Part shown: positions 1 to 37,511 of the stretch, in pieces
How positions within the stretch are numbered: position 1 is the first letter of the stretch
Layout of the letters: the number at the start of each line of letters is the position of its first letter
Assembly: GCA_010093995.1 (NCBI GenBank)
Contig: ML992503.1
Span: forward strand, 242,984-280,494
Origin: Elsinoe ampelina
Lineage: Eukaryota
Reading direction: 5' to 3'
Length of the DNA: 37,511 bases
The notes under the pieces: model-generated
Database searches by the model: none
Told to the model about the DNA's origin: nothing
The model's input: the letters and a program-made list of their open reading frames with translations, nothing else
Made by a program: the position numbers and the translations under genes

Positions 1-3000
1 TCTATCTATATAGCTAAGGAATACTCCTACTCTTCCTCTGTCTATAAGCTTGTCTTTTCTTCTATATATAGAAAGGGACTTTAGGTTTATATAGGTGTAT
101 ACCTTATAGCTCTAGACCCTAATATAATTAACTAATAGCTTAATGCCTGTATAGGCCTTAATAGGTGTAACTTGCTTATTATTAATTATAGGTCCAGTTA
201 CTGTCCTGTTCCTTAGATATGCATCTACCTAAACTGCTTTAGGCTAGAACTTATTTAGCATCTTTAAGTCCTTAAGTATTGCTCTTATACTATTCTTTAA
301 GGTTTAGATACCTTTCTCTACTAGTCTATTCTAAATTGAATTATATAGCTTAGTAGTTATATAATAGATGCCTTCTTAGCGCTCTTACTACTTTAGGATC
401 TTATTAAGTTTACTAGCATTGTCTAATCTAGTAACCTTAACCTTAGTATTACTCTCCTTCTTAACCCTTAGCTTCTACTTAATAAGCCTTTATAGGGCTT
501 TATCTCTTGTCTTAAGTGGTATAATCTATATTATCCTTAAGTAGCTATCTATAAGCTTAAGGAAGTATCTAAATCCTTCCCTACTTACTTTAATAGGACT
601 ATAGATATCTATATAGATAAGCTAAAGAACCTTAAGTCTTCTTTGTAAGGTTTTGCCTCTTCTATTCCTTATCTTTATAAGGGAATAAACCTTATATAGA
701 ACAGATAGATTATAGTTTAGGTTAATAGGTTTCTTAAGAGTTATAACTTTATAAAGATCCCTAAGCTTCTTAATCCTAAGGTAAGTAAATCTCCTATACT
801 AGAGCTAATACTCTATCTTAGAGTTATTAGGTCCTAAGTTAATAAGATTCTCTTATTACTTATCCTAGGTTAGATATACATACTTAGTCTATAATATAAT
901 TATAGGCTAGGTAGTAAGGAATACTAAATCCTAATTAGCTAGATCTAGAATTAAGCTAGGCTTAGATCTAGAATGTAGCTTTTAATTAGCTAATTACTTA
1001 AAGAGGGATTAGATAATATATACCTCCCCTCGAATTCTAGCTTTAAGTAGTAGTTACTTCTACTAATTAAGGACAAGAAAAGAATTTAAATTAAGAACTC
1101 TAGAAACGCCTAAATCTACGCATAGGTTACAATAGGAGACTAAATTAATACTAAGATTAGGTATATAAAGAGCTTATATCTTTATCTTATCTCCCTTCTT
1201 AGTCTTAATAATTGTAGTTTCTATTAACTATAACTAAAGGTAACTCTCCCTAACCTAGATCTATTAAGTGCGAATCTTGCTTAATAGGCCCCTAAAGAGA
1301 GTTAGCTTGTCTATTATATAGTTAGATGCTCTAGAGTTAAGTATCTACTAATAATATAGAAGCTTACCTTAAACCTCTAATGTAAAACCTATAGTTTTAA
1401 GCTCTTTATCCCTAGATAGAACTTCTAGTAGTAGAGATAGAGATGTTAATAATAAACCTCTCTTAGTAGCTAGATAGGCTTTGCCTCTCCTTCTTGATTT
1501 AGCTACTTTAAGAGAGTCTATTCTCTTAGTAAGCTATCTTATAAGTTTAAGTAGTTCCTAGCGCTTAGGTAACTATCTCCTTATAGAGCTACTCCTTTTA
1601 GTAACTCTATAGGATAGCTAGATATACTTCTTAGCTTATTAGAGATAAGGACACCTTAACATAGAGTGTCTAGGTTCCTTATATAAGATATATATATAGT
1701 TTAAGCTCCTACTAGTTCCCTATTATAGTCTACCTCTTATAAACATAGTAGATTCCCCTTCTCCCTTCTATACTTTCTTTTCTTTAAGAATGTTATAGAT
1801 CTTATCTATACTAAGGTGTAGTTAAGCATCTAAGGTATCTCTTATAGTTAACTATAAAGCTAGAAGAGCACTAAGTAGTCTCTAAATTCTTGTTATTAGT
1901 AAGGAGTATTACTTAATCTTTAAAGATCTATTAATTCTCCTTCCTAACATAGTTAGGTATAACTAGGTATCTAAGATAGTTATATTATTACCTATAGTAT
2001 ATATTATAAACTCTTTCTAAAGTTGTCTTGTCTATATACCTATCTACTTTATATACTTGCTCTTTAGCTTCTCCTAAGCTAGTTTAGCCTACTACTATTT
2101 CTAAATTATCTCTTAATCTCTCTTAGAGATATATCTATAGATCTAGTAAAGGGTAGCACTATTCTTCTCTACTAATAGAGGAAAATGCTAGGAGTTAAAT
2201 AAGGAAGTTAATAATAACCCTAGAGTTATCACTAATAGTTTAGTAAGGGAAGTAAGAGTCTATAACACCTTCTTTAATGTAAGCTAGAGCTTTATTTATT
2301 AGAACTACTTCTTATAGTTATCTTTAGAGAGTATAGGCACTAGCTGTCTTAATTAGGTGTTATTGTCTTCTATAGCTAAAGATATATTCTAGAGTAGAAG
2401 AGAATTTTGTAAATAAATAGATAAAGGTTAGAATCCGGAGGTTAATAACCTTTAAGTTAATTCTTCTAGGTGTTAAGATCTCTATACTAGTCTTAACTAG
2501 ATAATTGTTAATAAGATTAATAGGTGCTTAATCTTAAGAGAGAAAACAGTAATAAAACAAATATTGTTTAGTTGTTTATAGCTAATAAATAGCAGCTGTT
2601 GTGCAATTATAGAAATAAATCTATAGTAGACGTCTTAATACGTCCTACTTAATATACTAAGTAACTAGTCCTTTACGCTTTATACTACCTCTACTAATCT
2701 GTCTAGGATTAAGATAATAGAGGAGAAACGGAGGAGAATACTAATAGAATCCGGCCTAATTTTAATAACGTAGATGCTTAACTATAGTATATATAATCCT
2801 ATACTTGTGCTATAGCTCCGGGCTTATAACCTATTAAGTAGAAGGCACGTTTAGGGGTAGAATATTATATAGAACTAATCGCACACTAGTTAGGTAATAG
2901 ACGAGTTAATTGATTTAAAGGAGTCTATCTACTAGAAGAAAGAATAGCTATAAATCCCTAGGCCTTAGCATTACATAACTTAAGGTTATATAACTTTATA

Positions 3001-3034
3001 GCCTAATTATCTAGAGAGAGCTATATTCTTAACA
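1..3034 (-). mobile_element. Ty1/Copia LTR retrotransposon family A, copy 1 (5' half; runs off the left edge of the window), RIP-inactivated
   Basis: Reverse complement of 3918-6960 (position 1 pairs with 6960). 5' LTR at 2832-3034 begins TGTTAAG on the - strand and is followed by GGTTATAAGCCCGG. The gag-pol relic starts near 2373. Confidence 0.95.
2832..3034 (-). repeat. 5' LTR of Copia A copy 1 (203 bp)
   Basis: Matches LTRs 3918-4118 and 9086-9286 apart from transitions and a 2-bp indel. Confidence 0.93.
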
Positions 3035-3090
3035 TATATAATAGTAAAATTTAGGCTAAGTAATAGCTACTTATATAAGACCTAACGATT

Positions 3091-3260
3091 ATAGAGGTAA
3101 GTTAGTAGTAGGTAAAGTTAAGAGGCTTTCTAATAACCTACTACCTACCTCTAACTCTACCCTACGCTAATATACTCTAACTCTACTCTACCTAGCGTGC
3201 TAAGTAGAGTCTACTTAACTCTACCCTAGGTGAGTTATTCCTAACTCTATAACTACTCTA
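3091..3260. mobile_element. Terminus of a hAT-family DNA transposon (TIR plus subterminal repeats); the element body lies to the left
   Basis: Ends ...CTCTATAACTACTCTA, the same 16 bp that end at 21935. It is a diverged inverted match to 9803-9970 and has CTAACTCTA/CTACTCTA subterminal repeats. Confidence 0.7.
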
Positions 3261-3345
3261 ATTACTAATATTAAGGAAGAATTAAAGTATTATTATATTA
3301 TATTATTATAGTAAAGAAATTTATTACTCTACCTATACTATTTCT

Positions 3346-3908
3346 CTAGTATAAGCTACTACCTAAAACTCTAATTCTTAACTAACTACTAACTATAAAC
3401 TTCTAATAGTAGCGCTTAGTAAGGCTAGAGTTCTTATAATTAATAGTAATATACTTAGTATAGATAGCGTTAAGGTTTATATCTATAAATAAGTATTAAT
3501 TAAGGTTTTAATATATATTAAATAGACATATACCTTCTATATATCTAATAATAAATACCTCTACTAATTCTTAGAGAGCTCTAAGTATATTAGCTATCTA
3601 GTAATTAACCTTAAGAGTAAGCTATATATCTTAGAATATCTTATAGATAAGGCGAGAAAAGAGAAGTTTATAGAATAATAATTAAATATTCTTCTAGTAG
3701 TAACAAATCTTATAGAGAGTAATAGCTACCTTCTATTAGTTCTACTCTATAATTAGAAACTATAATAAATACTACTAGGCTTAAATCTCTACTTCTTTCT
3801 AGGCTTAGCTTAGAATTATAATATCTTCTTTATAGTAGGTTACTTCCCTTTATAACTTCTTTCTCTAGGACTAGTAGTAGCTTAAGAATAACCTTTTTTA
3901 CGTACTAT
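3346..3908 (-). pseudogene. Histone H3-like gene, copy 1 (3 exons; introns 3726-3772 and 3483-3533), RIP-inactivated
   Basis: De-RIP reading MARKK...KPRKKQRFKPG/TVAL.EIRRYQK...KLPFSRLI.EI...GALQES.EAF...E/D.NLNAIHAKRVTI..KD..LAKR. Introns are GT..AG. Colinear with 19497-20049. The stop position is uncertain. Confidence 0.88.
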
Positions 3909-3917
3909 AGTAAAGTA

Positions 3918-4118
3918 TGTTAAGAATATAGCTCTCTCTAGATAATTAGGCTATAAAGTTATATAACCTTAAGTTATATAATGCTAAGGCCTAGGGATTT
4001 ATAGCTGTTCTTTCTTCTAGTAGATAGACTTCTTAATTAATTAACTCGTCTATTACCTAACTAGTGTACGATTAGTTCTATATAATATTCTACCCCTAAA
4101 CGTGTCTTCTACTTAATA
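3918..4118 (+). repeat. 5' LTR of Copia A copy 2
   Basis: TG...(C>T)A ends; direct repeat of 9086-9286. Confidence 0.96.
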
Positions 4119-4132
4119 GGTTATAAGCCTAG
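4119..4132 (+). promoter_or_regulatory. Primer binding site, internal (half) tRNA-iMet type
   Basis: GGTTATAAGCCTAG here and GGTTATAAGCCCGG in copy 1, directly after the LTR. This is the RIP form of GGTTATGAGCCC, as in Ty5/copia. Confidence 0.8.
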
Positions 4133-4587
4133 AGCTATAGTATAAGTATAGAATTGTATATACCGTAGTTAAGTATCTACGTTATTAAAATTAGGCCGGA
4201 TTCTATTAGTATTCTCCTCCGTTTCCTCTCTATTATCTTAATCTTAGATAGATTAGTAGAGGCAGTATAAAGCGTAAAAGACTAGTTACTTAGTACATTA
4301 AGTAGGACATATTAAGACGTCTACTATAGATTTATTTCTATAATTGTATAACAGCTGCTATTTATTAGCTATAAATAACTAAACAATAACTAAACAATAT
4401 TTGTTTTATTACTATTTTCTCTCTTAAGATTAAGTACCTATTAATCTTATTAACAATTATCTAGTTAAGACTAGTATAGAGATCTTAACACCTAGAAGAA
4501 TTAACTTAAAGGTTATTAACCTCCGGATTCCAACCTTTATTTATTTATTTATAAAGTTCTTTTCTACTCTAGAACTTATCTTTAGCT

Positions 4588-7500
4588 ATAAAAAACAATA
4601 ATACTTAATTAAGGCAGCTAGTACCTATACTATCTAAAGATAACTATAAGAAGTAGTTCTAATAAATAGAGCTCTAGCTTATATTAAAGAAGGTATTATA
4701 GACTCTTACTTCCCTTACTAAACTGTTAGTAATAACTCTAGGGTTATTATTAACTTCCTTATTTAACTCCTAGTATTCTCCTCTATTAGTAGAGGAGAAT
4801 AGTACTACCCTTTACTAGATTTATAGATATATCTCTAAGAGAGATTAAGAAATAATTTAGGAATAGTAGTAGGCTAAACTAGCTTAGGAGAAGCTAAAGA
4901 GCAAGTATATAAAGTAGATAGGTATATAGGTAAGACAACTTTAGAAAGAGTTTATAATATATACTATAGGTAATAATATAACTATCTTAGATGCCTAGTT
5001 ATACCTAACTATATTAGGAAGGAGAATTAATAAGTCTTTAAAGATTAAGTAATACTCCTTACTAATAATAAGAATTTAAAGACTACTTAGTGCTCTTCTA
5101 GCTTTATAGTTAACTATAAGAGATACCTTAGATACTTAACTCTACCTTAGTATAGATAAGATCTATAACATTCTTAAAGAAAAGAAAGCATAAAAGAGAG
5201 AAGGGGAATCTACTATACTTATAAGAGGTAAGCTATAATAGGGAACTAGTAGGAGCTTAAATTATATATATATCTTATATAAGGAACCTAGACACTCTAT
5301 GTTAAGGTGTTCTTATTTCTAATAAGCTAAGAAGTATATCTAGCTATTCTATAGAGTTACTAAAAGGAGTAGCTCTATAAGGAGATAGTTACCTAAGCGC
5401 TAGAAACTACTTAAACTTATAAGATAGCTTACTAAGAGAATAGACTTCCTTAAAGTAGCTAAATTAAGAAGGAGAGGTAAAGCCTATCTAGCTACTAAGA
5501 GTAGTTTATTATTAATATCTCTATCTCTACTACTAGAAGTTCTATCTAGGGATAAAGAGCTTAAAACTATAGGTTCTATATTAGAGGTTTAAGGTAAGCT
5601 TCTATATTATTAGTAGATACTTAACTCTAGAGTATCTAACTATATAATAGACAAGCTAACTCTCTTTAGAGGCCTATTAAGCAAGATTCGTACTTAATAG
5701 ATCTAGGTTAAAAAGAGTTACTTTTAGTTATAGTTAATAGAAACTATAGTTATTAAGACTAAGAAGAGAGATAAGATAAAGATATAGGCTCTTTATGTAC
5801 CTAATCTTAGTATTAATTTAGTCTCCTATTATAAGCTATACTCGGATTTAGGGGTTTCTAGAGTTTTTAATTTAAATTTGTTTCTTATCCTTAATTAGTA
5901 GAAGCAACTATTGCTTAAAGCTAGAATTTAAGAGGAAGTATATATTATCTAATTCCTCTTTAAGTAATTAGCTAATTAAAAGCCGCATTCTAGATCTAAG
6001 CCTAGCTTAATTCTAGATCTAGCTAATTAGGATTTAGCATTCCTTACTACCTAGCTTATAATTATATTATAGACTAAGTATGTATATCTAACCTAGGATA
6101 AGTAATAAGAGGATCTTATTAACTTAGGACCTAATAACTCTAAGATAGAGTATTAGCTCTAGTATAGGAGATTTACTTACTTTAGAATTAAGAAGCTTAG
6201 GGATCTTTATAAAGTTATAACCCTTAAGAAACCTATTAACCTAAACTATAATCTATCTATTCTATATAAGGTCTATTCCCTTACTAAGATAAGGAATAGA
6301 AAAGGTAAAACCTTATAGAAAAGACTAGAGGTTCTTTAGCTTATCTATACTAATATCTATAGCTTAATTAAAGTAAGTAGAGAAGAATTTAGATACTTTC
6401 TAGAGCTTATAGATAGCTACTTAAGAATAATATAGATTAGTCTACTTAAGATAAGAGATAAAGCTCTATAAAGGCTTATTAAGTAGAAGCTAAGAGTTAA
6501 GAAGGAAAGTAATACTAAGGTTAAAGTTACTAGATTAGATAATACTAGTAAACTTAATAAGATTCTAAAGTAGTAGGAGCGCTAAGAAGATATCTATTAT
6601 ACAACTACTAAGCTATATAATTTAATTTAGAATAGACTAGTAGAGAAAGACATCTAAACCTTAGAGAATAGTATAAGAGTAATACTTAAGGACTTAAAGA
6701 TGCTAAATAAGTTCTAGCCTAAAGTAGTTTAGGTAGATATATACCTAAGGAACAGGACAGTAACTAGACCTATAATCAATAATAAACAAGTTATACCTAT
6801 TAAGGCCTATATAGGCATTAAGCTATTAGTTAATTATATTAGAGTCTAGGGCTATAAGGTATATACCTATATAAACCTAAAGTCCCTTTCTATATATAGA
6901 AGAAAAGATAAGCTTATAGATAGAAGGAGAGTAGGAGTATTCCTTAGCTATATAGATAGAACTAATAGGATATATAAGATATAGGTATTTAATAGGAAAG
7001 TAGTAATTATATTACTAAATGTTAAATTCTCTAAGTTTAAGAAAGATAGTAATATTAATCTTAGTATTAGGATTAATACTATAAGCAATTAAGCACTAGT
7101 TAGGAGACTAGTTAGTAGACTAACTTAGATTTAGACTAAGGTTAGATCTAGGATAGACTAACTAAATTAGCCTATTTAAAATAAAGCACCTATAGGAAGA
7201 ATCTTCTTATATATTAAGATCCTAAGAGTTAACCCTATTAACATTATAGATTTCTAACATAGAGAAGAGCTAATAGTTTAATCTTTACTAACTAACTATA
7301 TAAGTTAATCACTTAAGAGATTAAGAGATAATAACTCTAATAATAAAGGCTCTAAAGCTAAGTACTATAGAGCTTTTATTACTAAGTATATTAATTAGCA
7401 AGATAAGGTTAATAAGATTACTATAATAGTCTCTATTAAGTAACATATCCTAATCCTAAGGGACTACTATAAGGCTATTACTAATCTAGTATAGGGAAGC

Positions 7501-9057
7501 AAATAGAAGAAAGTAATTAATATAGAGCTTAATACTCTACACTTAAACAATATATAGGAAGAGGTTATTTCTCTAAAGGGATCTAACTTAGTAATATCTA
7601 AATAGGTCTTTAATATTAAGTATAATATAGATAGCTCTATTAAAAAGTTTAAGGCTAGACTAGTTACTAGAGGCTTCTTATAGAAGTATAGCATTAACTA
7701 TAAAGATATATTTATACTAATAGTTAGAGTAGATACACTTAGGCTATTCTTCGCTATTGTTTATATATATAACCTTAAGTGTCACTAGGTAGATATTAAT
7801 AACACCTTTATAGAGTTCTTTCTTTATAAAAGGATTTATATAAGGCTACTACCTAGACTAAAGGTTAGTTCTAGATTTGCCTTCCGGATTCTAAGGAGCT
7901 TATATAGACTTAAGTAAGCTACTAGAGACTAGAACTAGCACTATATCTCTAAGCTCCTAAAGCTAGGCTTTACTTAGAGCGAAGTAGACTCTTATCTTCT
8001 TATATACTATAATAAGAAGATTATTCTTTTAGTTTATATTAATAATATACTATTTGTAGTATAAAGTAAAAAGAATATCTAGTAGTTTAAGTAAGAACTT
8101 AGTAAGATCTTTAAGATTAAAGATCTTAGTAAGGTCAATAAAGTTCTTAGGGTTAAGGTTATAAGGGACAGATAATAAAGCACCTTAAGACTTAATTAAA
8201 CCTACTATGTAGATAATATGCTATAGAGGCTTAATATAACCTCTAACAAGGTTACTCTAATAAAGCAGCTAATAGATAATAAACTCCCTTAAAGAGCTTA
8301 GGAAGATAATATAAGGTTTAGTAGAACTAAGTACTTATATACTATTAGAAGCTAGATATACCTTAGCACTCTAACAAGGCTAGATACTGCCTTTGCCTTA
8401 GGAAGGCTAAGTTAGTTCATAGCAGATCTAATAGATAGTTATACTATTAAGATAAAGAAGATGTTAAGATATATTAGATTAACTAAAGATCTTAGTATTA
8501 TATTTAGAAGGAATAGAAATAAGACCCTTAAGGGATACTCTAATTTAGACTATGCCTTAGACAAGTTAGATAGAGTCTCTATCCTTAGATATGTCTTTAT
8601 ACTTGTAGGTAGTTCTATTAGCTAGATAAGTAGGAAGCAGAAGTCTGTTTTAACCTCTACTATAGGGGCTAAATACATAGTAATATACTCTTATATAAAG
8701 AGATTACAGTTCCTGTCTTAGTTACTAAGAGACATAGGCTGTTATAAGATAGTTAGGCAATTACTATAGAGGCTAACTATAAAGGAATCTTAGAAAGCAA
8801 TAATAAGATTACCTTTTACTACTAGGATTAATAGTAATAACTAAGTAGCTCTTTTACTTATAAAAGAGCTATATACTTATAAAAGGGCAAAGTATATTAA
8901 TGTTGCTTACTACTACGTTAGGAGGCTATAGAGGGACTAGAGGATTTAAGTAGAGTTTATAAAGATAGTAGACATAGTAGCTAATAGGTTAACTAAGCTA
9001 TTATAAGGTTAGATCTTTATAAGGTTTATAAAGTAACTTAGCTTATTATTAACCTAA
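4588..9057 (+). pseudogene. Copia gag-pol polyprotein relic (~1490 codons)
   Basis: De-RIP motifs: CX2CX4HX4C knuckle ~5267-5310; protease WILDSGASNHM ~5614-5646; LWHRRF.H ~6157-6180; integrase core ~6340-6760; RT (KARLV.RGF.Q, LYGLKQA.R.W, LVY.DD) ~7450-8250; RNase H (GYSDSDYA, KHIDV.YH) ~8530-9050. Confidence 0.93.
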
Positions 9058-9085
9058 TAGCTTATCTATAGGAGCTAAGTAGGAG

Positions 9086-9286
9086 TATTAAGAATATAGC
9101 TCTCTCTAGATAATTAGGCTATAAAGTTATATAACCTTAAGTTATATAATGCTAAGGCCTAGAGATTTATAGCTGTTCTTTCTTCTAGTAGATAGACTTC
9201 TTAATTAATTAACTTGTCTATTACCTAACTAGTGTGCGATTAGTTCTATATAATATTCTACCCCTAAACGTGCCTTCTACTTAATA
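9086..9286 (+). repeat. 3' LTR of Copia A copy 2
   Basis: Direct repeat of 3918-4118, preceded by a purine-rich tract and followed by the TSD. Confidence 0.96.
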
Positions 9287-9623
9287 AAGTAAGAGGTTAT
9301 TTATATATAGCTAAGAAGTTAAAGTTCGTATATAAAATTTTAATATATATAAAATAGTAAAAAGAAGAGGCTAGAGTAAGAAATATAAAACCTATTATTA
9401 GATATGCTATTTACTATTAATAATAAAGAATAATAGAATAATAGTAAATAACTTATATAATAATAGCTTTCTTATTCCTTACTCTAGCTTCTCTTTTTAT
9501 TATTTTATACATTTATAAATTATAAATTTCTAACTCTAACTTTCTCTTTATACCTTTACCTCTTTTACTTACCTTATATATAATTTATATACTATAAATA
9601 CTCTTTTTATTACCTTTAATTAA

Positions 9624-9802
9624 ATATCTATACCTATAGAAGACATTAAGATAGAGTAGAAAGAGTAGGTAGTAATTAAGTAAGAAGAAGACAATAGAGA
9701 GAATGTTCTAAGAGAATTATTAGGGGTATTAATTATAGTCTCTTATTATATATAGTTACTAACAATACTAGAGATTTAATTCTAAGTAGTAGAAAATTAA
9801 AC
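9624..9802 (+). pseudogene. Truncated 5' fragment of the acidic-tail ORF3 paralogue (exon 1, intron 1, start of exon 2)
   Basis: Colinear with 20389-20567; similarity ends abruptly at the hAT TIR at 9803. Confidence 0.75.
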
Positions 9803-10190
9803 TAGAGTAGTTAGTAGATAGTAGGTATTCTACTACGGGTAGAGTAGAGTATTATTTCTTAGCATAGTAGGTATAGGTTAGGTAGAGTATTCTTAGTAGT
9901 AGGTATAGTAGGGGTTAGGTAGTAGATATTTTATATACCTAAATACTCTACCTACTATAACTTACACCTATATATAGGTAGGTATTACGTAAGTAATAGA
10001 AGCTTCTCTTAATTCTCTAATATAAGACATTATATAGAATTTAAAATTAGAAAGGACAGTAATAATTATAGTCTCTAATTATAGCATCTTATATGCTTAG
10101 TTATTATAATTATAAATAGTTCTATTCTATACCCTTATAGATAATCTTATATGCTTTACTAGAGGCTTGTTATTATTAATATTATTATTC

Positions 10191-10394
10191 TAATTACGAC
10201 TAGCAAGATAAGGGAGTTAATTATATCTATTTATTAAGATATCGAGACTTAGAAGAAGAAGAAGAAAAGCTAGTATACAAAGCACGCGTAATATCGAGGG
10301 CGGAGCAGCTAGAAGCCTAGGCCGCGATACTAAAATTACATAACTAATCTAAACTATATCCTAACTAAATCTAGTTCGTATCTATCTCGTATTA
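10191..10394 (-). repeat. 3' LTR of Gypsy B copy 1
   Basis: Direct repeat of 16376-16579; the PPT complement CTATCTTCTCTCTT is adjacent at 10395. Confidence 0.95.
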
Positions 10395-10717
10395 CTATCT
10401 TCTCTCTTAAGTGTATTTACTCTTAAATACTATTATATATTATTTATTAATCTATTTCGGCCTTAGCTTATCTATGTAAGAGTCTAGATAGTTATATAGC
10501 ACGTTAGCTACTCCTTTAAGATTGTTAATTAGCCACTAGGTAAGATTCTCTAGATAGCTCTTCTAGCTTATATAAGTAACTAGTTTACTACGTAGTATAT
10601 GTATATTAACTACGTCGTCTACCTCGTATTTCTCTTTACTATTAACTTCTATCGGAGGTAGTTCCTTAAAGACTTAGCCTAGTAGAGAGTTATTTAGATG
10701 CTTAGTAAGTAGATTAG

Positions 10718-10921
10718 TAATACGAGATAGATACGAACTAGATTTAGTTAGGATGTAGTTTAGATTAGTTACATAATCTTAGCATCGCGGCCCGGGCTTC
10801 TAGCCGCTCTGCCCTTAATATTACATGTGCTTTATATACTAGCTTTTCTTCTTCTTCTTCTAAGTCTTAATATCTTAACGAATAGACGTAATTAACCCCC
10901 TTATCTTACTAGTCGTAATTA
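10718..10921 (+). mobile_element. Solo LTR of Gypsy family B, in opposite orientation inside Gypsy B copy 1
   Basis: Complete 204-bp LTR with flanks ATTAG (10713-10717) and ATCGG (10922-10926), which differ only by transitions. The uninterrupted site is present in copy 2 near 32861-32865. Confidence 0.93.
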
Positions 10922-13900
10922 ATCGGCGTAGAATATAGAGTAGATTTATTATAGCGTAGCTAGTAGATCTAGCTTATATACTAATAGTAACTACTTCTCG
11001 AGGATCTTATATAGACTAACGTGTTTTAGTAGTAGCTTTAGATTGCTATATAGCTAGAGGTTCTTTATCGATAACTATACTAAATCGCCTACCTTAAACT
11101 CTATCGGCTAGTAGTGCTTATTAGCTTATTCTACTATACGCGATTAGGCAATAGCAAGGTTAGCTTTAGTAATAACTAGCGCTTCTTTTAGTTGTTTAGT
11201 AAGTGTATAGATGTCGACCTTATTTAGCTTAGCTCTTGTTAATAGTGCGTTAAAAGGGAGTTAGAAGCTTAGCCTTAGCTTATATCCTCTAGTAACCTTA
11301 AATAGTAATAGCTTAGTACTCTCTAATAGGTTAACGTTAGTAGAGAACTCTATAACTAGTAGAATAAGAGTCTAATTACTAAAGCGTATAGCGTATAAAT
11401 AAATAACTTACTCGAACTTACAATTTATAACTTCTAATTAGCTGTCTATCTATAGATGCCCTATAGTAGATAGTTTAGTAGTAATCTTTAGGATTTAGTA
11501 GAGCCTCTTCTATACGTCGCTAACGAACTAAGAGCTATAATCTAAGGTAATACTATCTAGTAGGCTATATAGTTTCTACACATAGAAGAATAATAGCTTA
11601 GCTATCTTAAATATAGAGGTTCCTTCTTCTCCCTAGAAGTAAGGGATTAAGTGTTGTTCCTTAGACAAGTAATTGACAATATATAGTACTACGTTATAGC
11701 TATCTACTAGAGGTAGGCTAGTAACGAAGTCTATAGTAATGTATTACTAGGGCCTAACCGGAATAGGTAATAGTAATAGAGGGCTAGCTAGTAAGCTATA
11801 GCGAGCCTTTAAGCGCTTATAGTTATAATAGTTAGCGATAAACCTCTTAACATTAGAATTACACCCGGGGATATAGAAAGTAGACTTAATTATAGTAGCC
11901 GTCTTAGTAGCTCCTCCGTGTATGTAATTCTTTAATATATAAACTTCTTAGATAACTTTTGTAGCTATAGAGAAAGGCATAATTAATCGGCTAGTAGCGT
12001 ATAGTATTCCCTTCTTAATTATAACATTAGTCGATAGTAACTATTTTCTCTTTAGGAAGGCTTCTATTATATAGTAGACACTATAAACTGTCTCGAAGTT
12101 AGAGTCTTATAAGTTAGCTTTAGCTACTTCGTCGAAAAGGAGTAAAGGCTCTTCTATAGCGGAGATAGGTACTATATAGATACCTAGCTCGCGAGCCGAA
12201 ATAGGCAGCGAAATAGGTGCTAAACTAGATCTTAGTTTAGCCTAGATTAGTAATTTAGCTCGGATACGACCTAGATTTAGTTCGTTAATAATATGCTAAT
12301 CTAGCACTTTATATAGTAATAGCGTCTAGCGTAGATTAGAGTCTTCTTTCGAACGTAGTACGTCTCTATTTCTTCTTATAAGTGTGTTAGTCTTACTATT
12401 AGCGGCGCTAGACCTATATATAATCTTAAAGTTAAACTACGTAAGGTAGAGGGCCTAGCGCACTTAGTAGCGTAATAGCTTCTAAGTCTTTATAAAATGC
12501 ATTAAGGATTAGTAGTTAGTAAGGACGTAAATAGCCTTATCGGATTAAGTACTTATAAGCTTAGAGGCCTATTCCTTAAAGGCTTAAACGATTACTAATA
12601 GCTCCTTATTATAGATTACGTAGTTATGTTCGGCTTTGCTTATAGATTTACTAAAGAAGGTAACAGGCTAGAGAACGTCGGAATTGTTATATTACAATAG
12701 AATTCTAGTAGTAGTAGTATCGGAGGCGTCGGTCTTAATAACTACTTACTTCGAGTAATTAAAGTACGCTAAGATAGAGGCACTTATAATAGTATACTTT
12801 ATGTAGTTAAACGTAGTAGTATACTTATTATTTTATAGCGTAGCGTCCTTCTTAAGTAGGTCGTTTAATAGCTTAGCGATAGTACTAAATCCCTTAATAA
12901 AGTAGTAATAGTAGCTATAGAAACTAATAAAGCTTCTTATCTAAGTAGTATTACTAGGGGCTAGTTGTTTCTAGGCTTATATAGCTTTAACCTTCTTTAG
13001 ATCTATCTTAACTCTATCTCGACTAATAATAATACTAAGATACTTTACTTCTGTTAGGTAGAACTTGCTCTTCTTAATATTAGTATTTAGGTCTAAATTG
13101 TAGAGACGTTAGAGTACTAGCTTAATATACTTAGCGTACTCTTAGCAAGTGCCGTCGGTATAGATAAGAATATTATTAAGATAGATTAACACGAAGCGCT
13201 TAAGCATGTTAACAAAGTTATAATTTATAAACCTCTACTATACTATAGAAGCGTTAGTAAGGCCGAATAGCATTACTAACTACTTAAAGTTACCTATACG
13301 TATAGAGAACATAGTAAGGTCTTTACTATCGATAGAGTTATAGAGGTAGTAGAAGGCTTAATAGATATTAATCTTACTAAACTATTTAGCTTTACTTACG
13401 CGCGTAAGTGTTTCTTTAATAAGAAGTAAAGGATAGATATCTCGCTTAGTTACCTCGTTAAGGCTATAGTAATCGATGTAAAGGCGAAGTTCGCCGCTAG
13501 ACTTATAAACAAAGAGAATAAGCAAGGAATAGCTAGCTAAGCTTAGCGTAATAAAGCCTTTATTAAGGTGCTTATAGATAAATAGCTCTACTATATTAAG
13601 CTCCTCTAGTAATAGGCAGCGAAGAGGTTTAGTACGTAGTAGTTTAGCTCTATTCTTAAGTGTAATTTAATTGTTAAAATCTAGCCGATATAGAGGAAGC
13701 ATATTAGATTACTCTTTAGAGAAGACGTTAGTAAACTTCTATAGCTCTTCTAGGAGAACTACTATAGGGTCTAGTTCTAGCTCGGAAGCTATCTAGTAGT
13801 AGTTCTCGATATTCTTTACTAAGATTATAAACACCTTATTCTTTTAGTATTTAGCTACTAATACAAAGGTAGCGGCGCTAATAAAAGCAATAGTTAGCTC

Positions 13901-16375
13901 TTCTTACTTAGTGTTACTTACGTAGGTAGGTACGTAGGAGAACTTATATATTAGCTAAGTACTATAAGAGATTAGGTTAAACTCTCTCTAATTTAGCTTA
14001 AAGTTCGACCTAAGAGCTAGTAGTCGATATAGTCTAGTTTATCCTATCTTAGCGGCTAAGCTAGAACCTAGTTCGTAAGTTAAATTAGAACTAAACTAGT
14101 TCCGAACTAGAGTAGTAGCTTTACCGAGCTAGATTTCTAGATCTAAGCTAGGCTTAGATCTAGATTCTAGTCTTTTAATTAGCTACGGTAGCTCCTACTT
14201 AATAACTGTCGGTAAAAACTCTTCTTTGTATATAACTTAGCTATGCTTATAGTCGATAGTAGCCCTATTAGCCTTAAGCTATCTAAGGCTAAGGATAATA
14301 TTAAATCGGCTAATATCTATAATACGGAAGGTAGTAAAGTTGTTTAGCTTACTAGAAATAGTAGTAGTAAGAGAGACGCTATAAGTAACTTATTCTATCG
14401 GAACACTATTATAAGTCTAAAGCTAAATAGAGCTAGCTAGTGCCACCGGACAGCTAAAACTCTTTAGCTTATTAAGAATATTATAGTTAACTATAGCGCC
14501 GATAAGCGCGCTAGTATCGATAAAGACTTAAAGTGCAATAGTACAAGAGTAGTTATAGAGGTTATAAATAGTAATAAGAGTTATAATAGCGAGGATATAG
14601 TAGCTAACGACGCTATTTAATAACTATATACCTCCGGATCTATCTCGAATTACTCTTATTCTACTAGAGAATAGAACTTGTTCTCTAGCTACTTATTTCT
14701 CTAGCTAGATAGGCTAGTAGACTTATAATCTATTTCGAGGTTAAACTAAGACTAAACTAGATCTAGTTCGTAAGCCGAACTAGTATTAACTTAGTTACTT
14801 AATTCGGCTAAGCGATCCTAGAGCTATTATATCTCTTCTACGGCACTAATACGTATAGGACGTAAAGCGGCGTAAGTAGCCTTCTCTAAGGCGCTAGCTA
14901 TATACTTAGTAGAGATATAGCTAGGCTTACTACATATATAATAGGTAAGTATTAGAGCTAGACGAAAGAGCTATAGGGCTCCTCTAGTAATAGAGCAAAA
15001 GGTAGCTAGAGTAGTAAGCGCGGAAGTAGAATAAGACACACAGATTAGTACTATAGTAACGTAGCTTATAGCTAGGCTAGAGTATAAGGCCTAAGTACGC
15101 TTAGTAATAAGGTTGCTCTATTAAATATTATAGTTAGTAGCGTAGGCCTTTATAATAAAGGTAGAGAGGTTATTAGTATTAAAGTTAATAAGAGTAACGC
15201 GTAGTTTATTAGATATCTTCTAACATAACTAGTAGAGCTATTTATCCTTAGCAATCTTAGCGCGAAGAGCGTACTTATTAAATTCGCTAATAAAGGAGTT
15301 AAAAGAGGTATTACGCTAGAAGAGGCTAGTAAACTAGGCGCGCGTAGTAGCCTTATAGTTAGGGTCTTCGAAGCGCTAAGCTAAGATACTAAGGGTAGCT
15401 TTAACGTTAAGGGTGTTATTACCGGCAAAGTCTATAATAAGAGTATATACTTCGCTAGAAAGGTGCGAGTAGAGATAGGTAAACTAGGTTACCTCGGTAG
15501 AGAAATAGTTAGTATTAGTACGTATCTTGTTCTTTATTTAGTGCTTAAAAACCTTAAACTGTTCTAGAGTGCCACTAGAGAAGATAGCGAGGTCTAGTAT
15601 CTTTTTAGACAATATAGTACCGTATATAGAGGGAGCTAGTATAGTACGTTCTATCTTAGCTCTTAGCTAGGCTAGTTTAGCCTTAAGTTTGCTAATGTCT
15701 ATAAGGTAGCGCGTAGTTTAGATAGTAAGATTATTAGTAGTACTATTAGTAGTATCTAGTTCTATTAGAGCGTTATCTAACTAGTTACGTAGGTTAAGAG
15801 TGTTAGCATATACTAAGTTATATACGGTAACCTATCCATCGTAGGTAGACTTAATAAAGGTAAAGGCCTTATATAGAGTAGTTATCCTATCTATCTCTTA
15901 TAGCCTCTTCTTAAGGTTAGTGTTACTAAGGCAGATAAGGTCGTAATAGGCTAACTAGACTAGTTCGTTATTGTTGTTAGCGGGGGGTAAAGAGATCTTA
16001 CTTACGTAGCAATTATCTTCGCTATAGTTAGAGTAAGCTATGCTCGGCGTAGTTAGTTATAAATAAAATAGTGTAAAAAGTCAACGCGTAACAAAGGAGA
16101 TATTAAAAATTTTTAGCCGGCGGCCTACTTTCTTTAAGAGTTGTCTATAACTCGACTTATTACCTTCTTCTTATATCTTCGAAGTTTGTAGTATTAACCT
16201 ATATAGTAGTAGTAAGGATCTATTATAGTGTACGTAGGAACTATAGTTATAATAGCTTCTTCTTTAATTCTTTAATTCTTCGTAAGTAATAGTTAGTAGT
16301 TATATAAGTAGTAGAATAACTAGATAATTTAATAGCTCCGTTGCTTAGTTATAGTTGTTCGAAGTCTCGATATAG

Positions 16376-16579
16376 TAATTACAACTAGCAAGACAAGGGA
16401 GTTAATTACGTCTATTCGTTAAAATATCGAGACTTAGAAGAAGAAGAAGAAAAGCTAGTATATAAAGCATATATAATATCGAGAGCGAAGTAGCTAAAAG
16501 CTTAGGCTATAATACTAAGATTACATAACTAATCTAAACTATATCCTAACTAAATCTAGTTCGTATCTATCTCGCATTA
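16376..16579 (-). repeat. 5' LTR of Gypsy B copy 1
   Basis: Matches the other four family-B LTRs. Confidence 0.95.
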
Positions 16580-19496
16580 TATTCTCCTTGTAATTGCTTA
16601 GAATAAAGTTACTCTCTTAAGAAGGTAGCTTAAGTAGGTTATCTACCTTGTCTATAGTAGTATCTTTATAACTACTATTAATAGTATCTTAATAACTACT
16701 AGTAATAATATTACTACTTAACAAAGAGAGACTTATTATAAGCTTTATAATAATAAGCTACTAGATAGTTTATATAGTAAGCTAGTGTCTTCTATTACTA
16801 ATAATATTCTTTACTATATTAAAGACATATTCGACACCTACGCTAGCTATTAGTATAGCAAGGATATTATAAGTAACTTTAGTAAGCTATAGAAACTTCT
16901 TCTTATTAGTCTTCTACTAATTAAGCAACTTAAATTTAGTCCCTAGTTAAATTCGAATAGGAGAGATACTAAGGTAATTCTTACTCTCTTAATATATAGT
17001 TTATTTCTCCTTCTCTTATTTTAGAGATATAGACTCTATACTAGATTAGAAGCTAAAGCTAGTCTACGGGGAGGTAATCTATATAGGTACTCGAGGTCGA
17101 CGGAACTAATCCTCTTTATTATTAGACAAGATTATAGCGTTAAGAGTTTTAGGTTAACTTAATAGTAATTTACTATTATAATAACTAAGGTAGTTAAGGA
17201 ACTACTCGCGATACTTCCCCTTATTAGTTTTAGCCTAGGTCTCGTCCTATATTACTATTAGCTTTACTATAATAATATATCTATAAGCTATAAACCTCGT
17301 AGGGAGTTAGCTTTTATAAAGGGTCAAGAATAGTGCTATAATTAAAGAGGTAACTTCTCTTATTATTAGTGTAAGAATAGTACTTTAATAGTTTATCTTA
17401 ACTATATTATACTACCCTTTTAACTACTATAGGCTAACGCTCCTTATTATTCTTCTTCTCGCCTATAATACTATTCTTAATTATATTAAGAAAGTCGAAT
17501 AGTTAATTATATATTATCTAGATATATAAGATCTATAGGCGGCTAATAGTACTTAGAGAGGTAGTTACTTCCTTAAAGTTCTTAAGTATTTTTATAACTA
17601 GCTTAAGGTAATTCTATTCTATACTATTAAGATAAAGATACTTAAGATTCTTATAGTCTAGATTACTAGTGTTATTACTAACTAAGTTAGATCTAGCACT
17701 AGTAGAGCCTTTTAGTATAATTTCCTACTTAAGCTATTTATTAATAAATAGCCTAAGCTCGAGACTATACTTATATATATTAAAGGTTAAGTTCTACTAC
17801 GTCTTAATATCTTAAATAATAACCTTACGCTCTCGAGGCGTTATAGTTTATTAGAGGTTAATAAACCTCTTAAACCGTTAAGGTAATTAGTTAATAGTAA
17901 TATAAGTTACACGAAGCTAGTAATTTATTAGACTATAATTAGAAATTGTAATTAGAAAGCTAATCTTCCGAAGCGAGTTTAGTACTAAGAGTTTAGTAGA
18001 GATATCTTTTAAGTGCTATCTTTTAAGCCTAGTAGCCTACTCTTCTTCCTTAGTAGTCTAAAGGTTAAGGTGCTTAATAATGTCTTATATAACTAGGTTA
18101 ATAATATATATAAGGCATAGAATAGTATTCTCTTATAAGTTCTATATAATACCTATCTATCTTAGAAGCTTATATATAGTCTTATATAACATATAATTGT
18201 TACTTACATTATCTATAGTAATTGCTAGAAGCTAGTTCTAGAGATTATACTACCGGAGTACCTATATAAGCTTAGTAGCTATATTCTGCCCTATATATTA
18301 ACTACGAAGTAGTACTATATCTAATAGTTGTTCCCGGAGATACTATTAGTTATTAATATAATAAGCTTTAATTGTAATAAAGCCTAAGTAGTTGTTAGTA
18401 GACTAGCTATTAAGTGTAATTAAAATCTTTATAGTCTTATTAAGATTCTATAATAAGCTTTTATAGAGAGTCTTAAATTTGTTAATAAAGAGTATAGCGA
18501 AATAACTACGGCTTAGTATAAGTACTCTCGGGTATAAGAACTATATAAACTATTAAAATAATAGTCGCTTAATAGTGTAGAAGGACTAATTATAGTTAAT
18601 AACTGTTTAAATAAGCTCTAATTAGAAGTAAGTAACTAAATATAATAGAACGTTTTTCTAATCGATTACTAGATAAGCTCGAAGTTATATAAGTACTCGG
18701 ACTACTAGTACTTTCTTATAGACTAGTCTTGTTACTTTCCTACAAAAATTTAACTCTCTGTATTTACTTATTACATTAGTACTATTCTTTCCTAGCGTAG
18801 AGTAGGTAAGAGCATTACTATACTATAGGTAGTAAATATATAGACGACTATCTAATACCTATATAGCTTCTCTAAAATATCTCTATACTTGTCTAGTTCT
18901 TAGTTTTAAGTTCTAGTATAGTATATAGAACTCCTTAGAGTAACTATAGCAAGATACCTAAAGTATTAAGTTCTACTATATTAAGAAGCTTTAGAGGTCT
19001 ATTTGTTCGTTAGGATATACTAAGGGATTAAGCGTTAGACACTTTAGAAGATACTATTATATAGGCTAACTACCCTTATTGCATTATTATATAGTAAAAC
19101 AATAATTAAGCAAATCTTAAGAGATAGAGATTACTATAACTAATAGAGTTAATAGAAGATATAGTTATAGATCGATTAGATCGTTAAAGTCTACTATAGT
19201 AGAGTAGAGGTTATATAGTATTATAGATAGTATAGGTGTTTATAATGTTATACTTATTTAGCTATATAATTTTAAATAATAGATTTGTTTTTAGACTATT
19301 AGAAAGTCTTCTCTACTATTACTTTACATAAGGCATTTTAAAACGCGCTAGTAGCCCCTATATAATTACAAATATTAATTATAACTAATATTTTTAATTC
19401 TAACCTTTAAAGTATATAATAAATAGAAAGGATTAAAGTATTATTATATTATATTATTATAGTAAAGAAATTTATTACTCTCTCTATACTATTTCC

Positions 19497-20049
19497 CTAG
19501 TATAAAGTACTACCTAAAGCTCTAACTCTTAATATATTACCGACCTAGAACTTCTTATAGTAGCGCTTAGCAAGGCTAGAGTCCTTAGCCTAGATAGTAA
19601 TATACTTAGTATAGATAGTATTAAGGTTTATATCTATATATAGTGTTAATAGAGAATTTAACATATATTAGATAAGTATATACCTTCTATATATCTAATA
19701 ATAAATGCCTCTACTAATTCCTAGAGAGCTCTAATTATACTAGTCTAGAAGTAAAGGTTAGACTTAAAGTTCTAAGTAATCTTATAGATAAGGCAAGAAA
19801 AGAGAAGCTTATAGAATAATAGAGTAATCTCTTTCTAGTAGCAACAAATCTCTTAGAGAGCGATAGCTAGCTTCTATTAGTTCTATACTATAATTAAAGA
19901 CTATAATAATTACTACTAGGCTTATATCTATACTTCTTTCTAGGCTTAGCTCTAGATTATAGTATCTTCTTTATAGTAGGTTACTTCCCTTTATAACCTC
20001 TTTCTCTAGGACTAGTAGTAGCTTAAGGACAATTCTTAGTACGTACTAT
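19497..20049 (-). pseudogene. Histone H3-like gene, copy 2 (exons 19914-20049, 19684-19866, 19497-19633; ~151 aa), RIP-inactivated
   Basis: De-RIP reading MARTKN...[54 protein letters not shown].EAF.....E/D.NL.AIHAKRVTIQAKD..LAKR, a clear H3 histone fold. Introns are 47 and 50 nt, GT..AG. The stop position is uncertain. Confidence 0.92.
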
Positions 20050-20109
20050 AGTAAAATAAGAGGTTATTTATGTATAGCTAAGGAGTTAAAGTTTATATAT
20101 AAAATTTTA

Positions 20110-20280
20110 ATATATGTAAAATAGTAAAAAGAGAAGGCTAGAGTAAGAAATATAAAACCTATTATTAGATATGCTATTTACTATTAATAATAAGAATAAT
20201 AGGAGAATAATAAATAACTTATATAATAATAGCTTTCTTGTTTCTTACTCTAGCTTCCCTTTTTATTATTTTATATATTT
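20110..20280. repeat. ~40-bp imperfect inverted repeat in the H3L/ORF3 divergent intergenic region (also at ~9343-9513)
   Basis: TATATGTAAAATAGTAAAAAGAGAAGGCTAGAGTAAGAAA (20111-20150) pairs with TTTCTTACTCTAGCTTCCCTTTTTATTATTTTATATA (20241-20277). Confidence 0.8.
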
Positions 20281-20388
20281 ATAAATTGTAATTTCTAACT
20301 CTAACTTTACCTTTATACCTTTATCTCTTTTACTTACCTTATATATAATTTATATACTATAAATACTCTTTTTATTATATTTAATTAA

Positions 20389-21657
20389 ATGTCTATACCT
20401 ATAGAAGATATTAAGATAAAGTAGAAAGAGTAGGTAGTAATTAAGTAAGAAGAAGACTCTAGAGAGAATATTCTAAGAGAATTATTAGGGGTATTAATTA
20501 TAGTTTCTTATTACATATAGTTACTAATAATGCTAGAGGTTTAATTCTAAGCAGTAGAAAATTAAATACTAGATCTCTTAGCGTAGTGCTAGTTAAACTA
20601 GAAAGAGCTATAAGACTAGATTTGTCGCTAGATACTCTAGACCTCTAAGTTAAAGCGCTTATGCTATTAAGTAGAGAGATTATACTTCTTAGCGTATATA
20701 TAAGGAGTAAGCTCTAGCTACTACTTATATAGTAGATTATAAAGTAGTTAGTACTTTACGTAACAAGATTAAGATAGAGAATAGATAGGACTAGCTCTCT
20801 ACTAATAAGTAGAATATTAAAATTAATAATGCTATTAATAATATAGAGGAGAAATACTTTAATAAGTAGAGAAGTAGTAAGTCTATTATTATAGTATACT
20901 ATTATAGTAGTACTAATTGTTATAGGCGAGTAGCTCGAATTTATATTTATATAGACCTATAAGAAATAGGCTAGTATTAGAAAGACTCTATAAAAGTAAG
21001 AGTATAACAAGATTATTAAGCGTATCTAAGATAATATAGTAGCAAATTAGTAAGGCGAATAATAGCTAATATAAGCCTATACGTATATCTATAGTACTAG
21101 TAGTATTATTAAGAAGCTATAGCGCTAGATTTACTAGGATAGCTATATAAGCCTTATTACTAACGATACTAACAATAAATAGACATATAAGATTTTTTTT
21201 AAGTAGCTTAAAGAGCTCTCTCCTATAGAATTAGTAGTATTATAGAATCCTAACTAGTAGTAAGTTTATTATAGTCTTTAATTATAGTATATTCTAACAA
21301 TTATATAGGCTAGTTATTTCTCTATCTCCTAAGTATAAATATATCTCCGAGCTTAAACTCTATAGTACTAGGCTATACTATAAAGGAGACAATAATAATA
21401 AGTATAAGAAGAAGGTTAAGAAGAATAAGAATAAGATTAAAAGAATATTAGATAAGGAAGCTAGTAGTAATAAGGATTATTATTTAGGTATTAAAGTTAA
21501 AGATAAGTCGGATAGTAAGGATAAGAATAATAAGATTATAAAGTACTTTAAGCTTAAGACTAATAGTAATAACAATAATAAGGATAAGAATAAGAATAAG
21601 AATATAAAGAATAAGAATACTACTAAGGTTAAGGATAAAGAGATATCTAATGCCTAG
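20389..21657 (+). pseudogene. ORF3: 4-exon gene of unknown function (~374 aa) with a long Asp/Glu-rich C-terminus, RIP-inactivated
   Basis: Intact ATG at 20389. Introns 20491-20536, 20877-20925 and 21260-21308 are all GT..CTAAY..AG, and splicing them keeps one frame to TAG at 21655-21657. In 21385-21654, GAT/AAT/AAG/GAA codons revert to D/E runs. Confidence 0.72.
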
Positions 21658-22393
21658 ATATAATAGAGATTAAAAGTATAATTCTATAAGTAGTAGTATT
21701 AGAGAATATAGTTTATAATTAGAATCTATTATTAGTAATTATACTTTGTTATTTTGTATATTACTAATAACCTATAGAGTGTAAAATTTATAACTCTACT
21801 CTAACCTACCCCTTAGCTTAGCTAACTCTAACTCTACCTACTCTCGCGAGAGTTAGCTAAGCCTAGAGGTAGGTTAGAGTAGAGGTAAGTTACCTAGAGA
21901 AAATTCTAACTCTACTCTACTCTATAACTACTCTAATTATAGATATAATTAGTTACTCTAGAATCTAGTATCTATAAGCTTAAGATGTTAGTAGTAGCTA
22001 AGATAAATACTAAGTGTAATCTAATAGTAATAGCTATATTAATTAACACTAGTAGAGTTAATTCCTTTTAATATTATACTTCTTTAGTAATAAAAGCCTT
22101 AATTCTCTCTTTAAGAGTCTTATTATTTAGCCTTTATTTAACCTCCTTTATAGTCTACTAGTTTAGTGTCTATCCTTCTAGCCTTAGATACTTATTTAAG
22201 TAATAGTACTTAATCTACTTATACCAGCCTTAGTATATATATTTAAGCTCCCTAGAGAAACTAGGTTTCTTATAAAGAATATTCTTAGTAGCTATAGAGA
22301 AGGCTATAGCTCCCTTACTAGCCTTTATAGTACTATATAGCTTATAGAGTTTATAAAACTGTCTAAACTTAGTAATTAGTTTAAGTATAGTTA

Positions 22394-22857
22394 TGTTATA
22401 AACTAGTAGGATAAGCTAGAGCGTAGAGACGTTAGAACTAATTAAACTACTAAGGTTATTACGCGACCTAGCCCGACGTTTACCCGGTTCTCTATCTTCT
22501 CTAGTAGCTCTACCCCGGAGACTATAGAGCGCATAGGTTACTAGTAGACGTATACTCTATCTTCTCTAGCGGCTCTACTATAGAGCACGTAGAGTATATA
22601 AGGTACGTAGTAAAGAACACATGTATATAGGAATAGTCCTTACCTTATATAAGTACTATAGTTAACCTTATCTAGATAGCGAACACTAGTATTACTAAGG
22701 CTAGCCTTTATAATACTATCTAATTGTACTTTATTATCTATAAGACATATCTTCTCTAACTCTTACTTTAGTACTATACTACTATAGAAGTAGAACTACC
22801 TCGTTCTTAGCTTAGCTTAGACTACTAATATAGGCTATGTTTAAACAGTTCGTGACA
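22394..22857 (+). repeat. 5' LTR of Gypsy D
   Basis: Direct repeat of 35136-35599; contains an internal 24-bp duplication and TATATAAG near 22647. Confidence 0.96.
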
Positions 22858-22973
22858 TTTTAACTACCCTTACTATAGCATAGCACGCTACAAGGTTAAT
22901 AAGTAACTCTTACTCTAAGTTACTATTAGTATCTTCGATTGCTAGTAAGCTAGGAAAGCTTACTATTAACGAC

Positions 22974-24962
22974 ATATCTACTACTAGTTTAACCTTAGGC
23001 AAACATAGAAGGTCTCTTAGTATAGGGGAAGGACGGAGTAAGCCTAAGTTAGAAGTAGAACTCTTCTATAGGGACTACGCCTACTTAAGGCACTTTCTTG
23101 TTTAACTTAAAGCCTTCTTCGCTCTAGAGAGAGACAAGTACGCTAACGATGTAGTAAAGGTCCTCTATGCCGAGATACACCTTAAAGGCGCTACCTTTAG
23201 GTAATTTAAGCCTTATATAAGTAGCTACCTAGATAGATAACTAGGCCTAGATATAAAGGCTATCTTTAAGAGCTTTAGTATCTTCTAGGCAAAGATTAAG
23301 TAAGTCTTTAACGTATCTAATAAGGAATATATTACTATAACGAAGATTTAACAACTATAACAACGTAGGTCTATAGCCTAGTACTACTCCTAGTTCTAAC
23401 AACTTATAATACACCTAGACTAGAATAATAGTGCTAAACATTTAGTATTCTACTAAGGACTAAGCGACTTAGTTAAGGACTAAATAATACCTAAGCTGCC
23501 TAATAGCCTCTAAGAACTAGTAGATACTACAATTGCTATTAATAACTAACTTTACAAACGACGTATAGAACGTCGTAGAGGATATAAGGTAAATACTAGA
23601 TATACGCGTTTCTCTCGAAACTATAGAGACTCTATAGAACTTAACGCTATATACGAAGGTTACCTCTTATAGGTATAAGGCCGAAGTTGTAGAGGAAAGT
23701 TCCTTAGTAGAAAAGAGAGAGAGAAGTATAGACGAGACAATCTATATTTTAAGTGTAAAAGACCTAGGTATTAGGCTAGGGACTACTAACAAGGGGCGCT
23801 AGCTAATAAATTACATATAATAGTTACCGGGCTAGTAGAGAAAAAGGCTAATACTACTATAGAAGACCTAACGATCTTTAGCGTAGGTAAGGAAATATAG
23901 AAGAAGTCTACGATAACTCGAGAGGTAATAGAATTCTCTCTAGATATTATACTTAATATCTCTATAACTAATAGCGAATAACAAAGCTAACACGTAACGC
24001 TATTATAGATAGTATATTATAATAACTCTTGTTATATTTACTTATTAGACAAGTAAGGATCTAGTTAGTTTCTATATAAGCTATTTAAGCGTAGGTAACT
24101 AACGAAATAGCTAGACTAGGAACCTAACCTAGAAGAGCTCTCTATAATTAGTAGTAACATTAACTAACCTTAGAAGGTAGTTAGCGACAATTACTAATAT
24201 ACAATTATTAAGACGAAGTATTAGGACGTAAGTGCTATATAACAATATAGTAGCCTTACCTTTAGCTCTTATAGTAAACTATAAGGAAAGGTATATTATA
24301 TATCGCTCTAGAAATATATAAATCTAGATTGTAAATAGTACTATACTATTTACTTATATAATATACTTAGAGAAGAGGCTATTAGTCTTAAATACACTAT
24401 AGACTTCACGGTAATTGAAATAGGTAGTACTATTTCCTATAGCTAAGTACGGGAATGTACTTAGTATAGCCTTACTAACTATAACTATACTAGGGGTAGC
24501 AGCGATAAAGAGAAATATAACGAAGAATACACTAAACGACTATAATATAACAACATAGATAAAGACTTATCTAACGACAAAGACGATAATATACTACTAC
24601 CGGGCGGACAACTTAAGGCATACCTTATAGGGATATAGAGAAACTATATAATAATATACACCTACTACTAGAATAGAATACAACAAGATAAATCTACTTA
24701 ACCTACGTTTGTCTTTAACGCTAATACCTAGCTATACCCGGAGGGGATAGTTATACTAGTATAGGTATATAATACTACTTAGTATAACTAGTAGAGAATT
24801 ATTAAACTTTATAGTTATTAAGGAACGTAAGTATTAGAAGTTTACCTTGCTATATTAAACAACGATAAAACATAACTTGCCTAATAGATATAGTACTAAT
24901 AGTAGATACGCGTAGGAAGGGATTAGCTACTTATCTAAGAAGCTATAATAATAAAAAACTAG
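22974..24962 (+). pseudogene. Gypsy D gag (ORF1, ~660 codons) with CCHC knuckle and long Cys/His-rich C-terminal extension
   Basis: De-RIP motifs: FYQGL, YGDPMELDA ~23622-23648, CFKCKRPGHQARDC ~23745-23786, H.TLSWTACYDDSC.IH.SDK.GSGWFP ~23991-24074. Ends at AAAAAAC-TAG. Confidence 0.85.
24953..24959 (+). promoter_or_regulatory. Putative -1 ribosomal frameshift heptamer A AAA AAC
   Basis: X XXY YYZ slippery site immediately before the gag stop and ~130 nt upstream of the protease DSG. Confidence 0.7.
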
Positions 24963-27745
24963 CTAGTTGTTACCTAATAAGGTAAGACAATAACGCTAGC
25001 TAAAGCCTTAATATAATAAAGATCTATATATTAAATTACTTTATACTAGAAGCCTAGATATAAGAAAATAAGGTAAGAGTAATAATAGATTCGGGAGCTA
25101 ACTATAGCTACGTCTCTATAATAGTTACTAAATAGCTTAAACCTTATTAACATTAGAAGGAGTTACCTTACCTACTTACTATAGCTAATAGAACCTCTAT
25201 AGAGAAGGATAGGAAAGTTACTTAGGAACTATAAAACGTTATAATTAAAATCGGGACATATATAGAAAAACAATTAATCGATATAGTTAACATATAGTAT
25301 AATATAGTACTTAGCATAGACTAGCTTTAATAACACAATCTAGACATAGACTAGATTAAAGAAACACTTAAATTCCCTAAGTGTAATTATAGGACGTAGA
25401 GAGTATAATTAGCTCTATAGATACTAACTATAAGGATAGTATAGGTACGACTAATAGTTAGAGCTATTACTAGCGTAAGTAATTAAGTACTTCCGCCGGA
25501 ATATAAAGACTTTAAGGACTTATTTATAGAAAGGAAAGACATTGTAGCCTTGCTCTAATATAAACTATAGAATTACAAAATACCTTTTAAAGAAGGTAAA
25601 TCCCTAACACACTATTAAGGTCTAATACCACTATCGAAATAAGAGAAGAACGTTCTTAAGAACTACATCGACAAGTACTTACTTAAAGAATTTATACAAC
25701 TATTAAAATTACCTATTGTGCACGGAGTGCTTTTTACACCTAAGAAGGATAAGACATTATAAATATATATTAATTACTAGAAACTTAATACACTTACCCG
25801 AAAGAATTACTATTCTCTACCTAGGATTAACAAACTCTAAGACTAACTACTTAGAGCTAAATAGTTTACTATAATTAATATTAGGAATGCCTATTATTAA
25901 GTATAAATAAAGGAGAGCAAGGAGTAGAAAACAGCTTTTAGGATATAATAGAGTCTATATAAATACCTTGTTATACTCTTTAGGTTAACTAACGCTCCTA
26001 TAACCTTCTAAGAGTTAATTAATAACACTCTATAAGAATACCTTAATAACTTTGTCTTAGCATATCTAGATAATATTATTATCTTCTTAAAGACGTACGA
26101 TAAATATATAGGACATATTTATAAAGTGCTACGAAAACTAAAAGAGAAAGACCTACTAGTAAAACTCTCTAAGTGTAAGTTCTATAAGCATAAGATACAA
26201 TTTCTAGGCTATGTTATATCTACTAATAGTATTAGACCTAATCTAAAGAAGATTAAGTTAGTAAATAACTAGCTAGAACCTACAATAGTTAAGGAGGTTT
26301 AAGCGCTACTAGAGTTCTTTAACTACTACTATAAGTTTATTAAGGGATTCTCCGAAGTAGCTACGCTAATATCTAACCTTATAAAAAAGAAAACTAGCTT
26401 TGTCTTTAACGAAATATATAGGTAGGCCTTTAAGGAGCTAAAGCTTAGACTTATAATAGTACCTATCCTAGCACTCTTTAACCTAGACTAATAAGCACTA
26501 CTAGAAATAGATGCCTTAAACTTTATAATAGAAGTGTGTCTAGTATAGAAAGATATATAAGAATAACGCTACCTAATTATATACTACTTACGAAAAATAA
26601 CTAGGCCTAAACTTAACTACGACATATACGATAAAGAATTACTTATAATTATAGAAGTATTCCGTAAATAGTATATATACCTAGAAGAAACAACCTTACC
26701 TATATAAGTCTATACCGACTATAAGAACCTATTATATTAGACAATAACTAAGGTTCTTAATAGACAATAGGTTCGATAGTTAGAAACACTTACGAGCTAT
26801 AACTTTTAGATCTACTATGTTAAGGGATTAGAGAATAGCAGAGTAGACGCTCTTAGCTAATAACTAGACTACTTAAAGAATATAATAATAATAGAGGCCT
26901 CTATACTAAAGTAGTAAGATAGCGCTTTAGTCTATAAGCACCTAAAGGTAAAGCAATTATATAGCCTTACCTAGGAGCTTACGTAAGAATAGAAAAAAGA
27001 AGTTATTTAAATATACTATAATAACCTAACTACAGGACATAGCAGGATTAATAAGACTATTAAACTTATTATATAAAACTACCTATAGAAAGAACTCCGA
27101 AATAATATTAAGATATATATTACTATATACAATATATACTATAAGTCTAAGCACTTACAATATAAGCTGTATAGCCTACTATAACCCTTACTACTACTAG
27201 ATAAGCTATAATACGAGATAGATACGAACTAGATTTAGTTAGGATGTAGTTTAGATTAGTTACGTAATCTCGGCATTATAGCCTAGACTTCCGGCTACTC
27301 CGCTCTTAATATTATATGTGCTTTATATACTAGCTTTTCTTCTTCTTCTTCTAAGTCTTAATATCTTAACGAATAGACGTAATTAACCTCTTATCTTGCT
27401 AGTTGTAATTACTATATCGAGACTTTAAATAACCGCGACTAAGTAATAGAGCTATTAAATTATCTAGTTATTCTACTACTTATATAACTACTAACTATTA
27501 CTTACGAAGAATTAAAGAATTAAAGAAGAAGCTATTATAACTATAGTTCCTACGTACACTGTAATAGATCCTCGCTACTACTATATAGGTTAATACTATA
27601 AACCCTAAAGATACAAGAAGAAAGTAATAAGTTAAGTTATAGATAACTCTTAAAGGAAGTAAGCTACTAGCTAAAAATTTTTAATATTCCCTTTGTTACG
27701 CGTTGACTTTTTACACTGTTTTATTTACAACTAACTACGCTAAGC

Positions 27746-29098
27746 ATAGCTCGCTCTAACTATAGCAAAGATAATTGCTACGTAAGTAAAATCTCTCTAT
27801 CCCCTACTAATAACAATAATAAACTAGTCTAGTCGGCCTATTACAACCTTATTCGCCTTAGCGATACTAACCTTAAGAAGAGGCTATAAGAGATAGACGA
27901 GATAACTACTCTATATAAGGCCTTCGCCTTTGTTAAGTTTACCTACGACGAATAGGTTACTATACGTAACTTAGTATATACTAACGCTCTTAACCTACGT
28001 AACTAATTAGATAACGCTCTAATAGAACTAGATACTACTAATAGTACTACTAACAATCTTACTGTCTAAATAGCGCGCTACCTCGTAGACATTAGTAAAC
28101 TTAAGGCTAAACTAGCCTAGCTAAGAGCTAAGATAGAACGCGCTATACTAGCTCTCTCTATATGTAGTACTACGTTATTCGAAAAGATACTAGACCCCGC
28201 TATCTTCTCTAGTAGCACTCTAGAATAGTTCGAGGTTTTTAAGCACTAGATAAAGAATAAGATACGCGCTAATACTAACTATTTCTCTACCGAGGCAACT
28301 TAGTTTACCTATCTCTACTTATGCCTTTCTAGCGAAGCGTATACTCTTATTATAGACTCCGCTAGCGATAATACCCTCGACGTCGAAGCTGCCTTTAGTA
28401 TCTTAGCTTAGCGCTTTAAAGACCCTAACTATAAGGCTACTACGCGCGCCTAGTTCGCTAGCCTCTTCTAGCGTAACGCCTCTTTCGACTCCTTTATTAG
28501 CAAATTTAATAAGTATGCTCTTTGCGCTAAGATCGCTAAGGATAAATAGCTCTACTAGTTACATTAGAAGATATCTAATAAACTACATATCGCCCTTGTT
28601 AACTTCGATACTAATAACCTCTCTACCTTTATTATAAAGGCCTACGCTACTAACTATAATATCTAATAGAGCAACCTTATCACTAAGCGCACTTAGGCCT
28701 TACGCTCTAGCCTAGCTATAAGCCGCGCCGCTATAGTACTAATCTGTGTGTCTTATTCTACTTCCGCGCCTACCGCTCTAGCTACCTTCTACCCTATTAC
28801 TAGAGGAGCCCTATAGCTCTTTCGTCTAGCTCTAATACTTACCTATTACGCATGCGGCAAGCCTAGCTATATCTCTACTAAGTGTATAGCTAGCGCCTTA
28901 GAGAAGGCTACTTACGCTACTATATATCCTATACGTATTAGCGCTATAGAAGAGATATAATAGCTCTAGGATCGCTTAGCCAAATTAAGTAACTAAGTCG
29001 ATACTAGTTCGGCTTATAAACTGGATCTAGTTTAGCCTTAGTTCAACCCCGAAATAGATTATAAGTCCACCGACCTATCTAGCTAGAGAAACGAGTAG
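27746..29098 (+). pseudogene. Gypsy B gag (451 codons)
   Basis: CYACGKPGHIS.KC knuckle at ~28844-28885. Ends GAGAAAC-GAG-TAG (possible eroded slippery site). Same length as in copy 1 (14689-16041). Confidence 0.85.
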
Positions 29099-32000
29099 CT
29101 AAAGAACAAGTTCTATTCTCTAGTAGAACAAGGGTAATTCGAGATAGATCCGGAGGTATATAGTTATTAAATAGCGTCGTTAGCCACTACATCCCCGCTA
29201 TTATAACTTCTATTACTATTTACGACCTCTATAACTGCTCTTACACTATTACACTTTAAGCCTTTATCGACACTAGCGCGCTTATTGGCGCTATAGTTAA
29301 CTATAACGTTCTTAACAAGCTAAAGAGTTTTAGCTATCCGGTGGCACTAGCTAGCCCTATTTAGCTTTAGGCTTATAATAGTGTTCCGACAGAACAAGTT
29401 ACTTATAGCGTCCCTCTTACTACTACTGTTTCTAGTAAGCTAAATAACCTTACTACCTTCCGTATTATAGATATTAGCCGATTCGACATTATTCTTGGCC
29501 TTAGATAGCTTAAGGCTAATAGGGCTACTATCGACTACAAGTATAGCCGAGTTATATACAAAGAAGAGTTTTTACCGACAGTTATTAAGTAGGAGCTACT
29601 ATAGCTAATTAAAAGACTAGAATCTAGATCTAAGCCCGGCTTAGATCTAGGAATCTAGCTCGGCAAAGCTACTACTCTAGTTCGGAACTAGTTTAGTTCT
29701 AATCTAACTCGCGAACTAGGTTCTAGCTCGGCCGCTAAGATAGGACAAACTAGACTATATCGACTACTAGCTCTTAGGTTAAACTTTAAGCTAAATTAGG
29801 GAGAGTTTAAGCTAATCTCTTATAGCACTTAGCTAATATATAAGTTCTCCTACGTACTTGCCTATATAAGTAACACTAAGTAAGAAGAGCTAACTATTAC
29901 TTTTATTAGCGCTACTGCCTTCGTATTAGCGGCTAAATACTAAGAGAACGAGGTGTTTATAATCTCGGTAAAGGATATTAAGGACTACTACTAGATAGCT
30001 TCCGAGCTAGAACTAGACTCTATAGTAGTTCTCCTAGAAGAGCTACGGGAGTTTACTAACGTCTTCTCTAAAGAGTAATCTAATATACTTCCTCTATATC
30101 GGCTAGATTTTAACAATTAGATCATACTTAAGGATAGAGCTAAACTGCCACGTACTAAACCCCTTTGCCGCCTATTACTAGAGGAGCTTAATATAGTAGA
30201 GCTTTTTATCTATAAGCACCTTAATAAAGGCTTTATTACGCTAAGCTCGGCTAGCTATTCCTTGCCTATTCTCTTTGTTTATAAGCCTAGTAGCGGACTT
30301 CGCCTTTGCGTTAATTACTATAGCCTTAACGAGGTAACTAAGCGAGACGTCTATCCCCTGCCTCTTATTAAAGAAACACTTACGCGCGTAAGTAAAGCTA
30401 AATAGTTTAGCAAGATTAACATTTATTAAGTCTTCTACTACCTCTATAACTCTGTCGATAGTAAAGACCTTACTATATTCTCTATACACATAGGTAACTT
30501 TAAGTAGTTAGTAATGCTATTCGGCCTTACTAATACCTCTATAGTATAGTAGAGGTTTATAAATTACAACTTCGTCGACATACTCGAGTACTTCGTGTTA
30601 ATCTATCTTAATAACATTCTTATCTACACTAATAGCACTCGCCGAGAGTACGCTAAGTACATTAAGCTAGTGCTCTAACATCTCTACGATTTAGGCCTAA
30701 ATACTAACATTAAGAAGAGTAAGTTCTACCTAATAGAAGTAAAGTATCTTAGTATTATTATTAGTCGAGATAGAGTTAAGATAGATCTAAAGAAGGTCGA
30801 AGCTATATAAGCCTAGAAACAACTAGCCCCTAGTAACACTACTTAGGTAAGAAGCTTTATTAGTTTCTATAGCTACTATCGCTACTTTATTAAGGGATTT
30901 AGTACTATTGCTAAGCTATTAAACGACCTACTTAAGAAGGACGCTACGCTATAGAACGACAAGTGTACTACCGCGTTTAACTATATAAAGTATACTATTA
31001 TAAGTGCCTCTATCTTAGTATACTTCGATTGCTTAAAGTAAGTAGTTGTTAAGACCGACGCCTCCGACACTACTACCGCTAGGATTCTATTATAATATAA
31101 CAATTCTAACATTCTCCGGCCCGTTACCTTCTTTAGTAAATCTATAAGCGAAGCCGAACGTAACTACGTAATCTATAATAAGGAGCTATTAGTAATTGTC
31201 TAAGCCTTTAAGGAATAGGCCCCTAAGCTTATAAGCACTTAATTTAATAAAGCTATTTACGTCCTTACTAACTACTAATCCTTAATACATTTTATAAAGA
31301 CTTAAAAGCTGTTACGCCGCTAAGTGCGCTAGGCTCTCTACCTTACATAGTTTAACTTTAAGATTATATATAGGCCTAGCGCCGCTAACGGTAAGGCCGA
31401 CGCACTTATAAGGAGGAATAGAGATATACTACGTTCGAAGGAAGACTCTAATTTACGCTAGACGCTATTGCTACATAAAGTGCTAGATTAGCGCATTATT
31501 AACAAACTAAATCTAGGTCGTATTCGAGCTAGATTGCTAATCTAGGCTAAACTAAGATCTAGTTTAGCACCTATTTCGCTACCTATTTCGGCTTACGAGC
31601 TAGGCACCTATATAGCACTTATCTCCGCTATAGAAGAGCCTTTACTCCTTTTCGACGAAGTAGCTAAAGCTAACTTGCGAGACTCTAACTTCGAAACAGT
31701 TTACGGCGTTTACTATATAATAGGAGCCTTCCTAAAGAGGAAATAGTTACTATCGACTAATGTCACAATCGAGAAGAGGATACTATACGCCGCTAGCCGA
31801 TTAATCGTGCCTTTCTCTATAGCTATAAAAGTTATCTAAGGAGTCTATATATCGAAGAATTATACACACGAAGGGGCTACTAAGACGGCCGCTATAATTA
31901 AGTCTACTTTCTATATCCCTAGGTGCAATCCTAACGTTAAGAGGTTCGTCGCTAACTGTTACAACTATAAGCGCTTAAAGGCTTACTATAGCTTACTAGC

Positions 32001-33130
32001 TAGCCCCCTATTGCTATTGCCTATTCCGGTTAGGCCCTAGTAATACATTACTATAGACTTCGTTACTAGCCTACCCCTAGTAGATAGCTATAACGTAGTG
32101 CTATGTATTGTTAATTGCTTATCTAAGGAACGACACTTAATCTCTTACTTCTAGGGAGAAGGAGAAACCTCTATATTCGAGACAGCTAAGCTATTATTCT
32201 TCTATATATAGAAACTATATAGCCTACTAGATAGTATCACCTCGAATTGCGGCCCTTAGTTCGTTAGTAACGTATAGAAGAGGCTCTACTAAATCCTAAA
32301 GATTACTGCTAAACTATCTACTATAGGGCATCTATAGATAGACAGCTAATTAGAGGTTATAAATCGCAAGTTCGAGCGAGTTATCCGTTTATACGCTATA
32401 CGCTTTAGTAATTAGACTCTTATTCTACTAGTTATAGAGTTCTCCGCTAACGTTAACCTATTAGAGAGTACTAAGCTATTACTGTTCGAGGTTACTAGAG
32501 GATATAAGCTAAGGCTAAGCTTCTAACTCTCTTTCGACGTACTATTAATAAGAGCTAAGCTAAATAAGGTCGACATCCGCGCACTTGCTAAATAACTAAA
32601 AGAAGCGCTAGTTATTACTAAAGCTAACCTCGCTATTACCTAATTACGTATAGTAGAACAAGCTAATAAGCACCGCTAGCCGATAGAGTTCGAGGTAGGC
32701 GATTTAGTGTAGTTATCGACAAAGAACCTCTAGCTATATAGCAATCTAAAGCTACTATTAAAACACGTTAGTCCGTATAAGATCCTTAAGAAGTAGTTAC
32801 TATTAGTATATAAGCTAGATCTACTAGCTACGCTATAACGAATCTACCTCGTGTTCTACGCTAATCTACTTACTAAGTATCTAAATAACTCTCTACTAGG
32901 CTAAGCCTTTAAGGAACTACCTCCGATAGAAGTCGATAGTAAAGAGAAATACGAGGTAGACAACGTAGTTAACGTATATATACTACGCAGTAAACTAGTT
33001 ACTTATGTAAGCTAGAAGAGCTATCTAGAGAATCTTATCTAGTGGCTAATTAACAATCTTAAAGGAGTAGCTAACGTGCTATATAACTATCTAGACTCTT
33101 ACACGGATAAGCTAAGGCCGAAATAGATTA
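29090..33130 (+). pseudogene. Gypsy B pol (PR-RT-RH-IN-chromodomain)
   Basis: FIDT(G)A ~29263; LRLC.DY..LN ~30298; YL(DD)ILIY ~30604; TDASD ~31054; integrase HHCC ~31850-31968; W..I.IDFV..LP ~32038; chromodomain EKYEVD ~32944. Confidence 0.92.
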
Positions 33131-34512
33131 ATAAATAATATATAATAGTATTTAAGGGTAAACGCGCTTAAGAGAGAGAGTAGTAATACAAGATAGATAC
33201 GAACTAGATTCAGTTAGGATGTAGTTTAGATTAGTTACGTGATCTTAGTATTACGGCCCGGGCTTCTAGCCGCTCTACCCTTAATATTACGCGTACTTTA
33301 TATACTAGCTTTTCTTCTTCTTCTTCTAAGTCTCGATATCTTAACGAATAGACGTAATTAACCTCTTATCTTACTAGTCGTAATTAAGCTATAGTAATTA
33401 GTTATAATAGACTTTATAGGACCTCTACTACTATTAGAAGAACCTCTTATAGGTATAAAGTATAATAGTATTTTAGTTCTAGTAGATAGGTTTACGAAGT
33501 ATTACTACTTTGTACTATATAAGACAATAGTAACTACCGAGGATATAGCCTTTACCTTCCTCCGAATAATTGTTTTATAATATAGAGTACTACGAGACCT
33601 AATAACTAATAGGGATAAGCTATTTATATTACAATTCTAGTAATTATTTATAGACCTACTAGGAGTTAAATATAAGCTATTAACCTCCTTTTATCTATAA
33701 ACGGATAGACAAACTAAATAGGTAAATTAAGTACTAGAGTAGTACCTACGATGCTACCTAAACTATAAGCAAGACTTATAAGTAACACTATTACTACTTA
33801 CGGAGCTCGCTATTAATAATAGAAAGTCTGCGAATAGAGTTTTACTATTCTATATAAACTATAGAATATGCCTAGATCTATACTACGATATACTTAGAAT
33901 TAAGCTAGTATCTAAAGACACTAATATACTAGTTACTAACATTAAGAAACTATATAACTAGCTATACTATAATATAGCATTTATATTACAAAGAATAGTA
34001 GAATTTACTAACTAGAAGAGAATTACAGGACTAATTCTAAAGGAGAGAGAGAAAGTTTACCTCCTTAGTAAAAACATTAAAACGAAACAACTAAGTAAGA
34101 AACTTAACTATACTAAACTAGAACTCTTTAGAATCCTAGAAAAGAAAAATAAGAACGTATATAAACTAGAACTACTAAGACATATAAGGATCTATTTAGT
34201 CTTTTATATATTACTACTAGAGAAAGCACTATAAAACGCTATACCTAGACCTATTAAACTAGACGAAGAAATATAGGAGCTATAGTATAAGATTAAAAGG
34301 ATTTTACGTTATAAACTTATAAAAGGAAAACGCTACTATCTTATTTACTAGAAGGAACATTAGTATAGCGAAGTAACATAGGAACTAGAGAAATACCTTA
34401 CCTTATAAGTAATTCTAGATTACTAAATCGAAAACCTATCCTAAGTAAACTAACTAGGTAGGCCCGACGCTACTACTACTAAACAAAAACGAGAACGCTC
34501 TAGAAAGACTAC

Positions 34513-35061
34513 TTAGCCGATAGAAGTACTCTAATCGTTACTAAATAGAGAACCCTAGTTAGAGTTAGGCATAAATAATTACTAGTCCTATAGTAGGATA
34601 GGATCTACTAATAATAGTATTTTCTCCTACTCTAAGACTTAAATACGAGTCTCCTCTAGAGAGATTACTTTCTCTACCTTATCCTCTAACTTTTATATCT
34701 CTTCGCGTAGGCGAAGCTTATTACCTATAGCTCTTTAATAAGCCTCTTTTGCCTTTTTATAAGCTTCTTTAGCTTTCTTTCTAGTAGCCTTAGCTATAAC
34801 TAATTCCTTTCGTAAACGAATATACTTAGACTAGAGACGCTACTATTTCGATTTTGTTACTTAAATATTATAACTAGAGTAGTTACTTATAACATACTAG
34901 CTATAGATACCCGACCGAATATAGACCTTATAGTCTAGCCCCTTCGATTTACAACGAGAATAAGCCTATAGCATATTAGTTCTAAATAGTTTAATAAACT
35001 TCGAGAGATTCTTTTATATAGATATACTAGATTTACTATGCCTTCGACAACTAGGAGGTAT
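34513..35061 (-). pseudogene. Antisense accessory ORF of Gypsy D (~180 codons): Zn2Cys6-like motif plus coiled coil
   Basis: Reads Y-x2-C-x6-Y-x8-Y-x2-Y-x7-Y at 34870-34962, where every Y is TAT (the RIP product of TGT, Cys). Followed by an E/K/A/R-rich helical stretch (RLRKEL..AKEA..KAKEA..LRLREE..KLED). Start and stop are inferred. Confidence 0.62.
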
Positions 35062-35135
35062 ATTTAGTACATAGCGCGTAAAGATAGAAAAGAATACTTA
35101 CTCGTTAGAATAACTTAATTAAAGAAGAAGAGTAA

Positions 35136-35599
35136 TGTTATAAACTAGTAGGACAAGCTAGAGCGTAGGGACGTTAGGACTAATTAAACTACTAAGGTTA
35201 TTACGTAACCTAGCCCGACGTTTACCTAGTTCTCTATCTTCTCTAGTAGCTCTACCCTAGAGACTATAGAGTATATAGGTTACTAGCGGACGTATACTCT
35301 ATCTTCTCTAGTAGCTCTACTATAGAGCACGTAGAGTATATAAAGTACATAGTAAAGAATATATATATATAGAAACAGTCCTTACCTTATATAAGTACTA
35401 TAGTTAACCTCGTCTAGATAGTAAACACTAGTATTGCTAAGGCTAGCCTTTGTAATACTATCTAATTGTACTTTATTATCTATAAGACATACCTTCTCCG
35501 ACTCTTACCTTAGTACTATACTACTATAGAAGTAGAACTACCTCGTTCTTAGCTTAGCTTAGACTACTAACGTAGGCTATGTTTAGACAGTTCGTAACA
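35136..35599 (+). repeat. 3' LTR of Gypsy D
   Basis: Direct repeat of 22394-22857. Confidence 0.96.
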
Positions 35600-36388
35600 A
35601 GTTAGTAGAGTTAGTAAATCTAGATTAATAAGGTATTTATTAGTAAATACTAGTTTAGTTTTTAAGATAGAGAGTAAGAAGTCTCTTTATAGCCTTAAGC
35701 CTTAAGCTTCTAGTAGATTATAGTTCCTAGCCTTGTCTATAACCTCTTTCTATTACTAAAGCTAATAGTCTATATTCTATAAGGAAGAACTAGATAGCTA
35801 CTTCCTCTAAAGTACTTTAACCTTAAGCTAAATAGCTATATTAGATAGAGTAAATCTGTTCTTTAATGCCCTAAAGATAGCCTAGAGATAAGGATCCCCT
35901 TCTAGTTAGATAATAGTAAGAACTTATAATATAATTAATAACTAAATAAGGCTTATAAGATCTGCTAAGGCCTTAAGCTATTTATTATACTATACTTATT
36001 CCTTCTTATATATCTAGAAGAGTGCTAAGAAGTTAGTATTTACTACCTCTAGCCTTTAAAGCTTAGAGAGCCCTTCTAGTTTAATAGTCTTCTAGGGATT
36101 AATAAGGTTCTATATCTTAGTATTTAATACTCTTATCTTAATAATATATAGCTAGCTAGCCTATTTAGCTAATGTAGCAAGAATAATAAGTGTTTTAGCT
36201 ATTAAAGTATTAGTATCTATAGTTGTTTATCCCTTTATTAATACCTAAATCCTATAGTTATAGTTAAGGTAGTTCTTAATAGATTCTAATACTTAAAAAG
36301 CGAGATAGTAGAGAATTAACTAATAAATAGAGTAGGAAAGTAACTAAGTAATATACTTATATAGGGGTAGTTATACTAGGCTTATAAC

Positions 36389-36647
36389 TATTAACTTATA
36401 TAGGGGAGGAAAAAGAATTAATTACTACCTAAACTACTAAAATAAGGTAGATTATAACTATATAAATACTTAACCTAGTATACTAAAAGATAGCTAAATC
36501 AAAAGAACTCCTTAATAGTAGTAGATTAAGACAATAATTATCTAATTTGATTATAGATTAGTAAAATAGTAAGATAGTGTTTAGTTTAACCTTAGGATGC
36601 ACTAACTTAGGGTCTTCTTAGCGCTCTAGCTTATGCCTCGGTTAATA
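36389..36647 (-). repeat. Probable 5' LTR of Copia C (259 bp)
   Basis: 7-bp inverted ends and an adjacent PBS; no second LTR in the window to confirm. Confidence 0.7.
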
Positions 36648-36804
36648 GGGGAAGCTATATAGGGCAGATTTAAGCTTATTAAGACGACACGTTTAGCTAC
36701 GTTTTATCTAAATGTATAGAGAAACCTATATAAGGGAAAAAGAGGCATAATTTAACGACTATTTCCGGCGATACTAAAACTAGATCTAGTAGCATAGCTT
36801 TAGT

Positions 36805-37511
36805 TGTTGTAATAGAAGGCTAGTATAGCTTCTCTAGTACTAAAGAACTAGCACTAATAAGTTAGCGTACGTATAGTAGATAAATTAGTTATTATAACTC
36901 TCTAAATAAAACATATATCTCTCGATTCGATTTGCTAGTTATAATAGGTTATAAGCCCGGCGCTTCTATAAAAGCACTTAAAGCTATAGCAAATTAAGCG
37001 TGTCATTATTAAAAGGATTACTAAGCTACCTACACTAAATTCTAAACTAGCTATATTAAGACAAACACCTATAGTAGCCTGTATTAACTCTTTAATTAAA
37101 CGGCTTAAACGGCTTAAAATAAGCTAATTACATTAATCAAATTAACAGGCCTTTAACTAATTACTATTATTATGTCTAGATTAGTAAAAATGCTCGAGAC
37201 TTAGATTCTTAAGAGAGAGAGCAACTATAATGCTTAGAGATTAACCCTTAAGGTAGCTCTTCTTAAAAAGAATATACTTAGATATGCAATTTATAACATC
37301 GACTAGATGCTAGTAGTTATAAAGCCTAAAGAACTAGCCCTAGATGCTAGTAAAGGCACTAAGGTAGTCTATAAGGTTAGGAATAAGACCTAGTACAAGA
37401 ATAACAGAATTACTTATAGTGTTATTATAATAAGGATTTATAAATCTATTAGACCTTACTATAGTATAACTTAGAAGACTTTAAAGGAACTTCTAGACAC
37501 TATTAAAGCTA
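36805..37511 (+). mobile_element. Ty1/Copia family E, 5' end (LTR ~36805-36946, PBS 36947-36960, gag start ~37170-37215); runs off the right edge
   Basis: TGTTGTAA...TTATAATA ends, PBS GGTTATAAGCCCGG, and a gag-like N-terminus IL.GESNY.AWR.TL..AL. Confidence 0.78.

Follow-up and report, generated by a model that had tools for sequence, protein, structure and literature searches.

Within the window analysed here, a stretch of 37,511 nt from Elsinoe ampelina, two histone H3-like (H3L) genes differ abruptly in loop 1 of the histone fold, and the question raised by the locus is what this difference means for genes that are otherwise readily aligned. The first-pass annotation regarded the two as H3L paralogues and suggested diversifying selection or mimicry of the centromeric histone CenH3. 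Our results indicated that they are not host paralogues; copies 1 and 2 belong to sister subfamilies, A and B, of one hAT transposon, which carries H3L as cargo. We put the chance at slightly better than even (about 0.55) that their loops represent two old alleles of a loop whose structure tolerates change, and which recombination left standing as a divergent island, and that the likeness of one of them to CenH3 is convergent.

Across its 37,511 nt, the window forms an AT-rich block of repeats; RIP signatures occur all through it, and it contains no ORF of at least 100 aa starting with ATG. Copy 1 (subfamily A) lies on the minus strand, with exon 1 at 3773..3908 (136 nt, N-terminal tail, the start codon now reading ATA), intron 1 at 3726..3772 (47 nt, phase 1 after G44), exon 2 at 3534..3725 (192 nt, covering alphaN, alpha1, the long loop 1 and most of alpha2), intron 2 at 3483..3533 (51 nt, phase 1 after E105) and the histone-fold part of exon 3 at 3400..3482 (N110, loop 2 and alpha3; extent given without the stop codon). 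Its loop-1 region, equivalent to I74-I89, occupies 3583..3639 on the same strand, i.e., 57 nt or 19 RIP-mutated codons. Copy 2 (subfamily B; 19551..20049, minus strand) comprises exon 1 (19914-20049), intron 1 (19867-19913), exon 2 (19684-19866, 183 nt), intron 2 (19634-19683) and exon 3 (from 19633), and its loop-1 region of 48 nt, or 16 codons, is positioned at 19733..19780.

Both copies are dead and sit in a nest of insertions. An LTR retroelement foreign to the hAT element (3918..9286, unstranded; LTRs of ~200 bp, 5-bp target duplication) lies ~9 nt upstream of the copy 1 start codon, and the upstream/promoter region of copy 1 is displaced to 9287..9802 (minus strand), where it retains 93% identity to 20044-20573. 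The hAT element carrying copy 2 (9803..21935, minus strand) is nested in the element of copy 1, 511 nt upstream of H3L; it is itself broken up by an LTR element, and its hAT dimerisation domain (PF05699, over the cut-off) is found at 16743-16976. The left end of this element is A-type and thus recombinant, and may have originated inside the nest. Just downstream of copy 1, the right end and the 8-bp target duplication of another subfamily A element (L005) are inserted at 3037..3268 (plus strand), and copy 1's element resumes at G000:C3:229113-229835.

The loop-1 difference between copies 1 and 2 is real. Pairwise alignment gave 84% identity over 653 nt with a single 9-nt gap, which falls within loop 1, and the 19-codon loop of copy 1 and the 16-codon loop of copy 2 are both in frame between alpha1 and alpha2, in agreement with the earlier description of sharply different loops, that of copy 1 being three residues longer. 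The flanks and promoter had been called alignable as well, which held for the sequences themselves, although the promoter of copy 1 is cut off from its gene by the 5.4-kb LTR element. As RIP produces transitions only, divergence was scored as transversions, and these are concentrated in the loop rather than spread uniformly across the gene: the A/B comparison gave 11/48 in the loop versus 20/415 in the remaining exonic sequence of H3L (Fisher p 8e-5) and 6/97 in the introns (p 0.005), with 0/49 in alpha2. The loop of copy 2 had been read as canonical, and, allowing for RIP (CpA/TpG to TpA), it is indeed compatible with the host H3 loop at 15/16 positions; nine of its ten unambiguous codons give the same residue as host H3, the sole mismatch being T at 86. 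Codon 110, reported as AAT/AAC in place of C110, was confirmed in A and B, and RIP permits N or D at this position, never C. The motif KLPFSRL, attributed to both genes, fared less well: S68 is directly readable in A and B, but the motif was assembled across A copies, and its P and R in B were inferred, the nine-copy reading of B giving L and C at these two positions.

A genome search with copy 1 returned at least 41 matches, and among the best 16 of them, the 19-codon loop is present in six (L001-L006, subfamily A), spread over four contigs, and the 16-codon loop in ten (L007-L016, subfamily B). In the more distant families C and D, a 19-codon loop was observed in 12/12 and a 21-codon loop in 17/17 of the copies examined, respectively, and the length changes in the loops of A, C and D all preserve the reading frame. 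Copies within A and within B differ by ~6% transitions but only 0.08-0.18% transversions, which indicates that each subfamily goes back to a single active element whose copies were mutated afterwards. All A/B copies examined were killed by RIP, and the loop difference was fixed before this inactivation, between sister alleles. Copy 1 is heavily RIP-mutated and lies inside an insertion nest, so that an indel acquired after its inactivation, or an assembly artefact, might have been suspected; the change is not private to this dead copy, however, and its recurrence in six independent copies, the small transversion distance within the subfamily and the kept frame refute such an explanation, to which we attach practically no weight.

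The A and B H3L genes occupy the same place in elements of ~5.7 kb, with an element-wide identity of ~82% over 5 kb. The elements have terminal inverted repeats and 8-bp target duplications (the ends of A_L003, A_L005, B_L014 and B_L015 were read), PF05699 matches over the cut-off were obtained in A and B copies, every one with stops, and an acidic ORF remnant is found on the opposite strand in the left part of the element. Two stop-free hAT matches in the genome are unrelated to the H3L-carrying element. With respect to gene order, the transposase of A and B follows H3L on the same strand; at the metagenomic loci L115 and L117, a transposase-like ORF is arranged head to head with H3L. The two 70-residue pieces in question are presumably hAT transposase, an assignment based on a motif, and a Pfam search of both gave no match.

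An H3L-carrying hAT ‘transduplication’ element was described in Pyrenophora tritici-repentis (Manning et al., 2013; PMC3538342); ESTs were reported for its H3L, which the authors placed with neither H3 nor CenH3. The elements described here resemble it in being hATs of ~5.6-5.7 kb with terminal inverted repeats, a transposase and H3L, and the H3L genes have in common the two intron sites, S68 and N110. The P. tritici-repentis element has a third, central ORF beside transposase and H3L. Its copies are mostly intact and near-identical with a 16-residue loop, whereas families A-D are RIP-killed in all copies examined and have loops of 19, 16, 19 and 21 residues, respectively; loop-1 length is not taken up in the passages of Manning et al. 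that we consulted. Similarly, the Mycosphaerellaceae elements (Dhillon et al., 2019; PMC6710886) share with ours the H3-like hAT cargo, the 8-bp target duplications, the killing of all copies by RIP and an intact host H3, but they measure ~9.5 kb versus ~5.7 kb here. Dhillon et al. read those H3-like copies as a retro-captured host transcript, independent of P. tritici-repentis (PMC6710886); the two introns shared with the P. tritici-repentis H3L suggest that the genes studied here point to one old lineage instead. In addition, the second intron keeps the reading frame in A (51 nt) and C (L017-L028), where read-through translation shows an insert of 16-17 residues, and the “16-aa insertion” that Dhillon et al. 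noted between H3-like copies might be an in-frame intron 2 of this kind.

The wider H3L family provides the background against which the loops must be judged. Intron sites after G44 and E105 are common to A-D, the P. tritici-repentis H3L, L115, L116/L117 and L119, and the introns of host H3 and host CenH3 are located at other sites. A motif scan of metagenomes found five loci, four of them with intact H3L genes (three distinct) whose loops have 19, 17 and 23 residues, and a profile built from metagenomic H3Ls led to 16 further proteins being kept; the intact comparison set numbered 19. This set was selected by N110 and profile score, and a transposon context was established only for L115, L117 and P. 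tritici-repentis. A protein search with six RIP-mutated A copies gave 37 candidates, none reaching E 0.001, and a mixed profile, built with host H3 and CenH3 among its members, recovered solely canonical H3 and CenH3 among the 120 and 150 matches listed; the reference CenH3s came from these mixed-profile searches.

Loop length in the 19 intact H3Ls is 16 residues in 11, including P. tritici-repentis, 17 in one, 18 in four, and 19, 21 and 23 in one each, so that 16 residues is the commonest state. Position 68 is other than Q in 17/19, N110 occurs in 19/19, which is partly circular because the set was chosen by this residue, position 84 is hydrophobic in 19/19, and position 102 is G in 17/18. 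W84 was found in two of the 19, one with a 16-residue and one with a 21-residue loop; long loops and W84 each occur without the other. Mean pairwise identity in the helices is 0.68-0.83, as against 0.52 over the last nine loop positions and 0.21 over the first five. As judged from these comparisons, a residue other than Q at 68 and N at 110 can be regarded as traits of the H3L family.

In a loop-free tree (72 columns, with best-guess residues at RIP-ambiguous codons), H3L including A-D was recovered at 98/100 and A+B at 97.6/97, and H3L and CenH3 were grouped weakly (87/86), so that the family may go back to either H3 or CenH3. With ambiguous codons set to X, FastTree gave A+B at 0.93, and an incomplete IQ-TREE search placed B beside D without support values. 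The trees left out P0269 (a near-duplicate of P0268), P0331 (the same gene as L115), L117 (the same as L116), L118, P0294 and other long-loop matches with C110, most canonical H3s and the split family C copy L066. A single clade of long-loop H3Ls was rejected (p-AU 0.03; 0.004 in a faster search), which indicates that loop length was altered repeatedly within the family. Taken at the level of sequence, these data identify H3L as an old transposon-borne H3 variant lineage, rather than a fresh capture of host H3 or CenH3, as far as A-D, P. tritici-repentis and the three metagenomic genes are concerned.

Several peculiarities were observed around this family. In intact H3Ls from distant fungi (L115:4700-4760, L116, L119, and Fig S3 of PMC3538342), intron 1 contains TATCACA twice right behind the donor site, and the reverse complement of this word reappears downstream of the H3L gene. 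The metagenomic protein P0294 has S68, C110 and a loop of 19 residues that includes R-W-Q; it seems to retain an intron at the site of H3L intron 2, and could be a link between H3L and a CenH3-like ancestor. L118 lies outside the H3L family; it is an intron-less ORF in which an N110-type H3-like domain is directly followed by an H4-like stretch, possibly a histone doublet.

The age of the loop difference was assessed against the rest of the element. At four-fold sites, a class that is approximate under RIP, A and B differ by 1/48 transversions in H3L versus 31/214 in the transposase (p 0.014), which suggests that the H3L flanks have a much younger common ancestor than the transposases. The loop, with its 11/48, is not distinguishable from the silent transposase sites (p 0.19) or from the subterminal DNA (88/465; p 0.56), and lies far above the local silent sites, introns and four-fold sites together (7/145; p 0.0006), of which the introns are no clean neutral baseline, given the conserved TATCACA in intron 1. 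What is new here is this combination, a loop about as diverged as silent transposase sites within a gene whose own silent sites are near-identical.

Both loop alleles are found on mosaic backbones. In the four-lineage site patterns, 19/25 variable sites in the segment running from the first intron through the second split A+L006 from B+L007, compared with 0/31 over exon 1, promoter and partner gene combined, and downstream of H3L, eight sites split A+B from L006+L007. L006 and L007 are each represented by one copy, that of L007 on a contig of 5.9 kb, and may be chimaeras of the assembly.

These data bear directly on the suggestion that loop 1 confers specificity and evolves under diversifying or balancing selection. 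Its alleles would then decide by which of the host's chaperones, readers or ubiquitin ligases the transposon histone is recognised, with both alleles being kept while the flanks homogenise. The excess of loop divergence over local silent sites is consistent with it, as is the fact that both alleles have spread to several copies on two or more backbones, and so is what is known of the corresponding loop elsewhere: in CENP-A, loop 1 forms the exposed portion of the targeting domain and is a binding site for CENP-N (PMC7475651), and the ligase Psh1 is bound by T171 and W178 in L1 of Cse4 (PMC13079627). Furthermore, of the 15 A/B transversions in H3L outside the loop, 14 are at non-four-fold sites, compared with 68/99 in the transposase (p 0.06), a hint of selection on the H3L protein over mere tolerance. 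This excess is not significant, however, when rates within H3L are compared (14/300 non-four-fold versus 1/48 four-fold; p 0.70), an unalignable, RIP-mutated loop permits no dN/dS, and loop divergence does not exceed that of the oldest neutral-like sites of the element. The partner-gene region is nearly unchanged between A and B (14/1000 transversions) and gives no sign of co-evolution with the loop. Diversifying selection on loop 1, as proposed in the first-pass annotation, is therefore possible but does not follow from the data, the loop being no more diverged than silent transposase sites or subterminal DNA, and we regard this alternative as a minority reading, albeit one to be taken seriously. 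A bolder version of it would make loop 1 of this ancient hAT-borne H3 variant an exchangeable specificity cassette, the bulk-H3-like and the long W84 alleles being kept by selection and shuffled among backbones, and thereby steering nucleosome placement or escaping control by host chaperones or ligases. Loop 1 of the CENP-A targeting domain is read by CENP-N, chaperones and Psh1 (PMC7475651, PMC8015243, PMC13079627). We put the cassette version forward as a speculation that is rather unlikely to hold.

The canonical appearance of the B loop deserves separate consideration, because its 15/16 match to host H3 lies above that of any of the 11 intact 16-residue H3L loops (6-13/16) and would not be predicted by tolerance alone. 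The B loop could have been patched in from canonical H3 by short-tract gene conversion, in which case the canonical loop would be derived. Consistent with this, B shows 0 transversions from host H3 in the loop's first 36 nt yet 12/48 in alpha2, and family C, its next relative in the genome, has a long loop. The silent sites are uninformative, however, with four-fold matches of 4/5 in the loop versus 51/58 in alphaN-alpha1 of A-D, and the host H3 gene ends 47/49 of its four-fold codons in a pyrimidine. Moreover, a 16-residue loop is the usual one in intact H3Ls, P. tritici-repentis among them, and the deep branches of the H3L tree are poorly resolved. Conversion is compatible with two old alleles surviving in a tolerant loop, but as the main cause of the difference it appears improbable. 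A related contrast was noticed in families A-D, which are not independent of each other: by purine/pyrimidine class, their four-fold sites match host H3 at the above 51/58 in alphaN-alpha1 and at 9/22 in alpha2, which could stem from codon bias or from sequence exchanged with host H3 long ago.

The likeness of subfamily A to CenH3 remains to be weighed. CenH3 is commonly recognised by a longer loop 1 and the lack of Q68, F84 and T107 (PMC7598501, PMC4359364). The host has a single CenH3 gene, at G000:C15, identical to P0033 (labelled Elsinoe ampelina by its source), with a loop of +4, S68 and W84. Subfamily A has a loop of +3, S68 and, at position 84, TAG in 6/6 copies, which before RIP encoded W, Q or R and not F; it was probably W, since this position is hydrophobic in all the intact relatives. 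Contigs from four other sequencing runs gave no coverage of the A loop. The CenH3-like pattern noted in the first pass, therefore, stands as far as the long loop, S68 and probably W84 are concerned, but these traits are not specific to CenH3. A longer loop is also present in 8/19 intact H3Ls, B shares S68, and 4/16 fungal CenH3s keep Q68 (the Pleosporales-type P0278, P0281, P0287 and P0320), so that its loss is not diagnostic among these fungi. Position 107 of A may be A, I, M, T or V under RIP, and T is kept in 9/16 fungal CenH3s, including that of the host.

In contrast, the residues that characterise fungal CenH3s are absent from A. All 16 fungal CenH3s examined have R-W-Q-S-Q-A at 83-88 and C110, with Q90 in 13 and H102 in 12; A has T85, A86, D/N87, G/R90, G/R102 and N/D110, and thus no Q85, S86, Q87, Q90, H102 or C110, and it also differs from CenH3 in having no RG-containing C-terminus, in its other introns, in being multi-copy transposon cargo and in having a sister gene with an H3-like loop. 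Cse4 carries a Scm3-binding motif, MMAS (PMC13079627); a literature search for CENP-A residues contacted by chaperones gave nothing further, and the comparison uses this motif alone. At the equivalent positions, the host CenH3 has Q, Q, A and A, and A could match it at 96 at most and fits host H3 at three. We take these positions to be H3 87, 90, 95 and 96, on the assumption that Cse4 W178 corresponds to H3 F84.

Mimicry would mean that the A loop was taken from, or selected to resemble, the host CenH3, so that the transposon histone was loaded at centromeres. When the A loop was anchored on both sides, the three highest CenH3 matches reached 7/14 positions, a value equally reached by an unrelated 16-residue H3L, and comparison of the loop DNA with host CenH3 gave 12 transversions over 42 anchored nt. 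In the histone-fold phylogeny with host H3 and CenH3, the best trees place A inside H3L, together with B. A tree constrained to put A in the CenH3 clade is 39 log units worse, although with this short alignment the placement is not formally rejected (p-AU 0.053; 0.12-0.16 in a faster search). Given the family-wide lack of Q68 and the missing CenH3 residues, the proposal of mimicry is poorly supported and we consider it very unlikely; a CenH3-specific patch in A is likewise unlikely on the residues compared, and the CenH3 likeness of A is probably superficial.

We therefore return to two old alleles in a tolerant loop. To judge from its conserved fold, the live H3L would have paired with H4 and entered nucleosomes, with selection holding alphaN, alpha1, alpha2 and loop 2, and with the exposed first half of loop 1 tolerating in-frame gains and losses; the variation of the loop is observed, and tolerance is the cause that we propose for it. 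A and B would each carry an old allele of the loop. Recombination between the subfamilies may have evened out the flanking H3L and partner-gene DNA and spared the unalignable loop, and the same process, which is our explanation for the observed mosaicism, could have put each loop allele on more than one backbone. The CenH3 likeness of A would then have arisen by convergence.

As the element type has been known, and in print, since 2013 and the copies described here are dead, the finding by itself changes little. A published account of H3L loop-1 variation was not found in the open-licence part of PubMed Central or in bioRxiv. H3L seems to be one old transposon-borne histone lineage with shared introns, rather than the outcome of repeated fresh captures; over a conserved fold, the length of loop 1 ranges from 16 to 23 residues. 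Natural pairs of short- and long-loop H3Ls offer a handle on what a selfish histone does. In addition, the traits usually taken to mark CenH3 (a long loop, no Q68 and no F84) can all occur in a transposon gene that is probably non-centromeric.

A minor observation concerns the nest itself. The element of copy 1, a third H3L-hAT element, was hit by two others (9803-21935 and 3037-3268), one on each side and <1.2 kb from H3L, and this double insertion around copy 1 may reflect a target preference or simply a heterochromatic nest.

Follow-up and report, generated by a model that had tools for sequence, protein, structure and literature searches.

A hAT transposon of 5.6 kb that carries a transposase, a central ORF and a histone H3-like gene (H3L) has been described in Pyrenophora tritici-repentis (Ptr), in an account whose main text names neither an intronic motif nor a function for the central ORF (Manning 2013, G3, PMC3538342). 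RIPed hAT-H3L families are also known from the Mycosphaerellaceae, where they reach hundreds of copies, all of them RIP-inactivated, and are recognized by short TIRs starting with TAG or CAG and by a duplication of the target site (TSD) measuring 8 bp (Dhillon 2019, Mobile DNA, PMC6710886); the P. fijiensis element of that study measures 9.5-9.9 kb and contains one or two H3L copies, described as intron-less retrocopies; a dimerisation domain went undetected in it, and the main text mentions no further domain or feature. Two further systems bear on the organization presented here. The VANDAL elements of Arabidopsis are Mutator-like DNA transposons with an accessory gene, VANC, and a short motif in their non-coding parts, for which binding and hypomethylation have been shown (Hosaka 2017, PMC5735166). 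Introner-like elements, reported in Dothideomycetes, give rise to near-identical stretches in the introns of different genes (Collemare 2015, PMC4457414). Literature searches on transposon-encoded H3 with anti-silencing, and on TTATCACAG, returned nothing on the former and nothing related to the latter among the matches listed.

The window analysed here, a stretch of 37,511 nucleotides from Elsinoe ampelina, contains at 9803-21935 a RIP-degraded hAT transposon of approximately 5.73 kb (388 + 5343 = 5731 bp without a nested Gypsy element). Very probably it is a single, dead copy of a hAT DNA transposon with three genes, all of which have been destroyed by RIP, and we are similarly confident that it is set in a pile of nested retrotransposons, beside fragments of two sister copies. 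The features are the following:

3100-3260, + strand: right end of a third hAT copy, adjoining copy 2, its final 17 bases being those of the right end of copy 1
3266-3917, − strand: hAT copy 2, part a, with H3L and its 3' flank; matches 19417-20058
3918-9286: Copia element separating the two parts of copy 2, with a 5-bp duplication, AAGTA
9287-9802, + strand: hAT copy 2, part b, comprising the intergenic region plus 180 bp from the start of ORF3; matches approximately 20054-20567
9803-10190, + strand: left arm of hAT copy 1, with the 11-bp TIR and subterminal GGTTAGGTAG-type repeats
10054-10084, + strand: stand-alone module, GTAATA (splice-donor-like) and then a pair of ATTATAG units spaced by 13 bp
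approximately 10191-16592 (boundaries to about 5 bp), − strand: nested Ty3/Gypsy LTR retrotransposon of 6.4 kb, not part of the hAT element
16593-19257, − strand: RIP-degraded hAT transposase, its start mutated to ATA at 19257
19542-20049, − strand: H3L, 135 codons in three exons (20049-19917, 19866-19684 and 19633-19542), its start mutated to ATA
19916-19867 and 19683-19634, − strand: introns 1 and 2 of H3L, the motif pair being present in the first and absent from the second
20050-20388: divergent intergenic region of 339 bp between the starts of H3L (20049) and ORF3 (20389)
20389-21657, + strand: ORF3, 374 codons in four exons (20389-20490, 20537-20876, 20926-21259 and 21309-21657)
21658-21935, − strand: right arm of hAT copy 1, in which the TIR (21925-21935) and subterminal repeats lie

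A first-pass annotation had read this span as a hAT transposon of three genes bounded by TIRs, and its ends do carry a perfect 11-bp inverted repeat, TAGAGTAGTTA, at 9803-9813 (+) and 21925-21935 (−), accompanied by similar subterminal repeats and starting at both ends with the YARNG pattern used as a criterion for short hAT TIRs; the 11-mer is not rare by itself (21 matches at up to one mismatch, with 17 expected). An 8-bp TSD was not found at copy 1, the flanks of which are AATTAAAC and ATTATAGA. Its absence does not exclude a hAT element, because the copy sits in a rearranged nest; indeed, the right flank of copy 1 is not the continuation of copy 2, and at least one rearrangement must therefore be assumed. 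Sequencing depth in the runs of organism B falls beyond 21882, within the right arm. Contigs of four runs map on the stretch 12375, 20709, 11064 and 1121 times, Gypsy part included, which amounts to a high copy number. The RIP indices are a GC content of 0.265, a TpA/ApT ratio of 1.77 and a (CpA+TpG)/(ApC+GpT) ratio of 0.17, and copies of the element differ from each other almost only by transitions.

An intact relative, found on a metagenome contig of 5902 bp (L002), is terminated on both sides by the inverted repeat TAGGCTGGCAAAAA, of which nine of the first 11 bases agree with the window TIR in a by-eye count that allows RIP transitions. It has a GC content of 0.44, no RIP signal and open frames for all three genes, including a transposase with a Dimer_Tnp_hAT domain (E 5.5e-20). 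The transposase of the window, on the − strand as first annotated, retains the hAT dimerisation domain PF05699 at approximately 16743-16976 (E 3.1e-7; 30.5 bits, with a Pfam cut-off of 21.4); its homologs include P0022 (E 5.9e-79) and P0023 (E 3.1e-71), and in tblastn intact transposases align over 18912-17293 (E 9e-77) and 17246-16620 (E 4e-15), with introns at 17917-17964 (A) and approximately 17247-17295 (B). The alignment ends at 16620, 46 residues short of the end of the L002 protein, and a word-based protein search with the C-terminal read gave no match; the last 35 or so codons would lie in the left arm (9803-10190, − strand). With the RIPed copy taken as it reads, the transposases of the two lineages share only about 35% identity; the enzymes of L002 and P0022, both intact, share 47%, and synonymous positions are saturated between the window and L002 lineages. 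Relative to the transposase, the H3L/ORF3 pair of the window is inverted with respect to that of L002.

More than half of the span belongs to the nested Gypsy element, missed in the first reading, which splits copy 1. Its LTRs lie at approximately 10191-10405 and 16376-16592, and a further LTR copy, in inverted orientation, is at 10715-10921; its domains are RT_RNaseH_2 (E 5.5e-18), RT_RNaseH (4.6e-12) and Integrase_H2C2 (5.2e-4), and the best homolog of its pol is at E 1.3e-83. A second Gypsy copy at 27191-33387 is 90% identical to the first, or 99.9% in purine/pyrimidine letters. Since a contig of run X1 joins 10186 to 16584, a copy of the family without the Gypsy insertion exists. As for the sister copies, part a of copy 2 is matched by L002 H3L in tblastn (3723-3397, E 4.5e-9) and part b terminates exactly at the left TIR of copy 1. 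A second H3L/ORF3 arrangement at 3275-9802 had thus been rightly noticed, in the form of a partial copy (3266-3917 and 9287-9802), but it had been described as non-RIP-diverged, which does not hold, because the two copies differ largely by transitions: their identities of 92.7% and 84.4% rise to 98.7% and 92.9% in purine/pyrimidine letters.

The spliced H3-like gene proposed for the − strand is borne out by a three-exon model that matches solved H3 chains at E 4.2e-8 over residues 45-118 (152 distinct sequences at E ≤ 0.01), and both of its introns are at the same positions as in L002 H3L. The Pfam Histone model gives it only 22.7 bits, under the cut-off of 26.4; L002 H3L finds it in tblastn at E 5.5e-6, and its RIP-aware score is 372, against 163 ± 11. 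An H3-type histone fold is present in both proteins. That of L002, an open frame of 143 residues, matches Histone at E 6.6e-14 and H3.3 at E 3.8e-15 and has a three-residue insertion in loop 1. The N-terminal tail of the window H3L gave no match to H3 at E ≤ 10, and in neither tail was the canonical arrangement, with K9 and K27 in A-R-K-S contexts, found. In the L002 tail, a solved-structure alignment (E 0.005) sets the canonical K9 opposite leucine, to which extent the description of H3L as lacking K9 is apt; the same tail, however, retains a lysine one residue beyond the K9 position, an A-K-S upstream and the K27 context, except for S28, which is Q.

ORF3 stands head to head with H3L, the two starts (20049 and 20389) being 339 bp apart, as originally noted. 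The region between them harbours a 59-nt inverted repeat (arms 20127-20185 and 20206-20264) that is also present in copy 2. As read, ORF3 has 34 in-frame stops in 374 codons, as many as the background, and purine periodicity in the frame of the model reaches z 3.45; frames derived from stop density pointed to wrong frames and were dropped. Its introns, of 46, 49 and 49 nt and in phases 0, 1 and 2, each contain the motif discussed below. The four-exon, acidic-tailed gene that had been annotated on the + strand finds its counterpart in the central ORF of L002, which is open over 349 residues, has the same intron phases (0, 1, 2) and carries 32 D/E in its last 70 residues. The first three exons measure 102, 340 and 334 nt in ORF3 and 111, 346 and 331 nt in L002. 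In the window the tail (21382-21654) is K/N-rich and 34 of its 49 AAN codons stand in TpA context, from which it is best read as a RIPed acidic tail. Acidic tails are typical of histone-binding proteins.

Plain tblastn with the L002 central ORF gave no match to the window ORF3 at E ≤ 1, and the homology therefore rests on RIP-aware scoring and its controls. A RIP-aware Smith-Waterman alignment scores 567, compared with 340 ± 16 for 60 shuffles (maximum 376), 354 for the reversed sequence and 270-414 for nine other stretches of the window. The alignment comprises 270 pairs, of which 54 are identical and 118 identical or RIP-compatible, and stops of the window stand opposite W or Q. No family could be assigned to either protein. 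Pfam gave nothing for the window ORF3 at E ≤ 5 and nothing above cut-off for its L002 counterpart (best CCDC47, E 0.005, 16.4 bits, cut-off 27.7), for which no solved-structure relative and no usable Atlas match (best score 0.87) were found either. With phmmer, exon 3 of ORF3 had no match and exon 2 pointed to four ArfB chains at E of about 0.6; the idea that ORF3 is a captured H4, in a divergent H3-H4 pair, was rejected. An AF2 model of exon 3 of the L002 protein has a mean pLDDT of 61.8, residues 55-105 being helical at pLDDT 80-90, and Foldseek with this model returned nothing below E 5.

Judged by its published description, the Ptr element is the type to which the window copy corresponds: about 5.6 kb compared with 5.73 kb in the window and 5902 bp in L002, TIRs, a dimerisation domain, three ORFs, a divergent H3L tail with insertions, and introns that appear in the EST alignments of a figure legend (Manning 2013). 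The gene order of L002 is that implied by the term central ORF; in the window H3L is central and ORF3 is not, because the pair is inverted, so that the homolog of the L002 central ORF is present but does not lie between H3L and the transposase. In Ptr the copies are expressed and almost identical to one another, whereas the window copy was killed by RIP, and GACTAT, the recombination word of Manning 2013, is absent from L002. Like the families of Dhillon 2019, the window copy is a RIP-inactivated hAT element with an H3-like sequence, in AT-rich repeat blocks and with a CpA-to-TpA bias, but it differs from them in its 5.73 kb, its single H3L with two introns, its recognizable dimerisation domain and its conserved third gene; a length of 9.5-9.9 kb and intron-less H3L retrocopies are not what is found here. 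The first-pass annotation was right about a real, heritable three-part set, the three genes, the head-to-head pair and the repeated motif being common to window and L002, and is not supported in its remark that it knew of no joint description of the parts, given that transposase, central ORF and H3L already occur in one hAT element in Manning 2013. For the H3L/ORF3 pairing or an ATCACAG motif, no description was found in the main texts of the two papers, the supplements of which may hold one.

The repeated cis motif had been given as ATTACAG. Paired units do recur in window and L002, but this word is not theirs, as exact ATTACAG has three matches in the window, with 3.67 expected, and none in the element; the true unit of the window is ATTATAG, RIPed from ATCACAG. 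In L002 the motif, a word of 7-9 nt, reads ATCACAG and occurs in pairs 13 bp apart, and TATCAC is found 23 times, compared with 3.4 ± 1.9 in shuffles. In the window the 20-bp repeated motif has six matches at up to three mismatches (0.27 expected), all six inside hAT copies; a strict RIP-degenerate regex for motif pairs, which was too strict, had one (0.29 expected). The unit is present in six of the seven coding introns of both elements, missing from H3L intron 2 in both, and recurs near the ends and in two transposase introns of a further relative, L001. Intronic units are on the sense strand of each gene and in six of the seven coding introns directly follow the 5' splice site, coming after the GTAAGT donor and ending in CAG. 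The stand-alone module at 10054-10084 points inward from 251 bp inside the left end; the corresponding modules of L002 (5517-5545, − strand) and L001 overlap the stop codon of the transposase, and no module was found inside the right end of the window copy. As in VANDAL elements, a DNA transposon combines accessory genes with a short motif in non-coding parts (Hosaka 2017); here, however, the element is a fungal hAT, the proteins encoded besides the transposase are a histone variant and an acidic orphan, most motif copies are in introns and share the strand of their gene, and the parts observed are the motif and the accessory genes.

The motif pairs may not be targets of ORF3 at all. They could be sites for the N-terminal zinc finger of the transposase, used in autoregulation or end recognition, or a splicing or intron-identity signal, a reading of the sequence to which we give somewhat less than an even chance. 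Inward stand-alone modules 251-357 bp from the ends (10054-10084 in the window; 257-284 and 5517-5545 in L002) are in line with it, a CxxC...H...H arrangement near residues 100-135 of the L002 transposase (weak Zn_ribbon_12, E 0.013) would supply the finger, and the layout of the intronic units from donor to CAG likewise speaks for it. According to a 2026 preprint, transposases are able to activate their cognate copies sequence-specifically. The usual subterminal repeats, however, are a different word, GGGTTGGG, RIPed to GGTTAGG, and the modules that overlap stop codons may be kept for the protein C-terminus (RY-DN) and not as DNA.

Passive transduplication, whereby H3L and ORF3 would be captured host genes useless to the element, is unlikely. 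H3L is treated as a captured gene in both earlier accounts (Manning 2013; Dhillon 2019), its fold is clearly H3-derived and the window copies are all pseudogenes. On the other hand, both genes are open in L002, their intron positions and phases are kept across lineages with saturated synonymous sites, and no host family is detectable for ORF3. In addition, the first two codon positions are better preserved than the third: purine/pyrimidine mismatch is 0.24/0.18/0.29 at positions 1/2/3 of H3L (null 0.40/0.33/0.44) and 0.29/0.29/0.42 in ORF3 (null 0.38/0.33/0.43), in a test that is biased by the protein-guided alignment, is controlled by codon shuffles only and places ORF3 position 2 just 1.3 sd below the null.

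The interpretation originally offered, in which an H3L without K9 context would act with the motif pairs and with ORF3, a targeting factor or chaperone, as a VANC-like system of anti-silencing specific to the element, seems improbable. It is consistent with the co-conservation of pair and motif, with the leucine opposite K9 in the intact tail and with the acidic tail noted above. The motif is found in non-coding parts throughout the element, as VANC21 motifs are (Hosaka 2017). Nevertheless, the intact tail has its lysine one residue on, its A-K-S and its K27 context, the window tail has no significant H3 match, a sense-strand motif directly behind the 5' splice site could equally be an RNA signal or a DNA site, the Pfam scan of the L002 protein revealed no recognizable DNA-binding domain in ORF3, and the family was inactivated by RIP. 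The idea that a single short, introner-like intron spread within the element and left the motif-bearing introns as its paralogous copies is just as improbable, for although in the window the first intron of H3L and the third of ORF3 have an identical 20-mer plus four more bases, and a common core can be aligned across seven segments of the window and eight of L002, the shared part is only this core of about 20 nt, outside the two units the introns are unlike, all lie in one transposon and, at 45-51 nt, are shorter than introner-like elements, the core also occurs outside introns, and common descent alone is insufficient because units persist in orthologous introns with saturated silent sites.

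The co-conservation of pair and motif, observed in the sole complete relative found (one of one, L002; L001 lacks the upstream part), suggests service to the element, and on balance we favour the view that H3L, ORF3 and the motif have been kept by selection for that reason. A lack of joint conservation of ORF3 and H3L among related hATs had been named in the first-pass annotation as grounds for refutation, and on this point L002 speaks in its favour. The family was silenced and killed by RIP nonetheless, which counts against such a service. Live relatives would move by cut and paste through the hAT transposase and would also carry the divergent pair, H3L being an H3 variant with a divergent N-terminal tail and ORF3, the central ORF of the Pyrenophora element, an acidic-tailed protein of 350-375 residues without a recognized family. 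That the service is exerted on chromatin, H3L entering nucleosomes with the help of the acidic ORF3, is a tentative proposal, and the motif might be read by the zinc finger of the transposase, by ORF3, by a host factor or by the splicing machinery. More speculatively still, and with little expectation of being right, H3L, ORF3 and the ATCACAG dyads can be put forward as a candidate self-marking module encoded by this hAT lineage: the dyads, which occur in almost all introns as well as in leaders and inside both ends, and invariably on the strand that is sense with respect to the gene or to read-in transcripts, would mark the DNA or transcripts of the element, and ORF3 would bring an H3 variant without canonical K9 context to the marked copies, blunting H3K9me-based silencing.

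Why a cut-and-paste transposon should contain a histone H3 gene has been a question since 2013, and both papers treat the gene as a captured passenger (Manning 2013; Dhillon 2019). The window alone adds only a dead copy; its comparison with an intact relative adds more, namely that one particular acidic protein accompanies the H3 variant, the two forming a divergent pair, that this pair outlived a long divergence and an inversion inside the element, and that a specific word of 7-9 nt has persisted as pairs in almost all introns and close to the ends. Whether the histone gene is a passenger or a tool can now be asked in concrete terms: whether the pair binds, what reads the dyads and whether expression alters H3K9me3 on the element.

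The element at 9803–21935 (copy 1) is a real, dead copy of a known kind of element. The first-pass annotation had read this span as a three-gene hAT transposon; the element stands, but more than half of the span is a nested LTR retrotransposon, as its LTRs and Gypsy domains lie inside it. The features are as follows (window coordinates), the domains having been located by a Pfam search of 9803–21935 in which stops were read as X.

~16743–16976, minus strand: hAT dimerisation domain (Pfam E 3.1e-7)
~19694–19867, minus strand: sub-threshold Histone match (Pfam E 1.2e-4, 22.7 bits versus a cut-off of 26.4)
20389–20490, 20537–20876, 20926–21259 and 21309–21657, plus strand: ORF3 exons (splice-signal-guided model)
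inside 10.9–12.8 kb, minus strand: Ty3/Gypsy domains (RT_RNaseH_2 5.5e-18, RT_RNaseH 4.6e-12, Integrase_H2C2 5.2e-4)
~10191–10405 and 16376–16592: Gypsy LTRs
27191–33387: second copy of the same Gypsy element

The hAT proper comprises 9803–10190 and 16593–21935 (5731 bp), and copies of the family without the Gypsy element exist, since a contig from X1, a public sequencing run, joins 10186 directly to 16584. The 11-mer TAGAGTAGTTA occurs at both hAT ends as an inverted repeat and is followed by GGTTAGGTAG-type repeats that are similar at the two ends; taken by itself it is no rarity here (21 matches with at most one mismatch versus 17 expected). The 8-bp flanks of copy 1 differ (AATTAAAC versus ATTATAGA), so that no target-site duplication was seen. 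Between its 5' LTR region and its body, the nested Gypsy has an additional copy of the ~207-bp LTR in inverted orientation (10715–10921); this copy is missing from the second Gypsy element and is skipped by several X1 contigs that jump from 10717/10719 to 10929–10952.

The window is AT-rich throughout (GC 0.25–0.40 per kb), and only four stop-to-stop frames of at least 80 codons occur in the whole of it. In the hAT part, the indices of repeat-induced point mutation (RIP) are extreme, with a TpA/ApT of 1.77 and a (CpA+TpG)/(ApC+GpT) of 0.17. Transitions make up nearly all differences among repeat copies inside the window, and the identity of the two Gypsy copies rises from 90.3% to 99.9% when purine/pyrimidine letters are compared. 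In four public runs, labelled as three organisms, 12375, 20709, 11064 and 1121 contigs matched the stretch, its hAT and Gypsy parts combined, with at least 80% identity, and transitions again dominate the differences from the window. In X6, the run labelled organism C, these differences are skewed to G and C over 16759–21455 (A>G 356 and T>C 319 versus G>A 192 and C>T 161) and the relative depth is higher on hAT than on Gypsy, which hints at less RIPed hAT relatives.

A word-based protein search with the C-terminal transposase read found no match, while the catalytic-core frame finds two homologous intact transposases, P0022 (619 aa, E 5.9e-79, 36% identity) and P0023 (E 3.1e-71). Local tblastn places the window transposase at 18912–17293 (E 9e-77) and 17246–16620 (E 4e-15), and its start codon at 19257 is mutated to ATA. 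One scan of metagenome contigs with P0022 returned two contigs with related hATs. L001 (5943 bp) holds a hAT transposase alone, without upstream DNA; downstream of it, an open frame at 3006–4253 was judged by eye to be pogo/Tc1-type transposase-like. L002 (5902 bp) has the inverted repeat TAGGCTGGCAAAAA at both ends, a GC of 0.44 and no RIP signal, and is a complete, un-mutated element with three genes.

Minus strand: H3L, the histone H3-like gene, 143 aa, open, three exons (Histone E 6.6e-14; H3.3 E 3.8e-15)
Plus strand: central gene, 349 aa, open, four exons, intron phases 0, 1 and 2
2930–5537, plus strand: transposase (Dimer_Tnp_hAT E 5.5e-20)

The gene order in L002 is [H3L<-][->ORF3][->transposase], while that of the window, seen from the transposase strand, is [ORF3<-][->H3L][->transposase], which means that the divergent H3L/ORF3 pair is inverted between the two.

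The histone-fold read of the window H3L matches 152 distinct sequences of solved chains at E up to 0.01, the best H3 match (E 4.2e-8) covering H3 residues 45–118. Its N-terminal read, in a different frame 50 nt away, gave no match at E up to 10 when searched alone. Window and L002 H3L were compared by a RIP-aware alignment, which lets a window codon stand in for every codon from which RIP could have produced it; the score was 372 versus 163 ± 11, and both window introns fall at the L002 positions. Relative to H3.3, the L002 protein has a 3-residue insertion in loop 1. Its tail residues 17–49 align with H3 residues 9–44 (phmmer E 0.005): canonical K9 is opposite L with a K one residue later, the K27 context is retained except for S28, which is Q, and A-K-S occurs upstream in an inserted stretch. 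On these grounds the earlier description of H3L as 'K9-less' is fair for the canonical context in L002; for the RIPed window copy it is presumptive.

The four-exon model of the acidic-tailed ORF3, divergent to H3L, is supported by purine periodicity, exon lengths, alignment with L002 and tail codons. The window introns are of 46, 49 and 49 nt, in phases 0, 1 and 2, and the exon lengths are close to those of L002 (102/340/334 versus 111/346/331 nt). RIP cannot alter purine periodicity, which supports the frame of the model (R1-R3 +0.145, z 3.45, versus -0.03 and -0.11 in the other frames). Plain tblastn gave no match between the window ORF3 and the L002 central ORF at E up to 1, and the RIP-aware alignment was therefore used. 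It scored 567, compared with 340 ± 16 (maximum 376) for 60 shuffles, 354 for the reversed sequence and 270–414 for nine other window stretches. The alignment has 270 pairs, 54 of them identities and 118 either identities or RIP-compatible, and the stops of the window ORF3 lie opposite W or Q. The L002 protein contains 78 D/E versus 45 K/R, with 32 D/E within the last 70 residues; in the K/N-rich tail of the window ORF3, 34 of 49 AAN codons are in TpA context, as would be expected for original GAN. ORF3 is an orphan: the L002 protein has no Pfam family, no solved relative and no usable Atlas match. The AF2 model of its exon 3 is helical (mean pLDDT 61.8, with 80–90 for residues 55–105), and Foldseek returned no match to it below E 5. 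Identification of ORF3 as H4 was dropped, phmmer of exons 2 and 3 having given no H4 match. The region between H3L and ORF3 is probably a roughly symmetric divergent promoter.

Mismatches between window and L002 were counted by codon position in purine/pyrimidine letters against a codon-shuffle null. For ORF3 they amount to 0.29/0.29/0.42 at positions 1/2/3 (null 0.38/0.33/0.43, s.d. 0.03), and for H3L to 0.24/0.18/0.29 (null 0.40/0.33/0.44). In ORF3, silent positions are saturated and positions 1 and 2 better kept, a pattern that is not a dN/dS but a modest sign of purifying selection.

The word ATTACAG, originally proposed as the cis motif, had to be given up, as it has no exact match inside the hAT element (three in the window versus 3.67 expected); the un-mutated form in L002 is TTATCACAG, arranged in direct pairs 13 bp apart. 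That the element holds a repeated motif was nevertheless confirmed by the 20-mer ATTATAGTCTCTAATTATAG, with six matches at up to three mismatches versus 0.27 expected, all within hAT copies. In L002, TATCAC occurs 23 times versus 3.4 ± 1.9 in shuffles. The ATCACAG unit is found in six of the seven coding introns of both elements (H3L-1, ORF3-1 to 3 and transposase A and B), directly 3' of the 5' splice site and on the sense strand of the gene, and is absent from the H3L-2 intron in both alike; it is also present in two L001 transposase introns and, in L002, just upstream of the ORF3 and transposase start codons. Stand-alone modules of 27–28 nt combine a donor-like GTRNGT with two units; L002 has one 257 bp in from its left end and one 357 bp in from its right end, both pointing inward. 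The window copy has one at 10054–10084, 251 bp inside the left end, and none was found inside its right end. As units are kept in orthologous introns while silent sites are saturated, the comparison argues that the motif itself is under selection. Candidate readers are the CxxC...H...H finger of the transposase, ORF3, a host factor or the splicing machinery. The reverse complement of the motif contains a GATA core. In L002 (5517–5545) and L001 (2610–2635), the codons that close the transposase frame (protein ending RY-DN) read as a motif pair in reverse complement, and either the protein terminus or the DNA word may be the conserved item.

A second hAT fragment (copy 2; 3266–3917 and 9287–9802) corresponds to 19417–20567 of copy 1. 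Both copies contain an inverted repeat between H3L and ORF3 (20127–20264 and 9360–9498), with arms of 59–60 nt that are 80–83% complementary and 19–20 nt apart. Further retrotransposons surround the hAT copies.

3918–9286: Copia element splitting copy 2 (RVT_2 E 1.6e-25)
22383–22857 and 35125–35599: LTRs (475 bp) of a third LTR retrotransposon, right of the hAT (RVT_1 E 1e-16)

The Copia LTRs are 98% identical (100% in purine/pyrimidine letters) and are flanked by the 5-bp duplication AAGTA; another Ty1/Copia copy, inverted and truncated, occupies 1–3036 and runs off the window start. On its left, copy 2 adjoins a third hAT copy, whose right end is at 3260, and on its right the left terminal inverted repeat of copy 1. 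On the simplest reading, two sister hATs and a single Copia element inserted into copy 2; however, copy 2 is not resumed beyond 21935, which calls for an additional rearrangement. The next 447 bp after the hAT end (21936–22382) belong to a repeat that is very abundant in X1 (summed depth 55294) and rare in the runs X3 (1290) and X4 (157). The second Gypsy copy splits the third LTR element, which has an SH3_Tf2-1 domain at 33389–34400.

As described in the main text of Manning (2013; PMC3538342), a 5.6-kb hAT of Pyrenophora tritici-repentis carries a transposase, a 'central ORF' and an H3L with ESTs and tail insertions; the gene order of L002 fits that 'central ORF', and the window element resembles this type in its size, its introns and the genes it holds. 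The main text of Dhillon (2019; PMC6710886) reports RIP-inactivated hAT-H3L families in six Mycosphaerellaceae, with elements of 9.5–9.9 kb in which H3L has no introns and no further feature was found; the window element resembles these cases in fate. Neither main text was found to mention intronic dyads or a role for an H3L–ORF3 pair, and a literature search on the motif and on transposon-encoded H3 anti-silencing gave nothing relevant among the matches listed. An anti-silencing role for H3L, ORF3 and the dyads is a candidate reading. Comparison with L002 shows that the pairing of H3L with ORF3, and likewise the ATCACAG dyads, are conserved parts of the lineage, and this conservation makes the anti-silencing question testable.

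Follow-up and report, generated by a model that had tools for sequence, protein, structure and literature searches.

The analysed window, a 37,511-nt stretch of contig ML992503.1 of Elsinoe ampelina, contains a dead, RIP-destroyed hAT transposon carrying a histone H3-like gene (H3L). Copy 1 of the element is split by an LTR retrotransposon (10191-16579), which has a 5-bp duplication, TATTC, on either side (10186-10190 and 16580-16584) and separates the left arm (9803-10190), holding the transposase 3' end and a subterminal region, from the main body (16585-21935), holding the transposase (-), H3L (-) and ORF3 (+). A candidate 11-nt terminal inverted repeat is found at 9803-9813 and 21925-21935, with differing flanking 8-mers and an uncertain right end, which could extend to about 22383. 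The transposase contains the Pfam domain Dimer_Tnp_hAT (PF05699, E = 3.1e-07) and is related to the Pyrenophora tritici-repentis hAT protein P0003 (E = 6.6e-76), one of only two protein matches. H3L reaches 21.9 bits with Pfam Histone, under the cut-off of 26.4, and 153 H3 sequences in the PDB match it at E ≤ 0.01 (best 7.4e-08). A second, broken copy of the element is represented by the H3L region at 3266-3917 (84% identical to 19417-20058) and by the intergenic region with the 5' part of ORF3 at 9278-9802 (93% identical to 20044-20573).

The three genes are interrupted by seven segments of 46-50 nt, two in the transposase, two in H3L and three in ORF3, which we predict to be spliceosomal introns. 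The prediction is based on homologue alignment for transposase introns A and B and H3L intron 1, on alignment with H3 for H3L intron 2, and on the reading frame alone for the ORF3 introns, where the frames join only across three GT..AG segments. All seven segments end in AG, six start with GT (intron A reads AT), and the branch site, TTAAC in H3L intron 2, is CTAAC or CTAAT in the other six segments. Five introns carry a dyad, that is, two ATTAYAG half-sites placed 13 nt apart; the sequence-only reading had likewise counted five, out of a total of six introns that must now be raised to seven.

Transposase intron A (17917-17964, minus strand, 48 nt, phase 0) is exactly where the spliced P. tritici-repentis protein leaves a 16-residue gap in its alignment with the window, and the dyad of the intron belongs to two tandem 13-nt units at 17933-17958. 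The intron begins with AT in this copy, where the RIP-free relative P0002 has a Val codon (GTN), and a T>C difference at 17946 in most family copies (contigs of three runs) restores the G of its first half-site. Transposase intron B (17247-17295, minus strand, 49 nt, phase 0) shows a degenerate motif, CTTATAG and ATTATAG separated by 7 nt. It is marked by a frame change, the tblastn match stopping at 17296 and restarting in another frame; P0002 runs into the intron, whose interior scores 20 against ORF3 intron 2. H3L intron 1 (19867-19913, minus strand, 47 nt, phase 1) lies within the codon matching H3 residue 45, exon 2 aligning with histone H3 from residue 46 on, and has an exact dyad at 19888-19907. 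H3L intron 2 (19634-19683, minus strand, 50 nt, phase 1), with boundaries inferred by the H3 alignment and further supported by the frames and by the comparison of the two copies, has one degenerate unit and no dyad. ORF3 intron 1 (20491-20536, plus strand, 46 nt, phase 0) contains a dyad at 20497-20516 with ATTACAT as its second half, and its TACTAAC branch site is retained in copy 2. ORF3 intron 2 (20877-20925, plus strand, 49 nt, phase 1) has an exact dyad at 20888-20907 with the odd spacer TATACT; the RIP-free ORF3 relative P0001 matches exon 2 up to this intron and then continues into a read-through insert. ORF3 intron 3 (21260-21308, plus strand, 49 nt, phase 2) has an exact dyad at 21268-21287 and leads into a 119-codon open frame at 21298-21657.

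All five strong dyads of the copy 1 main body reside in introns, which occupy 338 of its 5,351 nt (6.3%). They begin 6-12 nt after the intron start, and all five are in the sense orientation, as the sequence-only reading had noticed, even though the genes occupy both strands. One further full 20-nt core, at 10065-10084 on the plus strand, lies outside the seven introns. It had been assigned to the transposase 3' end, which it is indeed near, but it runs antisense to that gene on the opposite strand, some 45 nt beyond the probable stop codon (10127-10129) and 262 nt from the candidate left end. This copy matches the start of H3L intron 1 at 27 of 30 nt, including a splice-site-like GTAAT.

The ATTAYAG half-site alone is common, with 74 occurrences in the window, or about one per kb per strand. 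The dyad is not: the exact form ATTAYAG-N6-ATTAYAG has 5 matches in the whole window against 0.07 expected, and the relaxed form ATTAYA-N7-ATTAYA has 11 against 0.55, counts that none of 100 shuffles attained. For the copy 1 main body (16585-21935), 3 exact and 7 relaxed dyads compare with 0.009 and 0.159 in 1000 dinucleotide shuffles, none of which reached either number. Every match lies in the 7,153 bp of hAT-derived DNA (5 exact, 11 relaxed), and the other RIP-mutated repeats, 30,353 bp outside it, contain no exact and no relaxed dyad. The full count thus bears out the earlier impression that the motif does not occur in the retroelements, and each dyad site listed at that time is present as written. 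Half-site pairs at a distance of up to 28 nt show 13 nt as their sole spacing (n = 5), in agreement with the constant period claimed. The sites at 19365 and 19443, already called weaker, are TA-rich and lack the G; both are low-complexity, and the 19443 site has a likewise weak copy at 3292. The sites of the second cassette, 3747-3766 (minus strand), the near-dyad 9732-9751 and 3292, do exist but are not independent, because they are duplicates in the second, broken copy.

Within this element, the motif is not a pair of half-sites around a free spacer. It is a block of 20-26 nt in which a 13-nt unit, TYTYTAATTAYAG, is repeated in tandem, and the spacer, formerly described as variable, reads TYTYTW in five of the six independent sites. 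The likeness among the sites is not confined to the half-sites but takes in the spacer, the 5' splice site and some exon bases. Pairwise matching confirmed that H3L intron 1 and ORF3 intron 3 are identical over 26 of 26 nt. Intron interiors are also more alike than random segments of the element, with a mean pairwise score of 14.19 against 8.29 ± 0.70 (0 of 500 random sets reached 14.19). Six of the seven introns are mutually similar, each with a partner score of at least 14; the sole exception is H3L intron 2 (best partner score 10, null fraction 0.24). An A-free run of at least six nucleotides with at least three T is present in four of the five dyad-bearing introns. Compared with their shuffles, the seven introns and the copy at 10059-10100 show no improved folding (z between -1.10 and +0.82).

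Two relatives not hit by RIP, P0001 and P0002, are each represented by a single protein, and we compared them with the window through their back-translated read-through peptides, allowing RIP changes and with the regions picked after looking. Three introns are entered or crossed by the gene calls of P0002 and P0001. Phe-Ile-Thr (TTY ATH ACN) occurs in each of the three read-throughs, Val-Cys (GTN TGY) opens two of them, and a string of seven residues is common to two that come from different genes. P0002 shares 35% identity with the window (547 aligned columns) and 57% with the P. tritici-repentis protein. Its 16 residues at intron A are absent from all 11 aligned members of the P. tritici-repentis cluster, and the intron length of 48 nt is kept. 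For this region, chosen as above, 40 of 48 positions are RIP-compatible against 27.2 ± 3.2 under the null, a level reached by one of 10,606 windows, which is intron A itself. All 14 half-site positions are compatible, as against 3 of 6 in the spacer and 6 of 12 in the spacer together with the six preceding bases. To judge from these peptides, the motif appears older than RIP. The sequence-only reading had made its case depend on presence in un-RIP'd homologues; matching strings do occur in the protein read-throughs, but the paired form is evident in intron A only. P0001 and intron B of P0002 each show one evident half-site-like string, and the paired form may therefore be lineage-specific.

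We propose that the dyad is the conserved core of paralogous mini-introns and that its half-sites act in the pre-mRNA and not as a DNA site for the transposase, a reading to which we assign an even chance of being correct. The introns would descend from one intron copied within the element lineage, each laid out in the order 5' splice site, about 20 nt of 13-nt units, CTAAY branch site and terminal YAG. The unit would combine a short pyrimidine run with an acceptor-like ATTACAG and occur in roughly one and a half to two copies per intron. The half-sites would then be kept as a pyrimidine tract and pseudo-acceptors, which may help to define, or to throttle, the splicing of very short introns. 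Look-alike introns in all three genes suggest the copying of introns inside a mobile element. Several features weigh against this reading: the full copy at 10065-10084, antisense to the transposase, is in none of the seven introns, the dyad is missing from two of these (intron B being degenerate and H3L intron 2 unlike the rest), the spacer of ORF3 intron 2 differs, and half-sites conserved without their spacer would fit a DNA-binding dyad as well. Common descent and selection are inseparable on these data. It is somewhat unlikely, in our view, that the introns are paralogous and the motif is functionless, a product of recent copying or homogenisation of one intron with the 13-nt period left by slippage duplication. 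Such an origin would account for the likeness of spacer and flanks within the element, for the tandem duplication of the unit and for the folding of all eight sequences no better than their shuffles. However, intron A keeps its 48 nt and its 40 compatible positions against P0002 despite the divergence of the proteins, and its mismatches avoid the half-sites; neutral intron sequence should not outlast such divergence, which counts against a motif without function.

The lead of the sequence-only reading, a tandem DNA site bound by a protein of the element, either the BED finger of the transposase or ORF3, is in our judgement very unlikely. The constant 13-nt spacing, the conservation of half-sites but not spacer against P0002, the restriction of the motif to the hAT and the copy outside the introns, at 262 nt from the candidate left end, would all suit such a site. 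Subterminal transposase-binding repeats of Ac-type hAT elements are short words repeated within one element near both ends, tied neither to introns nor to gene orientation. The motif shows no such clustering within a few hundred bp of the two ends: of six strong independent copies, one (10065) is subterminal and the rest lie inside the element. Moreover, all five internal copies sit in introns and read in the sense of their genes, whichever strand these occupy, neither of which a DNA site needs, and the subterminal regions are rich in a different repeated word, TAGAGTAG-like, and contain a 39-nt palindrome (21791-21887). We consider it extremely unlikely that chance or RIP-driven convergence, in which TA-rich decay makes unrelated introns similar, produced the motif. 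The half-site is a common 7-mer, two half-sites pair mutually only in the RIP-mutated, TA-rich form (the un-mutated comparison being our own reading), and low complexity marks the weak sites (19365 and 19443). Nevertheless, this explanation is largely refuted by the 26-nt perfect match between two introns, by the P0002 comparison with its matching strings in relatives not hit by RIP, and by the fact that the retroelements, 30,353 bp and RIP-mutated to an equal degree, hold no dyad; the shuffles also never attained the observed counts. Among the three readings offered earlier, a common origin of the introns is best supported and an RNA-level role fits the anatomy, while the leading DNA-site reading is left without direct support.

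A bolder version of the mini-intron reading, which we regard as unlikely, is that the hAT lineage carries a self-copying mini-intron of 46-50 nt that spread to all three genes, including the captured histone, and whose copies may also be recombination points at which exons are shuffled between the genes of the element. Recombination between two such introns would then have produced the 2.3-kb chimeric derivative known from P. tritici-repentis. In two of the 11 aligned P. tritici-repentis protein models, an N-terminal exon is followed immediately by the exon that comes after intron A. Within the motif, ATAGTC is complementary to the published recombination word 'gactat', but this hexamer is common, with 30 occurrences in the window. 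If the copies were recombination points, they would offer a concrete case of exon shuffling through related introns in a mobile element. The origin of new spliceosomal introns is an old open question, and recognisable sister introns are rare. In this transposon, whose three genes are unrelated and include a captured histone, six of the seven very short introns are still alike. Un-mutated family members in a sequenced fungus make both the copying of the introns and the role of the 20-nt core directly testable.

A hAT element with an H3-like gene and a further ORF is known in P. tritici-repentis, where it measures about 5.6 kb and, according to a figure legend, ESTs show introns (Manning et al., 2013, PMC3538342). 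Each element combines a transposase of the hAT type, including a dimerisation domain, with an H3-like gene and an additional ORF, and the two are similar in size (about 5.7 kb here, 388 + 5,351 nt), whereas the copy here is RIP-destroyed. The gene order here is transposase, H3L, ORF3, and the unknown ORF is called 'central' in that paper, whose main text uses the word 'intron' once and describes no shared intron motif (PMC3538342). Our literature searches found no published description of the intron motif. As far as the account of Dhillon et al. (2019, PMC6710886) goes, H3-carrying hAT elements of Pseudocercospora, Cercospora and Sphaerulina likewise combine a captured H3-like sequence with AT-rich blocks and are RIP-killed. 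They differ in their length of about 9.5 kb, in an intronless H3 read as a retrocopy, where H3L here has two introns, and in that a dimerisation domain was not found, and their consensus does not resemble the P. tritici-repentis element (PMC6710886).

The introner-like elements of Dothideomycetes are near-identical spliceosomal introns in different genes, presented as evidence of intron multiplication and said to decay into ordinary-looking introns (PMC3609843, PMC4457414). They are described as longer than regular introns, with a stable predicted structure and hundreds of copies in host genes (PMC3609843, PMC4457414), whereas the introns here are of 46-50 nt, not longer, without a stable structure beyond that of their shuffles, and known so far only inside one transposon family, with near-identity seen for three genes of one transposon. 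In fungal introns, most pyrimidine tracts are reported to be separated from the 5' splice site by 8-40 nt (PMC5677156, citing Kupfer et al., 2004), and the motif sits in this usual zone. Such tracts are described there as highly diverse in sequence (PMC5677156), whereas in this element a specific 20-nt sequence recurs.

The window is AT-rich (GC 0.25-0.40) and made up of nested repeats; just four stop-to-stop frames of at least 80 codons are found in 37.5 kb. Its decay to TA-rich sequence is typical of repeat-induced point mutation (RIP) in fungi. Comparing the window with itself revealed LTR retroelements and two copies of a single DNA transposon, which we translated with stop codons as X for domain and protein searches. 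Its minus strand carries a hAT dimerisation domain (Pfam PF05699, E = 3.1e-07). The Pfam histone match of the H3-like gene (H3L) is weak (21.9 bits, under the cut-off) and becomes firm through 153 PDB histone H3 sequences matching H3L at E <= 0.01, the best at 7.4e-08. Only two among 6,181 candidates are related to the transposase at E <= 0.001, namely the JGI protein P0002 (E = 1.1e-81, 35% identity to the window over 547 aligned columns) and P0003, a hAT protein of Pyrenophora tritici-repentis (E = 6.6e-76, 39% identity over the main 442-column match). A published hAT element of P. tritici-repentis, about 5.6 kb long, comprises a transposase, an H3-like gene, and a further ORF (PMC3538342). 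Short contigs, numbering hundreds to thousands, match the family at 17800-21400 in DNA runs with three organism labels. In run X1, the family differences are mostly transitions (A>G 55, C>T 69, G>A 82, T>C 56; transversions 60), an excess expected from RIP.

An LTR retrotransposon (10191-16579) splits the first hAT copy. The 5-bp target duplication TATTC at 10186-10190 and 16580-16584 indicates that 9803-10190 is continuous with 16585 onward, so that copy 1 consists of about 388 + 5,351 nt if its right end is placed at the candidate position 21935. A near-copy of this LTR element lies inverted at 27207-32861 with 90% identity. The right end is supported by an 11-nt inverted match and is uncertain because the 8-mers flanking the candidate ends differ from each other and 21936-22383 has no counterpart elsewhere in the window. 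Comparison of 9807-10190 and 21936-22383 with the rest of copy 1 gave low-complexity matches only. An excision footprint, 8-bp repeats ATTATAGT flanking 5 bp, was rejected since the sequence recurs at five places. The fragments of copy 2 (3266-3917 and 9278-9802) are separated between H3L and ORF3 by a second LTR-type element (3918-9286), whose 200-bp direct repeats occupy 3920-4118 and 9088-9286. An inverted partial copy of this element, with 93.5% identity, fills 1-3036. Between the divergent H3L and ORF3 of copy 1 resides a 59-nt inverted repeat (20127-20185 and 20206-20264, 80% complementary, 20 nt apart), which may be a shared promoter element.

The three genes contain seven mini-introns. 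Transposase intron A (17917-17964, minus strand, 48 nt) coincides exactly with a 16-residue gap in the alignment of the spliced P. tritici-repentis protein to the window. P0002 has 16 residues at this position, which are missing from all 11 aligned members of the P. tritici-repentis cluster. Intron A is in frame (48 nt) and, in P0002, a relative not hit by RIP, free of stop codons, so that the gene caller read through it; a protein isoform retaining intron A is conceivable. At intron B (17247-17295, minus strand, 49 nt), the protein match breaks and the frame changes. H3L intron 1 (19867-19913, minus strand, 47 nt) lies inside codon 45, given that the alignment of exon 2 to H3 opens at residue 46; we found no statement in the literature on codon 45 as a usual intron site of fungal H3 genes. 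H3L intron 2 (19634-19683, minus strand, 50 nt) was deduced from the frames and the two copies and would fall at the Asp codon preceding Thr-Asn-Leu. ORF3 introns 1-3 (plus strand; 46, 49, and 49 nt) are GT..AG segments whose removal leaves a single frame that opens with the ATG at 20389 and closes with the stop at 21655-21657. A branch-site-like CTAAC or CTAAT is located near the 3' end of six of the seven introns, with TTAAC in H3L intron 2.

The exact dyad ATTAYAG-N6-ATTAYAG occurs five times in the window (0.07 expected) and the relaxed form ATTAYA-N7-ATTAYA 11 times (0.55 expected). Copy 1 alone contains three exact dyads against 0.009 expected and seven relaxed ones against 0.159, and none of 1000 shuffles reached either count. 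The other RIP-mutated repeats carry none in 30,353 bp; the motif is therefore not equally frequent in RIP-mutated retroelements or in shuffled sequence. The half-site itself is common (74 copies in the window), and 13 nt is the sole spacing of half-site pairs up to 28, observed five times, which bears out the constant spacing noted in the sequence-only reading. The introns account for 6.3% of copy 1 and hold all five of its strong dyads; these begin 6-12 nt past the intron start, and all five have the sense orientation, as had been claimed. That reading counted the motif in five of six introns: five do bear the dyad, but the introns number seven. The sites it listed in the second cassette (3747, 9732, and 3292) are present, yet they duplicate those at 19888, 20497, and 19443. 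When the transposase frame is followed on the minus strand through the LTR insertion, its first stop comes at 10127-10129 (the tail was matched by eye to the P. tritici-repentis protein), which places the motif copy at 10065-10084 just beyond the 3' end of the transposase in antisense.

The likeness among the introns extends beyond the half-sites. The spacer, previously regarded as variable, reads TYTYTW in five of the six independent sites, and H3L intron 1 and ORF3 intron 3 are indeed identical over 26 of 26 nt. The 10065 copy agrees with the beginning of H3L intron 1 at 27 of 30 nt, GTAAT included, and transposase intron A holds the 13-nt unit TYTYTAATTAYAG twice in tandem. With splice signals excluded, the intron interiors score 14.19 on average, while segments drawn at random from the element give 8.29 +/- 0.70 and none of 500 such sets reached the intron mean; the best-partner score is at least 14 in every intron except H3L intron 2. 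As judged from these comparisons, the introns fit a family of sister introns. Position 17946 is C in most family copies among contigs of three DNA runs, restoring the G in the first of the two half-sites of intron A. One further 13-nt unit, TCTTTAATTATAG, is present in the transposase coding sequence (17336-17348, minus strand), in the codons directly before a conserved ILDP stretch, probably by chance.

Two protein relatives not hit by RIP, whose gene calls run through or into introns, indirectly point to related sequences at the intron positions. ORF3 exon 2 had a sole match among 1.84 billion representatives, P0001 (E = 5.3e-04), which reads on through the site of ORF3 intron 2; beyond it, likeness to exon 3 was recognized by eye. 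P0001 as a query retrieved only itself, and none of 115 candidates passed with ORF3 exon 3 as the protein query. DNA encoding P0001 was confirmed for none of 190 pattern matches in metagenome contigs and none of nine in viral contigs. The 20-mer core ATTAYAGTYTYTAATTAYAG matched 103 metagenome loci, none with intron-like context or further element likeness by blastn, tblastn, or tblastx. Around a dozen AT-rich metagenome contigs (L004, L009, L010, L012, L023, L028, L037, L051, L072, L079, L090, and L095) have a single conserved but unrelated context in common where the 20-mer matches by chance; it is another repeated or conserved locus. P0002 has its 16-residue insert at intron A, and its C-terminal end reaches 23 residues into intron B. 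All three read-throughs contain Phe-Ile-Thr, whose codons (TTY ATH ACN) are compatible with TT-ATTAC-A, and two of them, from different genes, have a seven-residue string in common. Two of the three open with Val-Cys; GTN TGY is a usual 5' splice site in fungi. Allowing for degenerate codons and RIP, 40 of 48 positions of intron A are compatible with the back-translation of P0002 (null 27.2 +/- 3.2), a value reached by one of 10,606 windows, intron A itself. The eight mismatches fall at intron positions 4, 8, 10, 12, 20, 23, 25, and 41, leaving both half-sites fully matched (14/14) and the spacer with the six bases preceding the motif half matched (6/12), where regions were read post hoc and exons were compared at the protein level.

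Convergence by RIP, which could generate similar AT-rich words independently, is largely refuted by the 26-nt identity between introns of two genes, by the match of intron A to the back-translation of P0002, and by the lack of dyads in other RIP-mutated repeats. A DNA-binding dyad is possible, and the contrast in P0002 between intact half-sites and diverged spacer and preceding bases would suit it. However, of the six strong copies that are independent, five lie in the interior of the element, and the element ends carry other words, TAGAGTAG-like repeats and a 39-nt palindrome. Words of the TAGAGTAG and GGTAGAGTA type abound in both candidate subterminal regions (9803-9960 and 21790-21935), and the palindrome occurs at 21791-21829 and 21849-21887; as repeats for transposase binding, they are stronger candidates than the intron motif. 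The tandem protein-binding site favored by the sequence-only reading gains no positive support.

The pyrimidine tract of fungal introns is mostly situated 8-40 nt from the 5' splice site (PMC5677156). Four of the five dyad introns have an A-free T-rich run of at least 6, and each unit resembles a pyrimidine run with an acceptor-like ACAG behind it, both upstream of the true branch point. From the core lying in the pyrimidine-tract zone and its acceptor-like units, we infer a role at the RNA level. The core may help to define, or may damp, splicing of introns as short as these; selection would have retained the half-sites, and the likeness of spacers and flanks would stem from recent copying within each lineage. 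A role of RNA structure was rejected, with none of eight sequences folding better than shuffles (z from -1.10 to +0.82); we read the small hairpin between the half-sites as dependent on TA pairs made by RIP.

In the literature as far as accessible, PMC3538342 included, we found no description of a motif common to the introns of these hAT elements. The P. tritici-repentis models P0007, P0017, and P0008 (473 and 599 aa) share the same N-terminal exon with different downstream exons. In P0007 and P0017 (473 aa; two of the 11 aligned models), it is joined directly to the exon following intron A. PMC3538342 ascribes a 2.3-kb chimeric form to recombination at 'gactat', present in both ORFs. Its complement, ATAGTC, forms part of the motif and is a hexamer common in the window (30 occurrences); predicted models can skip exons, and a tie between the intron motif and this recombination is only a lead. 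The 473-aa models resemble the published 2.3-kb chimeric element in restarting exactly after intron A. The H3-carrying hAT family of Mycosphaerellaceae (PMC6710886) is a different family, with an H3 gene devoid of introns.

What the first reader, a model, noticed from the sequence alone, without database searches (positions are those of the whole stretch)
19914..20049. H3-like tail has canonical length and keeps K4 and K27 positions but lacks K9, K14, K18, K23 and K36
Counting from A1, H39-R-Y-K-P-G-T45 falls in canonical register. Codon 4 is AAG and codon 27 is AAG, but 9=GCT, 14=AGA, 18=TAT, 23=CCT and 36=AGA. RIP makes only C>T/G>A changes, so these cannot come from Lys codons and the losses predate RIP. 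Copy 1 also has GCT at 9 and AGA at 36. Inference: nucleosomes containing this variant could not carry H3K9me3 or H3K36me while still accepting H3K4me.
Basis: partly seen in the sequence, partly recalled or inferred. Interest (0 to 1): 0.8.

Follow-up and report, generated by a model that had tools for sequence, protein, structure and literature searches.

The report
Dead transposon-borne histone H3 copy
The stretch is the first exon of a mutation-riddled, dead copy of a histone H3 gene carried by a hAT transposon; its tail lacks several of the usual lysines, but related transposon copies keep different ones, so this looks like a loosened tail rather than a designed one.

Summary
20049→19914 (minus strand) is exon 1 of an H3-like gene. 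The codons are as stated: 4 AAG, 9 GCT, 14 AGA, 18 TAT, 23 CCT, 27 AAG, 36 AGA. Copy 1 has GCT at 9 and AGA at 36. Once two short GT-AG introns are recognised, the gene is colinear with H3 and the tail has canonical length.

It is ordinary in kind. It is a RIP-killed H3-like gene in a hAT transposon: a hAT dimerisation domain lies downstream on the same strand, and the repeat is high-copy in at least two organisms. This class was described in 2013 and 2019. Copy 2 has 9 premature stops and copy 1 has 11.

The RIP argument is valid: Lys codons cannot become GCT, AGA, TAT or CCT. The changes are shared by two diverged copies.

- The tail carries far more non-RIP change than the fold (24 of 45 against 17 of 89 codons, p = 1.2e-4).
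- Residues 13-36 are unalignable, so K27 matches only at chance level.
- "Loss of K36" depends on the alignment chosen.
- Published consensus sequences of related hAT H3-likes keep other lysines. One keeps K4 and T-A-R-K; another lacks the K4-K9 segment but keeps K14, K18 and K36.

Only K9→Ala and the lysine-free stretch 5-18 are robust. The chromatin inference is untested speculation. Interest is modest.

The parts
19914..20049 (-). H3L copy 2, exon 1: RIP-altered start codon (ATA), tail codons 1-44 and the first base of codon 45. This is the finding itself.
   Evidence: Codon table; splice model.
19867..19913 (-). Intron 1, 47 nt, GT..AG with a CTAAT branch-like motif, phase 1 within codon 45.
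   Evidence: Removing it puts exon 2 in frame, and exon 2 then matches H3 46-103 without gaps. A Czm_cons and a Peu_cons passage in the published supplement have an intron at the same site.
19684..19866 (-). Exon 2, H3 residues 45-106 (helices alpha-N to alpha-2), with 5 RIP-type stops.
   Evidence: PDB phmmer E = 1.8e-7. Pfam PF00125 E = 3.8e-5. 79 H3-type proteins at E<=1e-3 among 1.84 billion representatives.
19634..19683 (-). Intron 2, 50 nt, GT..AG, phase 1 within codon 106.
   Evidence: The spliced reading continues colinear with H3 to the stop codon. The Czm_cons passage has an intron at the same site.
19545..19633 (-). Exon 3, H3 residues 106-134 plus the TAG stop.
   Evidence: PDB phmmer matches H3 100-130 (E about 0.3; the H3 chains dominate the list). 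The spliced CDS is 408 nt, or 136 codons including Met and stop.
16743..16976 (-). Remnant of the C-terminal dimerisation domain of a hAT transposase, downstream of H3L on the same strand.
   Evidence: Pfam PF05699, E = 3.1e-7, 30.5 bits, above the cut-off of 21.4.
20050..20573 (-). Upstream flank 'B' of the H3L unit. It is also present at 9287-9806 next to copy 1 and contains an imperfect 59-nt inverted repeat (20127-20185 / 20206-20264).
   Evidence: 93% identity over 532 columns to 9278-9806. Inverted repeat I1.
3394..3908 (-). H3L copy 1: exon 1 3773-3908, intron 1 3726-3772, exon 2 3534-3725 (with 9 extra nt), intron 2 3483-3533, exon 3 3394-3482. It has 11 premature stops.
   Evidence: 84% identity to copy 2; gene model and stops.
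3920..9286 (+). Copia-type LTR retrotransposon inserted a few bases upstream of the start of copy 1. Its LTRs are at 3920-4118 and 9088-9286, and it is flanked by a 5-bp target duplication.
   Evidence: Direct repeats; junction sequences.

Best explanation
The finding is exon 1 of a histone H3-like gene (H3L) that rides in a hAT DNA transposon. Repeat-induced point mutation (RIP) has inactivated it.

Shown:
- The gene has three exons and is colinear with H3 from Met to stop. Its tail has canonical length.
- It lies upstream of a hAT transposase remnant on the same strand.
- The unit is high-copy in the source organism and in a second organism.
- Every premature stop is TAA or TAG. Six of the nine in copy 2 sit where H3 has Arg or Gln (codons 49, 55, 76, 85, 93, 120).
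- Tail residues 5-36 differ from H3 by changes that RIP cannot make, and a second diverged copy shares them.

Inferred:
- Before RIP the element carried an open, spliceable H3L reading frame. Its histone fold stayed close to H3, while the middle of its tail was released from constraint and drifted by substitutions and small compensating indels.
- The loss of K9, K14 and K18 is most simply a by-product of that release. It need not be a device to escape H3K9 or H3K36 methylation, because related hAT H3-like lineages kept different lysines.
- Today these two copies do nothing as protein.
For: - Codons are as claimed.
- Intron-aware model: 408-nt CDS, 9 premature stops, all TAA or TAG.
- Exon 2 aligns without gaps to H3 46-103, E = 1.8e-7. 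Pfam Histone E = 3.8e-5. 79 H3-type hits in the 1.84-billion representative library.
- hAT dimerisation domain PF05699, E = 3.1e-7, downstream on the same strand.
- 380 contig pieces in run X1 and 1223 in X3 lie on the unit at >=80% likeness; pieces are also found in X5 (21) and X8 (87).
- RIP indices for the unit are TpA/ApT 1.65 and (CpA+TpG)/(ApC+GpT) 0.18.
- RIP-aware codon test against a fungal-type H3 (P0077). Tail: 12 same, 9 RIP-reachable, 24 not, of 45. Fold: 39, 33, 17 of 89. Odds ratio 4.8, p = 1.2e-4.
- The tail states at codons 9, 14, 18, 23 and 36 are identical in copy 1.
- In an organism-D contig (X8 record 28, 19889-19989, 8 differences) the six listed differences fall in codons 30, 32, 33 and 41, not in 23, 27 or 36.
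- The class is published: PMC3538342 (passages read) and PMC6710886 (Results section read).
- Published consensus H3-likes have introns at the same two sites (both in Czm_cons, the first in Peu_cons) but keep other lysines (supplement passages, translated by eye).
Against: - No intact copy was seen, so the pre-RIP open frame is an inference.
- Between the two window copies, transversions are spread evenly over codon positions (11, 8, 9). All 5 in exon 1 change the residue. So there is no sign of purifying selection since they split.
- A Lys/Arg/Pro/Ala-rich, low-complexity tail could diverge faster than the fold by slippage alone.
- TIRs and an 8-bp target duplication of the hAT element were not found.
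- The host's own H3 and CenH3 could not be examined, because no genome is held. A divergent host paralogue as the source gene is therefore not excluded.
- Only 40 of 235 variant rows were shown, so copies with Lys at codons 9, 14, 18, 23 or 36 elsewhere in the genome are not excluded.
- The comparison with the published consensus sequences was done by eye on passages. Those sequences are de-RIPped consensuses, not real copies.
Confidence: 0.72

Rival explanations
1. H3L was, or in intact copies elsewhere still is, a transposon-encoded H3 variant. Its tail was shaped so that nucleosomes containing it cannot carry H3K9me3 or H3K36me but can carry H3K4me. This would shield the element from heterochromatin, and perhaps from the heterochromatin-linked route of RIP.
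For: - K9 is Ala in both copies within a colinear 1-12 block that keeps R2, K4 and T11 (T3 only in copy 2; copy 1 reads AAA at codon 3), and no Lys lies between residues 5 and 18.
- The fold is conserved relative to the tail (p = 1.2e-4).
- The frame is open apart from RIP-type stops, and splice signals are kept in both copies.
- Tail states are shared with a contig from another organism.
- The element was very successful, reaching high copy number in two organisms.
Against: - Both copies are dead.
- K27 matches at chance level, and K36 is probably retained as K37.
- Related hAT H3-like consensus sequences keep T-A-R-K (Peu_cons) or lack the K4 segment while keeping K14, K18 and K36 (Czm_cons). 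So there is no family-wide K9-less, K4-keeping design.
- The copies were RIPped anyway.
- No mechanism is known that would deposit such a histone on the element itself.
Confidence: 0.1
2. A passenger that never functioned. A host H3 gene with its introns was captured by the hAT element and was never used as a protein. Everything seen is neutral decay followed by RIP.
For: - Transversions between the two copies show no codon-position bias (11, 8, 9).
- Tails of related families differ by indels and in which lysines survive.
- Manning et al. suggested drift for the Pyrenophora H3L.
- Dhillon et al. treat all extra copies as inactivated.
Against: - Neutral decay should hit tail and fold alike, yet non-RIP change is 24 of 45 against 17 of 89.
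- Over 408 nt there is no frameshift and no stop that RIP cannot explain, although the tail has diverged beyond alignment.
- GT..AG and branch-like motifs survive in both introns of both copies.
Confidence: 0.16
3. Not transposon cargo. These are decayed duplicates of a host H3 paralogue that merely lie among transposons.
For: - No TIR or target duplication of a hAT element was found.
- The unit shared by the two window copies is only about 1.16 kb.
Against: - A hAT domain lies 2.6 kb downstream on the same strand.
- Hundreds to more than a thousand contig pieces lie on the unit in runs X1 and X3.
- Published hAT H3-likes have the same architecture and intron sites.
Confidence: 0.02

Closest known systems
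[quoted passage not shown] 2019, PMC6710886)
   Same: - An H3-like sequence inside a hAT element, hundreds of copies, all RIP-inactivated, in AT-rich blocks.
- In passages of their Czm_cons and Peu_cons consensus, the H3-like is interrupted by GT..AG stretches at the same codon-45 site (both), and at the same codon-106 site (Czm).
- Short tail motifs recur: P-x-x-K-K-[V/I] with Peu_cons, and K-G..P-I-K and L-x-R-x-A-K with Czm_cons.
   Different: - No 15-17-nt word of the window's H3L occurs in their consensus file, so this is not the same lineage.
- Their tails are 7 or more residues shorter and keep other lysines.
- The paper describes the P. fijiensis copies as intronless retrocopies; the window's copies have two introns.
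- The paper never mentions tails or lysines (0 occurrences).
Pyrenophora tritici-repentis H3L on a 5.6-kb hAT element (Manning et al. 2013, PMC3538342)
   Same: An H3-like gene carried with a hAT transposase. By the paper's account it belongs to neither bona fide H3 nor CenH3 (passages).
   Different: - The Pyrenophora copies are intact, nearly identical, have ESTs, and have insertions in the tail.
- The window's copies are RIP-dead and have a tail of canonical length.
- Their sequences could not be fetched here; the figures and PDF supplements are not held.
Canonical fungal histone H3
   Same: - Colinear from Met to stop (134 against 135 residues after Met), with the same tail length.
- 72 of 89 fold codons are identical to P0077 or reachable from it by RIP.
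   Different: - 24 of 45 tail codons need non-RIP change.
- Both ARKS motifs are absent.
- It is multi-copy, linked to a transposon, and riddled with stops.
CenH3 / CENP-A
   Same: A conserved histone fold with a divergent tail.
   Different: - The tail is not lengthened, and both of its ends are still H3-like.
- The copy-2 fold aligns to H3 without any gap, so loop 1 carries no insertion.
- It is multi-copy and lies in a transposon.

Membership tests
Histone H3 (histone fold, Pfam PF00125) | Sequence match to the H3 histone fold, helices alpha-N to alpha-3 | tested here: met
   Exon 2 matches H3 46-103 without gaps, E = 1.8e-7. Exon 3 matches H3 100-130, E about 0.3. Pfam PF00125 gives E = 3.8e-5 at 24.4 bits, just under the 26.4 cut-off, for one exon only. 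79 H3-type proteins match. The first Pfam scan used the wrong frames, so its blank is not a negative. Exon 2 of copy 1 gave no Pfam hit.
Histone H3 (functional gene) | Open reading frame | tested here: not met
   Copy 2 has 9 premature TAA/TAG stops, copy 1 has 11, and the start codon reads ATA in both.
Canonical H3 tail | Lys at positions 4, 9, 14, 18, 23, 27, 36 and 37, and two A-R-K-S motifs | tested here: not met
   In the ungapped register only K4, K27 and K37 coincide. Codon 9 is GCT, 14 AGA, 18 TAT, 23 CCT and 36 AGA. No ARKS motif is present.
hAT-transposon-borne H3-like (transduplication class) | H3-like gene linked to a hAT transposase in one unit | tested here: met
   PF05699 at 16743-16976 on the same strand, downstream of H3L.
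hAT-transposon-borne H3-like (transduplication class) | Multi-copy and RIP-mutated | tested here: met
   Two copies in the window. 380 contig pieces in run X1 and 1223 in X3. RIP indices 1.65 and 0.18.
hAT-transposon-borne H3-like (transduplication class) | Terminal inverted repeats and an 8-bp target-site duplication enclosing both genes | tested here: inconclusive
   No matching termini were found between about 20560-20590 and 16400-17100 at up to 3 mismatches in 18, nor among the 25 longest inverted pairs. RIP and nested insertions may hide them.
CenH3 | Long unrelated N-terminal tail and a longer loop 1 | tested here: not met
   The tail has canonical length with H3-like ends. The fold of copy 2 aligns to H3 without gaps.

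The most novel reading that the evidence does not exclude
Before RIP caught it, this hAT lineage expressed its own histone H3 variant. The variant had a near-canonical fold and a remodelled tail that kept the A-R-T-K start but had Ala at position 9 and no lysine between residues 5 and 18. Flooding chromatin with an H3 that cannot be K9-methylated would weaken heterochromatin, and the heterochromatin-dependent branch of RIP, on newly inserted copies. That would make it a transposon-encoded counter-silencing histone.
Probability: 0.08. Interest if true: 0.85.

Novelty: new member of a known kind. Interest (0 to 1): 0.33.

Why it matters
If a transposon really carried a histone built to resist silencing marks, that would be a new kind of genome conflict, so the idea deserved a check. 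The check shows a member of an already described class, hAT elements carrying H3-like genes, that is dead in this window.

Three things are modestly new:
- This lineage keeps two introns and a tail of canonical length.
- Its fold is much better preserved than its tail, which hints that the passenger gene was once used as a protein.
- Different hAT H3-like lineages kept different tail lysines. This argues against a single designed modification pattern, and neither of the two papers on the class mentions it.

Tried and rejected
- Whole genome: none is held, so the host H3, the host CenH3 and a genome-wide copy census were impossible.
I replaced it with small references.
- First Pfam scan of H3L: 0 families. 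It used two frames that do not hold exon 2, so it is not a negative.
- I first read a frameshift between tail and fold, and a 33-residue insertion. I rejected both once the two introns were recognised.
- Tail alone against PDB sequences: 0 hits at E<=10.
- Tail against the 5.8-billion-protein collection, longer proteins: no candidate shares three words. This is weak evidence.
- Earlier findings of the scan: nothing by place, by sequence or by words.
- RNA: no RNA holder is listed among the runs.
- Pfam on 20100-22400 in six frames: nothing.
- Search for hAT termini: nothing.
- 15-17-nt words of the window in Dhillon's consensus file: none. Tail-specific 9-11-nt words: none relevant.
- A possible third H3L copy at 21254-21291: only 38 nt of the exon 1/intron 1 junction match. 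I did not pursue it.
- Cluster names of five hit proteins, looked up to find the Pyrenophora H3L: not found.
- Literature searches for a transposon-encoded histone with altered tail lysines: only the 2013 and 2019 papers deal with H3-like genes in hAT elements.

Full report
**What is there**

The window is about 30% G+C. Its dinucleotide indices are extreme for RIP: TpA/ApT is 1.94 and (CpA+TpG)/(ApC+GpT) is 0.22. It is a mosaic of decayed repeats.

- Codon 0 is ATA at the Met position.
- Codons 1-4 are GTA CGT ACT AAG.
- Codon 9 is GCT, 14 AGA, 18 TAT, 23 CCT, 27 AAG and 36 AGA.
- Codons 39-44 are TAT AGA TAT AAG CCT AGT.

A second copy ('copy 1') starts at 3908 and is 84% identical over 653 columns. 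It has the same codons at 9, 14, 18, 23, 27 and 36. Its codons 3-4 read AAA-AAA, so 'A-R-T-K' is seen only in copy 2.

**Gene model**

I first took the change of frame after codon 44 for a frameshift. It is an intron.
- The stretch 19913-19867 is 47 nt. It starts GTAATT, has a CTAAT branch-like motif, and ends CTAG.
- The 'A' at 19914 and the 'CT' at 19866-19865 make ACT, which is T45.
- A second intron of 50 nt (19683-19634, GTATAT...TATAG) splits codon 106.

Spliced, copy 2 is 408 nt. That is Met, 134 residues and a stop, colinear with H3 and without any gap.

The model is anchored by tools:
- Exon 2, read from codon 46 with X at stops, aligns to residues 46-103 of solved H3 chains at E = 1.8e-7. 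All 60 chains shown are H3.
- Pfam Histone matches at E = 3.8e-5 and 24.4 bits, just under the cut-off, for one exon alone.
- 79 proteins of a 1.84-billion library match at E<=1e-3, and they are H3-type by their sequences.
- Exon 3 matches H3 100-130.

So the finding's interval is exactly exon 1, and the tail has exactly the canonical length.

**It is transposon cargo, and dead**

On the same strand, 2.6 kb downstream of H3L, lies a hAT C-terminal dimerisation domain (PF05699, E = 3.1e-7, above the cut-off).

The 1.2-kb unit is a high-copy repeat. At 80% likeness or more, 380 contig pieces of run X1 and 1223 of run X3 lie on it. There are also 21 pieces in X5 and 87 in X8. By their labels these runs come from four organisms.

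Copy 2 has 9 premature stops and copy 1 has 11. All are TAA or TAG. Six of the nine in copy 2 sit where H3 has Arg or Gln (codons 49, 55, 76, 85, 93, 120). At codon 30 a contig from organism D reads CGA.

Copy 1 was cut off from its upstream flank by a copia-type element (3920-9286). A 5-bp target duplication shows that the two sides were once contiguous.

I did not find hAT terminal repeats.

**Is the RIP argument sound?**

Yes. RIP makes C>T and G>A changes, and from AAA or AAG it can reach only AAA. GCT, AGA, TAT and CCT therefore cannot descend from Lys codons by RIP.

The two copies share these states, yet they differ by 28 transversions over the exons. So the states were present in their common ancestor.

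The converse caveat is that AAG can be a RIP product of GAG, AGG or GGG. 'Kept K4 and K27' therefore cannot be proven from these copies.

**How tail and fold compare**

I tested each codon of copy 2 against a fungal-type H3 returned by a search (P0077). The question was whether the codon encodes the same residue, could be reached from a codon for that residue by RIP changes only, or could not.

|---|---|---|---|---|
| Tail 1-45 | 12 | 9 | 24 | 45 |
| Fold 46-134 | 39 | 33 | 17 | 89 |

The odds ratio is 4.8 and p = 1.2e-4.

Within the tail, the share of codons that RIP cannot explain varies by block:

|---|---|
| 1-12 | 5 of 12 |
| 13-36 | 18 of 24 |
| 37-45 | 1 of 9 |

Three consequences follow.
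- **The ends are homologous to H3, so K9→Ala is robust.** The neighbours R2, T3, K4, T11, a RIP-compatible R8 and G12 hold the register. No Lys lies between residues 5 and 18 under any alignment.
- **The middle cannot be aligned.** Only 2 of 24 positions are identical. In a tail that is 9 of 44 Lys, one coincidence among the canonical Lys positions there is what chance gives. 'K27 kept' therefore carries no weight.
- **The asymmetry is hard to explain by neutral decay.** Together with a frame that is open apart from RIP-type stops, and splice signals preserved in both copies, it points to a period in which the fold was under selection and the tail was not.

Against that last point, since the two copies split their transversions show no codon-position bias (11, 8, 9).

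**The wider family**

Two papers describe this class.
- Manning et al. 2013 (PMC3538342; passages read) report intact, expressed H3L genes on a hAT element in Pyrenophora tritici-repentis. These have insertions in the tail and belong to neither H3 nor CenH3.
- Dhillon et al. 2019 (PMC6710886; abstract and Results read) report hundreds of RIP-dead H3-like copies in hAT elements of six Mycosphaerellaceae, interpreted as intronless retrocopies.

Neither paper discusses tail lysines. 'Lysine' occurs 0 times in each, and 'tail' occurs 0 times in Dhillon. Three literature searches found no other treatment.

I searched Dhillon's supplementary consensus file with short motifs and translated the passages by eye.
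- **Czm_cons.** Its H3-like has GT..AG interruptions at the same two sites as the window (codon 45 phase 1 and codon 106 phase 1). Its tail lacks the K4-K9 segment but keeps G-K-A-P-R-K and G-V-K-K-P, that is K14, K18, K36 and K37.
- **Peu_cons.** A passage that lies after the Peu_cons header has the codon-45 intron. Its tail keeps K4, T-A-R-K (K9) and K14, and is 7 residues shorter than canonical.
- **A third passage.** It is intronless at the 44/46 junction and keeps K14 and K18.
- **Shared motifs.** Short derived motifs link these tails to the window's: P-x-x-K-K-[V/I], and L-x-R-x-A-K.
- **K36.** Comparison with Peu_cons suggests that the window's K37-K38 are K36-K37 with P38 lost. 'Loss of K36' would then be an artefact of the ungapped register.

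So lysine retention differs from lineage to lineage. There is no family-wide loss of K9 and no family-wide retention of K4.

The caveats are real. These are de-RIPped consensus sequences read by eye from passages, and none of them is an intact gene.

**Verdict**

- The RIP logic and the timing before RIP hold.
- K9→Ala and the lysine-free stretch 5-18 are real features of this lineage.
- The claims about K27 and K36 do not survive alignment uncertainty.
- The chromatin inference has no support beyond plausibility, and both copies are pseudogenes.

The thing is a new member of a known kind. The counter-silencing-histone idea stays open at low probability. It could be tested by a genome-wide census of copies and a transversion-only selection analysis, neither of which I could run without the genome.

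Noticed in passing
Supplement file 2 of PMC6710886 (Czm_cons and Peu_cons passages), compared with window 19867-19913 and 19634-19683: The published consensus H3-likes of the Cercospora zeae-maydis and P. eumusae hAT elements are interrupted by GT..AG stretches at the window's codon-45 intron site. Czm_cons is also interrupted at the codon-106 site. The paper concludes that an intronless transcript was captured (shown for P. fijiensis). A third passage is indeed intronless at the first site. The capture history may differ between lineages.
   Followed up: partly
window 19417-20049 against 20044-20573 (copy 1: 3266-3917 against 9278-9806): Between the two copies the H3L gene and its 3' flank differ by about 6-7% transversions (41 over 652 alignment columns). 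The adjoining upstream flank B differs by only 5 transversions in about 530 nt. The two halves of one unit seem to have different histories, perhaps through recombination between subfamilies or concerted evolution of the flank.
   Followed up: partly
window 1-3036 and 3916-6960; 3920-9286: Two copia-type elements lie head to head around H3L copy 1, with 93.5% identical inverted arms of 3 kb. One has LTRs at 3920-4118 and 9088-9286 and a 5-bp target duplication just upstream of the H3L start.
   Followed up: partly
window 10926-16581 and 27207-32861: A 5.6-kb repeat pair in inverted orientation, 90% identical, with 200-bp terminal repeats (10191-10397, 10715-10921, 16376-16579, 27209-27411, 33184-33393). 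It is probably a gypsy-type LTR element abutting the hAT remnant.
   Followed up: no
window 20127-20185 / 20206-20264: An imperfect 59-nt inverted repeat (80% complementary, 20-nt loop) sits 80-215 nt upstream of the H3L start. It is conserved in the copy at 9304-9541. Its role is unknown; it could be a promoter element, a subterminal hAT structure or a nested MITE.
   Followed up: no
window 21254-21291 (+ strand): A 38-nt piece, 95% identical to the exon 1/intron 1 junction of H3L, lies in the opposite orientation 1.3 kb upstream of copy 2. It may be a shred of a second, divergently oriented H3L, since published elements carry one or two.
   Followed up: partly
protein P0029 (named): A 147-aa protein annotated as histone H3 in Emergomyces africanus has a lengthened tail and many Arg-to-His/Cys and similar changes of the RIP type, yet keeps K4 and an A-H-K-S motif. 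It may be another decaying extra H3 copy in a different fungal class.
   Followed up: no

Follow-up and report, generated by a model that had tools for sequence, protein, structure and literature searches.

The locus raises the question of what kind of gene lies divergently beside a transposon-borne histone H3-like gene (H3L), and what its product did for the element that carried it. The window, by which we mean the whole 37,511-nucleotide stretch of Elsinoe ampelina DNA that was analysed, consists of nested fungal repeats and shows a strong RIP signature throughout (TpA/ApT 1.6–2.6, GC 25–40%). The gene, ORF3, has four exons at 20389–21657 on the plus strand and reads as 374 codons followed by TAG (1,125 nt when spliced). 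Sequence comparisons leave very little doubt about its identity: fungal hAT transposons with H3L have a conserved third gene, and ORF3 is a copy of it that RIP has killed. This copy makes no protein.

The element and the ORF3 gene model

ORF3 lies in one copy of an element family that we call family A, whose parts in the window are as follows.

9803–10191, unstranded: transposase-side end of the hAT element, with a terminal repeat at 9803; uninterrupted copies (L037–L040 and L044) join the two pieces of the element
10191–16580, unstranded: inserted LTR-bounded repeat that splits the hAT element
16580–21935, unstranded: main body of the family A hAT element, about 5.75 kb with the left piece; the terminal repeat ends at 21935
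16600–18900 (limits approximate), minus strand: RIP-killed hAT transposase, with a dimerisation-domain motif within 16710–16985
19520–20049 (3' limit approximate), minus strand: RIP-killed H3L, with two introns, from near 19913 and 19683
20084–20306, unstranded: palindrome filling the H3L–ORF3 spacer, imperfect (75% over 225 nt), found in the family A copies that cover the spacer
20389–20490, plus strand: ORF3 exon 1, 34 codons
20537–20876, plus strand: ORF3 exon 2, 340 nt, where the intact homologs have an RG-rich hook region and a long basic helix
20926–21259, plus strand: ORF3 exon 3, 334 nt, with a long helix and a three-helix subdomain that includes the conserved G-[ST]-[GS]-G-[VI]-[LI]-E-K
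21309–21657, plus strand: ORF3 exon 4, including the formerly acidic tail at 21385–21654
20491–20536, 20877–20925 and 21260–21308, plus strand: ORF3 introns 1, 2 and 3, of 46, 49 and 49 nt, each GT..AG

The genes run in the order transposase (minus), H3L (minus) and ORF3 (plus), with ORF3 at one end of the element; the head-to-head position with H3L that had been read from the sequence is confirmed. We take the motif at 16710–16985 to be the hAT transposase dimerisation domain, which was compared by eye with the consensus of an element from Pyrenophora tritici-repentis (Ptr). By eye, an 8-bp target duplication is exact in four of the seven copies aligned at both ends and carries a single transition in one further copy; the window copy has none. 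These 8-bp duplications, together with the minus-strand transposase motif, identify the element as a hAT transposon. PF00125 matches sister copies of H3L. The spacer palindrome is a candidate shared two-way promoter, of which H3L and ORF3 may each have a mirrored half.

The surroundings hold further copies. Fragments of another family A copy lie at 9278–9802 and 3259–3917, and the former is cut inside ORF3 exon 2 exactly at the start of the window's element, suggesting that one family A copy sits in, or recombined with, another. Two inverted repeat pairs (1–3036 with 3916–6960, 93%; 10926–16581 with 27207–32861, 90%) have terminal repeats of about 200 nt and are probably copies of LTR retrotransposons. 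Close family A relatives across H3L and ORF3 also occur in two sequencing runs with two other organism labels, which cover 30 of 30 and 28 of 30 bins of window positions 19300–21950.

The sequence-only reading had proposed three introns that restore a single frame, and this was borne out by an intact homolog of 377 amino acids on a metagenome contig (L065), which we found with a degenerate pattern derived from the Ptr comparison. Its exons measure 120, 340, 334 and 340 nt, so that exons 2 and 3 have the same lengths as those of the window, and it aligns with the spliced window reading without gaps over 212 amino acids across the intron 2 junction (E 6e-13). The splice model is thus supported independently of the reading that proposed it. 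Against a profile of four intact homologs, spliced ORF3 scored 68.6 bits, compared with 40.6 for the best unspliced frame and at most 3.5 for 200 shuffled controls (146 of which scored). At the DNA level, exons 2 and 3 align gaplessly with those of L065 and agree in purine or pyrimidine at 66.6% of 674 sites, as against 51.1 ± 2.1% (maximum 55.3%) in 60 shifted controls. No spliced joints at ORF3 appeared in four sequencing runs, and two runs under the same species label that we guessed to be RNA yielded no contigs.

RIP accounts for the state of the gene. The window reading contains 34 internal stops, and all 15 aligned family A copies in the genome are dead, with 23–36 internal stops each; the start codon is ATG in six of them, ATA in eight and GAA in one. 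A genome search at the DNA level returned 35 matches, of which 12 span the full length. Among 321 polymorphic sites in family A ORF3, 289 show transitions only, and the transversions by codon position (5, 5 and 8) are too few to show selection. The differences between L065 and the window lean in the same direction (123 C>T or G>A versus 47 the reverse).

Intact homologs and sister families

A 5.6-kb H3L-carrying hAT element of Ptr was described with a central ORF whose function was not known (Manning et al. 2013, PMC3538342), and its consensus is deposited in supplementary file 2 of Dhillon et al. 2019 (PMC6710886). Judged by sequence, and with that consensus compared by eye, ORF3 is a homolog of the Ptr central ORF. 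Both genes, in this comparison by eye, diverge from H3L, agree in the positions and phases of their three introns, have an exon 2 of 113 codons plus 1 nt, an acidic tail and a repeated 9-mer in their introns, and have in common the motifs GF, R-[KR]-G, DRxA, EKRF, EWLE..KW, IYG and DxxW. The protein had been called unrecognised, which is right as to domains, but not as to the gene, which was already on record. Within the literature covered, which included few subscription papers and only part of the PMC3538342 supplements, no paper characterises the central ORF. What is new here is the conserved family, its fixed intron positions and, where context is visible, its constant pairing with H3L.

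A search with L065 retrieved three proteins (P0002–P0004) among 920 candidates, with E values from 2e-34 to 2e-51; one of the retrieved proteins is the Parastagonospora nodorum hypothetical protein HBI18_252410 (KAH5706829.1). P0002–P0004 are known from protein sequence alone, and on L065 the stretch upstream of the gene is only 227 nt long. Further along this contig (1842–2015), downstream of the gene and on its strand, an ORF begins whose start resembles, by eye, the N terminus of the Ptr transposase. The intact homologs are about 37–49% identical and keep length, introns and motifs. Their variable first exon leads into an RG-rich stretch with [RK]GRP and then a long helix of basic character; more long helices, a three-helix part containing G-S-G-G-V-[LV]-E-K and an acidic tail follow. 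A tryptophan that had been read at a stop codon in 'KWRDY' is doubtful, since all four intact homologs have glutamine at that place.

Two motifs stand out in these proteins. An AT-hook is defined by an R-G-R-P core with basic flanks; [RK]GRP is present in four of four intact homologs, despite the absence of a Pfam AT-hook match, and in the three proteins counted it is followed by a basic stretch with 16–19 K+R versus 6–10 D+E in 70 amino acids. At the other end, DFEGF forms the C terminus in two of the three full-length intact proteins, whereas L065 has DFWGL, which is not FxGF. In P0002, P0004 and family B, the FxGF comes after a run of acidic residues; family B is one of two further families in the Elsinoe genome, and F-x-G-F or its RIP product is found in nine of its nine anchored copies. 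In family A, by contrast, lysine replaces the proline of RGRP in all 15 copies, and no FxGF-like word occurs in any of the 14 anchored copies. Either RGRP and FxGF are dispensable or family A has diverged.

The two further H3L-hAT families of this genome, B and C, to which weak matches led, are diverged from A and from each other (15, 10 and 7 copies aligned for A, B and C). Both have an ORF3 homolog head-to-head with H3L and the same three intron positions; the phase-0 intron before 'GF' at the end of exon 1 is found in L065 as well as in B and C. The profile of intact homologs matches all ten B and all seven C copies. With the Ptr gene, compared by eye, a homologous ORF is therefore present in other H3L-hAT elements. 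In B and C, as in Ptr, the homolog occupies a central place and runs on the strand of the transposase, whereas in family A it is terminal and on the opposite strand, which indicates that the H3L–ORF3 pair of family A was inverted as a unit. In family B, roughly 1 kb separates the ORF3 homolog from the transposase (L046, 7150–8300), with no gene identified in this spacer. RIP-damaged histone-fold matches also lie outside the listed H3L places of A, B and C (G000, C8:576974, C4:1170969, C51:660 and C11:885902) and possibly represent a fourth H3L element family.

The acidic C-terminal tail, which had been predicted by undoing RIP on paper, is real. The last 90 codons of window ORF3 encode lysine or asparagine at 48 positions. 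At 19 of these, another copy has G at the first codon position (E or D), and 28 of the other 29 are preceded by T, the RIP target. By this count the original tail was 32–63% acidic, compared with 11–24% for exons 2 and 3. In the three full-length intact homologs, the last 90 residues are 38–43% D/E and 3–4% K/R, with aromatic residues spaced through them; intact tails are thus rich in D/E rather than K/N.

No domain had been recognised from the sequence, and our searches agree. Pfam gave nothing for seven RIP-damaged exon readings (best E 0.19), and two word-index searches with RIP-damaged readings gave no match; a HMMER search with the family A exon 3 alignment returned one ankyrin-repeat protein, which was spurious by eye. 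For six intact sequences Pfam had no match at the cut-off, chaperone domains included (best Elongin_A, E 0.003, below the cut-off), and a PDB sequence search with intact homologs reached only E 0.21. Structure models of the intact homologs were too weak (pTM 0.23 and 0.42) to speak against a known chaperone fold. With both models, Foldseek found nothing at E 0.001, and the best VIA-align matches were generic helices (Z 6.2, rmsd 5.9, 106 aligned; Z 4.3, rmsd 2.6, 47 aligned), with no histone fold listed among the matches to these low-confidence models. ESM Atlas gave no usable named match (best 0.85, lead level only). These blank fold and domain searches do not show a new fold. Viral and prokaryote collections searched with DNA patterns or P0002 yielded nothing, and none of 58 viral H3 loci had an ORF3 homolog.

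Putative function of the ancestral protein

We tentatively favour the view that the living ancestor of ORF3 was a putative chromatin adaptor that worked with H3L to keep the element active. The protein would have been nuclear and expressed together with H3L from the spacer between the two genes. DNA binding is predicted for its RGRP hook and long basic helix, plausibly to a family-specific 9-mer repeated in the element's introns and spacers, and histones, namely H3L together with host H4, would be carried by its acidic tail with spaced aromatics. The terminal FxGF of most relatives would provide a further contact, with elongation or chromatin factors. The element's own chromatin would stay open as a result, by analogy with what VANC does for VANDAL in plants. 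In favour of an adaptor, ORF3 has been kept next to H3L, its three introns in unchanged positions, in three diverged families. Against it, family A lacks both the proline of RGRP and FxGF, a long acidic tail is also a feature of many nuclear proteins other than histone chaperones, and, with every ORF3 copy in the genome killed by RIP, the system failed to shield these elements from it.

The 9-mer is confined to non-coding sequence of ORF3, with four copies in 144 nt of intron and none in 1,125 nt of exon. The family A 9-mer reaches 1.76 per kb in its own family, compared with 0.35 for B, 0.18 for C and 0.27 for other repeats; the family C 9-mer reaches 2.4 per kb in its own family, compared with 0.42 for A, 0.02 for B and 0.09 for other repeats. 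Each of the two thus has, in its own family, 4 to more than 20 times the density that it has in the other families or in other repeats. The motif that we tried for family B lacked such specificity (2.77 per kb in B versus 2.41 in A). L065 has seven related sites, T[TA]ATCAC, in 2,015 nt. Motif repeats are located close to the 5' parts of genes as well as in spacers. The first intron of H3L (19867–19913) is similar to ORF3 intron 3 (21260–21308), and each has the 9-mer twice at a 13-nt spacing. Most copies of the 9-mer have the sense orientation of the gene next to them, and the motif's end resembles a 3' splice site, so that it may act at the RNA level or be bound by the transposase.

When P0004 was modelled with host H4 and a stand-in H3, which is not an intact H3L, the complex predictions scored 0.31, 0.31 and 0.44 against a mark of 0.34, with controls at 0.00–0.01; these scores count neither for nor against histone binding. 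A dedicated H3L chaperone, the direction in which the sequence-only reading had pointed, whose tail and helices escort H3L–H4 dimers for deposition and which binds no specific DNA sequence, would fit the acidic tails with their spaced aromatic residues and the constant head-to-head linkage with H3L, kept through the inversion. It would leave the conserved RGRP hook, the basic helix and the family-specific intron motifs unexplained, and we consider it unlikely.

We regard it as similarly improbable that the protein was an accessory or targeting factor for transposition, which bound the transposase or the element ends and tethered insertion to chosen chromatin through its acidic, FxGF-bearing tail. 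The ORF3 family is found only inside hAT elements wherever context is visible, and FxGF combined with acidic sequence is known as a motif for tethering to chromatin (PMC9987994). In non-autonomous Ptr elements, moreover, the central ORF's N terminus, that of the ORF3 homolog, is fused to the transposase dimerisation domain, and transcripts suggest expression (PMC3538342). However, the fixed neighbour of ORF3 is H3L and not the transposase, as the family A inversion shows, and FxGF is absent from family A.

A plain transcription activator of the element's genes, with a basic DNA-binding helix, an acidic activation domain and no direct histone role, is less probable again. A basic-then-acidic layout with aromatics in the acidic part does fit activation domains, and the repeated motif is placed near gene 5' parts and in spacers; yet this reading leaves unexplained why every element of visible context keeps a histone variant.

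That ORF3 was neutral cargo, a captured host gene or fragment riding along with no help to the element, is largely refuted and very improbable. In its favour, H3L has been described as a transduplication (PMC3538342, PMC6710886), and no function is known for ORF3. But the intact homologs, at about 37–49% identity, retain length, introns and motifs, and when the genome was searched with P0002, all 11 matches had internal stops, so that neither a host source gene nor an intact host homolog was found, and nothing pointed to a fragment of an unrelated host gene.

Descent from H4, or a structural stand-in for it, after capture of an H3–H4 pair is extremely improbable: the position analogy drawn earlier stands for the head-to-head geometry, which is that of the host H3–H4 pair, but not for sequence, since host H4 reached at best E 0.93 by blastp against the proteins and had no tblastn match at E 0.01 in element copies, and the host pair, which is intact and on another contig, has intron positions that differ from those of H3L, no matching spacer and a single 31-nt match to the cassette, inside H3.

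Comparison with known systems

The closest relative with a described element is the Ptr gene, which is intact and central, whereas window ORF3 is RIP-dead, terminal and without the proline of RGRP or a terminal FxGF; its terminal place reflects the inversion of the H3L–ORF3 pair relative to the transposase. KAH5706829.1, P0002, P0003 and L065 are of the same family as ORF3, but intact. Mycosphaerellaceae hATs, as described by Dhillon et al. 2019, resemble the window in their RIP-killed H3-like genes and 8-bp target duplications; the H3-like hATs of P. fijiensis are about 9.5 kb and are reported there as not similar to the Ptr element. The same source reads the Ptr H3L as a recent, neutral capture (PMC6710886). 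The conserved ORF3 family and its constant pairing with H3L argue against that reading.

Two protein classes invite comparison by motif. With histone chaperones (Nap1, Asf1, nucleoplasmin, FACT and similar), the ORF3 family has a long acidic tract in common. A described motif that binds TFIIS N-terminal domains (TNDs) has FxGF behind an acidic linker; this TND-interacting motif consists of a short helix, an acidic linker and an optional FxGF, which is most important for human LEDGF and HRP2 (PMC9987994).

The nearest parallel for the putative role is VANDAL, a Mutator-like element of Arabidopsis. VANC proteins bind family-specific motifs of VANDAL elements and lift silencing (PMC10398659). As with ORF3, VANC is an extra gene in a DNA transposon with short non-coding motifs that differ by family, a feature that we found for families A and C but not with the trial motif for B. 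The two differ in kingdom and superfamily, and binding and demethylation have been shown for VANC, whereas the role of ORF3 is predicted; nor are VANDAL elements described, in the available part of that account (PMC10398659), as carrying a histone. By this analogy, it is conceivable, although we think it unlikely, that H3L-hATs are an old, stable three-gene design with its own chromatin system and not chance captures of H3. The ORF3 protein would then read the intron motif, load the element's H3 variant and let the element escape heterochromatin silencing, as a fungal counterpart of VANC that acts through a private histone. With intact homologous proteins now named, this is directly testable, and if the ORF3 protein does help a transposon-borne histone to resist silencing, it would represent a new counter by fungal transposons to genome defence.

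Follow-up and report, generated by a model that had tools for sequence, protein, structure and literature searches.

Does the minus-strand reading frame that separates pol from the 3' LTR in a ruined chromovirus of Elsinoe ampelina represent a gene of the element and, if so, what kind of protein would that gene encode? The question is raised by the window analyzed here, the whole stretch of 37,511 nucleotides (nt) from contig ML992503.1 (assembly GCA_010093995.1, positions 242,984 to 280,494 of the forward strand), in which a preliminary description had recognized an antisense frame with the remnants of a GAL4-type zinc cluster. The GC content of the window is 25 to 40%, its six-frame translation contains 0% Trp, 0.5% Gln, and 8% Tyr, and its RIP indices are extreme (TA/AT, 1.94; (CA+TG)/(AC+GT), 0.22). 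Such values mark fungal DNA that repeat-induced point mutation (RIP) has ruined, and the entire window appears to be made of nested, RIP-mutated retroelements.

The outer Ty3/gypsy chromovirus carries the antisense open reading frame (aORF) near its 3' end, and its layout is given in Table 1. The region of gag and the first part of pol has 173 stops in one frame alone, and no second copy of the internal region 33400-35124 was found within the window. The second LTR-like repeat family, which bounds the nested insertion, has at least five occurrences here, in both orientations, including 10186-10922 and 16371-16588. Within the 3' LTR there is also a 46-nt direct repeat (35232-35277 and 35297-35342, 87% identical) with a counterpart in the 5' LTR at 22555-22606, which could represent an enhancer-like duplication or else a candidate site for protein binding.

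Table 1. Positions in the window of the outer chromovirus, the insertion that interrupts it, and the antisense frame
Feature	Position	Strand	Basis or remark
5' LTR of the outer chromovirus	22383-22857	+	475-nt direct repeat, 91.6% identical to 35125-35599
gag and first part of pol, RIP-degraded	22858-27190	+	Pfam on translations with stops set to X
Retrotrans_gag	~23172-23465	+	Pfam
RVT_1	~25739-26218	+	Pfam
RNase H (two models)	~26420-26800	+	Pfam
Integrase_H2C2	~26987-27124	+	Pfam
Nested insertion, 6.2 kb, splitting the integrase of the outer chromovirus	27191-33393		Bounded by the second LTR-like repeat family
Repeat family D1	27191-27388, 33166-33363, 10700-10897; inverted at 10577-10191, 16586-16371	both	Repeat comparison
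Remaining pol: integrase core, SH3_Tf2-1, chromodomain, basic tail	33395-34516	+	Stop at 34514-34516
SH3_Tf2-1	~34049-34228	+	Pfam, E 1.4e-6
Chromodomain	~34265-34405	+	Read from the translation, as is the basic tail; Chromo strong in intact relatives
aORF, a pseudogene here	34513-35061	-	183 codons, 17 stops; tail-to-tail with the pol stop
Six-Cys Zn2Cys6-like domain, CX2CX6CX8CX2CX7C	34870-34962	-	Now Y,C,Y,Y,Y,Y; alignments, codon table, fold searches
VTxSEWxRL motif and predicted long helix (coiled coil), up to a RAxEAIAVEE-like motif	34618-34860	-	AF2 of the nearest intact relative, homodimer prediction
Polypurine tract, AAAGAAGAAGAG	35121-35132	+	Sequence reading; same layout in 18/19 related loci
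3' LTR	35125-35599	+	Repeat match from 35125; LTR proper probably from TGTTAT, 35136

The antisense frame in the window copy

Read from 35061 on the minus strand, the frame opens with IPPSCRRHSKSS and continues, further on, with FIKLFRTNML, a stop, AYSRCKSKGLDYKVYIRSGIYS, a stop, YVISNYSSYNI, a stop, VTKSK, two stops, RL, and a stop, after which comes a K/E/A-rich helical stretch. A single Cys codon is intact (TGT, 34953-34951) and the five other Cys positions read TAT (34962, 34932, 34905, 34896, and 34872), in agreement with the preliminary description. TAT is likewise found at 34923, the place of an invariant His of the family (in KVHVRSG), and TAG corresponds to the Trp of VTxSEWxRL in the relatives. 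Although the start codon reads ATA (35061-35059), we regard 35061 as the true start because the stretch MP..SSTxRR..FIxxFGxxMP upstream of the Cys domain is common to the homologues. It lies 59 nt from the polypurine tract and 75 nt from the first base of the LTR proper, the latter being the distance of about 75 bp that had been described. Considering the number of stops, this copy of the aORF is dead.

In a Tyr-rich window such as this, the spacing of Cys and Tyr is by itself worthless as evidence and not significant: the pattern [CY]X2[CY]X6[CY]X5-12[CY]X2[CY]X6-8[CY] occurs five times in the six frames, and zero times with true Cys. This count speaks for a chance pattern in RIP-mutated DNA that was never a gene, a reading that retains next to no probability and that we rule out on the following grounds. 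When the translation read with X at the stops was compared with 1.84 billion representative proteins, phmmer retrieved 11 at E ≤ 1e-3 (best 2.2e-15, 39% identity), whereas a word-indexed search with the window translation gave no match; only the exhaustive HMMER search found relatives. A profile built from 41 intact relatives matched the six frames of the window a single time, at 35043-34618 of the minus strand (E 2.1e-28, 87 bits), and revealed no further antisense ORF over the whole window. We also examined the 47 columns conserved in at least 70% of the family, counting a window codon as RIP-reachable when it can be derived from the consensus residue by C>T or G>A changes only. Identical codons were found in 24 columns, RIP-reachable ones in 18, and others in 5, so that 42 of the 47 are compatible; in 2000 permutations of the codons the mean was 9.4 and the highest value 19. 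The observation of the aORF is genuine and lies far outside what chance would produce, the copy in the window being a family member ruined by C>T/G>A mutation, i.e., a pseudogene. The existence of 31 related loci in which the position is conserved (see below) stands equally against a chance pattern. RIP-ruined DNA is thus still readable: despite its 17 stops, the copy yielded a gene once its codons were judged by their reachability through C>T and G>A.

Other copies in the same genome were sampled with Logan contigs of two DNA runs (X1 and X2), aligned to 34400-35124 (725 nt) at an identity of at least 80%. The number of matching pieces was 1796 in X1 and 1234 in X2, and the differences among them are nearly all transitions (in X1, 27 A>G, 29 C>T, 23 G>A, 21 T>C, and 1 A>C). 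Since transitions dominate in so many pieces, the element family is high-copy and RIP-diversified; it is very abundant in this genome, and every copy seems to have been diversified by RIP. Among these copies, the start codon of the aORF is ATG in 82% of the depth, the Cys codon that survives in the window is TAT in 63% of the depth, and the conserved Glu of the family is restored in most copies at 34623 and 34848. The middle bases of the five TAT codons do not figure among the 40 places listed of the 108 that vary, and for this reason it is the relatives, not the copies in the same genome, that show Cys at these five positions.

Intact relatives and the upstream region

The relatives carry Cys at the positions corresponding to Y5, C8, Y15, Y24, Y27, and Y35 of the window, His at Y18, and Trp at one of the stops. 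The Cys residues bear out the backward reading of RIP proposed in the preliminary description (TAT derived from a Cys codon). The outcome set out beforehand as adverse, with TAT or CAT rather than TGT in less mutated copies or with a frame that is not conserved, does not describe the relatives, which have Cys at all five places in a frame that is conserved, open, and under selection.

When metagenome contigs were scanned with the alignment of the family, 31 loci were obtained. The ORF is open in 23 of them, with 150 to 208 residues and a start that is nearly always MPK, and the remaining 8 are disrupted, several of them showing RIP-like Tyr where the family has Cys or His. Directly downstream, on the opposite strand, there is a long convergent ORF that abuts the aORF or overlaps it by up to ~100 nt. 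All 15 convergent ORFs scanned were chromovirus pol (protease, RT, RNase H, integrase, SH3_Tf2-1, and chromo) or gag, and with them the claim that the frame is encoded by the element holds beyond the window. In the closest informative pair of loci (L016 and L026) dS is 0.46 and dN is 0.045 (ratio 0.10); pN is lower than pS in 189 of 190 pairs. When all six frames are compared, pN/pS is lowest in that of the aORF in 8/8 pairs, and the aORF frame is the sole stop-free one in the gap-free pairs. These data show that the aORF is a real, conserved gene tied to the element, under purifying selection on its amino acid sequence.

The protein of intact elements has ~150 to 210 residues, typically ~190. 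It starts with a short, basic N terminus (MPK..SSTxRR) and a helix (LxxFIxxFG), followed by the six-Cys domain with its invariant KVHVRSG linker, the motif VTxSEW/FxRL, and a helix of 85 residues, and its C-terminal motif, LALSPxTWxAxxGLxDxFW, is acidic and aromatic. Among elements only 30 to 50% identical, all six Cys are invariant. At the N-terminal helix, which precedes the first Cys, 23 of the 41 members gave weak, sub-threshold Pfam matches to DUF5651 (cutoff, 27 bits; best E 6e-4), and 4 of the 41 gave such matches to DUF3716. No paper mentioning DUF5651 was found in a literature search.

Upstream of the gene, a polypyrimidine run (the polypurine tract on the other strand) precedes the ATG by 28 to 97 nt in 18 of 19 loci; it is itself preceded by the LTR end, ..CGTAACA, and a TATA-like motif is found ~40 to 50 nt before the ATG. 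There is also a conserved hairpin of 5 to 9 bp with a (G)TCC(T/C) loop, situated 30 to 100 nt upstream of the ATG in loci L001 to L026 (35062-35120 in the window). It folds in 16 of 17 loci when sequences are folded singly, with modest z-scores (-0.1 to -4.7). The stems vary by element (AGCTTCG, AGCGCTG, AGACTTCG, GCCGCG, and others), a variation that looks like covariation, and the G-T pairs favor the aORF strand. RNAalifold on a MAFFT alignment of this tract-proximal hairpin returned 0 pairs, since the hairpin arms are out of register in the alignment. From the layout between tract and ATG, the TATA-like motif, and the hairpin, we infer, reasonably in our view, a putative antisense promoter at the inner edge of the 3' LTR.

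Predicted fold and dimerization of the product

The spacing CX2CX6CX8CX2CX6-8C is present in all 19 intact proteins from the loci, with X6 as the last interval in 10, X7 in 7, and X8 in 2. The Cys columns are 95 to 100% conserved among the 41 sequences, one Cys surviving in the window copy. Comparison with the Pfam HMM Zn_clus (PF00172), which the preliminary description had proposed, gave weak matches only: 16 of the 41 members match at E ≤ 10, and the gathering cutoff is never reached in the family (best E 0.0053). The scores listed for four hits among the 14 proteins scanned are 10.6 to 12.7 bits against a cutoff of 21, some of them out of register. The family falls outside formal Zn_clus membership because its hits are sub-threshold only, and with stops read as X the copy in the window gave no Zn_clus match at E ≤ 0.1. 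One member of the family, an NCBI protein of Aulographum hederae (P0026), carries the UniRef name Zn(2)-C6 fungal-type.

In the AF2 model of the nearest intact relative (pLDDT 82.9) the Cys domain contains two short helices. All of the Foldseek matches listed for the full model in the PDB (ranks 1 to 27) are Zn2Cys6 proteins, none of them at E ≤ 1e-3, and the neighbors named include GAL4, HAP1, Leu3, PUT3, Pho7, PPR1, LAC9, AlcR, and Cep3. With a model of the domain only (pLDDT 82.7), 24 of the 25 hits listed were Zn2Cys6 DNA-binding domains (best E 0.36). VIA found 7 of 48,161 representative chains at Z ≥ 2, all of them Zn2Cys6 DNA-binding domains (best Z 2.9), among which LAC9 was superposed with an rmsd of 2.0 Å over 33 of 33 residues. 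No fold match of the Cys domain reached E ≤ 1e-3 in Foldseek or Z > 3 in VIA, scores being weak because the domain has only ~40 residues. For these predicted structures, then, the fold-search scores are weak but their specificity for Zn2Cys6 is complete. The AF2 model may do no more than echo the Cys spacing. Searches of PDB sequences gave coiled-coil noise only with the full profile and nothing significant with the domain profile (LAC9, E 4.5).

The GAL4-type reading put forward at the start is therefore supported by the invariant spacing and by fold neighbors that are exclusively Zn2Cys6, and falls short in the Pfam comparison; likewise, the structure prediction that had been suggested yielded Zn2Cys6-like neighbors only, with weak scores. 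According to the models, the Cys domain would fold like a GAL4-type Zn2Cys6 binuclear cluster.

Residues 75 to 159 of the nearest intact relative are predicted as a single helix (pLDDT ~98). Homodimer prediction with residues 33 to 165 gave a score of 0.50, whereas the highest of three controls scored 0.01; at the mark of 0.50, a eukaryotic benchmark includes 17 of 29 proteins solved as one-chain pairs and 0 of 30 single chains. At least 67% of the contacts agree among the three runs, with a pLDDT of at least 72. In the homodimer model of P0001 (residues 72 to 141), residue i pairs with ~218-i around a center at residue 109, and the predicted coiled coil is antiparallel because of this pairing. 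Such an antiparallel rod would put the two Cys domains ~85 helical residues apart, at opposite ends. Of the dimerizing coiled coil claimed in the preliminary description, the pairing of the helix is retained by the models, in an antiparallel arrangement that is not that of GAL4. The helix would thus form a homodimer in these models, predicted to be antiparallel, and the product as a whole is best modelled as a dimeric Zn2Cys6-like protein.

Possible roles and known counterparts

The explanation that we favor, and that we consider somewhat probable as a whole, is that an ascomycete chromovirus lineage carries a conserved antisense gene for a Zn2Cys6-like homodimer, a presumed DNA-binding regulator expressed from an antisense promoter at the LTR edge. 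The aORF of the window is a RIP-killed copy of this gene, which in intact elements of the Ty3/gypsy lineage converges on pol and occupies the space from the chromodomain end of the latter to the polypurine tract. The antisense transcript would start at a promoter on the inner edge of the 3' LTR, and its protein, as a dimer, would bind nucleic acid, with DNA as the most probable ligand, and would regulate the transcription of the element or of host genes. The role as a DNA-binding regulator is the likeliest of the mechanisms considered, with a probability close to even.

GAL4-type factors (PF00172; GAL4, HAP1, Leu3, PUT3, PPR1, LAC9, and Pho7) share with the aORF protein the six Cys in canonical spacing and the order in which the Cys domain is followed by a helix predicted to pair; in the aORF protein, basic residues also separate the second Cys from the third, an arrangement known from zinc clusters that contact DNA. 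Unlike in these factors, its X8 linker KVHVRSG is invariant and lacks the usual Pro before the fourth Cys, and its helix is very long and predicted to be antiparallel, in contrast to GAL4-type dimers on CGG half-sites. It further differs from most Zn2Cys6 factors in its size (~190 amino acids [aa]), in the lack of a middle-homology region (no Pfam match to fungal_trans was found in the family), and in being encoded by a retrotransposon.

These differences leave room for other roles. The protein might be a zinc-binding coiled-coil accessory factor of retrotransposition, active in RNA handling, export, or particle assembly, instead of a sequence-specific transcription factor. A predicted antiparallel rod of 85 residues misfits the spacing of GAL4-type half-sites, Zn_clus is sub-threshold, the N-terminal helix and the C-terminal motif belong to no known family beyond the weak DUF5651 (23/41), and there is a precedent in LTR-element accessory ORFs with nontranscriptional roles, such as CERV of Cer1 (PMC10309623). 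However, all the structural neighbors found are DNA-binding Zn2Cys6 domains, the basic residues between the second and third Cys are those of DNA-contacting clusters, and the layout, which runs from a predicted DNA-binding domain through a helix to an acidic-aromatic tail, is that of an activator, so that we judge an accessory factor rather unlikely. It is more doubtful still that the element captured a host zinc-cluster module for DNA binding and dimerization without a regulatory domain, as a decoy that competes with or poisons a host Zn2Cys6 factor and activates nothing itself. The short length of the protein and its lack of a fungal_trans region would suit a decoy, but the homologue searches found no host paralogue closer than the element-borne copies, and the conserved acidic-aromatic motif at the C terminus suggests an effector function of its own.

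The antisense transcript itself could be what matters, by way of double-stranded RNA, small RNAs, or interference with the sense RNA, with the ORF being incidental. In many loci there is an overlap of up to ~100 nt between the ORF and the 3' end of pol, so sense and antisense RNAs would pair, and gypsy elements of Botrytis are described as strong sources of small RNAs in PMC8365987. Nevertheless, purifying selection acts on amino acids in the aORF frame and in no other, and the six Cys stay invariant between elements that are otherwise only 30 to 50% identical, which makes a role of the transcript by itself very improbable next to the protein regulator that we favor.

Antisense genes in this position have precedents. 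Zhao et al. (2011, Virology 417:248), as cited in passages of PMC8365987, PMC7264820, PMC4227169, and PMC5987419, reported an additional antisense gene, brtn, located between pol and the 3' LTR of the Boty-like retrotransposons of Botrytis cinerea and present also in Sclerotinia. The passages in question state that BcGypsy1 carries brtn, which is absent from the current genome annotation (PMC8365987), and give its position and call its function unknown (PMC7264820). Since brtn was published in 2011, this kind of gene is already known. Both brtn and the aORF are extra genes of fungal gypsy elements with a chromodomain, placed in antisense after pol and before the 3' LTR; unlike for the aORF family, neither a zinc cluster nor a coiled coil is mentioned in these passages on brtn. 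The likeness is one of position and orientation, as described in the citing papers, and no BRTN-named protein appeared among the matches of the homologue searches with the aORF family. A literature search found no zinc-cluster reading of any retrotransposon antisense ORF.

In plants, antisense ORFs between pol and the 3' LTR are described for Grande, RIRE2, Retand, and PvRetro13 in passages of PMC7264820. They have the same position and orientation in Ty3/gypsy elements as the aORF and are conserved within families, and their function is called unknown (PMC7264820). They differ in that the elements are mostly not chromoviruses, their proteins are not known to be related to the aORF product, and no zinc-cluster reading is given in that account of them. 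Catalogues of extra antisense genes in LTR retrotransposons go back decades for plants and to 2011 for Botrytis, with no function assigned. The present analysis provides one of them with an identity in biochemical terms that is concrete and testable: according to the models, it looks like a dimeric, Zn2Cys6-like protein with an activator layout.

HBZ of HTLV-1 is a bZIP factor made from an antisense transcript that originates in the 3' LTR. It resembles the aORF, by analogy only, as a minus-strand gene beside the 3' LTR of a retroelement with a dimerizing product that resembles a transcription factor; it differs in having a basic-leucine zipper instead of a zinc cluster, in belonging to a human retrovirus, and in showing no sequence relation to the aORF. 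We put forward tentatively, at somewhat less than even probability, that a widespread ascomycete chromovirus lineage encodes, in antisense at the inner LTR edge, a GAL4-like zinc-cluster transcription factor of its own, a counterpart of HBZ that would bind LTR or host promoters as a dimer. If the aORF protein does bind DNA, fungal chromoviruses carry a transcription factor of their own, a portable regulator from the largest class of fungal transcription factors. This would bear on the timing of element expression, on the escape from or triggering of silencing, and on the rewiring of neighboring genes, and would turn an exchange between mobile elements and the host Zn2Cys6 repertoire into a testable idea.

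Two observations on element structure concern the metagenome loci. Locus L005 contains, at 9551-11964, a nonautonomous element of 2.4 kb (with the same sequence in L004) whose 330-nt LTRs are 95% identical; it keeps an intact antisense ORF of 175 aa and a gag remnant, the antisense gene being retained in a derivative that has no pol. In L003, L011, L016, L023, and L026, the contig ends are exact copies of each other over 123 to 174 nt, which gives units of 6.2 to 6.8 kb with one LTR; these could be products of assembly collapse of two LTRs or one-LTR circles.
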